Made by a program: the position numbers and the translations under genes. Under the pieces are notes generated by a model, which saw only the letters and a program-made list of their open reading frames with translations, made no database searches and was not told the DNA's origin. From Psammoneis japonica (lineage: Eukaryota), in assembly GCA_008632985.1 (NCBI GenBank), contig QPGO01000110.1, forward strand, positions 62,001-126,000: a stretch of DNA of 64,000 nt. The letters are read 5' to 3'. Shown here piece after piece: positions 1 through 64,000 of this stretch; the stretch's first letter is position 1, and each line of letters starts with the position of its first letter.

Positions 1-2338
1 CCAATTTGAGAGTGGCAGACTCCATACAACGCAGCACACGCTCCTTGAGACCGAGGCACATCGTTCGTCCAACGCGTTGATTTGAATGGGGCGCATATGA
101 GCCAAAGTGTCTTTTGGGTTGGCGACGGCTGGAGCATCATTTTGCTGCTTCTGCTGCTTCTTTGAAAGTCGTCATGAGCTTGTTGTACAAGGGCAGGACG
201 TGGTGCAGGGTCTCGATGTAAGCGTAGTGACCCCATCCACGAAGAGAACGAAGCAACTCTCGGTTGGTCCCTTAGGCTGATAAGATGAGAGAATGCTGTC
301 GGTGCGTGCTTGTCGACCAAAAGAAAATGGCCAGCGGTTTCGTGGCCACCACAGGACAAAATGCATAATCCATTATTCATGTCGCCAGTCTCGACAACAT
401 TGATAGAGAACCATTTTTAGCCGTTAAACCAAGCCCAATGATAAGAAACGATGTCACACAGAGTTGGAAGAAACTTCAAAAACAAAACCAAGACGAGGGG
501 ATATCACAGGAACTTATTACGCAGCATACATGTCCAAGTCCTGTTTGTTGTCGTACATTCGTTTGTGTACCGGTGCGTCATTAGAAGATTTGACGAGTCG
601 GAGGCATGGCGCGTTGCACTTTCTGGTGCCCTTGGGCTGGGTTTTGTGTGGAAAGACAAGTTTTTGTCTCCCTTGGCTAAGCGGAACTATTGCCAAAACT
701 GAATTCATCAGTGTTATTACCCAGTTCATTTCAGCAGGTGACTATCTCTCGCTTGTTTGAAGACATGAATCGATTCTCTAGGATCAATTGTCATGTCAAG
801 GCATGCAGAAAACGTCGTAAGGTCGCTCAAAACTAAACGACTATCTCCGGCAAAGGTACAGAGAAGCCATCCCGTGTCCACGTAACGTCGTCTCAGCCGC
901 GCTCCAGAACAATCTCAGATGTGAAGAGCCCGTTGACGGCGATGCTTGATAAATACATGCCGAACACAGAAAGGAACGGACTGCAAATCGAAAGTGCAAA
1001 AGGCCAACGGTTGAGACCAACAAAGAGTTCGACAAAAGGACGAATGTCTCCTTGTGAACAAATGCAAGGGGAATGACGCACAATAGCACGCAGCAGCCTT
1101 GGATCTAGTTGCACAGTACTTCAGTCGTCTTGTGTGATATGAAACCATTCATGCGCCATGACTTTGAGTTTCTTGACGGCATCGCATAAATCGCTCCACC
1201 AATAACGCCGACGAGGCCGTAAACAATGGAAATGAAATAGACATGGCAGAGCCACGCCGTGGCAAGAAATGGGAAGGTGCAGTAGATTCCTCAGAATCAT
1301 GCGGTTCACCAAAACGGCGACAACAGACGAAACAGCTTCGGGTGAAGGCGCAACAAAGCACTGCAAATCCATTCGATGGGGCACTTCCAGCACAAAGAGT
1401 GCACTGCCATGGGAAATCCGAAGTAGCCAGGTACGGCCGCCGACACAGACGTCAAGTTTATGGCTCTTGCAGACAAGACTGACTGTCGCGTCACGACACC
1501 CAAGTAGGAGCCAATCATGCCAACAGCCAAAATAAGGCTCCCAAGGATAGACCAGACACCATTTTGGCAGTCGAAAAAACACAGAGATTGACAAATATCA
1601 GAGTCCTGAACTCCCCTAGAATGCAGCGACTTGATCCATTCATTTTGCCTCGGAAGAGGTTTCGGTGAAACGACAAAGATGTAAGACAGAATCTACAACG
1701 TGATGCCAGCGAGAGAGTAGATGGTTAAATGGACCAAACCGAATAGACAAAATAAGAACCCACCGATGTAAAGCAAGACTTACCCCGCCAAGGATAGATG
1801 AGCAAAGCCAACCGTAGTGCGGAAGAGGGAAATGCACATCCAAGTCGGTAAAGAACCCCATCATGTGCAGTTGCTCAGGAAGTGTCTTCCATGTGAACTC
1901 CACACGAAAGTCTCCCCAAGTCCACTAAAATAGGCTTTTCTGGAAGTAGACGTATCCACAACATTTTGGGGCTTTGATTTCGTTGACGACGCTGGGACAC
2001 TTTCACGAGAAACGAGCTTCTTGCTCGGGGTGCTTTTCGTGGGAGAAGTGCTCGTAATTTTCTTAGAAGGAGCCGGCAATGCCTGTGTTTTCAACGTGCG
2101 GTTACTCGAGAAACTCGATCTTGCCAATCTCCATCGGAATGGACTGCTCAAGAAGTTCCCGCCGATTCTCAGGCCTTTTAGAAACGTGCAATCCCTGAAC
2201 TACCTTTCCTTTGAACTCTCCGAGTACTCCCCGAAGTTCGAAATGTCCAGGACAAGCAAATACGATAGCTTGACAAACGGGAGCAGGATGCCTTCGTAGA
2301 TGAAGTCTTCAAGCCAATAATCAAGCGACACAGGGTCG

Positions 2339-2915
2339 TCAACTCTTGGGAGAAATGATGCCCTGCGACTCCGTCATTTGTAAGTCGTTGTGCAGATTAA
2401 ACTTCGCCAGTGGAGTGGGCAGCACAGATATCTCCGGGGGTAGCACCTCCCTGAGACGATTGTTCGGGAGCTCCAGCGAAACGACAGACCTGCCGATCCC
2501 ATGACAGACAACGCCTTTCCAAGTACATTCTTCCGCGTTCAACAGCCACTTGTCCGCAGAAATCAAGGTATGAGAATTTTCCGTATCAGGTGTTCTGACG
2601 TAGAAACAACCCAAAACCCAGCGCTGGATTTTCTGTGCTTCAGAGTAGCGAGTTAGATTCGCATTTTCTTGAAGCCACGCCAGAGCGATCGACTGATAGC
2701 TTTTTGGGTTATTACTCTCTGCCTCACCTTTGGAGGCAACCTTGGACAACGTTTCCGACAGAGACAGCGTGCCGCTTGATCCACTCTCGTTGCTCGAGTC
2801 GTCCTGCAGGGAAGATGTAACCAGCGATCAGCATGCCCATCATAAACGCCTCAGCAATTAGAGCCAAGATCCAGCCGCTGACGCAGCAAATCACCACTTT
2901 GCGGCGATCGCACAT
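2339..2915 (-). pseudogene. Truncated leucine-rich-repeat receptor-like protein fragment (TM segment + LRR N-cap)
   Basis: ORF 2724-2915 is hydrophobic (TM-like). ORF 2339-2749 has SYQSIALAWL..QRWVLGCFY..WL..EECTWKGVVC..VVSLELPNNRL, typical of diatom LRR proteins. Only about one LRR before the stop. Confidence 0.5.
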
Positions 2916-5149
2916 ATTGTTGCCTCTGTGGAGAGGTAGCAGCTCTCCGGAAGAAGGTCGACAAAAACTTCTTCGTTTCCTATAGGTGCCAACTTACTTT
3001 CCTCTTTGAAGAACAGTGAACTTGTATTCGACATGAATTGAGCTCCCGTCGAAATAAGAATCTTGCTTACGCTCCTTCGTCGCCCGTCTTGTGATAGGTT
3101 GCCTTTCCGGCCTTTTGCTTGTTACTCTTCTTACCAGCGTTTAAAGCGTCAACGAGTTTTGATCGGCAGCGATAGCTGAGTTGGTCAAATCACTTGAGGA
3201 CCCCGAACTCGTTGAACTTGAATCCTGTTTCGAGTCATCGGATGAGCTCGCTCGGCGGGTAGCATGTCGTCTGGTCCGTGCACGGGAGAGCTTCTCCAGC
3301 TCCTTTGTTCCGTAACGGGACAGCTCAAACGTACGGTAGTCGCGTGGCAAAGATATCCTGATCCTTGTGCGCTTTGTGCTGAAGAAGACGCTTGCCGACT
3401 CTCACGTTGTAATTCATACCTTGACAACTCTGGGACCTGCTGGCGAAGGAATTCGCCGCCCTAACTATACAACTGTTTGCCGTTCCACTCTGGAAAAGCC
3501 AACTTCGGCCCAATCTACAAATCCATTATCAGAAGAGTCGATGCTTCGCTTCGACGGCTGCTTATCTTGGATTGCGAGCATTATTTCTGGTTCCAAGAGA
3601 AGCATAATTCCATATCGGTCGAATCCAACGAGGCCCTTCTATTGTTACCTCCAGCAGACTGCTCATAGCGATGGAGTGCCTCTCGTTCACCTTTAGACAG
3701 GCCCAGCTCCTCCCAACCCACTGAACTTACTCATATCTGGGTTGTAGATCAAGTCGTCTGCACAAGAGTTTAGCAATTTCTTTCCAAGACACTGCTTTCG
3801 ATGCAGTTCGGTTGAAAACGCATTCAGGAAATGACCTAAGGTTGATGTACGCTCATCCATTTGAACCAGCGGGAGGATGGTTGGCTCCTGTATCAATCAC
3901 ATATCAATCTTGCCATGTTGGCCATATGAAAAGTCAAGAGTTGCTCGAAGCTTCGTCCAAGCGATTCCTGTCCTAGCGATAAGGAGGCCATGAGGCTTCT
4001 TCTTGCTCATCATGGATTAATGCTTTATCAAATCATGACTGAGTGCCACGTTAATGTCGTCGTGGGCCAACATTGACTTTTTCGGGTGCTTGAATCCGTA
4101 GCATTTCCAATCTTATCTTTTGTGATTAACTGCCACATGGTGACTCTCGAGATGAATTCGATGACGCAAGTACGTTATCGATTCGCAGACTTGAAATATG
4201 ATGTCTGCAGCACCTGTATCCATTCCTATTGCAAGGTCAGTTGAAAAGGCTTAACATGTCACCAATAATCCTCGATTAGCGCTGCAGGGATAATTTGCTT
4301 GGAAGGTGTTGGCATTGTCTCTGTATGGATGCCAGAGTTATTCACAGGAGAGCTCAGAGCTGAAGAGTTTGATTTCTCCTTTCGCCCCGTTATCATGAAT
4401 TGCTGCGATACACCAGATGCATGCTGTCCTTCTCCGTATTGCTATCATTACTCGTCTTGATACGAATTATTCTCAATTTTCTAATTGCTGCTGTTCTTGT
4501 CGCTGCTGTCGCTCTTGTCGCGCTTGCTCTTGTAATAATCTTGCAGCCTAGAGGCGACAATCGCTTCAGGTTTCTCGTGAGAAAACAAATCGTGTCCTCG
4601 CTTCTCAATCTTTCGTACACTGGAAAAGTGCAAAGGCCAACAAACGTACTCTAGACGCTACAAATACTTGTGTGCGAGATCCTCCCGGAATCTTCTTGAC
4701 TGCGCAGAAAGTACGGTAGATGAATGAGAGAATGGTGAGACGCGGACGAAAGAAGATAGAGCTGCGTCTCATAATCTTTTTAAAAGCTAATTAACTTACT
4801 CAATGTTTCAAGCCCCATGTGTCTGTTGCGCTTGTTGGTTGCTGAGCGGGTATGTTTTGAGTTTGATGTCCGCCATGGTGACCTGTACCAATTACAGACC
4901 TCCCAAGCCGGGAGTGCTATGTCATCGCATCATCGCCACGCATCATCAATCGCCATCGTGGTCTATGCGTCGACCGAAAATGCCTAAGGCGCTCCGATAA
5001 CACCCGAACACCGCACCGCGATCTTCAACTTTGTCCAGATTGCCATGTCCAGGTTGCAATCATCATCTTCAAACACTTTGCTGAGCACTTCCATGATGTG
5101 TAGATGAGTGGCCATAATGTGGTTCTCTTCATTTTTCGTGGTGTATCTG

Positions 5150-8100
5150 TCCTGTCAAAATGACATTTGAGGGCGAAGGTGTCTGTGTCGTGTCAGTGAG
5201 ACATTTCAGGGTGTGTGAAGAAGTGCTCTGCTCGCCCTTGCCACACACTTGCTCTGGAAACAGGAAGAGAGAGAGACTGGGCCATTGGTTGGGGGCTCTG
5301 ACTACCCAACTTGTGGGTGGAAGACAAGAATGGCTGCACCACCCCTTTGCTGGGAATGCAAGAGCGAACTTCCGTGAAGCGGGGGTTGTCTGGCTTCCTG
5401 AGTTGGCAGATGACTGCAGCCATTTTTGATGGAGTGTCAAGCCCCAGAGACTCTGGCTCAGTGGAAGCAAGAAAAGCTGGGGAAGATGTGTGCTTGTTGC
5501 CTGACAACCCCTTTGTCATTCCTTGAACCAATGCAACAACAAAACTCTCCAGTGCCAGCTTGGCGGTGAGTGACCCAAAAATGGGCTGTTGGGGCTCATC
5601 TTTGAGAATGAGGTCTGCAAAGCAGGTCTGGCTGCTCTCGGTGTGTTTGGCACCAAGGGTGACATGGAATGCTTTTCATGATCAAGGGTGAGCAGCTGCG
5701 GCATCAGGCAGCCATTGCTTGCTCTTGTGGTGCTCAGCTCAACTTGAGAAATTCTCAAGCATTTGGTGATCTCTTTCTGAAGCTGCCTGTGCTGAGCCAA
5801 GTCATTTGTTGTGTGGCCATGCAGGCAAAAATGCACCAATTTTGAACACTCTGCTGCTTGAGAGCTGAATTTTAGAAATTCTCAGTGCTTGTCCTTGACT
5901 GTGAATATAGCTGGTCAATGCCACCAACCCCCCAGCACTGGCCAAGTCAGGCTCAACATTGTGTTGGTGGCCCTTCATGTCAGAGAAAGGCAGCTCTTCC
6001 TCTTGCTTGTTTCCTGAACATGCTGTCATCCTCTTGATTGGCAACAGCTTTGTCGCAGGCACCCCCCATCCACGCGGCAATGGCAAATTGTTCCCGGTCA
6101 GGACATGGGGGTGGCCCATGATGTTTTGGAACAATTGCTCAAGGGATGCTTCTTTGCTCTTGAGGGCCAGCAAGAGAGAGAAGCTTTGCTTCAAACCTGA
6201 TCCAATGATTGCAAATTGTCCTGTTCTTGGATGCTGGGATTGTGCCAAAGACTGGTGTCTGCTGGGGCACTGTCAAGAGTTCCCTCCTTGACTTGCTTTT
6301 GTCCTGACACCCAGCCTCCTCTTGGTTCTGCTTTTGTGGCAGCCAATCTTGACGGACATGGCAGCCCTCCTCTCCTTCCTTGCCATCATTTTGGACTGGA
6401 CAGCCTTGGGCAACTCTCTCTCTCTCTCTCCTTGCTTGTTGGATGACTTGGCCAAAGAAATCACTCGTCAGCTCTTTGCTGGTGCTTGTTTTTTTTGTTT
6501 TTGAGATGTTGGCCTCCTTTCTGACAGAGGAGCCTTCATGCTTTCATCACTTCAGGATCCATCCTTGGCAAGCCTGTTGCCTTGGTCTTGACAATCTTTG
6601 TTCCTGAGTTTTGTTGGAGATGAGTTTGTCCCCTGCTTCAGTGCTGACAGGCAGTTTTCTTGGTTTTCTGCGCAAATTTCTGTGCTTCTCTTGCAAAAAC
6701 TGAAAAGGTTGACCAGTGCATCAGAGGGGTCATGCACCTCACAGGTCTGATTCATTTTGCATCTCCTCATTGCCCACAAGGTGCTCAAACCATCACATCT
6801 CCAGAGGAGTTTTTTGGGAGCTGCTGTGCTCTCCCAAAAGTTGTCTGGTGGCTGGTGCTGCCTTTTTAGAATTTTGACTTTCCTGTCCAAGACCAAAAAA
6901 TGGCTGGCTGTTTGCTCACAGCTTTTTTTTGTGGAACATCATGTGTGAGATGCTGCTTTAAAACTGAGCCCATCAGAGTGAGCCACAAAATTTGGCGACA
7001 CCAACCAAATGACAGCGATGGCATTTTTCTCTCAGCTTTTTCTGCTTGCTGCAACCCACAACTGCAAAAACATGCACAGCAGCATGGCTCAACAATGCAA
7101 AGAAGCACCATGGGAAAAAAGAGCAGACACAGACACAACATGAGCATGATGGGAAATCAGCCACAGACAGCTGATGCATGATCAAAAGCAAAAAGAGCAT
7201 GTCCACTCATGAGAATCTCAGACCTCATCTCTGAGTTGTTTTCCAATCACTTGTCCTCACCAGAGAGAAAGAAAATGTCAGGAGATTCAGTGTGGACACA
7301 GGTCATTCCAGCCACACAAACCTCCAAGTCAGTGGCGCTGCTGCAGTTGCCAACAAAGTGAGATTGGGCTCTGACAATGGGCTCATTGCAAGGTTTTGCT
7401 GCTGAGTCTTTCATGCAGTTCTTGATTGCACAGAGTGTGGAAAAGGATTGAAAGTCAAGCAAGCAAGGTGCTGCTGTTGGCCTCAACAGCTCACAAGAAA
7501 GCAGCAGCAAAAGCAATTTGAAAGTGCAGGGGGCTCACAGCATCTGTTGCATTTCTGCAGTGCAGCCACATCATGGAAGGCAAAGCACAAGCAAACACCA
7601 TTGCTTGGGCAATGTGCCTGATTGGCAAACACAGGAATTTTTCTTCAGCACAGTCCTTCCATGAGCCACTTCATTTGGAGACAGAAAGATTGTGCGGATT
7701 GTGTCAAGGACCCTCCACATCATGAAGGGACTCTTGCACTTGGATGTGGTCTGGTGGCAGTGCTGTCCACATGACCTCACAGTGGGAGAATCCTTCCACT
7801 GTGCTTGCTGCTGGTGGCAATGACATTGTCAAAAAGGCAGCCAAGTGTGCAATGGCCATGAAGCCAGAACATGGGCCCATGCAGCAACTCACGTCATGGA
7901 AGACATTGCACACATTGGCATCTTGCATGTGGCAAAAAGTCAGAGAACATGAAGGCATGCAACAGGTGTTGCATTTCTTGGCATTGCTGCAGCGATGACT
8001 GCCCTGCCAAGGATTGGCGCAAGAGCCACAAGCGTGCAATGCAGCCCGCTGGAGGCCATGCCACAAGGAGCAGGCATTTCATGCACGTCAATCTCAGCTT

Positions 8101-8234
8101 TACAAATGGCGGCTTTGTGCACCTGAGGGACATGTGCCTCCAGAGGCTGCCAAGACATGTCCACATGAATCACCCAACATGCATCTGTGCAATGTCAAGC
8201 CAGACAACACACACTGCAACTGTCCGTTTTGCGT
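5150..8234. other. TpA- and CpG-depleted degenerate domain (decayed repeat/gene copies), host site of Copia element 1
   Basis: Only about 7 TpA in ~3 kb by manual count; strong TG/CA excess; overlapping Cys/His-rich, Tyr-poor ORFs. Confidence 0.8.
7915..8045 (+). pseudogene. MYND-type zinc finger remnant
   Basis: ACGKKSENMKACNRCCISWHCCSDDCPAKDWRKSHKR matches the MYND spacing C..C..CxxC..YCSxxCQxxDW..HK. Confidence 0.6.
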
Positions 8235-8403
8235 TGACAGACATCCGAGATGGGGAGTGCACTCCCTTGTGTCGGACAGACTGGCACAGACAGCATGGAG
8301 AGATCCGATGATCTCTCCTTTGCTCACTTTCTTTCTCATCTAGTGCACGATTGTCATCTGTCCTAGACATCCGTTAGATTGTCCCGATGCCGCTAGTCCG
8401 CAA
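8235..8403 (+). repeat. 5' LTR of Copia element 1
   Basis: Direct repeat of 15148-15320; begins TGACAG, ends CCGCAA. Confidence 0.95.
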
Positions 8404-8413
8404 GGTTGTGAGC
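8404..8413 (+). other. Primer-binding site (half-tRNA-iMet type), mutated
   Basis: GGTTGTGAGC directly after the LTR; one TA->TG change from GGTTATGAGC, the complement of the tRNA-iMet anticodon arm GCTCATAACC. Confidence 0.7.
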
Positions 8414-8843
8414 AGCAGTGTGCTGTTCCTCTTCTTCTGTGCTCCTCTGCTGCAATGCCCGTTGTGTGGTTTGGCGACTTTTTCTTCGTTGAAATCGTCA
8501 TCATTGTCACAGCCATTTTTTCACCTCTCGATTTGTGATCAAACGACCACCGCAGAACACATGCCAGAGCTCTGCGCAGGAATTTAATTTTTTTCCCGCG
8601 CAACCATGGTGAACAAAAATCAAAATGCCGTCGATTTGACCAAGATCAAGTCGATGCTGGTTGCATTCAACCCCCAGCATGGCTTGCCAGATGCCCATCA
8701 TTGCCTGAACATCCTTTGTTCCGACGAAGACACCTGCTCCTGAAGAACTTCTGGATGGATTTACTCCTCAAGGCCTCAAGAGCGATGCCACCACTGCTCT
8801 CCGTCACAAGATTGTTCATGACCTCATCATCCCCAAGGCTGCC

Positions 8844-11800
8844 TTGACTGAAGATCTCACACGGATTGGGCCGATCATGGACAAAGCTCCTCTCTTTGTG
8901 GCTGCTCCAGAAGCTTCTCTGGTTCATCTAAATCTTGCCAATCTTCAGAAGACTGTGATTGGCATGATCTCAGATGGTCAAAATGCCACAACGGTCTGTG
9001 TTGAGACCATGTTTCTCTTCTTCCGTCCTGATTTCCCGTCGCATGCATGTTGGGACGACATCTCGGATGCTCCACATTCAAAGACATCTCCAACCTCAAG
9101 TTCTGTGCCTCCACCGGTTGCTGCCACAAGTCCCACTCCTGAAGACTTTGCCAAGGCCTCAGCTGCTCATTTGCCTGGTCCAAAACAGTTTGAGCAAGCC
9201 ACGACAAACGCACTGAAGAACTCTGCTCCCAAGACATCATCTTTTGCACCGTCTGCCATGACTGCTGCTGGTGCGGCTTCTTCATTGACTGCTGCTAGTG
9301 CTTTGCACACCTTCAACCCGAAAGGACTTCCAAAGGATGTGCTGGCTTGCCATCAATGCAAAGAAGCCGGGAAAGCAGTGCTCGGAAAATCACTGGCACC
9401 TTGCAAGTCTGGAAACCTTTGTTGCAAGGACGGCACTGAGCGTCTCATCCTTGCCGATGGTTCTCTCTTTGTTCATCACACTGACTGGGATGCAAAGTCT
9501 TTCCTTTGTGACCCCCTCACTTGTGATGACATCTCTCCTCAAGGAATCCGTGCATGGCACACTGCTGTCACCCAACAAGCCTCGGCTTGTGGCACACACA
9601 TGCATCCTCTGTGGTGTTTTATCAAGGATGGTGGAAACTGGGGTTTCACCTGTGGCAATGATCCAACCGATGATCCACCTCTCCAAATGACGGCGGCACT
9701 TGACTGAATGAAACTGACCATCTTCCAGCACATTCAGAAAGTTGGAATTTTTCCTGCAGACTCCAAATGCCCTGACATTGTTCGTCAATGCTGTGGTGAT
9801 GGATGTGTGGCTGTCAAGATGATTCTCTTTGACATCCCACTGATTTGGACGAAGCGTCTGCATGAGTTGATCAAGAGCCACCCGCACCAAAACAATCTTA
9901 CGGTCCTTAGCTGCTGTGCTCCATTCAGAGACTGCCTCCAGCTACGATCCATCATCTCCAATGTTGATGCCTCTCTTGATGACCCTGGTGAGCTCGACAT
10001 CTTTCTCAGCAACACCCACTGTGGCGAGCACCTTCACCGTAAAACAGCGGATGCCCGGGAAGACAAGAACCAACAACACAAGTTCACCCAGAAGAAAATT
10101 GTTGAAACTGTCAGTGCGATTCTCAAGGAACCGGACAGCCCAGCTCTTCATGTCAAGGACCCTCCCAAATGTCCTCCACGTCGTCTTCACACTTTGCCTC
10201 CTCCTCCTCTCGCAGCTCCTGTCCGCGGTCTTGACTTGCTTCCCAAAGATGAAGTTTCTACTCTGCCTCCTGCGATTGAGGAGCCTCCCAAGGCAACTGA
10301 ACCTCCTGCTGTGGAAGAACCTGCGGAAACCATGGAGCATTTTGTGAATGAACTTGCTGCTGTGGATGTTCCTGCGCAGATGATGATGCACAAGCCCTCC
10401 ATGGTGTCCACAAGGCCTGCATCCACAGGATCAAGTCCTCTCCTGCCATTGCACAGAACCGTCCATGTGTTGTTTGTGGCAATGACCACTTGTTCCATGA
10501 GTGTCCTGTGTTGAATGATGCTGAGCACCTGCGCACTCATCTCATTCAGTTCTCCCAGTTCCTTCAATGTGATCAGCGTGCTCGTGATGCACCCAAGTCT
10601 GACACGGCCAGAAAGGATTTTTCCCAGGGCTGTTGTCATGTTCGGACACACAATGCCGCCCATCCTCCTCCCATCCAAAAACTCCTGCAAGCGGGGCAAC
10701 TGTGAAAGAGGGTCCAACCGACTCGTTGCCTTCCGCTGATGCTCCTCTTTCACCTGTCTCATTTGCCAACCTTCTTTTGGGCTCGACAAAGGCTGGTGCT
10801 CCTGATCCCAAGACGATTCCTGATGATGACCCTGGTGATCATAATCAGGGGAGGGCATTAGATCCCTCTACACTGGATGCTGCTGTTCCATTGTCTGCTG
10901 ATCAAGACCAAGAATTTGAGCATCTTGATGTGACCAACACCCAGCATTTGTCACCTCTCAGTGCCACACGCATCTCCCCAATTTTTTCTCCCCCGGAATC
11001 ACCTGCGACCTTTGCATCCTTGACTGCTCCAGTTGTTCCCATCAATCATGTCCTTTGTGATTCAACGATTTGTCATGCACAGATTGATGCTGGCACTTGG
11101 GCATCCTGTGCAGGGGACAAGAAACTCCTCCATGCCCATGCTCCCTTTGGACCGGATGATCCTTGTCCTTTGAAGATGCTTCCTGCTGCTGAAGGCTCTG
11201 ATGTGGTTCCTCATGGCTTTGGTTGTCTACAGGTGCCTGCAGACAATCCTGAAGGTTTTCTTCTTGTGCGCACCTTTTGCCATCCCAGCCTGCGTTCCAC
11301 TTTGATTGACGAGCATGATTTTGCGCAGGCTTCTGGTTTCAAACCTCAGTCCATTCGCTCCGAGCTTCTTGAGAAGACATGCGCCGACGGCACTTGCACT
11401 TACACTGCTTCCACTGATGCTCAAGAGGTGGTTGTCCATGGCACACTTCGACATGGCAAGGTCTTCACACAACCCCTGGTTCCTCCGTCTGCGTCCAATG
11501 TCCCTTCGACATCACTGACTCCTGACTTGTCCTTGGTTGATGACACTGATGATGCCTGTCAACGTGCAGTCTTTTTTGTCAACATCCAACAAGGTCCATC
11601 CGATCCCTTGCTGATGGACACAGAGCTGTTTTCCATGCAGTGTGACACAGCTCCCAACATCTCCCCTCCATTGTCTGCCTCTGCTCCTGTCCGCTCTCTC
11701 AAAGTTGAGACTGAACGTCTTCCATGGCATCAACGCCTTGGACATCCCAGCGATCACTGTTTGTGCCATGCTCACAAGTGTGTCAAGGGCGTCCCCAAGT

Positions 11801-14800
11801 TTTGACGTGCCAATCCTGTCCTTGACATGTGCCCTGCGTGTGTTCAAGCCAAGCAAGTCAAGACTCCCGCTGGTCCAAACATGACTTGGAAGGCAACCCA
11901 GCCATGCCAAGGTCTCACTGTAGATTTTGCTTTTGCTGGCCAGACTTCCAAGAATGAAGACCGCAAGGTTGATTGTCTTGGATGCAATGGTGAAACGTGT
12001 TGGATTGCTGTCTATGATCATCACACGCGGATGCTCCATGGAGCAGCGAGGGTTTCCAAAGCCAGTCCCCTCAAGTGGCTTTGCCGATTCTTGGATCGAC
12101 ATTCACCAAATTGTTGTGACAAATGTGTGTTTGTGGACCAAGGTGGGGAATCATGCAAAAACCCCAAAGTTCGTGACCTCTTTGAACGCGAATTCCAGCA
12201 TGACATCTGTCCTTCTGGCACTGGTGCATCCAACCAATGTGGACCTGTTGAACGCTCACATTTGACTGTTGAAAACGCGATTCGTGCAATTTTAATTGGT
12301 GCCAACCTTCCGATTCGATTCTGGCCCTGTGCATTTTGCCATTGCCTCCGCATCAAGAATGCTGCTCCTGCAAAAGATCAAGATGCGGCACCCATCACTC
12401 TTGCCACCGGAAAGGTCGAAGATTTTACTGCTCTGAAGACTTTCGGATGTCGAGCATGGTCCAAACGGTCCACTGCTTGTTCTGCCACCTTCCGGACCAA
12501 TTCCAAGAAGGGCACATTCCTTGGTCACCTTCCAAACACCCTCAAGAATGTCATGTGGTGGGATCCTGAGACTGACAAAGTCAAGACGGCCAAGCATGTG
12601 TGCTGCAATGAGGGCATGAATGACCTGTTTTTGGATCAACTCCCTCCCAATGCCATCCATTTGCAGTGTGTGGAAAATGGTCAGCCTTTTCCAGCTGAAA
12701 CACAGGACACCACCGTTCCTGTGTTCACGTCTTCGTTGAATCCTTTTGCTGCGACTGTCACATGTGCCATGAAACGTCCTCCAAAGGACCCCACTTGTGG
12801 TTTTGGATTTTCCCAGTGTGCGCTGATGGACCGTGTCTGTGTGTCGGAAATCAAGCAGCACAGTCCTGCGGCTTCCTTGTTTTCTTCCCTCCGTGCTGCC
12901 CGCAACAAGATTGTGGGTGCATGCGTTGTCTCTGTCAACAAGCGTGAAGTCGTTGCTCCATTGGATGCTGAAGAGGCCTCATTTCAGGTCTTCCATGATG
13001 AAATCCCAACTTTCGAGATTGCTTTTGCGCCGGAACGACGATTGGATTCTTGCACCCTTGACAAGGCATTTGAGGAAGCAGAGTCATTTGCACCTGACTC
13101 CATGGAGGACGACTCCCATGTTCCCGAACTCACTTTGGAAGATGTGCGATCTGTTGCGGCTCTTCTCCATCCTGATGATGATTTTTTGGATGAGGCCATC
13201 CCTGCGGATGTCTTCTGTGCACATCTCAATGCGATTGGCTCCCGCTCTCTCACTCCGGAGGAAGCTGCTCTTGACCGCCTCACCCGTGCCAAGCTTCATA
13301 AACTTGACACATGGCCTGAATGGGAAGAAGGCAAACAGCATCAATTGGATCAATTTTGTGCCCTTGGCATGTGTGGTCCTCCACAGCCATGTCCCCCTGG
13401 TGCGAACGTCATGCGTCCGCATTGGGATCACATGGTGAAGCCGGATGGACAACGTCGTTCTCGGCAATGTGGTGATGGCTCCAAGTCGGCAATGCCGGCC
13501 TTGCACAAGTTGACTTCCACCTGTTTGTTGTGTGTGGAACGCTCTGTCGAAAAGATGTTTTTTGCTCTCAGCGCGGCTGTGTTGCATCATGTCTTTGGTG
13601 GTGATGCCTGGGATGCCTGCGCTCATTCTCCTGGTCCTTCCCAGCAGGTTTTTGTTGCTGTTGATGATGCATGTGCCACCTGGTGTGAAAAGAGATTTGG
13701 CAAGACAGTGCCCCACCATTGTGTTCTTCCGCTCAAGCATGCTCTTCAAGGTCATCCTGAGGCTGGTGTCCTCTGGGAAAAGCGCATCAATTCGATTCTC
13801 ACAGGTGCGAAACTTCTTTTCCACAATGCTGCTCACGACAAGTGCATCTGTTCCGGTGAATGTGATGGTGTCAAGGTCCTTCTCCTTTGTCAGGTCGATG
13901 ACTTTGCTCTTGCTTGTCCTTCTGAAAGGATTGCAAAAGAGATCTACGACCATGTTGGCAAGGCTCTCCAGATGGAGAATGAGGATGCTCCTCCCTTTAA
14001 GCATTTGGGCTTGGTTGCTGAATTCAATGGTGTTGATGTCATCCAAAATGACGATTCAATTGCTGTCAACATTGCCAGTTGCCTTGACCGTGTTTTCAAG
14101 ACACATGGTTGGGATGCTCCTGCTGCGCATGAGTCTGATTCTGATTTCAAGGCTGCACCTGTTCCGGTTGATTGCACTCCTGATCTGCACGCCACTGAAG
14201 GTCCTGAAGAGGGCACACCTGAGTGTGACACTCTCGCTGAGTCCCAGAGATTCTCTTGCCATTCTGTTTTGGGTGAGTTGGTCTTTGCCTGCTCTTGTTG
14301 TCACTTGGACATTGGTCATCCTGTTGTCACCTTGTCCAAGTTTTCCAAGGCCCCGGCTGAGCTTCATTGTGATTCACTCAAGCATGTGGCCAAGCATTTG
14401 TGGTGCACCAAACATTGGGGGCTGACGTGTGTGAAGTCTGGGCGCGATCCCAGTCTGCCTCCTTGCGATTTCAAATGGCTTGAGGATGACCCATCTCTCC
14501 TGGACTTTCCTTGTGCTGAAGACTTTTTCCAACTTCTTGGTTTCATTGATGCGGCACATGCCAATGAACTGTGGCGTCGCCGTTCTGCTGCTGGACATGC
14601 GCGTGTCCTCCTTGCTGGTGCTGCAATTGACTGTCGATGCCGCGCGCAAATGATTGCGCTGCCAGTTCCACGGAAGCTGAGTTTCTCGCGGCTGTTGCTG
14701 GTGTGAAACAGACCCTGTGCCTCCGCATGGTTCTGGAAGAACTGGGCTTTCCCCAGCGTGATCCTGCTCCCTTGCACATTGACAACTCCTCTGCTGTCCA

Positions 14801-15005
14801 GATGATCAACAACAAGGTGCCTGCGGAGCGATCCCGCCACGTTGACATTCAACATTTTGCTGTCCAAGACTGGCGTGACGCAGGCAAGATTGTCACTCGA
14901 CACATCCCGGGTGTCATCAACCCTGCTGATGCACTGACCAAGGCTGTGGGTTGGGTGCTCCATTCCCGCCATGCTGCCTGCCGTTTGATGGGACATTGCC
15001 GTTGA
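8844..15005 (+). pseudogene. Copia gag-pol (gag, GAG-pre-integrase, integrase, RT, RNase H), broken by stops and frameshifts
   Basis: WHQRLGHPS pre-integrase motif; integrase DFAF..DQGGE..VERSH; RT QVDDF; RNase H SSTEAEFLAA..IDNSSA..RSRHVDI..NPADALTK. Split across ORFs 8844-9707, 9708-10514, 10633-11805, 11827-14706 and 14637-15005. Confidence 0.9.
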
Positions 15006-15137
15006 TTGTTGTTGGGTTTGTTGTGGATTGAGTCTTGGGTGTGTCTCTGTTTTATTTGTTTTTTGTCTTTGCCATTCTGGTCCTCTCTTTTTATTCGGAT
15101 CGTCTCTTTCTTTCTTGTTGAGCATTGCAATGCTCAT

Positions 15138-15147
15138 CAGGGGAGGG
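15138..15147 (+). other. Polypurine tract of Copia element 1
   Basis: CAGGGGAGGG immediately upstream of the 3' LTR. Confidence 0.8.
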
Positions 15148-15320
15148 TGACAGACATCCCCGAGATGGGGAGTACACTCCCTTGTGTCGGACAGACTAGC
15201 ATAGACAGCATGGAGAGATCCGATGATCTCTCCTTTGCTCACTTTCTTTCTCATCTAGAGTACACGATTATCATCTGTCCTAGACATCCGTTAGATTGTC
15301 CCGATGCCGCTAGTCCGTAA
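15148..15320 (+). repeat. 3' LTR of Copia element 1
   Basis: Direct repeat of 8235-8403; begins TGACAG, ends CCGTAA; followed by TSD TGCGT. Confidence 0.95.
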
Positions 15321-16016
15321 TGCGTTCTTGCCTCCCAACACCAGCTTGTCACTCTGGCAAAAGCAATGAGGAAGATTCACAAGAGATGGACGCAAAACAA
15401 CCATTTTGAATGCTCCTCATTCTCTGGCATCAATGCCAGAGACATTGCTTCTGGAAGGAAGGCATCTTCCTCCACTCGACCTTGTTGAAATCTGACACAA
15501 TGTAACACCATCATTTGCTGTGAGAAAGAATGAAGAGCGCCCAAATCAAAGAAAAGGAAACCCAAAATTGAAAATTCAATGTCTCAAATGACCCTGCTGT
15601 CAGAGTGTTCCACCTAAAAGCACACTTCTTGGAATGGATCGCTGCTGCTTGCCGGCACGAGTGAGGAGCTGTGCTTGATGAGATCACACCTCTTCGTGTG
15701 AATTTAGCTGCGCTTTCGACCTGCCTCCAAGCGCTTGGCAAGCTGTAGCTGTCTTGAATACTACACCTTCTATTTTGGCATGACTTAACCTGCGAAGCGA
15801 GAGATGAGGACTAGTTCGTAATCGTGAATGCTAGCTAGTAGATAGAGTTACCGCTTTGCCCATCCGGACTTTGGCTTACCCGCGTACTTGTTGTAATATA
15901 AGCACCTCCTACGAAGCACGTACTCTACGTTATCACTCCTATCGCACTCAACATCATTGGGGCTACAGTACTGTCAGGTGCAACTAGCTAAAATTGGTTT
16001 TTAACGTACACATCGC

Positions 16017-16687
16017 TCAAGAGATATACTGCAGGTTTCGATAGTACGCGTCATATTCGGCTTTGCTGATCATGCCATCGGAATCCGGGTCAAAGTCTTC
16101 GAACTTTGGAAACTGGGACGCCATTTCGGGGTGTTTCTTCAAATACGCGTTTTTGTGCATGTTGAATTCAGCACGGCTCACTCTGTTGTCATTATCCACG
16201 TCGGCTGCTTCAAATTCGGAATCCAATTGGTGTTTGGTGGCGTCCTGTGCAATTTGCGCGAGCTCGGCATTTTGATTCTGAAGTGCCAACACGTCTTTGT
16301 AATACTGAGAAACGAGTTTCTTTTGGTCTTCTTGGTGCTTTTTGGTGAGCTTCTTGACGGCGCGTTTGGAATGAACCCTGCCCCCTAGGAACCACGTGAC
16401 GGCGCCAAACACAACCGTCTTGCCCCATCCGCCGCTATTTACGTGAACAATTAATAGGTGGAGTGAGTATGGAGCTCAATTTGAACAAGCATCGTATGCT
16501 GCGCTGCTGGTACTCACCCACCAGCAGCTTTCTGGTTTGCGTAGTCGGCATAAAGATTGTCCTGTTGGTACCCATCTGCATAGTCTTGGTAATCTTGATA
16601 GTCGCCATAACCCTCTCCCCGGATTGCGCATACCAGCCACAATAGAAACAAGACACCAGAAACTGATCTTTGAAACAATATCGACAT
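16017..16687 (-). CDS. Secreted/membrane EF-hand protein (2 exons: 16687-16518 and 16434-16017)
   Basis: Exon 1 MSILFQRSVSGVLFLLWLVCAIRGEGYGDYQDY.. is signal-peptide-like. A GTGAGTA..TAG intron keeps the frame. EF-hand loops DVDNDNRVSRAE and DPDSDGMISKAE. Confidence 0.8.
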
Positions 16688-16999
16688 TATTACGAATCAG
16701 GAGGTATGCAGCAGGAAAAGACACAAAGTAACAGACAGCGTGCGTGATGGATGGCAACAACAGGCATTACAGTGATCAGTGATCACGAAAAAATGATGGC
16801 GCCGCATCCACGTGTATCTCGGCGGTTGTGTTGCACGTTGAACTCCCGCCGACAACACGTCATCTGATTTTGGCGTCCATCCAAGACCGAAACAGCGACC
16901 TGCTTTTACCGTAGTACAGCATGGAGAGGCGCATGCGGCTCAGAGGACCCAAGTTAGTGCGTAGAAGAAAACCTCACGGGTGTCGTCCATTTTGCATTT

Positions 17000-19010
17000 A
17001 GAGCAAGCAGAGAGGGAGATTCCGTTGTCCATCGCGAGCTTTTCACAATCTCATCTTGCACACAGCACACAAAAATCTTCGCAACACAACCCATCGTGTG
17101 ACGGCGGCACTTGTTGCTTTTTCTCGTGGCTGGAGCGCCGCAGCTGACGAGCCCCAGCTCTGGGTGGGACTTCGCACTGCCGGACTGCAGCAAGAGAGTT
17201 TTTTGGTCATGCACCACACATGGTGTCCAAACATTTCTGTGTGTGTGTTTCTGCAACACTTTTTGATGCTCCCTGTTTTGTGAAGAACATGAAGCCAAAC
17301 ACAGTGCTTTTTTCATTCTGCCCATTTGTGAAAGCAAAAGTTGGCTGGGCACATTCTTCGATGCCCACAGAATGTGCCCAGCAAACTGGAAATGATGTCC
17401 TCCAAGAATGAAAGAGGAGGATGCAATTGCAAAATTGCCCCCTTTTTTCTGTTGGTGACAGTTGACATGTTGATCACCAAACAAATTTCTTGCTGCGAAG
17501 CTTGCAGAATTCAGCATGTAAAAGCCCCATGGAGTCCCACCCAGTGCTGTCTGTGCAGCACTCAGCATGCCTCATCCCCCCCCACACAACTCAACATCCT
17601 TCCTCGCACACTCTTTTCAGTGCTCAACTTAAGAAACTTGCGCTCCAGCTCTGGGCAGAGTCTCTCACACTGCTGGGCTGTGACATCAATTGCTTTTTTG
17701 TCATGTGCCACTTGTCTCATGCATGTGCACTTCTGTTGCAACTTTGGTGGCAATTTTGCATCATTTTACAGGGAAATTGTTGGGTGGTTCATTCTCAATG
17801 ACTTTTGACATTTGGTGGGTGGGCGGTGGTGCAGTGCAGGCAGACTTTCAAAAATGACAAGTGCAAACCACAGGTGCAGCTGTGTGATCCCCTGGCATTT
17901 TATTTTGTGACTTTTTGTGCTTTTGAACATGTTCCAAGGTGCTGCTGATCTGGTGGGTCTGACTGCCTGCCATGTGATTTGAGAACTTCCTGACCACAAT
18001 CTAGAAAAGTGCTGGCCAGCAAGCTGGGTTTGCACCATCATTTTCAGCTCAGAACAAACCCCGCACAAAGGGCCCTGGTGGAAACTGTGCTCCACTTTTT
18101 ACAAAATTGGTGTTCTTGCCCACAATCAAAAAGCTGGTGCCATCCTTTGTTCTTGTTGTTTTGTCGCTGCAGCATCTCTTCACTCTTGTGTTCAGTGCAA
18201 CAACATGCCACCTCCTGAAGACTTGCCCTTCCCTTCATCTGACACTCTGGTTGCTGATGCTTTGAAAGCACAACTTTTGCCCCTGCTTGTGCCATTGTTG
18301 CTGAAGATGTGCATTTTTTGCATCCTCAAATGTTTTTCTGCATCTGGCTTGCTGTTGATTGGCTCAGCTGGATGGCACGAATGTCAACATCTTTCCATGC
18401 TGCAAGAACCATGTGTCACCATGTGTGTTGTGCCTTGTGTGTCCCATCTGATTGTGGCACACCAAGGTCTTTCACATTGACTTAAGCCAAGTCAACCCAC
18501 CCACTTGAGGTGAGTTGGCAGGCTGTTCACTGCGTTCCATGCCAACCATGCCAGTTTCAGGCCCAACTCATCTCAAGTCACATCTCATGGCAAGCAGCAT
18601 GTCTCATCAGATTTCACCTTTAAAAATGCCGGAGTTCTCTTTCACATTGACTTGAGCCAAATGAGCTCATCCACTGAAGGTGAGTCAGCATGCTGTCCAC
18701 TCCATTCTGCACCAATCAGTTTCAGACCCCACTCATCAAGTCACATCATGGCAAGCATTGGATGTCACCTTTGAAAATGCCAGAGTCTCTTTCAAATTGA
18801 CTTGAGCCAAGTGAACCCAAGGCAGAGTCGGCAGGTCACTCACTCCATTCTGTGCCAATCAGTTTCAGGCCCAACTCATCAAGTCATGTCATGGCAAGCA
18901 TCAGATTTCACCCTCTCTGCATCAAGGCATTCGCTTTTGGACGAACCCCACATCAACATTTCCGGTGCACCACATTCCTGCGAGTTCTTTGGTTGATCCA
19001 TGGTGAGCTT
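17000..19010. other. TpA/CpG-depleted degenerate domain of unidentified repeat
   Basis: Abrupt loss of TpA between two normal genes; contains a tandem repeat. Confidence 0.7.
18471..18912. repeat. Three degenerate tandem copies of a ~150-170 bp unit
   Basis: TTCACATTGACTT(A/G)AGCCAA...CAGTTTCAGGCCCAACTCATC recurs at ~18471, ~18641 and ~18791. Confidence 0.8.
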
Positions 19011-19243
19011 TCATAATTAGAGGCCTCTTGCCCGTCGCATCAAGCAAGCGATTGCCTTACGAATCTTGAAAGACTTCAAAAGGTACAGTATAGAACTCGC
19101 ATTAAAATCATTAGAAAGGAATGTATGAATCTTAACGACTGACGATACCCAGAGCAGACGGCATTTTTGTCAGCCCACAACTCCCAAGCTAAGCATCGAC
19201 ATCAATTCTTCTATCATTTGTCACTTGACCAATGCTGCTGCCT

Positions 19244-19825
19244 TTATGGCTCTGCCGCTGTACAATAGGGTAGCATTGACTCTTGAAAGACCGCGGTCCA
19301 TCCCATTGAAAAGATCGCAAAGAAACCAACGGCGTAGGAACATGTCCGCAGAGCATCAATGCTAAAGACGTAAAAGAATGGATACACCGAGCGACTGAAA
19401 ATAACCAGAGTAGACCACTTTGCAATAAGAACCTGATCCAACTGCAGACTTTGTGCCACAAACAGAGTCGCTATAAAGCATGTCAAGAACTCGGTGGTGT
19501 TATCATGTGCACAATGCATGAGATAAATCCATCCAAGCGCTTCCTCCTTTGCTTGTCCACGAGGATTCTTGTTGTCGGTACCGTTCTTGCGAGTGCTCAC
19601 AACACCCACCAAGTAGCACAAGATAGAAATGAGCCATAACGTCAAGACCCACATTACGGCAAAGTACGGAACCAGATTAACAGGTACTGGCATGAGAATC
19701 AATAACGTATTCGACAATCCTGTTCTGGGCCAGCACAGAGCGGATGCAGCAATGACTCCAAAGGCTGGAACCACAACAGCAACAAGCCCCTTAATACCAA
19801 ACCCATGAAAGCTAAGGAGACTCAT
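19244..19825 (-). CDS. MAPEG-family membrane protein
   Basis: 193 aa; several TM segments; AHDNTTE motif followed by SRSVYPFFY resembles MAPEG. Confidence 0.6.
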   Translation of the reverse strand: MSLLSFHGFGIKGLVAVVVPAFGVIAASALCWPRTGLSNTLLILMPVPVNLVPYFAVMWVLTLWLISILCYLVGVVSTRKNGTDNKNPRGQAKEEALGWIYLMHCAHDNTTEFLTCFIATLFVAQSLQLDQVLIAKWSTLVIFSRSVYPFFYVFSIDALRTCSYAVGFFAIFSMGWTAVFQESMLPYCTAAEP

Positions 19826-20300
19826 TGCATAAGGTGAGATGAGGTGCTTGTATGATCTACTAGGGGGCCCTAAATCAGTTGCGACTCTCGCGAAGTATCG
19901 TTGTCAAACTTGAAGACGGCGCAACTCGTATGCGGTATGCAATGGCTCTCCTCCACTTAAGTAGCTCTGCAAAATGAAGAACCGACTTGAAAAGAAGCAA
20001 TGTCAGAACGACCCGTCGCAAACAGCCTTTCATACACCGGAAATGAACTGCTTATTGCAAGCGCCGAGAAATGATAGATCGATGTTCCGCGATTGTGCTG
20101 TTTGCTGTTAGCAAAGGACACAACGATTTTCCTATTTCTGAAATAAAAACGCGATAAAAGGTCAAAAAATTAGTCGTGACGTCATGCTTTATTTGATAAT
20201 CCCTTCATCTTTTGAAATTTGAATTGACAATTTTTGAAAATCCAAATCCATACCTCAACTCATCAACTCACAACTCACAACAATATAGAGTGAAAGCTCG

Positions 20301-21308
20301 ATGACGTTCTCTCCGCCTCCCATGCCGTTGCTCTCCATTTCCAGTCCAGAAACGATTGAAAAGTGCTCTCTACTGCCTCCATGTAATTCTGATATATTCA
20401 TTTGCTCATATCCCAAGAGCGGGACAACTTGGACGCAGCACATTATTCTGTCGCTGCTCTTCTGTCACTTGACCAACACTGCAACAACCTCTTCAACGCT
20501 GCCACCCACTTACAATCACGTGTCCGAGTACGCTCCGTTTTATGAGATTGATGCACACTGGGAAGAGGAGAGCAACAAATTGATACCACGTATTCGAGAA
20601 AATCACGAGAAACTGGGACGAAGAGTCTTCAACACACACTTGCGTTTCGACATGCTTCCAAAGCCTCGCTCAAAAGACGACGCTCCAAAGCTGATTTACA
20701 TTGTTCGGTCACCTCTCGATGTATGCGTCAGTTTCTATCATCACCTTTCACACCAAGTTGAGGGTGGATACGAAGGTTCTTTTGATGCCTTCTTTTCGGA
20801 TTGGATAAAAGGCAGAATTGCCTTTGGTTCGTGGGTGCATCACGTCCTGTCCTTTGCGCAAGGCATGACCCATGGAAACGAAACTAGTGGACATGTTATT
20901 CGATTGGAAGATGGCCGGCAGATTCTGTTGCTTTCTTATCAAGACATGGTGGAGGATCTAGCCTCAGCGGTGCAACAATTGGTAGACTTCTTGGAACTGC
21001 GTGTTTTTGCTGAGGATTTGAAAGAGCTCGTGCCCAGCTTTTCATTTCAAAGCATGAAGGATGATATGGATCGTTTCCAGCCTCAGAGTGTGACATGGAA
21101 GAACAATTTCTCTTTCTTAAGAAGGGGCATATCGGGTGACTCGGCGGAACTCGTGTCCAAGGAACAAGAAGGAGCGTTTCGAGAGTGGATTGAGAAGGAA
21201 AAATACAAGGAGCTCTTGTCAAGCTGGTTGGAAGGAGCTCATCCATTGCTATTGAGCAAGTTTATTCAATTGGCGGAGGATGATAAAACTGGAGGAGCAT
21301 CCTATTAG
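20301..21308 (+). CDS. Sulfotransferase (Sulfotransfer_1 family)
   Basis: 5'-PSB SYPKSGTTW, 3'-PB RSPLDVCVSFYH, C-terminal FLRRGISGD. Confidence 0.92.
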   Translation: MTFSPPPMPLLSISSPETIEKCSLLPPCNSDIFICSYPKSGTTWTQHIILSLLFCHLTNTATTSSTLPPTYNHVSEYAPFYEIDAHWEEESNKLIPRIRENHEKLGRRVFNTHLRFDMLPKPRSKDDAPKLIYIVRSPLDVCVSFYHHLSHQVEGGYEGSFDAFFSDWIKGRIAFGSWVHHVLSFAQGMTHGNETSGHVIRLEDGRQILLLSYQDMVEDLASAVQQLVDFLELRVFAEDLKELVPSFSFQSMKDDMDRFQPQSVTWKNNFSFLRRGISGDSAELVSKEQEGAFREWIEKEKYKELLSSWLEGAHPLLLSKFIQLAEDDKTGGASY

Positions 21309-21867
21309 CTCCGGTTTGTGGTTGTCGATCTACGTGTAGCCGAGCTGCAATATTCCCCCGCGCGACATCACAAGTTGGTGACGATAGAAAATGAAAGGGA
21401 ACCCTGTCGACGAGGCAATTCGGACTCCGACTGGATGTTTGTTGTCATCACTGGAGCCATCGCACAAGCTCACAAAACATGAGAAGGAGAGAGAACAATA
21501 ATATCCATGAAAGGGTAGCGTTGAGTATCGTCCTGCAGTTTAGCACGAGAAATTCCTATGCGGTCCCTGGGATTATTCAGAGAGTAGCCTATGGTTTGAT
21601 CTCGCCTTTTAGACACAATGCCCTGAGTATTCAAAGCCTTCTTGCTTCGTGAGACTCGTTTCAACGTTTCTTTATTGGGCGGGATGGGTGTTCGGATATC
21701 GTTATTAAAGCTTCCCGTGAGAAAGGGCTCTAAGCTGTAAAGGAGATAGCTTGGTGTGATCTCTGGAACGGCATTGGACACAGCCATTGTCATGACGCTG
21801 CAGAATGATACGGTTGCAAGAAATACCCTGATCATACTGTACGGAAGCGGGAATATATTTTAATGAC

Positions 21868-22415
21868 CATGTATAACATTTAGCTTAGCTGACATACAAT
21901 GCTTAAGTTTAGGTGACAGACAGTACCATCAAAGGTTTACTATGAAGACAGTACTGTCACTGCGTGTCTCACAAACGCCAAAGAACCCTCTCTATATCCT
22001 GCCGAGCATACCTCGCGGTATTCAAATCAATTACCAGCAGCTGCAGCCGAATGTATCGTTGTTGGAAGTCCTCATATCAGTGCAGGTAAGTCAAGGGAGA
22101 GCTTCGGGCAAGAAATACCCTGTTCATACGGAGGCGAGAAGAAGGCCGACTCTGACGACATTAAATTGTAGTGATCATGTAAAACATTTAGCTTAGCTGA
22201 CGTACAATTTTTATTAAGTATAGTTGACAGACAGTACCATAGAATGGTTTACTATGAAGACAGTACTGTGTCGCACAAACGCCAGAGAATCCTCTCTATA
22301 GATCCTACCGAGCATACCTCGCGGAATTCGAATCAATTACCAGCAGCTGCAGCCGAATGTATCGTTGTTGGAAGTCCTAATATCAGTGCAGGTCAGTCCA
22401 GGGAGAACTTCGGGC
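21868..22415. repeat. Tandem duplication (~240 bp) of the 3' end and downstream flank of the neighbouring gene
   Basis: ~21868-22109 is similar to ~22176-22415 (CATTTAGCTTAGCTGAC...TTACCAGCAGCTGCAGCCGAATGTATCG...CTTCGGGC). Confidence 0.85.
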
Positions 22416-22787
22416 TCCTCTGGCTCTTCCACGACAAAGTCATCTTTTTCTTCGGGCTCAGACTCCTCGACGACTTCACGTTCTACTACTTCTTCGCGTT
22501 CCTCCTCCACTGACTCGGACTCGGACGAAGGAGTAGTCACTTCGTCAGGCTCCATTTGGCGTTCTTCAACCACGGGAGCCGGTTTAGGTTCAGGGGCAGG
22601 GTGGAGGCGCTTGTTTGTGGCATCCACAATCTCCTTCGTGCTGGCCTTTTTGCCAAGCTGGGATCGAGTAATTTGAGCTTCCTTGTGGACTTGCTTCCGA
22701 GAGAGGCTTGGATTGTCCTTACGGAGTTTCCTCTCAACGTTGGTGCCTCCTGGGCGGATAAAGCTACGAAGAGGTCCTCTCACCATG
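22337..22787 (-). CDS. Hypothetical protein, basic N-half and Glu-rich C-half
   Basis: ORF 22337-22900; likely start MVRGPLRSF; low-complexity acidic tail ending FGCSCW. Confidence 0.5.
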
Positions 22788-23334
22788 GTTTGGCTTTCAC
22801 TGATTGTAACTTGATAACGACTGAAAAAATTGTGAGGGGTATGAAATGAAGAAGTATCAAAATGTGATCGGAATGTGATCACATTTTCATCGCCAACCAT
22901 CGCGGAAAGTTCAGTCCCGCATTGTATATTGGCGATTTACGTAGCCCGGCGCGTGACATTTCTATTCACGAGTTTATACTCCGTTCGCAGGCAGCCGTTG
23001 AGAATATAAATATTCCTCGATTATGAGTATTTTTAATGACGTGTCAGCTGCGCGCGCGCGAAACGATAAAATTGTGAAGCACAATGACCCAAGTGTGACT
23101 TCTCCATTTTCGAATGACAAAACTGGATAGTCTACTCTCTAGCTATTCTATGATGTTGCCCTAGAGTGTATGGTTGCATCAAACTTGGAAATTTTGGGAA
23201 TAGAATACATAACAACTACTAGCATTGGAAGTCAGTGTCGTTGATGGAATGAACTGGCGCTCGCCCATTAACTTAGGCACCTCGTGCTTCTCGCCGCCCT
23301 CACAAACAATTTTGATTATCGCCTATACCGGCAG

Positions 23335-24313
23335 CTACGGCGATGCTTCTTTCACTAGATTCTCTGAAAGCTCCCATAGTATCCGCGGTGCGTCCTTTCC
23401 TAAACTGTCCACATACTCCGTTTCTTTCGTCGCAACATCTCCGTCCCGATATACTGTCCCACTCTTCAGTTCCGGCTCGATCACGGCAAACACAATGTTT
23501 TGCGCTCCTTGTACCGTACTCCGCTGGATCAAACGCATTATTGGTATTGCCGTGGCTTTTTTGTACCATGCAAAACTCATATTCCGAGCTAGACTTGATC
23601 GGCAAAACCCTGGGCTAACTGCTACAGCTGTGACTCCCTTTTCATTGCCGAGATGCTTTGCCGTAAGTGCATTCATGAGTTTGGAATCACAGTATCCAGT
23701 AGGAGCAAAGCTTGGTTTACTGTCATGTTCGTCCTCTACTTGACGACCGTCTCGAACGAAATCCTTTTTTCAAGATCCAGCTTCCCGACGTCATCAACCC
23801 AGAACCCACAATCACAATCCTGTCCTGAACAAAGCCAGTCAATTCCTGGATAAGCGCAAAGTGACCAAGATGATTGACACCAAAATGAATTTCAAATCCA
23901 TCCTTGGTTTTCGCGTGTTGATCCATTGGAACCCAGACTCCAGCGTTGCAAATCAACGTATCGATTTTGGGATACTTGCTTTTGAGAGCAGAACTGAACT
24001 CTCTCACTGATGCGAGTGACGCTAAATCAAGCTCAAAGACATCAACCGGAAGGGAAGACCCGATGGATTGAGATGCTTCTTTGGCTTTTTCAATGTTTCG
24101 GCACGCAATCACAACTTGAGCGCTACGTTTTGCCAGATCCTTGCTGCTTCGAGTCCTAAACCACGTTTGCTCCCGTGATTACTATCGTTTTCCAGTCAAA
24201 TCACACTCCTTGGACCTGCAGTCAATCCATCCTCGAGCAATACGACGACGAATGAGGTAAAGTGCCGACCCAATCACACCAACAGTGCCGACAGTGGTGC
24301 TAAGGACCGCCAT
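23335..24313 (-). CDS. Short-chain dehydrogenase/reductase, retinol-dehydrogenase (RDH11-14)-like; frameshifts probably assembly errors
   Basis: N-terminal TM anchor; IACRN..KA; LDLASLASVREF; LICNAGV; DGFEIHFGVNHLGHF; VSPGFCRS. Confidence 0.85.
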
Positions 24314-24478
24314 TGTCAGCAGAATTTTCTTTTTTGGAGCCTTCGATGTGAATTGTGAGGCTTGTTGAGATTCCGCATTCTGCGTTTCAAAGATACCGTT
24401 TGGTCGCGGATTTGTTCGTGGAAAGCTGACGTGCAAGAAGCACGCACGACACCAAAAAGTGAGACTGACTCATCCTCC

Positions 24479-25445
24479 ATGACAGCAACCAACACCGTCA
24501 ATCAAAGCAAATCATGGCAACAACTGGCCTCAAAATCTGTAATCAACACCATCAAAGCACTGACAACAATGACGTTCAATGGCAACCAGGCCGGAATGGC
24601 CATCTTTTTAATATTTGCAGTTTTTGCCAACGCGTGGTTTGTGTTGAAATCTTCGTTGCGAGCCTTTCGCAAGAGACAAGACGACTCGTTAAAGGCATTC
24701 AATCCATTTCGACAGCAGCTTTTGAAATATTCCGTCCTTGCCATGGCCTTGTTTGATATTCCATGGGTATGGCTCTGTATGATCAGTGCTGGAACAACAT
24801 GTTGACAGAGCCAAACAGTTTTCATCAAAGCACCGGCGACGATAGCTTTGGATGCAAGTTTATGGGTTTCTATTCAAGCTTTTCTCTCATATCCATGATG
24901 GGAAGCCATTGTCTCGTGGCGTACTACTTGATGAATCTGCTCAACAACCGTACCAATGACGAAAGAGGTTCATTTTTGGATAGCACCCGAGGTTTGATAT
25001 CCATGTCGGTACTCATTTTGATTACGGCCGTGCTGTTTGGCCTCATGCCACTCATGCAAGGCGACGGATACAGACTAACAAACGGTGGATTCTGTTATGC
25101 TGACTTTACCAACAGCACGCAGAGTATTGTGATTTTGTCCTTTGTGGTATTCTTTTTGCTCCTTGCCGCGATGCTTTGGATCAGAATTGGTAACTGGAAG
25201 AAGTACTGGGTTTATTATGCCTTTTTCTTTTGCACGTGGATCTTGTGGGTACCCGCCACATCTTATGGAATTGCCACTGGAGACGAGATTGCAAGTCCGT
25301 ACATGATTATTGGTGCTATTGTCGGTCACAGCAATGCAATCATCAATCCAGTCCTTTACGAGTCAAGCTGTTTCAACAATTGAAGAGACAATCTGATTCC
25401 GAACAAGACGCTTACGTTGGCATGTCCAAAGAGTTTGAGCCGTGA
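24479..25445 (+). CDS. Class A (rhodopsin-like) 7TM GPCR; frameshifts probably assembly errors
   Basis: TM1 FANAW, TM2 LAMALFD, TM3 GCKFMGF, ECL2 GGFCYADF, TM6 ILWVP, TM7 NAIINPVLY (NPxxY). Confidence 0.75.
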
Positions 25446-25510
25446 GATAGTATGCATAGTTGGTAATTAGGTTTTGGTTTACATTTTCTAGTTTTGATCT
25501 AACGTTGAAA

Positions 25511-25680
25511 CAAGAGCACAGGCTCAGCAAGCTAGTGCAATGCATAGAATTGGAGTCTCTACATGATCCAGCGTGAGCCCAGTCAAGCTAACGCTGTAGC
25601 AAGAGCACAGTCTCAGCAAGATAGTGCAGTAAATAGGATTGGAGTCTCGACATGACCCAGCGTGGGCCCCAGTCAAGCTG
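25511..25680. repeat. Two tandem ~85-bp copies
   Basis: CAAGAGCACAG..CTCAGCAAG..TTGGAGTCTC..ACATGA..CCAGTCAAGCT occurs twice. Confidence 0.75.
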
Positions 25681-26729
25681 ATAGAAACGACGACATCAAA
25701 GTATTCAACGACATCGCAAGCGCTACGACCGCCATCGTTGTCCACAGACATACGCACGGAATAAGTAACGCGCAAATAAAGATTGCTATATTGTACTTTT
25801 AGTCTTTCTACTTCTATTGGGAAAGTTTCAAAGAGTGTTTCAAATTTGCTATTGAAATGGTTGCGTAGGGTAACGTTGCCTCAAGAGCTCCATCAAAAGA
25901 TGGCGCTCAAGCTTTTACGTATCTTATTCAGAGAGAAAAATATCACTCTAAAAAATGTAAAAGGGGGGACGTACTACGGAGACAACAAGAAAACTTGCGA
26001 GTCAACCGCGTGCTAAATCAACACTCCCTACGAGTGAAGACTTACCGTATCATGTCACTGATACGACGGAACCCCAAACCCGTGTTCCGTCAACGGTGTG
26101 ATCTGCTTGGCGAGCTTTTGCTGCTTCGCAGATGAACGCTGCTGTCTGTTTCAACAGCCGTGACCTGACGGGTCAAGCGAACAGGCAACTTCCTGCGGTC
26201 AAAGACACAGGAGCAACATGGACTCCAGGCCGGAGACACGCATTCGATTTGCCCCGACCTCCGGACTTAACTGGCAACACCTGCGCCACCTGGCGACAAC
26301 ACGCCATCAAGCTAAATGAGTTGTGGAATGCCAAACGAGAGCGAGTGCTCAATCCAGAGGAAGGGCGAGCCATCCTTGGCGATTACGGCATTCAGGCTTG
26401 GCAAACAACAACACTCGTGCGAGACGACGAGTTGTGATCGAAAACGAGCGCGAAATTCCGACTGTGTCGTGACCGTTGCTATATTTCTCAATCACTATCA
26501 TTTTTGTGTGCTTTTGTAGAAGTAATACCATGATTTCGTATGTAGAACATTCGTTGGGACTTGGTACTTTACAAATTATTACTAATTCCTACGTAGACCT
26601 TACGGTTGCCGTACAAAACGCCAGAAAAAACTGCCGCCGATGCGTCTTCCTTTGCGCGCGCGCGCCGTTGTCAAGCAGGTCCGTCCGTCCGAGCACCACC
26701 AGAATTTCATAATGGCATGTTCATAATGT

Positions 26730-27950
26730 GACGATGCCCTCCCTTTTCCCCGTGCCGATTCTCTCCGTGCTGCTCTCTCTTTTCTTAACCCTGTGAATGA
26801 TCCCTCCTGCAATCCAGAGCTCACTTCTGGCATCCGCTTCCTTGGACAACCTCTTGGCTCCCGAGATTTTGCCAGTTCCTTCCTGTCTGGCATCTCCTCC
26901 ACTCTCTCGCACAAAGCTGACATGCTCCTTGCTCACCTTCACGACAAGCAAACTCAAGGTCAACTTTTCAAGCACTGCTTCATTCCCACCTTGGCTCACC
27001 TCCTCGGTGCCAACTTCCACTGCAACTTTGATCCCAACAATCCCTCCGATCCCTTGCTTTGGAGACCTCGCCCTTTCAAGACTCGCTTCTCACCATCACT
27101 CACCGCTTTCTCTGCTGCATCGCCTCTCATGCTGCTCCTTTCCCTGATCACTCTTTGGCCACAGCCTTTCTCCCAGAGCATTGCTTGGGGGCCTTGGCCT
27201 TTGAGACCCAACGGCTGCTGCCATTCCATCGCTTGTGTGGTTTCCTTGCTTCGTTCATTTTGCTTTGCCTCTCACGGCATCAAGCTGCCACCAGGTGCTG
27301 CAATTGCTCTTCCTCACTGCTTTGGGGTTTCTCTGTCCTCCTGGCACAACCCTTGATCTGCCCTGTGACTCTGCTCCATCTTTTGCCACCATGCCTCGAT
27401 TCTTGACTCTGCTTCTGCCCTTTCTCCTGCTTCCTTGTCTGCGCTTGTCAAGTCTGCTGCTCTTCCTGGCTTGGCTCGTTGGCTGCATCATGATCATCAG
27501 CAGCATTCTTGCTGATGCCCCCTCTGAAATGCAGATCTTCCCACCTTTGCTGCTGTCTCCGCTTGCCAGTCTGCCTCTTCACTCCTTCTCCCGCCGCTCT
27601 TCAAGTTCCCGCCTCTCTTCCAATGTCTGCATCATTGCCATTCAATGCAAGCTGCGTCTTCCTGTCCTTCCTCCTTCTCTTGTTGACACACCCTGCTCTT
27701 GTGGTCACACCATTCTGGATGCTTGTGGCGACCACGCCTTCTCTTGCCGTGGCACACACAAGTCCAAACTTTTCAATGGCCTGTGTGACACCCTCTTCAT
27801 TCCAGCTCAAACTTTGGGCCCCCTTGCTCAACTGTGCTGCTCCTCCACAGACGTCCACCTTGAACCCCTCAATTTGCTTCCTTCTCAGCCTCTCCTTTGC
27901 CCTGCCAATGTTGGCACATCCGTTGCATTCAGCACACTCCGCGATCTGTG
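26730..27950 (+). mobile_element. Non-LTR retrotransposon remnant (RT C-terminus + Cys/His knuckle)
   Basis: GIRFLGQPLGS (RT thumb-region motif) and CSCGHTILDACGDHAFSC; frameshifted; TpA-depleted. Confidence 0.65.
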
Positions 27951-29799
27951 CTGTGTCACAACCAAAGCAAAAGAAGAATGGAGCACTGCTTGGAACACAT
28001 CAACTGTGTGGAAAGCTGTGTCGGAATGCTGCAGTGTGGTGTCCACTGCGTTTGTCTGCTTCAGCTGCTGCATGTTGTCGGGAGTGGAGTTGCGCTGCCC
28101 TCAGCAAACCTCTGGAGTCTCAACCTTTGCTGTCTGCATTCACCAACACAGCAAACTCCATCAAAAAGCAACTGCCCAATGACGTGGGCAAATGGAGACA
28201 ACCTTGCACGTGCCGAGTTCTCATTGCTTGGTGCTCACAGAGCATTGATGCCAAGGAGACTCAACTCCAGTCCACCTGATCTTGACAGAGTCTGCAAGGG
28301 CCAGCAGCAGCTTGGGCATTTTCTGCACTTCTCAAGACAAGCTTGTGAGTCTGCAAGAAGAACCATCTCTAACATGTTTTGGTGCTTGTCAAGAATGAAA
28401 CTTGTCAACAAACAAAATTGTTGCATGCGTGCTGTCTCTGTCCACTGATCTTCAGTGTTCTCACTTGCCAATTGTGCATTCTTAAAATCATCACAAATGT
28501 GCCAACTCTGCCCAGTTGTCAATTGTGCATTTTTACAAACTTTGGGTCACAAATTGTTTGACCATTTTTTACCTGCGTGGCCCGATTCGCGGTCGGCGGA
28601 CACACATTTTTTCACACCACACCACAGACACCAACAGCCGCAATGTTGTTGACACGACCCATGTCAACAACATTGCAGAGGTGAGCTCTTTCTTTGTTTT
28701 CTCATTTTGCACCAATTGCATGCTCACTGAAGATGTTGTTTGTGCTTTGTCAAAGCTTCACAGGTGGGTTGATCGTCTCGTGCGGTTGATTGTTGCATCT
28801 GTGATGTTGGTGTTTTTTTCGCGGCATTTGCACCACCACAGCACATCCGTTCGGGAGCCTCATGCCTCGCCCCACTCTGCACCCTTTGGTGCACCTGTTG
28901 TGCATGTTGGCATGGATTTGTCATGTGCTTGACATGTTTTTGAAGGTCTTGGTTGGCTTGCAATCACAGCATGTCGTTTTTCGGCCACAACAATTTCTTG
29001 AAAGTGCGCGCCGTGGGAACAAAACAATGCGATGGAGTCTTGGGGACACTCATGACGTTGGCGTTTGTCAGACAGCCTTCCCACAGTCCAAAAAAGGTGA
29101 TCCTGTGAGCACAACGTAATTGTTTGAGCATTGGACTCGTTTTGATGAAACTTGCACACCTCACAAGCCTTTTTTGTGCGTCTCGTTCATGTGCGCAGGT
29201 GTCTGGTCCTTTTTGACCCTTTCTTCCTGCTCTGCAATCGTGTTGTTTTTATGATCTGAGACACAATGTCTCCCCCACATTGTTTTGGGTGATCTTGTCA
29301 GCACAACTGCCAGACTGGGTTTTGCGCTGGGCAAAACAGAGAAGTGGAGGCTTGTGTGGCCGGGCTCCTTGCCTTCTCTTGGATGTGTGGATGCAACAAT
29401 CTGCTGGCGGCATTTGAGGCCATGAAATTTGCCAGGGTGACTCAGAACTGCCTTGGAAAGGTGCCCTGGTGAGCACACTGTGACATGTGGCCTCAATGGA
29501 TTGTTGTTGTGTGTGTTGTTCCACTCACATTTTCATTTTGCCTGTCATGTTTTCAGCATGATTGTCTGGGACTGCAAGTGCTGAAAGTGGCCTTTCCATG
29601 CCAACACTCTGCATGACACAAAAGTCCGTTGACAACACTTGCATGTTTGGGGAATCAGATCTTGGAGCTTTTGGCATCCAGCCGGGTCTAGAGAGAAGCT
29701 CCTGACCATGGCTTTTAAAGTGTTGCCTGGGGTCCACTGCAGACATTCAATGCATGGTGTTTGACAACAGTTGTTGGGTGGGTGGGTGCACACATGGTG

Positions 29800-31220
29800 C
29801 TGTTTCACTTCAGAAGTTGGGAATTGAGTCTCACCCTGACATTTTGTGAAGTGACATGGGCTGCAGCTGAGCCAGCCTGGCGGCAAAGGAGGTTCGCAGC
29901 TGTCTTGGGATGGCATTGGAGGACTCCAGTGGGTCCCAGAGGATGCATCAACAACAATGGTTGGGAAGCAAAGGCCTTGTCTTGTGTCCACACAGCCCTT
30001 TGTCTCTCTGACATGACTGGGTTCCTTTGCCCAGCCACGCCACCTGCAAAAACAAGAAAACAATCTGTGTGACAGCACAAGTGCTCTGTTGTCTTGGGGT
30101 GGCCTTGGAAGACTCGATCAGGACCCAGAGAGTGCAACAACAACAATGGTTGGGAAGCAAAGGCCTTGTCTTGTGTTGGTGTGGCACCTTGTCTCTCTGG
30201 CATGGCTGGGTTTGGCCCAGCCAAGAACCGTCCTGCTGCAAGAAAGATGAGGGAACTGTCTGTGTGACAGTGCGCAGGCACTCCATGTTGTCTTGGGACA
30301 TTTGCAAGAGACTTCATTGGGTCCTCAAGGAGGCAACAACAACAGTGGTTGCAAAGGAAAAGCCTTGTCTGGTTGTGAGTTTGGTTGCATGTCTTGGTGT
30401 CTCCAACTGGAGCAACAGGCTTGCCGAGGGGTGCGTGGCACATGAATGATTTGGGGAGCTGCAAGCCATGTCTTGGGCAGCAGCAGCAGCCCCTTGCATG
30501 ATCCCTCCACACAAGAAAATGCCTGCACAAGGTGCTGTGGGGAGGCATCAGCCAACCTGCAAAGAAAAGGGAGCCATCTGTGTGATGGTGCAAGCACTGC
30601 ATTGTCTTGGGATGGCTTTTGGCAGCTCAACCTGCAAGAAAGACAAGGGAGTCATCTGTGTGACAGCGCAAGCACTCCGTTGTCTCAGGATGGCTTTTGG
30701 TGGCTCAACCTGCAAGAAAGACAAGGGAGCCATCTGTGTGACAGTGCAAGCACTCAGTTGTCTGAGGACACGCACAAGAAACTCTGTTGGGTCCAGGAAG
30801 AGGCAACCACAATGGTGGTTGGGAAGGAAAAGCTTTTTGTCTTGGGCCAATGCAGCCCCTTTTCTTTCTGATGTGATCGGCTTGCTTTGGTGATGGAGCC
30901 ACCACCCCACCTGCAAAGGCAAGGGAGCTTTCTGCAGACAGTGCCAGTGCCCAGATGTCTTTTGCTGGCCCCTTGGGTGACTCCATTGTGTCCCAGGAGA
31001 GCCAACAACAACCTTGGTTGGGGAGCAAAGGCTTGTCTTGTGTCAACAATGTGGCCCCTTTTCTTTCTGATGACATGACTGGGGCCTTCTTTGGTCCAGC
31101 CAATGCACCTGTGCAGATGCCATTGAGCCATCTGTGTGACAGCGCAAGTGACCAGTTGTCTTGGGATGGCTGTTGGAGGAGACTCCATTGGGTGCCAGGG
31201 CATGCAACAACAATCATGGG
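29800..31220. repeat. Degenerate tandem repeat array
   Basis: Recurring motifs CCATCTGTGTGACAG(C/T)GCAAG, ACCTGCAAGAAAGA and TGGTTGGGAAGCAAAGGCCTTGTCTTG. Confidence 0.7.
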
Positions 31221-34200
31221 AACTTTGTGCCAGTGCATGAGATTGCAATGGCTGAAGGCAGAGTGGCACAGGCCTGCGTTCACATGGTCCACAGTGGCTT
31301 TGTCATTGTGAAGGCAGCAGCAGTGGTGGCAGTTGCTGGGTTTGGACCATCAGCCAGTGCTGCAACAGCTCCAGCAGCAGAGCCTTGGTTTCTCTGAGGG
31401 CTCCTGCTGCTGAGCTTTTGTGGCTGAGATTGAGCTTGAGATTTGCCAGCTCAACCTGCACAGCAAGACTGTGAAAATTTTCATCTTAACAAGAACACAC
31501 TGACAAGATGAAAACTGTGCAGCAAGACTGTGAAAATTTTTGCATCTTGGTGAGAACACATTGACACAATGAAAGATGAGAAATTGACCGACTGCCGACA
31601 CACGGCACACATGCAAAACCCAAATGACTGGATGATTTCATTGAGTCATTTCAAATCATTCAAACCTTCAAAACGGAATGTGAGCATGGAATTTTAAAAC
31701 AAAATTGTCACTTAAAAAATGATGCTGACAGGAATCACCAGGCAGACAGGCTCAACATTGCTGCAAAAACACGAGCCATCATTTCCTCACAAGACACCAA
31801 ACACAAAACACAGGGTTTGTCAAACATCATGACAATGATGTCAGCAGCAAGGGAAGGCAACAGAAGAGCGCCAGGGGGAGGAGGACAATGCAGAACACAA
31901 GGCAAGAGAAAGGCAGGAACTGAGTCTGTGAGTGCATGGAGTTTGGGCAACAATGCAAACAACTGGCACTTTGGCCAATCTTTCAACTCAGACGTTGTGA
32001 TGTTGATGACATGCAAAGGCAGACGGAAGGGAAGACGGCCCTGCAGGGGCCACACAAAGGTGAGCAAAGCACATTCGAAACAATGCAAATGCAATGCTCT
32101 CATCTGTTGCGTGCTCTTTTCTCTTCTTTGCAGGCGATGCTTTGGCAAACTGGTGCAAAACACGAAAGAGACATGGTCGCGTGCAAAGGTGAGCAGAAGC
32201 GCTGTTTTTGTCAAGACAGCCAAGCCCACGCAAAAACCAAACATGTGCAATGCTCTGATCTGTTGCAAGCTCTTTTCTCTTCTTTGCAGGTGAAGCTTTG
32301 GCAATCTGGCATGACAAGCAAAAAAGAGACAAGGTCACAACACGGAACGAACGATGGGATTTTGTGCATGGCGAGCGAGAGTGGATGCAAGGGACAGTGA
32401 AATGAGTGAAGCATCATGCCATCACTGCGGCATGGGAGAACTGGCAGGAGACAGGAAAAAGCCAAGGAGGGAAGAGCAGGAAACAGGAAGCAAAAATGCG
32501 TTCACTGCAGAAATGACAAAACACAGCTGGCACAATCACATTGCAAGAAACACACAGCCAATGTGCGAGCATCTCAATGCAATGAATGAATGTTGCAGTT
32601 GTCAGAAATGAACAATGTTGCAAAGCAGTTGCAATTGCACCCTTGTCAAGAAGTTTTGTTGACAATTGTTTCCTGCTTGGAAGGTCGCATCAATTGTGAG
32701 CGTGAGCTGAACAATTTTAAAATCATTGTGGTCGCAAGGCCAATCTTGTCAAGATTGAATGAAGAATTAGAGTCATTTTCATCAAGTGCCAAATCCCACT
32801 TGGCACATTGAAACAATCATCAAAATCAATTTGTGCACAGTTGATGAGCACTTGTTAAGAACACAGGATTCTCAACAAGAGCAAAACGAGTTCTGAACAA
32901 GAGCCATGATGTTTTCCAGACGACACAACGGCAGAAGAAACAGATGATGTGAGTGAAGCAAGCAGGGGCACATGGTGAGACACTGCACAGAAACACCCCA
33001 AAACATCTCAGCACTCACCCTCAAGAATCGTGATTCTGAAACATGACATGGTGAGCTAACTTCTCACACTGCTGGCATCAAAGAATGCAGTTTGCTGCGA
33101 TGGAGTGTCTCACTCTGCTGCAACATTGCAGCCATGCTCAGCTCTCATGAAATGAAAAGGCTGTGTTGCAAAATGAAAATGACAATTGAAGCAATTGCAG
33201 GTGGCTCAGCAGCTTTGAATGAATGATGAATCACTCAGCCAGCATCCTTCAACTTGCCATCAATTGTGAGCAGATGAGCACCCCCTCCACCTCTTCTTCA
33301 CGCTGGTCATCCTCATTGTTGTCATTTGTTTGATCAGCTGTGAGCAGATGAGCATCCCCTCCACCTCCTCTTCATGCTGGTTGTCCTCATCATTGTTGTT
33401 CATTTGATGTGCGCTTGAACTGTGATTTTTGAGAAGAGTGAAGAAGATTGCCAAAGAGAGGGAAAAAGAAGCCAACATGCAAAGACTTTGCTCCAGCACC
33501 AAGTTGCACACAAGCTGACAATTCCACAAAAATGCTTGGAATTCCACGATGCTTTTGTCCATGCTCTCAAACAAAAAGTCTCCATTTCTGACAATGCCAA
33601 ACACATCTGAGTCCTGGCACACAAGAGACTTGACACACACGCGCTGATGACCTGGCTCTCGCTCCAATCTTGTTTGACATGTTCAACCAAAATGCATCTG
33701 CTGTGGTGTCAAAAAGGAGAGTAAAGAGAAGAGACAAGATTCGTGATCAGCACAGCAAGACTCAATGGTGCACCTCTTCACCATTGCCGTTGCTTCCACA
33801 GTTGCTGTGCCGGAAGAGCCGGCTGGCAGGAACAACCAGCAGTGCCATCAAAAATGTCACTCTGACTGCGCAGCAGCGGCATGCTCTTGGGCCACCAGCC
33901 ATGCCACACTCCGTTGCTTGATGGAATGCCGACAGTTGTCAAACGCCGTTTAGTGCATTCCGTTTGTCATCCCGGAATGCAAAGAGAACGATGGTTGCCG
34001 GCACACGGAATGTGCTTTTCACATTCCTTGAGCAGCCCCCCTCGAAATGGAATGTGAGGCGCATTCCGTGAAAAGAGGCCTCCATACGAAATGTGCAAAA
34101 ATGGCCTTATTTCTTACGGAATAGCTCAGCGGAATGTGAGAAAAAGGCTTATTCCGTGCATTTCCGTGAAGTCTCAGCATTTTGCTGTCATGTTCATTTT

Positions 34201-34242
34201 ATTTCAACAACAGCGACGACACAACACAGTACGGTAACCACC

Positions 34243-35203
34243 ATGTCTTCCTCGAAAAAGCCATCATCGTCATCCTATGATTCCTTTGCTCAAGTGGACG
34301 AGCTGGTTTCGAAACCCGTGTTGGGTAGTGACGGTGCTGCAAAATGGCAAGACTTTCGTTCCACGTCCAAACAACTCCAGCACAACACGACGAGTTCGGC
34401 TCCGTCCTTGGTGATGAAGCACGTCGATCGTGTCGTGGGTTTCACTTCTCTGGAGCAAGAACGTGCCGTAGAAGAGCAAGTACGAAAAAAAGAAGGACAT
34501 GCAGACATGGGTTCGGATATACAAGCTTTAAACGCAAGGGCGATGCAGAGGACGCGGCAGAACGCAAACGACGAAAAGCCAATCGAGATCGTATACGACC
34601 CGACAAGATGACGTACTTTATTGCTGCTTCTACGTTTGAGGGATGGAAACATGATTATGTATTTACAACTCGTCATCGTGGGACTGGTTATTACTGGGAC
34701 GGTATGGATAGTGTTAAACAATTAGACGGCAAGCTCGAGATGAGTGCAAGTGAAAAAGCAGATAGCGAGACCCAACAATAACAAAAGCGATGAACCAGAA
34801 AAGGCCAAAAAGAAGAAAAAGAGGAAAAGAAAAGCTGTCGTGGAAGAATCGATTAGTCCCTTGGAGCAGGTGGCAAACGCTATTCAACGACGACAGGACA
34901 ACTGCAACAACCACCAGCCTTTCTTCGACAAGCTGGAGCCACCGCCTCTGCTACGACAACGCCTGCAGTCTCTGGTACCTTGAAAGAGGGTTGGGAAGAA
35001 GCAAAAGATCCGTCAAGTGGAAAGACGTATTATTTTGTCGTGCTACTGGTGAACGATCGTGGGATCGGCCAATGGAGAAAACAGAAGACAAGAATGTCGT
35101 GTTGCCGCCGGGATGGAAAGCTACAAAGGACCCAAAAACACAAAAAGAATATTACTATCATGCCGAGACTGGTAAAACCTCATGGGAGCGACCGAAATCC
35201 TAA
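34243..35203 (+). CDS. WW-domain protein; frameshifts probably assembly errors
   Basis: Two WW domains: EGWEEAKDPSSGKTYYF..SWDRP and LPPGWKATKDPKTQKEYYYHAETGKTSWERP. Confidence 0.8.
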
Positions 35204-35265
35204 TACATAATATACGGATCAGAGGTACTGGTAGCGTTGTTTTCTTAAATTTTGATACGATGATT

Positions 35266-36265
35266 CTATTCTTCCGCGAGACTGGGTCGTAACGCACAAT
35301 ACAAGACACTTCCAACCACGGGCAGCAAGATGGTACTGGCTGCAATTAAATTTGCCTTGTTCTTATCCGTCACGCCTCGTCGTTGCAAATCCTCCGGCAC
35401 TAGACTCGCAGCTGTCAGCGTTAGTATCAGCAAGTCTAAACTTGACGCAGCCGCAGGGCAGTGTGGGACACCAAATCGACATAACCATCGAGTTCAGATT
35501 GTAGACCACCTTGTAGCAAGTCGGGAAGGAATCCGGTAACCCAAAAGGTGGAGCATGCCATGGCCACCACGAGCCAATTGAAAATTTTGTTTTCCAACAC
35601 ATTTGCCGTGAACCATCCCAAGTCGGATTTTGTGACATTGATTTGCGGAACGCGTGTCATCATGTACAAGCCTAAATAAAAAAGTAATTTGTAGTGAGCT
35701 TGCGTTTCTCTCAAGACGTTCTTGTGTCATTTTCAATTCCAATGCCTACTCCCACACACGTACCTAACGAACCAAATCCAGCAAAGGCCGATCCGGCAAC
35801 AAAGGGGGCCGCCGGCAATTGTTGATTTTTGGAACCCGGCAACAATAGACACGCCATGGGAATAGCCACAAGTCCCAACAAATTGAAAATACAAACAAAG
35901 AGCAAATTGACGTCGGGGTGTATCGGGTCGACAAGAAACTGATCCAACACAGCCTTGGATGCTTGGGGAGCTTCTCGAAAGGAAGCGTACGCAGCCGTGA
36001 CGAGAAATGTCGTCCAGGCCTTGGCAAAGACGGGGTTTGTGATTGTCGGTAACGAAAAGGACTTTTCATTGTCGTCGACTGACATTTGAAATGTAATTGG
36101 TGTGGTCGAATGACGTGTGGACGACGGAATACTCGAAAACGGAGGAACAACAACCGAGTGCCTATTCAACGCTGCCGAGTGAGATACTGTCGGCACAAAT
36201 GCCGTTACGACAATCGGTACTGTCAAGGCCGCCATGGCAGCAGTGACGAAGGAAACACGCCTCAT
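35266..36265 (-). CDS. Hypothetical multi-pass membrane protein with a bipartite plastid-like presequence
   Basis: Signal peptide then VTAF; several TM segments; intron ~35760-35673; C-terminus ..LYCALRPSLAEE*. Confidence 0.6.
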
Positions 36266-36514
36266 CTTTCTTGAGACAAGTCGAATGATGAATGACGCAA
36301 CAAAGTACTGTACACTGTACCTGTCGGATGCAATTTCTGGAAATCAAAAAATGTGAGGGAGTGTGAGTCAGTCTTGACTTTCAGATTTTGCTGTTTGTGC
36401 TTTTGGAGCTTCCGTAGAAATGACGTGGAAATGGACAGTACGGAGAAACATGACGTCACGAAGAAAAGCCTGTTTTCTCATTTTTTTTGTTTCAGCCGCA
36501 CAAAATCTTTGACC

Positions 36515-37659
36515 ATGGCGTCGTCTCTGAGTCGAAGCGCTAGCGCCATGCGCACCGCAGTACAGCGCCTACAACCATCACCCACGGTCCTTACACCTTG
36601 CACTCAACCTAAGCGCCTGCTGTCGAGCAAAATCCCTCCAACGCCACCGAAACGACGAGTTGTCAATCCGGCTCATTCCAAAACGTCTGGCGTCGGCACG
36701 GGAACGTATGAAGACGCCGGGGCGTTTGGTTTTACCAAGAATCGCGGTCCCGTATCATGGCCCGCCTTGGGATTAGTGGCTGTGGTGGCAGCCAGTGTGG
36801 TTTCCTACTACAAAGTCGAGCGAGAGAGGCGATTGGAAAATGCCATGGGAAAAATTGTATCAAGTGAGTCGGATGGGTGGAGTCCCAATCCAGAGTTTCT
36901 AGCAAAGCGACAATGGAAATTAACCCAATATGGATGGTTTCCCGCCGAGGATGCCTTTGGCGGAGGTGTGTGTTTGTTTTGATAATTGTGTTTGAAGTGT
37001 ATGGGTGGTGTAGTTTGTTGAGATGGGTTGTTGTATGCTATATGATTTCTCAGAAGAAGAAAAGAGTGTCTGTATGAATCAGAAGAAAAAACATACAGAT
37101 TGTCTCACATTATCTATTCTATTTCCTGCTCTGCTCATAGCCGGCAAACCCGCCATTGGCGGTCCGTGGTCACTGGTTGATTTGGACGGCAACCTCGTGA
37201 CCAACAAGTCGTTTGAAGGCAAGTGGCTCTTGCTCTACTTTGGCTTTGCTCGATGCTCCCGACATTTGTCCGTCGGAAATGGTCAAGGTTGGAAAAGTCA
37301 TGGACATGCTGAAAAAGAGCCATCCACAATTAGCCGACAAGTTGCAACCCATCTTTGTCAGTGTCGATCCCGCTCGTGATTCACTCAAGGCACTTCGGGA
37401 GTACGCCAAGGACTTTCATCCGTCCTTTGTCTTTCTGACGGGGTCTCCGGTGCAAGTGCAGGAAATGGCGAAAAAGTATAGAGTCTATGTTAGCAAGGCG
37501 GATGAAACCGAGGATGGTGATTACTTGGTGGACCATTCGATTGTTATTTACTTTCATGACGATACCGGTGATTTGGCCGATTGCTTTACGCAATCCATGA
37601 GACCCACGGATGTTTCGGAAAAGATTATTGAGCGCATGACTTTTGTGCCATCGTACTGA
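36515..37659 (+). CDS. SCO1: SCO1/SenC cytochrome c oxidase copper chaperone
   Basis: IGGPWSLVD..YFGFARC/PDICP (CxxxC split by a 1-nt frameshift), SVDPARD, YLVDHS; intron ~36966-37140. Confidence 0.9.
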
Positions 37660-37890
37660 TAGATATAAAAAGTTTGGAGCCAATAATACAACGAATAGTA
37701 ATGATTCTAACTTGTGTGTTTATTGTTTTAATACAAACAACTTGTGCTATGCAATACCGAGACCCAGTGATGTTTCGGAAAAAAAATATTGAGCGCATGG
37801 CTTTTGTGCCGTGGTACTGATAGATGTAATCCTTGGAGCCAACAAAAGAACGAATAGTACTGATTCTATCTTGTGTTTATTGTTAAAACA
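37601..37890. repeat. Tandem duplication of the SCO1 3' end and downstream flank (~130 bp)
   Basis: GACCCA..GATGTTTCGGAAAA..ATTGAGCGCATG..TTTTGTGCC..GTACTGATAGAT at 37601 and 37762. Confidence 0.85.
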
Positions 37891-37897
37891 ACTCGTG

Positions 37898-39298
37898 CTA
37901 CACAATACCGTTGCTTGCACTGTTGTGCCCTCTTTCCTGCAAATACTCGGAAATTACATTGCCAATTTGATTGTCTACCTCCTCTTCTTGCTCTACTTGC
38001 AACGATGCGTCACCATTTGCTTCGTCTTGTTGCAGTGAAGTCGATTTGATAACAAACAACGAAGTCGCCGATCCGTCCGGTTCTTCTCGAAACGACAATT
38101 CGTGTTCGACACGTTGGTATTTGTTCTTTCCGTGTCGTTTTGTGGAACCACTTGGTCTCTTTTCTTCTCTTTCTTCTTGTTTGGACGTTGTTGGTTCCAA
38201 TTGTATCTCTTCTTCATCCAAGTCTTCGAGTTGTGCTTCTTGCTCCATTTTGGCCAAATGAAAGGTAACCTTGTAGCATACGACACCCAAAAACACAATG
38301 AAAATACCCGCAACATTGGTTGGATTCAGCGGGTCACCAAACGCAAGCACACCCATTAGTATTGTAAGCATTTCCTTGATGACACCACCAATCATGAGAA
38401 CAATGGCATTGGAATTCATAATGAGATTGAATTCAAACAGCACCATACAAATGCCAGTGTCGCTCCACCCAGTCCCAAGGAAGTAGTATAAAAGGCATCA
38501 AGGGCGTGTCAAAGAAATTGCCACCCCTTAATCTATCCCATGGTTGTTCAATTGCCATGGACAAGACAAACATGGAACAAAACATGCACGGCTCAAGACT
38601 CGCATGGTTGCAATTGTCGTCTTGAGCGGTGGGTCCAACTGATTTAGTTTCAGCTGTACCAACGTCCACCGTGCTCCCGATAAAACAGTGGCACTTAGAC
38701 ACAAAATGAAACCAATTAAATTAAAGTCCACTTCACCCCATACCGTCAAGAATTCGCCAGACGCAATCAAGGCCACCACAACGAGTAAACTGGTGGTGAT
38801 TTTCTCAATCCCAAACACATAGGCCCACAACAAGACAAACACGGGTGCCGATGCCTTGACCATGGTATAAAAGGTAATTGTGATTTTGACGAGACTCAAA
38901 TTGCTCAATCCAACATCGCCCGATGTGACCAATCCACAGGGGATCGAAACGGAAAGAAAGGTCTTCCAGTCCATTTGTTTCAGCAAATCGCCACCAAAGT
39001 ACTCGGGCGCTACGTATTCACTCATGGCCCAACTAAAGACCCATTGAACGAGAAAATGAACACTCGTCAAGAGCAAAGGACATGGAAAACCCAAATGGCC
39101 GCTACCAAACACGAGCTGAGTGTGTGTGCGATTGGTGGATTGGGCGAGTCATTGTGAGTATAAGAACAACAACAACAATATAACATACACGTGTTTCTTA
39201 TTCAGACTCACCTTATTGAAAGCGCTTAGTAAGGCTGAAAAGAGAAACCATCCCAGCATAGACGGGAGGTATATACAGTGATCTCGATAGAAGCCCAT
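37898..39298 (-). CDS. Triose-phosphate/nucleotide-sugar transporter family protein (SLC35C2-like)
   Basis: DVGLSNLSLVKITITFYTMVKASAPVFVL..GARWTLVQ..GGVIKE; one intron; frameshifts. Confidence 0.85.
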
Positions 39299-39574
39299 AG
39301 TGTCGATTGTATTTTGTATTGCGATAATATGAAACAAATGCCTCGGAATTGAAAATTGAAGCTCCGTGACAGAGTATTGAGTATTTTGAATGCTTGTATT
39401 CTAGTCAATCAACCACACATTCGAAAAATTCGTTGTTTCTCTTTAATGTATCGTCCTGTTAGCAGTGTTGTTGAGAGGTAAGAGCGGTCACAGCAGCAAC
39501 AAAAGACGTTGTTCTAAAACAAAAAGGTATTGGATAAAACAGTCCCGTTGCGTCTTGCGTCGCGTTGTTACATA

Positions 39575-41634
39575 CTACGAATTCGGAAACAATTGCGCGT
39601 TTTCCAGCGCGAAGGTCGAATATCGCGCCTGAACCGACGATCGGCGCTTCGCGCAAAACTCATGTACAAATACGTAGAAAACATACTAGAGCTAGAACTC
39701 CAGAACGGAGAAAATCATCTGAATGGTGCGCGTATCATCACAATGATGTTGTTGCGTCCCTTCGTGAGCGTTTCTTACTACCATGCCACCCACAAAGAGA
39801 CGAAAGCATTGTGTTCCTGCTCAAGCACCTGGAGATACAGTGACTCATCCGTCTAGTGGTGGCACTAGAGGCTATTCCCAGGCTCAACTTTTTTCCGGAG
39901 AGGTTTCTGGAGATGACGCCCGCGCCGACCCATACTCGGCCTTGTTTGAGCTATTCTTGATCGTTTTTGTTCATTGAAGACATGTCTTTTACTTTTAGGA
40001 GGTATAATTGATAGGTGAGACCCTTGGTTTGGTGAGAAACGGAGTAGTCGTTGTGTAGAAATCAAAAAATGGGTCTTTTCCATTTTTGGGCGGCAAAACC
40101 CATACTTTGATGTTATTCGTTCAATACACCTCCTCTGTTGCCTCCCATTGCTGTTATCTCTTTATTAAGATACGAAAAGTATCCCCTGTCTTGGGTATGC
40201 TGTGTGTATGATCTGTGGCGAGAAATATTGCTCACATTCGTGTGGTCTCGCATCGGCATTTTGAGACTACCACCGACCCATACTTTGATGTTTATTCGTT
40301 CATTTGGTCTCTTTACTCTCACTTCTTTGATCGAATCTTTACTTTATAGTTGTGGTAGCATCCTTCTGTCTTGAATTTGCTGTGGGCGCGAGCTGTGGCA
40401 AGAAGTATTCATCGATAAAACCAACTGCGACATGTGCCGACGCCTTCTCCTCGCTTGCAGAGAATGCGCTTTTCCCGTTAGTCTAGTCTGTTGGATACTA
40501 CTGCTAATAGAATCATAAAATAGAATGGTGACACCTAACAAATTCTTCTATTATCTGAAGCTAGTATTCCCCCATTTTCATTGGTAGCATGATGCTCCTC
40601 GGCTGTTCGTGTATCCGAGAGTCGAGTGCTGACTCGAATCCTCATGTTTTACAATGTCAGCGCGTTCACTAGAAAATCATGAGTGGAGGAATCACAGGAT
40701 GAATCGTTTGATGTGTTGCCAGTACTTCCGACTTCGATATTGTCGATAGGAATTCGATTATCTTCGTCAGCATTTGTCGGTGCGACATCAGTGCTTTTCC
40801 GTCTGTGGACGCGTCAACCATACTGTAACCTCTGCTTGGCATTTCTTGTTGGATTTATTGTGCTTCCAAGGCAGAATGATGCTACCACAACTATAAAGTA
40901 AAGATTCGATCAAAGAAGTGAGAGTAAAGAGACCAAATGAACGAATAAACATTAAAGTATGGGTCGGTGGTAGTCTCAAAATGCCGATGCGAGACCACAC
41001 GAATGTGAGCAATATTTCTCGCCACAGATCATACACACAGCATACCCAAGACAGGGGATACTTTTCGTATCTGTGATAAAGAGATAACAGCAATGGGAGG
41101 CAACAGAGGAGGTGTATTGAACGAAATAACATCAAAGCATGGGTCGTGACCATTCCTGATTATCCGGTCAATCCAGTCAATGTGACAGTGCAATGTTTCT
41201 CACCACAGATCGAATACACAGCATGACCAAGACAGTGAGTACCTTTGGTATCTATAATAGAGAGACACCAGCAATGGCAGGCAACAGAGGAGGTGTCTTT
41301 AACGAATAAAGATCAAAGCATGGGTTTTGCCGCTCAAAATTGGAAAACACCCATTTTTTGATTTCAACACAACGACAACTCCATTTTTCGCCAAACCCTA
41401 AAAGTAATATCCATGTCTTCAATGAACGAAAACGATCAAGAACAGCTCAAACAAGGCCGAGTCTGGATCGGCGCTGCGCTATGTAAAAAAAAATCCACGC
41501 TCCAGGAAAAAGTCTCTCTCTAGTATGTTTTCTACGCATTTCTACACAAATCTTGCGCGAAGCTCCGATCGTTGCTTCGGGATGAAAATTTGAGCTTCGC
41601 GCACGAAAACGCGCAATTGTTTCCGAATTCGTAG
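39575..41634. mobile_element. Non-autonomous foldback/MITE-like element with ~0.75-kb imperfect inverted arms, flanked by TA
   Basis: CTACGAATTCGGAAACAATTGCGCGTTTTC at 39575 is the reverse complement of the end at 41634. Internal blocks 39920-40362 mirror 40879-41474. TA on both sides; no transposase ORF. Confidence 0.8.
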
Positions 41635-41833
41635 TAGTTTTTACAGTATGTTCGTTCGTTTTTGCTGGCGTTGAATGTCTGGCCGCTGGCCGTCAGCATC
41701 GTCGTTGCGCGAATTATGCGCGCTCACTCTAGAGCACGCAGAAAAATAGCGCGGCCCATTTTTTTCTGCATCCGCCCTGCTGTTTTCATCATTGACATTG
41801 TTCTGTGTGATGCTGTTTGATGTTTGACGTTAT

Positions 41834-44800
41834 ATGATGAAACCAGCAACGAGTGCAACATGGAAATCAAAGCCTGATAGTAATACTGACTCTTGTATGA
41901 CGTTAGAGGAGAAACAAGTGATTCTCAAGGGCCTTCTGGAAAAGCTGCGCCCCTTTCAGCGAGAAGCTTATGAATTCGCCACCAAGGGGACTCGCTATGA
42001 ACGCCAGTGGGCAAAAGATGATGCTGTAACGGACAAGAAGAAGGATAGTTCCAAGAAGAATACAAAGTCTTTAGGCTCGAAAAGCAATGGAAAAATTGAA
42101 GACGATGACGACTACAACTATGCAAAGAACTTTGTCGGAGGCAATGGGCGCATACTGCTTGCAGACGAAATGGGTTTAGGCAAGTCGATCACGTCCTTGG
42201 CAATCATGGCATACTACGCACAAGAATGGCCTCTTCTTATTCTATGTCCCGCGAGTTTGCGACATCAATGGCCTTGTGAGATTGAAAAGTTCATACCAAG
42301 TCTTCCAACGTCAGCTCTCCACGTGGTCGCGGGGTTTGATGATGTGGCTTTTGGCAAGCACAAGAAGAATCTCAAAATTGTCGTGGCACCCTATTCTCTT
42401 TTGCAGACACGATCGGCAGTGGCACGACTCTTGCAAGAAATGAACTTTCAATGTGTCATTGCAGACGAATCGCACAATATCAAGGAACGCACGTCCCAGA
42501 AATGCAAGCTCGCCATGCCGATACTCACACGAGCCAAACGTGTAGTACTTCTATCTGGAACACCCGCCTTGGCAAGACCGGTGGAGTTGTGGACACAAGT
42601 GTCGTGTATTGCGCCAAAGCTATTTTACGGATCATCTTTTAACCAATTTACGAAACGCTACTGCAATGCACACCGAAATAGATTTGGACGGTGGGATGTG
42701 TCGGGCCTCTGTAATGCCGCCGAGCTGCACTCCAAGTTGAAACTCATCATGGTACGACGATTGAAATCCAATGTCTTGACCGAGCTACCACCCAAACAAC
42801 GTTCGATTGTACCCATTTCCATTGCGAATCCAAAGCTCAAGGCTGAAAGTCAAGCGTTGGTACAGCAATTGCAGGACACACGCACGTCGGTACAAGACCT
42901 GTTCATGGTGGACAGTGCTCGACAAGCTGATTTTGAAGCACGACGACTCTTGATGGAGTGTTATCAAGCAAGTGGTATCGCCAAGGCACCAGCAGTGGCA
43001 GAGTATCTCGTCGACTGGCTCAAGGGGTCGTCTACGCAAAAGATTCTTGTCTTTTGTCATCACACCGCCGTCATGGATACGCTGGAAGACGCCATTACCA
43101 AGAACAACAAAAGCAATCCGACAAGTCATATTCGTATTGATGGTTCCGTCCCATCCAAGAATCGGGCCGTCTTGGTCCGCAAGTTTCAGAGCAATCCCCG
43201 GGTGCGCGTGGCCTTGTTGAGTGTCACGGCGGCCGGTGTTGGATTGACACTGACGGCGGCGAGTTCTGTTTTGTTTGCCGAATTGCACTGGACTCCCGGG
43301 GTCTTGGCACAGGCCGAAGATCGATGCCATCGTATTGGACAAGCCAATGCGGTCAATGTCATGTATTGTATTTGTAAGGATCAACAGACTAGTGTGGATA
43401 TGAGCTTGTGGGCCATGTTGAGTCGCAAAGTGGGAACCTTGGGGAGAGTGATTGATGGATGCAAGGTATGTGCGAACTATTCTTCTTGTCGATTCTCGTT
43501 CTATTTTTGCGGTCGATATCAACAAATAACATCTTACTACTGCATTGCTTATTTGGTAACAATAGGATGCATCCATGGAGGCCAAGGACGCCGACCCCAA
43601 CGACGTACTGTCTCAACCGCGTGGCGAATCTGCCGCAGATGAGTTGGTACGCTTCTTTGCAGAAACTTCGGCTCTGGACAGACAGAAACGTCCGTCCACG
43701 CAGGAACCTGTAGCAAAAGGGTCCATTCTAAGCTTTTTCAAAAAGCCAGCGGCGTCTGCATCTACTACGACCGCTCAATCTGGCGGTGGTCCTACCAAAA
43801 CAAAGAAACAAAAGCTTGAGACAAGCACACCAGTCCAGACGCAACGGGCACTTTCACTTGAGACACAGGCATTTACTCGCAGTGAAAACGCTGGGTACGA
43901 GAAGAAAATGCCGTCATTACCAGATCCGTTGCCCATGATTGCTTGGTCGTGTGAGATGTGTACGTTTGAGAATCAACAACGAAAGAAACAAAGTGGCTGG
44001 CTTGCTTGCGAAATGTGCAATACCCCATATGTTCAAGGTACCGTGACAAGTAATGACACCAAAGCGAAACTATCGCCAGCGAAGAAACAACCAAGCCAAC
44101 CCATTGTGATTGACATTGATTCACAAGAGGAGAAGCCATCTCGGATCGATAGAAGGATACAGCCAAGTCATCCTATTGTGATTGACATTGATTCACAAGA
44201 GAAGAAATCATCTCGTATGGATAGTAGGGTGACGCCAGCGCCTGCGAAGGAAGTCATTGAAATTGATCTTGAGGACGTCGAGCCTCGGCCAGCGCCCGTT
44301 TCTTCCGCAATGCGCGATACTAGCATCGTGACTCCATCCACCGCGAGAAGGAAACGACCTCTGGAGGGCATGTCCAAGGCAACGGAGCCAAACGAAAAGC
44401 CGTGCGTTTTGAAATTTAGTGTTTCTGTCAATAGCGGCCGAGTCATTTTCCACTCTGCGGGTGATAACAGCCAATCCATGTGCACTGGGTTTGACATTGA
44501 TGACGTTTTAACAGAAGAGTCGTGTGACAAACTAATGACGGCGGCAGTGAAACGGTCCGCTGGGCAATCGGCACCGCAGAGCAGTCACGTGTCGGTTGAG
44601 TTTAATGATGCGGAGGTTTTGAAAGGTTGGTACTTGTTCTCTTGAATGCTGTGTTAAAAAGCGCTTCCTACAATCTCACCTTTTGCTTCCTTTCCAAGTC
44701 GTTGACAGACTTCCAGCTGAAGTAGCCAAGGACTCTGAAACTGTGAAGCAGTGTTGCCGAGAATTGAAAGCGTTCGTGTCTGTTTACTTGACCCTACGTG

Positions 44801-45554
44801 AGGTGGAAAAGAAGGCTCTCAAAGAATTCGGACAAGCTGTTTCTCCTTTTGGATTAAGAAAGACTCTAGCTGAAATCATGACTCCCAGCGTCACAAATTG
44901 TACGGAGCGGTACAAGGGAGGTGCTAGGGAACGAGCAAGGGAAAACGCCGAGAATGGCACTGCGACGGAGTCGGACCGTGCTGTTTTGGCTGGAACAGCC
45001 TGCGCTTGGTGCGCCAAACTACTACCATCGAGCTCCTTTGCACCGGGAGTGCAAGCCAAATATTGTTCCAACAAGTGTGCTGAAACTGGCCGGTTGGGTA
45101 GCGGTGGCATGTACGCGTCTACTCGAGTTCGGGAACAAGTGTTCCGACTGGAGGAAGGTGTTTGTCAGAAATGCGGAATGGATGCACACTCTCTGTACCG
45201 CCGAATTTGCGCCCTCCAACCTGCCGAGAGGTTAAATGTTCTTTGCAACGCAAACTGGCGTCTTCCGACGACCAGTACTGCGCTCGAGCGGCTCTTACAA
45301 AACCCAAGGAGGGAGACTTTTGGCAAGCAGATCACATTGTAGCTGTCGCAGAAGGAGGAGGAGCTTGTGGGTTAGATAATCTTCAAACGCTTTGTACGCC
45401 GTGTCACAGGATTGAAACCGACAAGTTGAGAGCCCGTTTACGCTTGAACGGCGCAGTTGGTGAACAATCGGATCCGTCATCCGCCCATGCCAAACAGATG
45501 GACATTCGATCAGCGTTTCCATTAAAAGACGCTCGTCGCAAAAGATGTGAATAG
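41834..45554 (+). CDS. ZRANB3: SNF2-family annealing helicase/endonuclease, ZRANB3-like (SNF2 + RanBP2 zinc finger + HNH)
   Basis: LADEMGLGKS, IADESH, LSGTP, QAEDRCHRIGQ; WSCEMCTFEN..CEMC; WQADHIVAVAEGGG..NLQTLCTPCH; two introns and one frameshift. Confidence 0.88.
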
Positions 45555-45614
45555 TTCGCAAGGTTTACTTGTGTACCAAATCTTTGATGCATTCTATAAT
45601 AGATTTTCTGAATG

Positions 45615-45748
45615 TCACTTGCGTGATCAGCGGTCAACCTTTGAGCAAACCATTGCTATTTTCCAACCGTGAACCTTGGAACGGAGTATACGGTAGATGG
45701 TCTCAGAGAAGGCGCCGAATGGACAATAACCACAGAGATAGATTAGCT
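45615..45748 (+). repeat. Diverged copy of the 3' end of the gene at 47509-48696
   Basis: Matches ~48573-48698 (TCACTTGCGTGA..CGGTCAACCTTTGAGCAAACCATTGCTATTTT..CAGAGATAGATTAGCT). Confidence 0.85.
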
Positions 45749-45928
45749 GTACAATTTAGTTTGGTTATATGGTCTGTTGCTTCTGGTGCGCTACTTGGAC
45801 AAATTGGCTCCTACCTCCTTATCGTCCCAACAAGGCCAGGATAGAAGGTAAAGTTATAGATGCACAATGCTATCAAGATTAGTTTCTCTACACAAAGCTA
45901 TACACGATGCATGAATCATCACACTTTT

Positions 45929-47135
45929 TTAGAACCAGCGGCCTTGATCACTATGCCCACTAATTGCGTAGTAGCCACGTCCTTTGTTCTTCTTCAATTT
46001 TTCACGATAGTCCCATGTCTTCCACGTATTATTGATCACGTTTTTGTAAAAAGAGGCAATCTCACCCTGACCCTCGAGGTGATACCAGTGTTCGAGCTGC
46101 ATGAACTGAAAGACATCCAATGCAGAATTCATGGTGACATCAACATGCACATACGTGCGACGGTAAGTCGGCACCATGTCTTCCAGCGTTTGACCCAGGC
46201 GTGGCGGATGGTCTGGACCGGCAAAGCGAATTGCCTCCCACCAGTTCCGTGCGAGAAAGAAACGGCCAGCGCATTTATCGGAAAGCCTGAGTACGTCATC
46301 ACCCCTGTTGATGCAAACAAAGACTTTGCCTGTTGGACGAAGCTGGCCAACCCAGTCGACGTGAGTGTTTCAGTCAACGTCCGCAGCAGTAAGGATGATG
46401 TTCTGGAAGAGAGATAGACTGCTGTGCGACACTCCAGAGCATTCTTGCCTTCTCGGAGGTCAGGGATGCGCGACTGGTTAATGGACGTGTCCAGAATTGC
46501 ATTTTCCAATACATAGTTGCCCATGCTATGGCACATGAGCGACACTGTCTGTCGGTTGTTGGCCTGGTAGAGGTAATCCTGACTTTTAGCTAGGAAGCGT
46601 AAGAAAGGACGCGCTGACATCTGGCATCTACCCTGTCCTCGTCGTAGCCACTGAAACGACCTTCAGTAGGCCACATGAATACAATCACCTCACACTTGTA
46701 TTTTTCCTGAAGCTTGGCTGCCGCCTGGAACGGAGTTTCAATCCTGTTGTTGTACCCATGGACGTAAACAACAGGGGTCGAGAAGGCGCCTCGCCCTGTC
46801 GGCAACCTCCCGAAAGGCTCTTTGAATCTTTGAATGATGTCCTAGAGGCTGATCTTCGAAGATATCACAGCGCCACTCTGAGCTTTCGGCAGTGGGCTTT
46901 GACTTCGAGAAACTCCATGCCTTTCCAAAGCGAAGATTGTTCATCGTTTCATCTTTGCTCCCCTCAAAAGATTTGATCGCATCCTGGTAAGCCTGTTGGA
47001 AAGAATGTTTTTCATTTCTTTACCAGTCAAGTCTCTGCCCGAATCGTACTTCTTTTTCACTCTACGGCAGGTGGCGAAGAGAATCCATTCCGGCGGTTCA
47101 CTGTCCTCACTGTCCTCTCGTTTGCGGGAAGGCAT
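45929..47135 (-). CDS. Alpha/beta-hydrolase (DUF900-like esterase); frameshifted
   Basis: VVYVHGYN, FMWP..GY..DR, nucleophile motif CHSMGN, C-terminal HWY; split over several frames. Confidence 0.7.
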
Positions 47136-47508
47136 TTTTACCCTCTCTCTCTTTTGCTTGTTCCTCAGTTGTACTGCTAATGGGGACCTGCTGTCATGAT
47201 GGGTTTCAGGTTGTCAATGTGATTGATGATGAGAACACCCGCAGTTCAAGTTTCACGACTGACTATCGATGATGCGTGCGGGAATATCATCAGTACGGTA
47301 GACTGTAGAATGCACACGTTGTTGATGGCGCATTCAGTCTTGCTATTTCAGAAGATAACCCGGACTTTCATGTCATGAACGATCAAACGCATCGCAAGGC
47401 GAACTAACGATGATGTTTTCCATTTATCACGGCGTCATCAAGCAGGAGCCCAAACCTAAGCCCACTGCCCTATTCAGTTGAACCTTTATAAATCCAAACC
47501 GATGAGCC

Positions 47509-48696
47509 ATGAGGATGAGGTTAATATGTACAGTTTGCTTGCTCTCAATAGCAACTTCTCATGTTGTGGCATTTAGCACGGTAGACGCATCTACAGCAGG
47601 TTTAGTTCGGTGTCGGTTCAACGAGACCTTCCAGTGTCACCCACAAAAGCGCAAGAAGCGTGGATATCATTTGTGTTTGAAAAAGGCGGGGGGCTGCCGA
47701 CAATTGTAATCCCTCAGAAGGACGGCGATACATCTCGTCGTCTTTTGGTTCCGCTGTTTGCGCAAGAAACGATAACTTCAAGCACAGTGGGTGATAGCGA
47801 AGCTTCGGTTGAATACGTCTTGACAGAGCTAGGGCCAATCTGGAGTTCCGAAATCAAGAAGGATACCCATTTGGGCGTAGTGGATTCACTAGCTCACCCG
47901 ATAACAATGATTGTTGTTCAATGACGTGGACGAGCACTTTTACCACTTTGCAACGAAATGGCTTTTGGAAAGCGGTGACAGAACAGTTGATTAATACCGC
48001 AAGCGATAATCTTGCTGCTAGCCTGAGAGCACCCTTGCTGTACACTCGGACAACAAGACTAGCCACGAAAGAAGCAGTGCCGTTATCAAAGATTGCTGAA
48101 CATTGGGTTGAGTTTTGCTTTCGAAGCGGCGGCGGACTGCCGGTCAACCCACCACTTGTTGTGAATCGCGGTGAAGAGAGCGGCAAAGATACAGAATTGT
48201 TACGCGTACCTCCCTTTCTTCGTGAAAAGGTAATTTCAGTCGATACCTCCAGCGAGTGTAGCACGGTTCAATACAGGATTATGAATCCCAGTTTGTTTAC
48301 CTACCAAGTCTACAGCCATTTGGGCCGTGTGCGATTTTATCCAAAGCAAGACTACATTGATATGGTCTGGAACGTTGAGATTCGACCTTATCGCGGTTGG
48401 GAAGAGGCTGTCAAGATATTTACAGAAGCGATAATCACAATGCTTTCTCGGAATTTCGCATCTCATCTAGCCGAACCGAATGCACACGTTTCTCTTCGAC
48501 CACCGCGAGGCGGTCGTGGAGAGCACTAGCTCAGATACGCAAAGATTCCTGGTTGGGGGGTGTCTTAGATGCTCACTTGCGTGACCAGCGGTCAACCTTT
48601 GAGCAAACCATTGCTATTTTTCAACCGTGGACCTGGGGACGGAGTACAGATGGTCCTGGAGAAGGCGCCGAATGGACAACCGCAGAGATAGATTAG
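47509..48696 (+). CDS. Hypothetical protein with a signal peptide and two repeated SRPBCC-like modules; frameshifted
   Basis: Repeated W..F.F..GGGLP...LL.VP....E.I...V.Y...HLG.V units. Confidence 0.55.
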
Positions 48697-49064
48697 CTAC
48701 ACTACTTGTAAGTTCTACATAGGAACATTTTAGCTACAAAAGAAAGAAGCCAAGCGACGTAAATTTAGTAGTATAAAAGATAAAAGGCTGTCGAGTTTAT
48801 TCCGTTTAACCTACAGTACGTTTTAATCGCAAAGATACAGAAATCAAATGTCACAAATCATTTAGATACACGTTTCAAGGAAGAAGAGCCCGGAAACACA
48901 TCCAAACAAAATGATATATGCTCTCGCGTGGTAAAGAAATCGTACAGGCGTGGGGGATTCCATAGTATGGATCAAACTTGACGAAACACAGCCACGCTTT
49001 TTCACAAACTGTAGTCAAGACTAGCACAGCAACGTACCGGTATACCTGCACGTTTCCTGTTTGA

Positions 49065-50327
49065 CTATGACGACTCTTGCTTTTTGACGCGTTGAAAAAC
49101 ATGATATTGTTCAAATCCCTTGTTTCCAGGAGAAGGATTGACGGGTAACACCTGTCGTAGTATCCAACCGCCGCTTTCAAGGTAATCAAACAAGGTATCA
49201 TTTCCATTCGCACCACCTCGGCCTTCTCCAACATAAACCACGGTGTCATTCTCCTCTGCAACGCTCACATAACGTTGAATTATATCAAGTGCCATGGGAC
49301 CTGGCGGAGGATACACCAACAATAGGACCCGACCACGACAAGATGGCTGTTGAAGTGTTTGTTTGAAATCTGATATTTTTTTGACCTTGCTGTAAAAGAA
49401 GTCCTTTGCCGGCTGGGTGTGGTCGTGATAAATCTTGGTGGACAATGGTAGCTGGTCCATGTTGTCGAATGCCAGAACAATTTCAAACTGGTCATTATAC
49501 GTTCGTTGTTTTTGTCGTTGCTGCTGCTCAGTGTGGTGATCAACAATGGCTCGGGCCCACTGACCATGCCCGCTCCCAAATTCAACAATCCCTCGATTGC
49601 GCCCAAGCTCCAACAAGGAGTCAAGAATATCATTGGTCCATCCTGCACAACCATAACGTATCATAAAATTCTCTCGTTGTTGTGGCGAAACATTCTTGCC
49701 GTATGCAATACGACACATTTCTAGAAACAACGCGTTGAGTTCTTGTTGCTGACTCTCCGTAGTAGAAGTGACGGTGTTTGCTCCCTCGTGTCGTTGACGT
49801 AGTTCCATTGCCTTCTTCTGTATATTCAAAAGCTTTTTCTCGTCTCGACGACGTTCCTTCAGTTTGCGTCGAATCTTTGCATTGTCAAAGACTGCGTCAC
49901 CGGGAGTGATGACTCGAGGAATGGGCCAAGACACGACTCCGCTCCAAGCCAGAAATCGCCGTATCTGTCCGACGGGTGGAGGCGTTTGACTTGAACTGAC
50001 GGTATTGTTGTGACCGCTCATTTCCTGAGACACACATCTAGCCACCGATGGTCTCATCCACTGGAATACGAACGCCTGATACTCAGCACTATTACGCATT
50101 TGTTGGTGGCAGTGTCTGCTCGATGCGTCAGAAGAAAAAAGCTGACTGCTATGAACCCGATCCTCTCTTGTGCGAAAGTAGTACAAGGACGAAGCCATGG
50201 CAGTCACCAGTGCACCACCAAGTATATGCCGCTGTGGCAGGCGGTGGCAAAGAGATGTCATGACAAGCGCGTCAGATGTAGAGTGATGTTGCGGTGTTAA
50301 TAATTGCGGCTCATGGCTCATGGCCAT
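49065..50327 (-). CDS. Hypothetical SAM-methyltransferase-fold protein
   Basis: 420 aa open ORF with VEFGSGHGQWA, LLLVYPPP and VYVGEGRGG. Confidence 0.65.
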   Translation of the reverse strand: MAMSHEPQLLTPQHHSTSDALVMTSLCHRLPQRHILGGALVTAMASSLYYFRTREDRVHSSQLFSSDASSRHCHQQMRNSAEYQAFVFQWMRPSVARCVSQEMSGHNNTVSSSQTPPPVGQIRRFLAWSGVVSWPIPRVITPGDAVFDNAKIRRKLKERRRDEKKLLNIQKKAMELRQRHEGANTVTSTTESQQQELNALFLEMCRIAYGKNVSPQQRENFMIRYGCAGWTNDILDSLLELGRNRGIVEFGSGHGQWARAIVDHHTEQQQRQKQRTYNDQFEIVLAFDNMDQLPLSTKIYHDHTQPAKDFFYSKVKKISDFKQTLQQPSCRGRVLLLVYPPPGPMALDIIQRYVSVAEENDTVVYVGEGRGGANGNDTLFDYLESGGWILRQVLPVNPSPGNKGFEQYHVFQRVKKQESS

Positions 50328-50676
50328 CCTGCGAATGGCGAAAAGAATGAGGTTATCACTCAGTCAGTGTGGGTGTGCCACGTCCGTATGCGGTTTTCTT
50401 CTCACGCACGGTTAGTTGTCTTCTGACACAACTCACAGCACGTGTGCCACTGTAAAAAGGCATGTAAAGAAACACCTCACAGGAAAGCGCATTTCCGACA
50501 GCGCACACAGTTCAATCAAATGATGATTACAGCACATGTAGTCGGCTAAAGCTAAACACAGACCATTTCAGGAAAGACATGTGTTGACTCTGCTGCTCTT
50601 GTCCTGATGCTGTGTTGACTTGCGGCCGACTTGTGCGCATTTTCAGATGACACAAACTGGACATCAACACAGGTGG

Positions 50677-50953
50677 TGACAGAAAATGAAGGCAAATGGC
50701 AAGAATTCAAACAACAACTCCTTACTGCTGTCTAAACAGCAGATGAGTCTCCGCTCAGAGACCGTCACAGGAGCCGAAAGACGTGCAAGTCGGTGTGATC
50801 GGGCTGCTGTCATTGTTCTTGTGAGCCTTGTGGCTCGAAAGCAAACTGCATCGCGCGTGAACGTTGCAGAACTAAAGCACACAAAACTGTGCACGGTAAA
50901 CTAAACAGCGCACGACACTTCGCGCGCACCTGGATCCTGTTCAAATCCTGTCA
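50677..50953 (-). repeat. 3' LTR of Copia element 2
   Basis: TGACAGAAAAT...ATCCTGTCA, repeat of 57510-57785; adjacent purine tract AAACTGGGGAG on the minus strand. Confidence 0.95.
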
Positions 50954-53900
50954 CTCCCCAGTTTGCTTGAGGAGCCACAGAAACAGATTCGACTTCGGAT
51001 GGAATGAAGTTCCAGAACATGAGGGGGCGGAGAAGGTCCCAGATTTGGGAGCAACCCCAATGCTTGCTGAGAATGTCAGCAGGGTTGCGGGAGCCTTCGA
51101 TGAAGTGGAACTCAAGGCAACCAGAGGCAATTGCCTCACGCACACGGTGGAACGACAGTGCGGTGTGTCGCTTGTGTAACTTGGAGTGCGGGATGGTGGC
51201 ACTGTCTACAACCGACTTGTTGTCACCGAACATGTAACTGACATTACGGATCGGGACGCCAAGGCAGCGCAGGGTGATGCGCAGGTCGACAATCTGCTCA
51301 ACACAATTCCTTGCGGCAACAAATTCAGATCCGCAGGTTGCAGTCTCCACGGTGGCTTGTTTCTTGGAGAACCAATCAGCCGGGAATTTGTTGAGGAAGT
51401 GGAGCATTCCCATGACAGAGCGTCCGGTGAGCATGCAATGGTGCAAGTTTGCATCGACGTAGTGGGTGGCAGTGACGAACTTGCCAAGGGGCGGTGGAGC
51501 GTCCTTCGGGATCATCTCTTCTGCTTCACCATACACGGAATGCATCCATTCATAGGCCGGAGCAGGGAGATCCGAATGGTCGGGCTCTTCCGTGCGAACG
51601 CGGAGAGCACCGTGTCGCATCTTGGAGAGGCACCCACAGACGCGTTTGGCACGATCCAAGTGGCCTTGACGGGGCGCAGCTCGGAAGCTGGAGAGTGACA
51701 TGACGGCTGTGGCAATGTCAATTCGACCAAGGGACACTGCCCATTGGAGTGAACCAACAAGAGACTGGAACTTGTGAATGCCATCGGGTCCCAGCAGTTC
51801 GGAAGTGTCCAGTTCGGGGTGGTCACCCTTCTCTAGAGGTGACAGGGCGTTGGTGGCAGGTTTCTCCCCAAACAGTCGGGCATGGCTGTCGACCATGCGC
51901 TCGATGTACTTGCGCGGAGACAGGCACAAGGTTCCGTCGGGTTCCCGGGAAAAGTCGCAACCCAGATGGAACTCAATGGGTCCCGCACCCTTGAGCTTGA
52001 ACTTGTGCTTTTCCGTGAGAGTGTCGACGAAAGATTGAGGGTCCTTCATGGCAATGGCGAGGTCATCCACATAAACGGCAATGCATTCACAGTGGTCGCC
52101 GTTCCTGCGCATCCAAATGTCGGGTTCGGCGCGGCAGGGGAAGAAGCCTTCAGCTCGCAGGCAGTCGGCGAAGCGCTCGTGCCAGCGGAGACCGGAGCTG
52201 CGCAGTCCATGCAGTGCCTTGTGGATGACAAGGATGTGCCCTTCGAGTTTGCCAAACTCGGGTCCAGCTACAATGTAAAGCTTCTCCTTGGTGGTGGCTT
52301 CAAGGCAGGCATTGCCAATGTCGGTGGCCCATGTCTCCAACTCATTGAGTTCGGCCAGGAAAATCATCAGCCGAAGGCCACGGAGGGAGACCACTCCGGA
52401 GCAGACACTGTCGACAGGCATGTCCGTGAGGTGCCCGTCGGCTGCGAGTCGTGCCTTGTGGCGACCGTCGTGTTTCACGTCGCACACCAGGTGCACTCGG
52501 ATCTTCTTGTGTCCCGCAGGAGGAGTGGAAGACTTGAAGGGCCCGCAGTCATGGAAGACTTCGCATTCGTCGAGTTGGTCCATCTCGAGATTAGTTGCGT
52601 CTCCCCACTTGCGGTTGCCGTTGCGTTCGTCTAGTGACATGGCGTGTTTGTAGTTCCGGGGAACTTCGTGTCCATGCTTGTAGCGAGGTGCAGTGCGGAA
52701 GGAGCGAAGCTTGGCTTGGTTGGCCATGCGAAACAGCTTCTTTTGGCGCCTCGCGATGGTGCGGAACCGCTTCCAGCCATCCGTGTCGAGGAGTCCGTTC
52801 TCTCGTGCATAGATGGCACAGGTGACGGGGTCGTCCTTGGCGATGATGGCAAGAGGCTCGGACGTGATCTCCCCACTTTCCCATTCAAGCATGATGTTGT
52901 AGCTGGAGCCTTTCCAGGTTGGGTCGTGAGGCTTCAGAGGTCCTTCGTGCGACACGATGCGTCGAAATTTCCAAACAGTGGTGTCTTCGTCTTCTTGCTC
53001 AATGTGATTCATGATGTCATTGCAGGCAAGGACTTCCTTGCATTCGTCATTGTTGACAGAGCAGACGAACTTAGTGAGCTCGGGATTGCCGTTCACTTTC
53101 CATTCGTGGTCTTCGACGGCCTTGACGATGCGAGCTCTGTGGCATTGTCCGTCCTCTTGTGGCTGCATGAGGAAGGTACGTCCAATGATGTCTTGCGGAT
53201 CGAAAACTGGCATCTTGGGTGTCCTGATCTCCCCATCAGGAGAGTCGACGGGGTTGTCATCATGGCGAGATTTGATGATGGGTTCAGGTGGCTCCCCATC
53301 AGGAGGATCAAGACGCAGGTTTCGAATGGCAGGATCGGGTGTAGCGGAGCGGACGTTGGACCGGTGGAGGATCTTCTGAGTCTCGTCAGATAGAATCTTG
53401 AAGGTCATCTGGTGGCCGATGTGCTCAGCAATGCCAACGAAGCGTCCACGCAACTCACGGGATTCGGACGGCCAATCGGAGTCATCGAGGTGGAAGCACA
53501 CGGGTTCCCACCAGTGAAAGCGAAGCAATGGGCTGATGTCCGGGGTGGAGCCAGTGAGAGTCTCGAGGGGCGTGCGCCAGTGGAGACGTGGGGACGCTGC
53601 ATGGTTGAGTGTGAAGCACACGCACATGAGCGCCAGCAGCCATGTGTGGGCGGGCGAACCAAAACGATCCATGACAGTGTTCGCCATGCGCTTCACGGTC
53701 TGGTGTCGACGTTCGGCAAAGTTTTGGTGTTGCTGGTGAGGCTCACTTTGCCAGCTAGAGATGAAGAGGGTGCGCAGGACACCGAGCACTTTGTTGCTGA
53801 TCTCAACTTGAGCACGGTCGCTAATGAGTTTGGATGGAGCACCACGTTCACGGATCTGATCCTCGAGTGTGTTGACAAACTCTTTGTCCGTCTCAGTGCC

Positions 53901-56600
53901 GTAGACGTCAGTGACGGTAGACTCGGTGCCAACAAACAGTTGGGCGCTGGTGCAACCAGAGTCGACGGCCGGGGTGTCGGCATGAACGGTGTCAGTGGCG
54001 ATGGGCTCGTTGCGGCGGTGCACATTAAGGGCGGGGTTGGGTGATTTGCAGGCCTTGCGAAGGTGTGTACCGGCGGGCATGCGGGCGCACTGCGTGGTGC
54101 AGTCAAAAGTACGACGGACCGCATCGGCAGGTAGGAAGCCAAAGCAAGGCCGAAGAGACTCGAAGGGGGGGTCCTTGGGCTGTACAGTGCGCTCCGGAGG
54201 TGGAACGTCATCGCCCTTGGGGTCAATCGCATGCAGATGACACTCGTAGAACACGTCGTCGTTCGGAATGAGGTGATCATCGAGGGCGGACGCGTGATCG
54301 GCAGACAAGGAAGCGGACAAGATGGTCTCGTTGACAACGACACGATGACGGCAGTTGCCGCACTCGCCAAACAGGTTGGCAGTGGGATCGTCCTGCAGGT
54401 CAGAGATCGCGTCGCACCACTGGTCGTCGTCAGTGACGGAGTGATCGAGGACGGAAGGGTCCCATGTGTCATCACTGGTGAGGATGACATGGGGCAGGGT
54501 GTCCCATTCGGCATCAGTGTAAGGTCGCATGGCAACATGAGGCAGGCCAGCCTTGATGTCAATGGGGATGACACAGCCATCAGGAGTGGCAATGCGTTGC
54601 AAGCCGTTGGGCACCTTGACAGAGCGATCGTTGACATCCTGTTTGCACCATTCGAGCTGGCCGCAGGAATGGATGGTCTTGCCCTTGCCCGTGCATGCGC
54701 ACTGATGGAGGATGGCGATGACGGGACCACGCTGGGTCTCAACAACGGCACCAGTGGTGACAATGGGGATGTCCACCAATTGATGATCGTCAATGCCCTG
54801 AACGTCGACTTGGCGAGAGGTGCGTGCAATGACGCGAACGTCGTCGCCAGCAATGCCGCCGTTGGCCCCACGATCGACTAGAGCGCCAGTGCGTGTGGAG
54901 CGATGAGCAGAGGCAGAGCAAATGACATTGTGGTTGTCAACGCGGCGGCAAGTGCGGCCGTTGAGTTCTGTGTCATCTGCAGAAGCTGGCGGGGTAGAGG
55001 AAGCGGCGGATGGCCCCGGTCGACTGGCATTGGGGGCTTGGTCAGGAGACAACAGACGTTGCAGATCACCGGGTGGCAGCGGCTTGCGCTTGGTGAGGTG
55101 CGCCAGGATGGGATTGTCCGAAGTGGCGTCCACATGTGGAGCGGAGTCACCAGAGTCAGCAGGAGTCGTGTTGGACAAGTTGACATCGCCGTCACTCCCA
55201 AGGCATTGGTCGTGAAGGTTGGCCGCAACAGACTCATGGCAGTTGCTGGCTCGCGGGTTGCGGGGAGGTGGACGAGAATGCTCAAGGATGATCGCCTTGG
55301 AGGAATCGGGCAACGAATCCCAGAGCCGTTGGTGGTCGGGAGGGAGACGTCTCCATTGGACACCGGCGAGGCTGGGACCGCGGGTGTGGGCAGCATTGGC
55401 CTGAAGGACGTCAACGTCGCTGTCAATGTCGTAGAACACATCGTCGGACGGTTCCTCGGAGCAGACGTCATGTGCGTGCATGGCGCGTCGGGGAGCTTGA
55501 GGTGTCGTCTTGGGTTGAAACGTGCTGTCGCACTGAGCTGCCGCGGAGAGGAGCAAGCCACAGCATTGATCGCATGTGAGGCTCTTGCCACTCTGCGCAC
55601 GATGCTGATCAGCTTGGCTCTTGACAGCACGGAGTTCCTCGACAGGGTGCACGGCATTCTCGAGCATGACGCGCTTCTGTCCTTCAGAGAAGTGGTCACT
55701 GGCCGGGATGAGTGCCTCGCACTTGCGCAACTGATCTTGCCAATGAAGGATGAAGCCGTGGGTCGGACCTTTCCAAGTGCCATCACCGAGACGCGCGGTG
55801 GTGAGGTGCGTGAGCAGGGTGGAGGACTCGATGGATGCGCGGGTGGAGGCAAGCGCGCACTCAGACAAGGAGCGGCAGACGGTCTGTGCGTCAGAAGACC
55901 CCACATTTTCGCGAATGAGAGCCTTGCCCTTGTCGGTGAGAAGGATGCGTTCGAAGACGGCGAACATGTGCTTTTGCTGTTCAGCAAAGAGCAGTTTGTC
56001 TTCGGGGCTGGTCGGTTTGTACGACGAGTCTAGAATGCACTCGACGTCTTGGGCACGGGCTTGTGCCACAAGTGAGGTGTGCCAAGTGTGCCACTGCTTG
56101 TCGGATTTGAGAGCCGTGAAAGCGGTGGGATCACGCTTGATGCCTTGCTTGAAGTCCCGCACCGGGTCGCGTGCCTTGGTCGGGTTGGTGACATGTGGAG
56201 GTGCAAGGGGTGAGCTGCCGATGGACACAGAAGACATGTGGTCGGGGCTGAGGCGGCAGGCAAGGAACTCGTCATGCGCGAACAAAGAGGAGTCGTTGGC
56301 AACATCAAGACCTTTGTGTGCTTTGACAATGCACAGACTGACCAGTGCTGCCAACATGTTCTTACAACCACGGGGCAAAGGGATCACATTGGTGCCGTTG
56401 TCGTGCTCAAGCGAGTCGATTTGGGACGGCATGAACGTGAACAGTTCCTGATGCGAGTCCGTGCCGTCTTGGGCCAAAGCCAAACGAAGAGGACTCCCAG
56501 CACCTTGGGCAAGCACGGTTCCAACCACGTGCTCGAAACCATCGGTTTGTTGCTGACGAGTGAGAACCATGGCAGACAAAAGTGGTGTCAGGACAATCAA
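50901..56600 (-). CDS. Copia gag-pol polyprotein (protease, integrase, chromo-like domain, RT, RNase H), open but heavily missense-mutated
   Basis: Protease LVDRGANGG; integrase TDTV..SDRA..NFAERR; RT YVDD; RNase H YVDAN..SEFVAA..GDNKSV..NPADILSK. Confidence 0.93.
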   Translation of the reverse strand: MIVLTPLLSAMVLTRQQQTDGFEHVVGTVLAQGAGSPLRLALAQDGTDSHQELFTFMPSQIDSLEHDNGTNVIPLPRGCKNMLAALVSLCIVKAHKGLDVANDSSLFAHDEFLACRLSPDHMSSVSIGSSPLAPPHVTNPTKARDPVRDFKQGIKRDPTAFTALKSDKQWHTWHTSLVAQARAQDVECILDSSYKPTSPEDKLLFAEQQKHMFAVFERILLTDKGKALIRENVGSSDAQTVCRSLSECALASTRASIESSTLLTHLTTARLGDGTWKGPTHGFILHWQDQLRKCEALIPASDHFSEGQKRVMLENAVHPVEELRAVKSQADQHRAQSGKSLTCDQCCGLLLSAAAQCDSTFQPKTTPQAPRRAMHAHDVCSEEPSDDVFYDIDSDVDVLQANAAHTRGPSLAGVQWRRLPPDHQRLWDSLPDSSKAIILEHSRPPPRNPRASNCHESVAANLHDQCLGSDGDVNLSNTTPADSGDSAPHVDATSDNPILAHLTKRKPLPPGDLQRLLSPDQAPNASRPGPSAASSTPPASADDTELNGRTCRRVDNHNVICSASAHRSTRTGALVDRGANGGIAGDDVRVIARTSRQVDVQGIDDHQLVDIPIVTTGAVVETQRGPVIAILHQCACTGKGKTIHSCGQLEWCKQDVNDRSVKVPNGLQRIATPDGCVIPIDIKAGLPHVAMRPYTDAEWDTLPHVILTSDDTWDPSVLDHSVTDDDQWCDAISDLQDDPTANLFGECGNCRHRVVVNETILSASLSADHASALDDHLIPNDDVFYECHLHAIDPKGDDVPPPERTVQPKDPPFESLRPCFGFLPADAVRRTFDCTTQCARMPAGTHLRKACKSPNPALNVHRRNEPIATDTVHADTPAVDSGCTSAQLFVGTESTVTDVYGTETDKEFVNTLEDQIRERGAPSKLISDRAQVEISNKVLGVLRTLFISSWQSEPHQQHQNFAERRHQTVKRMANTVMDRFGSPAHTWLLALMCVCFTLNHAASPRLHWRTPLETLTGSTPDISPLLRFHWWEPVCFHLDDSDWPSESRELRGRFVGIAEHIGHQMTFKILSDETQKILHRSNVRSATPDPAIRNLRLDPPDGEPPEPIIKSRHDDNPVDSPDGEIRTPKMPVFDPQDIIGRTFLMQPQEDGQCHRARIVKAVEDHEWKVNGNPELTKFVCSVNNDECKEVLACNDIMNHIEQEDEDTTVWKFRRIVSHEGPLKPHDPTWKGSSYNIMLEWESGEITSEPLAIIAKDDPVTCAIYARENGLLDTDGWKRFRTIARRQKKLFRMANQAKLRSFRTAPRYKHGHEVPRNYKHAMSLDERNGNRKWGDATNLEMDQLDECEVFHDCGPFKSSTPPAGHKKIRVHLVCDVKHDGRHKARLAADGHLTDMPVDSVCSGVVSLRGLRLMIFLAELNELETWATDIGNACLEATTKEKLYIVAGPEFGKLEGHILVIHKALHGLRSSGLRWHERFADCLRAEGFFPCRAEPDIWMRRNGDHCECIAVYVDDLAIAMKDPQSFVDTLTEKHKFKLKGAGPIEFHLGCDFSREPDGTLCLSPRKYIERMVDSHARLFGEKPATNALSPLEKGDHPELDTSELLGPDGIHKFQSLVGSLQWAVSLGRIDIATAVMSLSSFRAAPRQGHLDRAKRVCGCLSKMRHGALRVRTEEPDHSDLPAPAYEWMHSVYGEAEEMIPKDAPPPLGKFVTATHYVDANLHHCMLTGRSVMGMLHFLNKFPADWFSKKQATVETATCGSEFVAARNCVEQIVDLRITLRCLGVPIRNVSYMFGDNKSVVDSATIPHSKLHKRHTALSFHRVREAIASGCLEFHFIEGSRNPADILSKHWGCSQIWDLLRPLMFWNFIPSEVESVSVAPQANWGVTGFEQDPGAREVSCAV

Positions 56601-57498
56601 CTCTGGTTGGGAAGAGAAGGTAGACTCGAAACTTGGGTGAGAATGGACTTGACTTGAAACAGACTTGACTTGAAATCTTGAACTGTCTTAAAATCAGAAG
56701 TCGCCGGGCTTTGTCATCCCGTTCGTTGTCAAGTGCTAAACTTCCCATCCGGTCCGTAGAGTTGTGCCGGCACGTCCGAACCCGCAGCTGGCGGCGCTTT
56801 GGGTTGCTTGCGAGCGGAGCAGCGGGTTGTAAACCCCTGCAGGCAAGCTGACTGGAGGTGGACAAGACCCCCGAACCGTTCTCATTTTATGTCGGTTGGA
56901 TTTCCCGATCAGGCTGGCCAGTTGACGCAGGCGTCAGGCGCTGTGGACGAACGAACAAACGTGGGAAAGCACCCTCGCCCCAACGCAGGCTGCAATCACG
57001 GCTGCTTGCTCTCACAGTCGTCCTCGTAGACCTAGCAGAACTGTAGAGCACCAGTAGTCCGGGGTAGATCAGGTACAATGGACTCGGTGTGCTTGTAGAG
57101 TGGTGGCAAAACCGCAGTCCGAAGAGTGGGTGCAGGTTCTTGGCCGTGAAGATATGTATATATACACATGTCTTCAGCGACGAAGATCCTTGAATATGTA
57201 GGGTTCTTGACCGTTAACCGATGAATAGGTATATCAAGGGATGAGGATCAAGGATAGACTTGGATATGACCGTTGAATGTATGTCTTCAGCGATCAAAGG
57301 TAGTATAATCAATCCAGATATCCAGCGGTAAGGAGACTTGACGGTGACGTTAACTTCCTGCCGATGCCCTGGTATTGAATGCGCGTAGACTTGCCGATGT
57401 ATGTAGGATATATACGGAGGTCCACGTAGAATTGAAATAGCGTCGTTGGTAAATCAACGACGACGATGGCGGTTGCTCAATGGGTTGACAATGAGCAA

Positions 57499-57509
57499 GA
57501 CTGTTAATC
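57499..57509 (-). other. Candidate primer-binding site complementary to a tRNA-Asn(GUU) anticodon arm
   Basis: Minus strand reads GATTAACAGTC directly after the 5' LTR, the complement of GACTGTTAATC. Confidence 0.55.
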
Positions 57510-57785
57510 TGACAGAAAATGAAGGCAAATGGCAAGAATTCAAACAATAACTCCTTACTGCTGTCTAAATAGCAGATGAGTCTCCGCTCAGAGACCGTTG
57601 CAGGAGCCGAAAGACGTGCAAGTCGGTACAATCGGGTTGCTGTTGTTATTCTTGTGAGCCTTGTGGCTCGAAAGCAAACTACATCGCGCGTGAACGCGCG
57701 GAACTAAAGCACACAAAACTGTGCACGGTAAACTAAACAGCGCGCGATACTTCGCGCGCACCCAAATCCTGTTCAAATCCTGTCA
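57510..57785 (-). repeat. 5' LTR of Copia element 2
   Basis: Repeat of 50677-50953; bordered by TSD GGTGG. Confidence 0.95.
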
Positions 57786-60700
57786 GGTGGCAAAATCAAA
57801 GACCAAGACAAGGCGATCATCTTCATTGGAGGGATGGGAAGATGGCATGATCAGAAAAGTGGTTGCGCATGCCATTGGCAAAGGCATCATCCCATGCATG
57901 TGCCGTGCCAGCCTTGGGTGCAACAAGAAGGAGGTTTTGTTTGCAGCGGGTGAGAATGCCGAAGCACCTCTGTCCAAAAGGCAAAGGGCAAACGCGGCCT
58001 TGTTGTTAAGATCCAGATGAAAATCTGCAGGAGGAGTTTCTCCTGACAAGACAAAGACCTTGACACAAGCTCAAGGACCCACATCCATTTCAAGATCAGG
58101 CCAGGTGTCCTGCACACGACCACGAATCTTGGAGAGAACCTCGGCATCGACATCATCAGTTTTCATGGCGCAATCTGATGAACCAACTGGGCCATTGCAC
58201 ACTTTGTCCTTGGAGATTTTGAAGCACACTTCACCTTCAATGGGGTGGCTCTTGATGTGCTCATCTTCCATCTTGCACCAGGTGCCAAAAGCCCCGCGCT
58301 CGAAACTGCACTTGTGCACAATTTGGTGAAGCGCTGCAAGCTTGTTGCCCCATCAAGAAAGCCATCAAAAGACCAGATGCCCGGGTTGGAAGCAATGAGC
58401 TTTCCTCCAACTGGCTTGGTCCATGGCTTGTCAAAATCCATCTCATCAGCAACAACAGCTGGAGCATCCTTGGCATTGCCTTGCAGCTCCTTGCCGTTGA
58501 AGCACTCATTTTGCAACTCTGAGGCTTCCTCCAACTGGCTTGGTCCATGGCTTGTCAAAATCCATCTCATCAGCAACAACAGCTGGAGCATCCTTGACAT
58601 TGCCTTGCAGCTCCTTGCTGTTGAAGCACTTGTTTTGTAACTCTGAGGCTGCAATGCACAACGCAGATGTTGTCATGGCATCACCATCAACACAACATCC
58701 AACTTTGTTGAGAGAATGACAGTTGACTTTGGTGCAAAAATGAGCTCCAATGATGACAAAGCCAGGTTCCATCCATCCACTTGTCTGACAATTTTGCGTG
58801 TGAGTGCACAAACTGCTCTGACTGACAGGCAGGGCCAACAAAACACACACTGGAGCTTGTGCATGGAATCCTGCAACTGCACAGCTCCATTTCTGTGACA
58901 AGCAGAAATGACCTGTTCCAGCTCCAAGTGTTGCTCAGAGGTGTGCAATCCACCGATGGCACATTTTTGTGTTTGGTGCAATGGGTTCCTTTGACTTTGA
59001 TCATTTCAAAAATCAAAGGGCACAATGCTTGTGTTTTTTGTGTGCACTCACCTTTTGATTTTTGAAATGATCAAAATTGAAGGAGCTGCTCATGATCACT
59101 CATTTTTTCACTTTTTTGCTGCAACTCAACTGACATCCAAACACGCCCTGTTTCTCCAGACACCAGACATTTAATTTCACACTGAGTGCACCAAAAAGAC
59201 ATGTCCTCTTGACTTTTCATCTGTCTCATCCACCAGCCCCCTCATTGCCCATTTTTCACTCAAATCTCCAATGCATCATTGTGAAGAAGAGGAAGGAAGC
59301 TGAAGTTGGCCATCAACACAAGTCAGCAACTGGCAGCACCAAAAACAAATGATCCAATTGCAAAATTCCAAGACAATCTGTCCCCTCCCAAATTGATGCC
59401 AAAGGAGCAACAGCCACTCCCTCCAACCTCACCTGTGACAATTCCACCATCACTCCCTCCACACTTCTCTTGCCCACCAAACTTCTGTCAACCTGAGCCC
59501 CTCCACAGAATTCCTGGCTCATCATGAAAGGTTGTCCTTTCCAAGACAACACATCCCCTCCCAATTCCATGCAGCCACTCCCTCCAACCTCACCTCTGAC
59601 AATGCTGCTGTCACTCCCTCCATTGTGCCCACCAACCAAATTTGCCCCACTTCAATCCTCATGCCTTTGGTGCAGCCCACAAAGATCCCCAACAAGCACT
59701 TTGTTGTTCAGAGATCAAAGCAAAACAAGGAGTCTTGTCTTGCACTGCCGCTCAAGAGCAATGAGGGGCTGCCTTCATGTGCACTTTGCATCTTGTTTCT
59801 CACAATGTGGAGCAGTGAAAAACAGACCAAAATCAGATCAGAATCTCTAAAAAGGAGCCCATCTTCAATTGACATAAAATGCAAGAGTCTCCAGTGCTGC
59901 ATGTTTTCTGGCACAGCTGGCAACAGATTTTTGGTGCTGTGCTGCCAAAGGAAACACGGGATGCAAAAATTTTGGCCACATTCTTTCATGGCTGGTGGCA
60001 GAGTTGCAGAGTGTCTCTCTGCCAAGACCCGCAATGTTTTGACCATTCCTTGGTTGACTGGCAACAGACTTGCAGCATTCATGCCAAGACCCACAAGTGT
60101 TTGGTTGACAGCATTCCAGGATGACTGGTTGCACAGAGACAGAGTGTTGCAGTGTGACTGCCAAGAGAAAGCAGGAAAACAGCCACCAGCATGGTGTTCC
60201 TGAGCGCAGCTCAATTGGGTGGGAAGGTCTGCCATTGTCAAACAAGCCTTGTCCTGCCTGACAACTGCATGCTTTGTTGCAACAATGGCCATCTGTGCTT
60301 TCCACACCTGGTTCCAAAGACCCTGTTTGCTGTCATCATGTGATGACAGACAGCTGCTGGAGACATTGTCTCTGAGTCCAAATAAAAAAAAGACTGGCCG
60401 CTGTGCACAGTGGGACTGTTGCTTGCTTTGGCCAACATTGCTCTGTTGCTGTGACTTGGGAAGCTGATTGTGGACCCAGCAACAGACCCAGCAGCTCTCA
60501 AATCAGCTGCATCATGTTGAGCTCTCATGAAAGCAGGTGGTGTCATCAAAACAGAGACACCCAGCCAGGCACTTTTGGTTTGTGACTTGCAGCGTGCATG
60601 GAGTTTGGAGTTTGGGGTGTGCTTGGAAGCTGAGGCTGCAAAACATTTGTCAGAGTGGCTTGCTTTGCTGCTTCACACATTGTCACACCATGTGTTTTGG

Positions 60701-63400
60701 CCCACTGGCTGGCTGCTGCACTCACAAAGGTTGAGCTGTGCTGCCACAACAGTGGTCAAGAAGCAACCCTGTCAAGATGTGCTCAACGCTTTTGACTCAT
60801 GCCTTGGGGCATCATGCAGAGTGTGCTTGGAAGTTGAGGCTGCAGTGAATTTGCTCAAAATGACTTGTTGATGTTCCACTGGCGCTTGACACTTGGTCAC
60901 CATCAGGAGGCCCAGCGTGGTGCCCACATGGCAGCTGCGCCAAGCAACCCCTGGTTGAGCTGTGCCCAGCATGTGACTTGCTTGTGAGTTTGGGTGTGAA
61001 ATGTGCTTGGAAGCCAAGACTGTAAAAGGTTTGTCTAAAGTGGCTTGTTTCACTGCTTGACACTTGGTCACCTGGTCTTGCGTGTGCACACACACACCAG
61101 TGGCTGATGATGCACTGCTCTGTCACAATGGTGGCCAGGCAACCAGTTCTCAAGCTGTGTGGTCCAACAGTTTTTACTTGCAACTTGGGGCATGTGGAGT
61201 GTGCTGAGGAGCTGAGGCTGCAAGTGATTTGTCAGACATGGCTTGTTTTGCTGCTTGGGGCTACAAAAAACTTGTCAGAGGTGGCTTGTTGAGCTTCCGC
61301 TGCTTCTCACACATCTGGTGGCACCAGGTGTTTCTGCACATTGCTGCACTCACCACCAACAATGATGAGCTGCTGCCACAACAGCAGTCAAGCAACCCAG
61401 CTGAGCCATGCCCCAGCACTTTTTGCTTGTGACTTAAGATGTGAGAAGCTTGCTCAGAAGTTGAAACAGCAAACAATTTGTCAGAAGTGGCTTTTGTTCT
61501 GTTGCTTGACACCTGGCGCCACCAGGTTTTTCTGCACACAGTGGCTGCACTGTCACTGCAAGAGCTGTCAAGCAACCCAGCTGAGCTGTGCCCATCACTT
61601 TTCTTGTACTTTGGGACATGTGTGGAGTGTGCTTTTGAAGGCAGAGACTGAAAAAAGTGGCTTGTTTTGCCTCTTGACACTTGGTCACCAGGTTTTTCTG
61701 CACAATCAGTGGCTGCGTTGCCACCACAACAGCCCTCAACCAACCCAGCTGAGCTGCACCCAACACTTTTTCAATTGTGACTTTTGCAACATGTGGAGTG
61801 TGCTTGGAAGCTGAGGCTGCAAAAAATGTCAGAAGTGACTTGCTTGCTGTGCTTGACACTTGGTCACCAGGTGTTTTTTTGTGCAGACAGCACAAAATGG
61901 CGGCTGCACTGCCGCCACAATGGCAGCCAAGCAACACAGCTGTGCCCAGCACTGGTTGCTTGTGACTCAGGGTGTGTTGAGCATGCTCAAAAGCTGAAGC
62001 CATGAGCAGTTTGCTGTGAGAGGTTTTTGTTTGCTGCTTGACATTTGGCACCACAGGGTGTTTCTGCACACACAGTGGCAAGAAGGCGCTGTCACCACAC
62101 TTGGCAAAAAGTGACCCGGCTGAGCCAATGTGTTCAACACTTTCAACTTGAGTTTTTAAAATTTAAGTGTTCAAAGCCTGCCTGAAAATCCAAGGAAAAA
62201 CAGCAAGTCAGAAGTGACCACTTTGGCTTCATGGTGCTTTGTTGCCAGGGTGTGTGTGCCCTGCTTGCAACTCACCTTTGAGACCCAGAATTCTTGACAA
62301 AGCAACGCAGACCCAAGTCAGTGGTGCACTGACTGCAGATGTTGGCAGTGGCCACCCATTGCACCAAATTCCCACTCCTTGCTGTTGCTGCCTTTGTCAC
62401 CCCCCACAGGGACAACTGCCCCTCCACACTTCTGGAGCTTCTTTGCAAAATCTGTGCAATGAGCTTGAGTGTGATCGTTCACTGCCTTGGAGCGCCACCG
62501 GCAGCACTGCATCTTTGTCCTCAAGCAGCATGTTTTCTCTCATCAAAGCCAGCTTTCCCATTGAGCAGACTCTTTCTGTGTGACTCTCAGCATTGGTGGC
62601 ACCAATCTGAGCTAGAGAGCAGCTTGCCATGAGAGGCAAGAACATCCAAGCTGCTTGCGCTTCTTCTCTGATGACTCCAGCTTCTTGCACAAGACACACA
62701 CGTCCAGCTTCAGCAAGTCTCCAATGTCTGAGATTAGATTTCTCCAATGGCACCTTCTCACTTGGACACTCTTCATGCCACATGACCTTCAACTGAAGCC
62801 AGCTTTTGTGACAACTTTCTTGAGCTCTCACAGAGCACACAGCCTTTTCTCTTTGTTGCACTGACCACAGGAGTTTTCTCTGCTGACTGGGCACAGCTGC
62901 TGTGGTCATGTGAAGAGTTGGTGTCAGAGCCACCAAAGATGTCATGCTCTCATGTTGAGACCACCAGCACTTGCACAAGGTGCCAAAACAATGTCCTTGT
63001 TGGCTGCTGATCAGCTGCAGCCAGTCTCAAGCTCGTGCCTTTCTGCAGCCCAGCTGCTGTGTCAGCCTCTTCTTTCTTTCACTTCTCCTCTGCTTCTTTC
63101 TTTTTTCTCTCTTCCGCACATTGGTGTGAAAAGTGGTGGCATGCCAATGGTCTTCCGGCAGAGGCTGGGGCATGTTGGCAACTGCTTGCAGGCCCAGAAC
63201 ACAAGACATGATGGCATGGCCACCGCCACAACTGGCCATCAAACTTGATTCTTCTCCCTTGTTTTGACTCAAAAACTTCTTTTGAAATTGTCATGTTCAT
63301 CAAGCTTTGAAAGACTGCCATCCATTGGATCTTGTGGTGTGCATCACTTCACTGTAAAAGACGGCAAAAGACCGCCATGGAGCAGAAATTCGCCTTCCTC
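57786..63400. other. TpA/CpG-depleted domain: decayed gene-like sequence and degenerate tandem repeats
   Basis: About 15 TpA in ~5.5 kb by manual count; 124-bp tandem duplication at 58402-58650; ~170-195 bp repeats at ~60550-62150. Confidence 0.8.
60550..62150. repeat. Degenerate tandem array, unit ~170-195 bp
   Basis: Recurring CACCAGGT(G/T)TTTCTGCACA, CAACCCAGCTGAGC and GTGCTTGGAAGCTGAGGCTGCA. Confidence 0.75.
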
Positions 63401-64000
63401 GCGAGGCACGTGCGCATGCATGATCTTGCACAGGCTCAGATATTGTGGATGGTGTGTGTGTCATCATGCCAGTGAAAATGTCTCAGTAACCTTTGACGAT
63501 TTAAGCCCCGATGTCTTTTACATTGTACGGCATGCGTTGCGATTTGTCCCCATTTTTGTTTTCAGACACGACAAGACGATGAAATGTGTTGTCGAATTTC
63601 TTCTCTACTGGCTCTTGTACTTATCATTTTGATTGAGCATGCTCGATCTATTGTCCTTCATAGTTTTACAGGCATCATTAGGGACAGGAAGGATGACGCT
63701 GAAGAGTACAGAACAAACGCGGGCACAAGTTCAAAGGGTCAGGTGGAACTCGAGAGCAAACACTTGGAGTTGTGTCGAAAGGCAAGCCATGGTCAACTAC
63801 AAGACCCTCGGTATCTATATATTGGTTTGCGGTTCACAGCAGTCGCCATACCGCGAAATGCGAAGATAACTGCCGCGAAAATCATGTTCTACGTCGACAG
63901 AGAAGCCAACCTAGAGAGTGCAAATGAGTTTGGTCACAATAGAAATGTGAGCATTACGATTACAGGAGAATACGTGGGGGACGCACCACCCTTCAGCGCG

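Follow-up and report, generated by a model that had tools for sequence, protein, structure and literature searches.

Probable TpA-specific hypermutation of a recently inserted copia retrotransposon in the diatom Psammoneis japonica, with CpG loss as a slower, tract-limited change

How can a retrotransposon keep an unbroken reading frame and abundant CpG and yet be nearly emptied of TpA? This question is raised by a copia element on contig QPGO01000110.1 of the diatom Psammoneis japonica (assembly GCA_008632985.1), of which we analysed positions 62,001 to 126,000, a stretch of 64,000 nucleotides that we refer to as the window. We conclude that this element (element 2) is in all likelihood a recent copia insertion into nuclear DNA of a diatom, which then underwent TpA-specific transitions, CpG loss being a second, slower and tract-limited change. 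After integration, TA would have been converted to TG or CA, i.e., A:T to G:C on either strand, over a tract reaching from the 3' LTR as far as position ~57000 of the 5' UTR; conversion of CpG to TpG or CpA would follow as a slower step, confined to TpA-depleted tracts. The leading candidate chemistries are adenine deamination in DNA for the TpA step and deamination of 5-methylcytosine for the CpG step.

A complete LTR retrotransposon of the Ty1/copia type, element 2 occupies 50677-57785 of the window on the minus strand (Table 1). Its gag-pol frame is free of stops and frameshifts, as a previous sequence-only reading of the window had stated, and runs open for 1928 codons from stop to stop (50901..56687). 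The length of 1899 amino acids given in that reading has to be replaced by 1889 codons, counted from the ATG at 56570, the start that aligns with those of the relatives. The final 17 codons of the frame fall within the 3' LTR, and the original stop has therefore probably been lost. RVT_2 was the sole Pfam domain match both in the element 2 protein and in that of an unmutated relative (P0001), and the Pfam scan of these two proteins did not identify an integrase upstream of the reverse transcriptase. The reverse transcriptase lies in the last third of the protein, which aligns end to end with 50 relatives, and the layout fits the copia order.

Table 1. Features of element 2, its surroundings and element 1, in window coordinates
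Feature	Position	Strand	Remarks
Element 1, a second and different copia element	8235..15320	+	LTRs at 8235-8403 and 15148-15320, flanked by the target duplication TGCGT (8230-8234, 15321-15325)
Conserved diatom gene, no assigned function	49065..50363	-	314 bp from 3' LTR; TA and CpG normal
Left remnant (123 bp) of the same old tract as the right flank	50554..50676		0 TA, 3 CG, 17 TG, 13 CA
Target-site duplication, left copy, GGTGG (5 bp)	50672..50676		same 5 bases after the high LTR
3' LTR of element 2, 277 nt, TG..CA termini	50677..50953	-	inside mutated tract; 10/15 inferred ancestral TA lost
gag-pol ORF of element 2, 1889 codons + TAG, without stop or frameshift	50901..56570	-	
RVT_2 domain, copia-type reverse transcriptase, residues 1351-1562 of the 1889-aa protein	51885..52520	-	Pfam PF07727, E = 9.6e-25 (~1e-24); nucleotide positions calculated manually from the residue range
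TpA-hypermutated tract of element 2, internal part	50954..57026		TA o/e 0.16, CG o/e 0.91, GC 0.576
Distal 5' UTR of element 2, spared	57027..57509	-	483 bp with 38 TA
5' LTR of element 2, 276 nt	57510..57785	-	light damage: 4/15 inferred TA lost, CpG-type change 0
Target-site duplication, right copy, GGTGG	57786..57790		perfect match to left copy
Older repeat DNA without TA and CpG	57791..63500		older than element 2 by nesting

The protein of element 2 has 16 tyrosines where 84 full-length relatives have at least 54 (median 71), and its cysteine content is 3.0% vs. 0.9% in the relatives (z = 12.9). The 40 columns with conserved Tyr now read 10 Tyr, 19 Cys, 8 His, 2 Phe and 1 Trp, with 27 of the 30 changes leading to TGY or CAY; other residue types are kept at 77-100% (767 conserved alignment columns). 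The sequence-only reading had counted about 16 Tyr and quoted five altered motifs (DIGNACLEA, KALHGL, TCGSEF, DSVCSGVV, HWGCSQ). The count was right, all five motifs are found in the translation, and every altered position is a Tyr in the consensus of the alignment (DIGNAYLEA, KALYGL, TYGSEF, DSVYSGVV, HWGY). Replacement of 27 of 40 conserved Tyr by Cys or His has very probably inactivated the protein.

The tract 50954-57026 contains 45 TA where base composition predicts 273, an observed-to-expected ratio (o/e) of 0.16, whereas 79 related loci have a median TA o/e of 0.70 and none falls below 0.31. TA density in the ORF is 6.9/kb vs. 42.5 ± 6.6/kb in 30 relatives, a non-exhaustive selection among the 79 loci, made on the basis of TA and CpG in the normal range and excluding the most TA-rich. 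The ORF gained 28/kb of TG plus CA, roughly balancing the TA loss of 36/kb. Tyr loss in the body (27/40) matches TA loss in the 3' LTR (10/15), and roughly 73-84% of TpA was removed from the tract. The damage is uneven within the element: conserved Tyr were kept at 0/10 positions in the N-terminal half vs. 10/30 in the C-terminal half, the tract edge lies in the 5' UTR between 56888 and 57027, and the spared stretch 57027-57785 (759 bp) has a TA o/e of 0.93. The GC content of element 2 (0.58) exceeds that of all 79 relatives (maximum 0.55); since TA loss accounts for only about 3.6 points of this excess, either the ancestor was GC-rich or some non-TA A:T to G:C changes occurred as well.

Timing and strand of the changes can be read from the LTRs. 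The two LTRs of element 2 differ by 19 substitutions, all of them transitions, of which 14 are TA vs. TG or CA, 3 are CpG-type and 2 are other; at four TA sites one LTR reads CA and the other TG. All six substitutions between the LTRs of element 1 are TA vs. TG or CA, which brings both pairs together to 25 substitutions and 25 transitions (20 TA-type, 3 CpG-type, 2 other). Damage is unequal in both elements, with 10 vs. 4 losses in element 2 and 6 vs. 0 in element 1, the direction being assigned by parsimony. As judged from the LTR pair, the TpA changes in element 2 are post-insertion and on both strands; for mutations in the body, a post-insertion date is probable overall but not assignable site by site. 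Raw LTR identity is 93%, rising to 99.3% with TA and CpG sites set aside, and it is this neutral identity, together with the intact target duplication and not the open ORF, that upholds the earlier description of element 2 as young.

Since changes of TA to TG or CA consume TA and yield none, they cannot give rise to TAA or TAG, and TGA can arise only from TAA. The open ORF thus has no bearing on the age of element 2. Over six frames, TAA and TAG together occur 3.7 times per 1000 codons in element 2 vs. 16.6 in host DNA, and TGA frequency is unchanged. In simulations on 8 intact relatives, the ORF remained open in 500/500 runs with TA-specific changes, but in only 0-11 of 500 runs with equal numbers of random transitions. 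The reading frame of element 2 would have been kept open in this way as a 'ghost ORF', with stops in the other five frames thinned too.

The earlier remark on many CpGs was accurate. The mutated tract holds 450 CG vs. 492 expected (o/e 0.91), CG density in the ORF is 74.8/kb vs. 60.1 ± 9.3/kb in the 30 relatives, and 55 of 59 conserved Arg columns are still CGN, with 0 CpG-type changes. Among informative conserved codons, 27/37 Tyr have become TGY or CAY, whereas 0/55 CGN Arg show a CpG-type change (Fisher p = 2.5e-15), and per-site TpA loss in element 2 is at least 15-24 times CpG loss. In the pooled LTRs of both elements, 20/50 TA sites were lost vs. 3/56 CpG sites (p = 1.4e-5). CpG-type LTR differences in element 2 affect 3/20 sites vs. 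0/55 in the body (p = 0.017); under the assumed polarity all three are placed in the 3' LTR, and the mismatch reflects either faster CpG decay in the LTR or reversed polarity of these differences. The reverse pattern occurs in related elements of other hosts, e.g., CG o/e of 0.07-0.21 with TA o/e of 0.46-0.67. Element 2 as a single locus yields a ranking of per-site rates in which TpA leads CpG by a wide margin and CpG in turn leads other sites, and because of this ranking TpA loss is distinguishable from methylation-driven decay. The proposal that A-to-G change at TpA is faster than, and separable from, deamination of methylated CpG is borne out in element 2 as to speed and separability, whereas 5-methylcytosine deamination is a candidate cause of CpG loss.

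The DNA around element 2 adds a relative age. The right flank predates the insertion by nesting, as seen from the undamaged target duplication and from TA-free DNA that sets in right at the border of the LTR; over 58001-62000 its TA o/e is 0.04-0.06 and its CG o/e 0.11-0.16. The earlier statement that the flanking older DNA lacks both dinucleotides applies to this flank and to 123 bp on the left (50554-50676), but not farther left, where a normal conserved gene is found. Of 58 TA-normal 500-bp windows, 57 are also CpG-normal and 0 have a CG o/e below 0.3. The 500-bp windows trace an L-shaped path, with TA loss first and CG loss later, and CpG loss was found only within TpA-depleted tracts of the window.

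In element 1, the body has a TA o/e of 0.06 and a CG o/e of 0.51; 0/20 conserved Tyr were kept and 9/25 CGN Arg were lost. There are at least 3 frameshifts, and at 11803-11805 an in-frame TGA stands in place of the Arg of its two nearest relatives. No differences are seen at the 8 CpG present in each LTR, vs. the 9/25 lost in the body (P = 0.003 if rates were equal). CpG loss amounts to 0% in element 2, ~36% of CGN Arg in element 1 and ~85-90% in the old flank. The sequence-only reading had called element 1 intermediate and had seen a time series from element 2 to element 1 to the flanks. This series is borne out only in part. Nesting confirms the greater age of the right flank, and element 1 has lost more of both TpA and CpG than element 2, but no clock puts it before element 2, as neutral LTR differences (non-TA, non-CpG substitutions at 0/~270 sites in element 1 vs. 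2/~413 in element 2; indels 5 vs. 1, p = 0.22) give no independent order.

These gradations could also represent dose and not time, elements 1, 2 and the flanks differing in exposure (chromatin state, number of bursts) rather than age. The lack of order from neutral LTR substitutions and indels fits this explanation, as does the variation in intensity inside element 2 (in Tyr retention between halves and in TA loss between LTRs, 10/15 vs. 4/15) and the report that hypermutation occurs in only a subset of lines of the alga Bigelowiella natans (bioRxiv 10.64898/2026.01.13.699255). The greater age of the right flank by nesting, the frameshifts of element 1 as opposed to 0 in element 2, and the L-shaped path, which a shared time axis predicts, speak against it, and we consider dose a real contender but on the unlikely side. 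Confinement of CpG loss to TpA-depleted tracts makes shared targeting, or one machinery with two activities, possible: CpG loss would then be the weaker second activity of the same tract-targeted editor, e.g., a deaminase of A and C or a co-recruited editor. The complete lack of CpG-poor windows among the TA-normal ones is consistent with this, CpG loss in element 1 is limited to the tract just as TA loss is, and ADAT2 enzymes, according to work cited in the Bigelowiella preprint, are reported to edit A as well as C in DNA (bioRxiv 10.64898/2026.01.13.699255). However, the contexts differ (A after T vs. C before G), element 2 combines heavy TA loss with CpG loss at 0/55 sites, related elements of other hosts lost CpG without TA loss, and diatom transposons are known to be CpG-methylated by DNMT5a, a modification that alone would restrict CpG decay to transposon bodies (PMC9998398); a single machinery is hence an unlikely source of both losses.

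The primary lesion might instead lie on thymine, e.g., through enzymatic modification of T at TpA and subsequent mispairing. The outcome, TA to CA or TG, would be the same, TpA being its own reverse complement, and each event is readable as A to G or, on the opposite strand, as T to C. In dinoflagellates, modified thymine occurs preferentially at TpA; our literature search returned no paper on it. The sole experimental report favours adenine deamination, itself a proposal (bioRxiv 10.64898/2026.01.13.699255), and a thymine lesion appears quite improbable. A-to-I editing of the transcript by an ADAR-like enzyme before reverse transcription would produce a copy mutated on arrival. ADAR enzymes prefer a 5' U, and Y-to-C exceeds Y-to-H (19 vs. 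8 in element 2, 11 vs. 5 in element 1), a sense-strand A-to-G excess. This explanation is contradicted by the both-strand changes and LTR differences in element 2: LTRs are identical at integration, yet 14 TA-type differences separate them, with opposite-strand outcomes at 4 TA sites, the 8 Y-to-H changes are sense-strand T to C and impossible from sense-RNA editing, and the distal 5' UTR, part of the transcript, was spared. We give RNA editing almost no chance. An artefact or native composition is only slightly less improbable, whether as codon bias of the family or as systematic base-calling error at modified bases, which can cause consensus errors in some long-read assemblies. The lowest TA o/e of any relative is 0.31 vs. 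0.16 in element 2, conserved Tyr were replaced specifically by Cys and His, TA is normal over 759 bp of the same element, and the signature was measured as real mutation in B. natans, another alga (bioRxiv 10.64898/2026.01.13.699255).

Beyond the TpA-specific hypermutation of element 2 itself, we put forward tentatively, at a little under even chances, that diatoms possess a two-stage, tract-limited DNA-editing defence, in which a TpA-directed base editor acts first and CpG erosion in the same tracts second. A newly inserted element would be rewritten at TpA at a stage when neutral sites of its LTRs still agree to ~99%. The per-site rate would exceed that of other sites by a factor of more than 100 and that of CpG decay by a factor of at least 15-24, the step being independent of the latter, and each of the six frames would be left with long ghost ORFs that have few stops and much Cys and His. 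In such genomes, an unbroken ORF and raw LTR identity (93% vs. 99.3% corrected) are both misleading, and, if the proposal is true, gene finders and ages based on either would misread ghost ORFs. Any tract-targeting model must account for the unequal damage to identical LTRs and for the edge in the 5' UTR. Dependence of the defence on cytosine methylation is now a directly testable question.

The only account so far of TpA-specific hypermutation of foreign DNA is a 2026 preprint on one alga, a rhizarian, in which mutation-accumulation lines of B. natans show it in integrated giant-virus and virophage DNA and an ADAT2-like enzyme is proposed as candidate (Mettrop et al., bioRxiv 10.64898/2026.01.13.699255). 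The two cases share near-exclusive A-to-G/T-to-C change at TpA giving TpG and CpA, TpA depletion with enrichment of CpA plus TpG, and local action on DNA that is foreign or repetitive, host genes being left untouched. In the present case, a stramenopile (diatom) takes the place of the chlorarachniophyte as host, an LTR retrotransposon serves as target, and erasure is far fuller, with TA o/e from 0.16 down to 0.01 vs. 0.45 in B. natans' NCLDV region. A second phase of CpG loss in the same tracts is seen here, and 'CpG' and 'diatom' are absent from the preprint text. Mutation in B. natans was measured in cultured lines, whereas the diatom case is read from sequence alone. The literature searched contained no description of a TpA-hypermutation signature in diatoms; its presence on diatom LTR retrotransposons widens the phenomenon so that it takes in another major lineage as well as ordinary transposons.

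[quoted passage not shown] Element 2 resembles its targets in that a transposon was very probably disabled by post-insertion transition hypermutation at the DNA level, on both strands and in a tract with local limits; unlike in RIP, A:T became G:C at TpA and stops were removed. The C:G-to-T:A signature of RIP is contradicted in element 2 by the opposite direction, the TA o/e of 0.16 and the GC content raised to 0.58, and the unequal damage to two identical LTRs speaks against homology as the sole basis of targeting. The DNMT4 enzymes of diatoms are relatives of the RIP-type enzyme RID, and transposons of Phaeodactylum undergo CpG methylation through DNMT5a (PMC9998398). Element 1 and the old flanks resemble the decay of methylated transposons in their change of CpG to TpG or CpA, unlike the body of element 2 with 0/55 sites changed, and TpA loss is not explicable by decay of 5-methylcytosine. 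Animal retroelements edited by APOBEC3 or ADAR acquire one-strand changes in cDNA or RNA during replication, and both of their LTRs are alike. Element 2 shares with them clustered, deaminase-type transitions that cripple retroelements, but its changes are post-integration, lie on both strands and differ between the LTRs.

The depletion of TpA in element 2, the Ty1/copia LTR retrotransposon on the minus strand, is real and far beyond chance. Between positions 50954 and 57026 we counted 45 TA dinucleotides against 273 expected from base composition (observed/expected ratio, o/e, of 0.16). In 79 related metagenome loci the median TA o/e is 0.70 and the lowest 0.31, while GC content reaches at most 0.55, compared with 0.58 in the element 2 ORF region. 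Relative to 30 related loci picked for normal TA and CpG, a non-exhaustive set with the most TA-rich loci left out, element 2 carries 6.9 vs. 42.5 ± 6.6 TA per kb and 74.8 vs. 60.1 ± 9.3 CG per kb, and its gain of 28 TG and CA per kb roughly balances the loss of 36 TA per kb. The protein contains 16 tyrosines, as the sequence-only reading had estimated, compared with a median of 71 (minimum 54) in 84 full-length relatives, and its cysteine content is 3.0% vs. 0.9% in relatives. Across 767 conserved columns (at least 80% agreement among 50 relatives) element 2 matches the consensus in 677. The 40 conserved Tyr columns are occupied by 10 Tyr, 19 Cys, 8 His, 2 Phe, and 1 Trp, and residue types other than Tyr are 77–100% kept. 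All five motifs quoted as altered in that reading were found in the translation, each with Tyr in the consensus.

Within 50904–56570, ATAN tetranucleotides, of which relatives carry about 9.8 per kb, are completely absent, and 93% of NTAT is lost; CTAC, GTAC, and CTAG are the best-surviving contexts. These contexts are descriptive and compared with relatives, not with an ancestor, and suggest that TA flanked by AT is more efficiently mutated. Among the 79 loci, L039:2-1972 and L054:3-1382 have the lowest TA o/e (0.31 and 0.40), and L039 carries Cys or His at 9 of 31 Tyr positions of its nearest unmutated relative; in both cases a copy in another organism may have undergone partial hypermutation.

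CpG is retained in the same body. The interval with 45 TA holds 450 CG vs. 492 expected (o/e 0.91), and 57 of 59 conserved Arg columns still encode Arg, 55 of them as CGN, with no change to Cys, His, Trp, Gln, or stop; the impression of many CpGs is thus borne out. Tyr codons were lost in 27 of 37 informative columns vs. 0 of 55 for CpG-type Arg (p = 2.5e-15), which corresponds to a TpA/CpG rate ratio with a point estimate of at least 24 and a conservative bound of at least 15. When the four LTRs of element 2 and of the second copia element in the window (element 1) were pooled, 20 of 50 TA vs. 3 of 56 CpG were lost (p = 1.4e-5), and the remaining bases show 2 substitutions in ~683 (a denominator estimated by hand from the LTR lengths and the numbers of sites). 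The three CpG-type LTR differences match the 0 of 55 in the element 2 body poorly (p = 0.017); either LTR CpGs decay faster or the polarity of these differences is reversed. The reverse dissociation also exists, as CpG is scarce and TA ordinary in several relatives found in other hosts (e.g., CG o/e 0.07–0.21 and TA o/e 0.46–0.67). Together, these results support the proposal that TpA loss is much faster than, and separable from, CpG loss.

Positions of the two elements and of other features in the window
Feature	Position	Strand	Details
Element 2	50677-57785	-	
Element 2 LTRs	50677-50953 (277 nt); 57510-57785 (276 nt)		Direct repeats, TG..CA ends
Element 2 target-site duplication	5 bases outside each LTR		GGTGG both sides
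Element 1	8235-15320	+	LTRs 8235-8403 (169 nt) and 15148-15320 (173 nt); target duplication TGCGT
Remnant of old TA-free DNA on the border side of element 2	50554-50676		
Remnant of old TA-free DNA on the border side of element 1	15321-15502		
RNase H relic	14676-14954		280 bp; part of element 1
Island between element 1 and a TA/CpG-free tract (17001-19000)	15501-17000		1.5 kb; normal TA and CpG
Sulfotransferase ORF	20289-21308	+	Intact; Sulfotransfer_1, E = 4e-46; in TA-normal DNA
SNF2 ORF	41828-43642	+	604 codons; SNF2 and Helicase_C domains; in TA-normal DNA
Neighbor ORF of element 2	49065-50363		432 codons
Tandem units	58396-58643		Two units of 124 nt, 94% identity; inside the old flank without TA and CpG

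The paired LTRs and the matching five bases outside them show that element 2 is inserted in full (7109 bp) and that its target-site duplication is intact. Its frame (50901..56687) is uninterrupted over 1928 codons from stop to stop and contains an RVT_2 (copia-type reverse transcriptase) domain (E = 1e-24). The frame is open as described in the sequence-only reading, although not with the 1899 residues given there: counted from the Met at 56570, the position at which 50 aligned relatives begin, it comprises 1889 codons. It ends at a TAG (50901–50903) 17 codons inside the 3′ LTR, ~20 residues beyond the ends of relatives. In-frame CAA and TGG codons (50954–50975) lie at the expected native stop, which, judging from these codons, may have been removed by the same TpA process. 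A search for the element 2 family elsewhere in the window yielded only the RNase H relic, which is part of element 1. The neighboring ORF has 182 relatives at E ≤ 0.001, and among the best 120 of these every organism-named relative is a diatom (Minutocellus, Attheya, Seminavis, Nitzschia, Cyclotella, Thalassiosira, and Stephanocyclus). As to other genes in the window, the sulfotransferase ORF looks like an ordinary host gene. The protein-atlas clusters nearest to the SNF2 ORF are mostly viral (Uroviricota, Nucleocytoviricota) and also arthropod, and this ORF may be a virus-derived helicase gene.

The open frame follows from the type of change. Conversion of TA to TG or CA removes TA and never creates it, therefore no TAA or TAG can be made, and TGA arises only from TAA. 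When all six frames of the ORF region are counted, the combined frequency of TAA and TAG is 3.7 per 1000 codons vs. 16.6 in host DNA, whereas TGA stands at 18.4 vs. 19.3; due to this thinning of TAA and TAG, ORFs of 383–394 codons are present in other frames. We simulated conversion of 80% of TA in eight intact relatives, with 500 runs each and an equal number of random transitions as control. For every one of the eight relatives, all 500 runs of TA conversion left the ORF open, but random transitions did so in only 0–11 of 500 runs and introduced 3.8–7.6 new stops on average. As TA-type changes cannot close the ORF, its openness is no evidence of youth or function, and the protein, which now has Cys or His at 27 conserved Tyr positions, is very probably nonfunctional. 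What supports the youth of element 2 is instead its undamaged target duplication, together with an LTR identity that rises from 93% raw to 98.2% when TA-type sites are set aside and to 99.3% when CpG-type sites are also left out (percentages by hand). With the B. natans baseline mutation rate reported in bioRxiv 10.64898/2026.01.13.699255 (3.5e-10 per site per generation) borrowed as a stand-in, 2 neutral differences in ~413 sites would tentatively place the insertion some millions of generations ago and the time-averaged TA loss near 1e-7 per site per generation, orders of magnitude that hang on two events. Such an average might lie below the 6–9e-7 of active hypermutation in B. natans (same preprint), as expected of episodic activity.

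The two LTRs of one retrotransposon copy are identical at integration. Those of element 2 are now 19 substitutions and one indel apart, and all 19 substitutions are transitions: 14 of TA vs. TG/CA, 3 of CG vs. TG/CA, and 2 other. Four TA sites read CA in one LTR and TG in the other, as would be expected if the two strands of an ancestral TA had been hit independently. Parsimony places 15 TA and 20 CpG in each ancestral LTR, of which the 3′ LTR has lost 10 TA and the 5′ LTR 4. Because the loss in the 3′ LTR equals that of conserved Tyr (27/40), we infer that the body mutations are also post-insertional. RNA editing ahead of reverse transcription was considered as a source and is ruled out by the LTR differences and by the 8 replacements of Tyr by His, each of them a sense-strand T-to-C change. 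Clustering was not found among the surviving TA of element 2 (variance-to-mean ratio ~1.2, hand-computed), nor were strand-coordinated runs found among its Tyr events (14 runs vs. 12.3 expected, by hand).

At conserved Tyr codons, Tyr to Cys vs. Tyr to His stands at 19:8 in element 2 and 11:5 in element 1 (10603–14706, plus strand), or 30:13 pooled (p = 0.014), the former being A to G on the coding strand and the latter T to C; LTR events are without strand bias (5:5, 2:2, and 4:2). The Tyr counts hint at a sense-strand bias, with the two elements lying on opposite genomic strands. A tetranucleotide-based estimate gave the opposite sign (CA > TG on the coding strand) and was dropped, as it is confounded by family codon usage.

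The mutated tract has sharp limits. TA density steps up between 56888 and 57027, from 9 TA in 56000–57026 to 38 in 57027–57509, and the stretch 57027–57785 is spared (TA o/e 0.93, CG o/e 1.13). Conserved Tyr was kept in 0 of 10 columns in the N-terminal half vs. 10 of 30 further on (p = 0.04). To the left of element 2, TA is normal from 50553 downward, host gene included. The 123 bp between this host-side DNA and the 3′ LTR contain 0 TA and 3 CG, and the outer edge of the 5′ LTR coincides with the start of TA-free DNA; element 2 therefore entered an older, already mutated tract. Both elements lie inside old TA-free DNA, 182 (element 1) and 123 bp (element 2) from the border to normal DNA, and insertion near the edges of silenced tracts may reflect chance, given two cases, or an insertion preference. 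TA loss differs between the LTRs of each element (10 vs. 4 of 15 in element 2, 6 vs. 0 of 10 in element 1), and in both elements it is the LTR with the higher coordinates that was spared, despite their opposite orientations. Targeting of the tract therefore looks positional rather than sequence-determined.

Element 1 belongs to a different copia family, with named relatives in Nitzschia inconspicua and Fistulifera solaris, and thus cannot serve as an outgroup for element 2. Its body has a TA o/e of 0.06 and a CG o/e of 0.51. None of its 20 conserved Tyr (columns in which at least 5 of 6 relatives agree) is kept, with 11 replaced by Cys and 5 by His, and its 33 conserved Arg columns hold 16 Arg, all CGN, and 9 Cys, His, or Trp. 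CpG-type Arg loss is 9 of 25 vs. 0 of 55 in element 2 (p = 9e-6). On both axes, element 1 has thus advanced beyond element 2. It also carries at least three frameshifts and an in-frame TGA where its two nearest relatives have Arg. Its LTRs differ by two 2-bp indels and 6 substitutions, the latter all TA-type and all on the 5′ LTR side; the 8 CpG are the same in both LTRs, and substitutions of other kinds are absent. As a clock, neutral LTR substitutions (0 in element 1 vs. 2 in element 2) and indels (5 vs. 1, p = 0.22) are too few to establish that element 1 is older. Of the time series proposed from element 2 through element 1 to the flanks, the order of flank before element 2 is secure, as nesting shows that the old repeat DNA of the right flank predates element 2, while the placement of element 1 before element 2 is not secured by the clock.

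Among 128 windows of 500 bp, the plot of TA against CG is L-shaped. None of the 58 TA-normal windows has a CG o/e below 0.3 and one falls at 0.3–0.7, so that within the 64,000 nt CpG has been lost only where TA is already gone; of 52 TA-depleted windows, 7 have normal CpG. CpG loss in element 1, like its TA loss, is restricted to the body (with equal rates, an absence of LTR differences would have P = 0.003). This pattern would fit a slower process limited to the same domain, e.g., deamination of 5-methylcytosine in a methylated transposon body, the mechanism named in the sequence-only reading, and it also fits CpG loss as a second activity of one machinery.

In the literature searched, mostly outside subscription journals and, for bioRxiv, in main texts, no description of TpA hypermutation in diatoms was found. 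The accessible text of the founding CoDi paper (PMC2806351) makes no mention of hypermutation, RIP, dinucleotide, degenerate, or point mutation, its sole "transitions" being ecological, and that of a 2025 diatom transposon preprint (10.1101/2025.10.24.684338) none of TpA, hypermutation, RIP, dinucleotide, or deamination. According to PMC9998398, diatom transposons undergo CpG methylation via DNMT5a, and diatom DNMT4 enzymes are relatives of the RIP enzyme RID without known function. In comparison with fungal RIP, the process acting on element 2 is the reverse in both chemistry and effect. The same TpA-only A-to-G/T-to-C signature is described for Bigelowiella natans hypermutation in bioRxiv 10.64898/2026.01.13.699255, whose accessible text contains neither "CpG" nor "diatom"; it was measured in mutation-accumulation lines and occurs there in integrated viral DNA.
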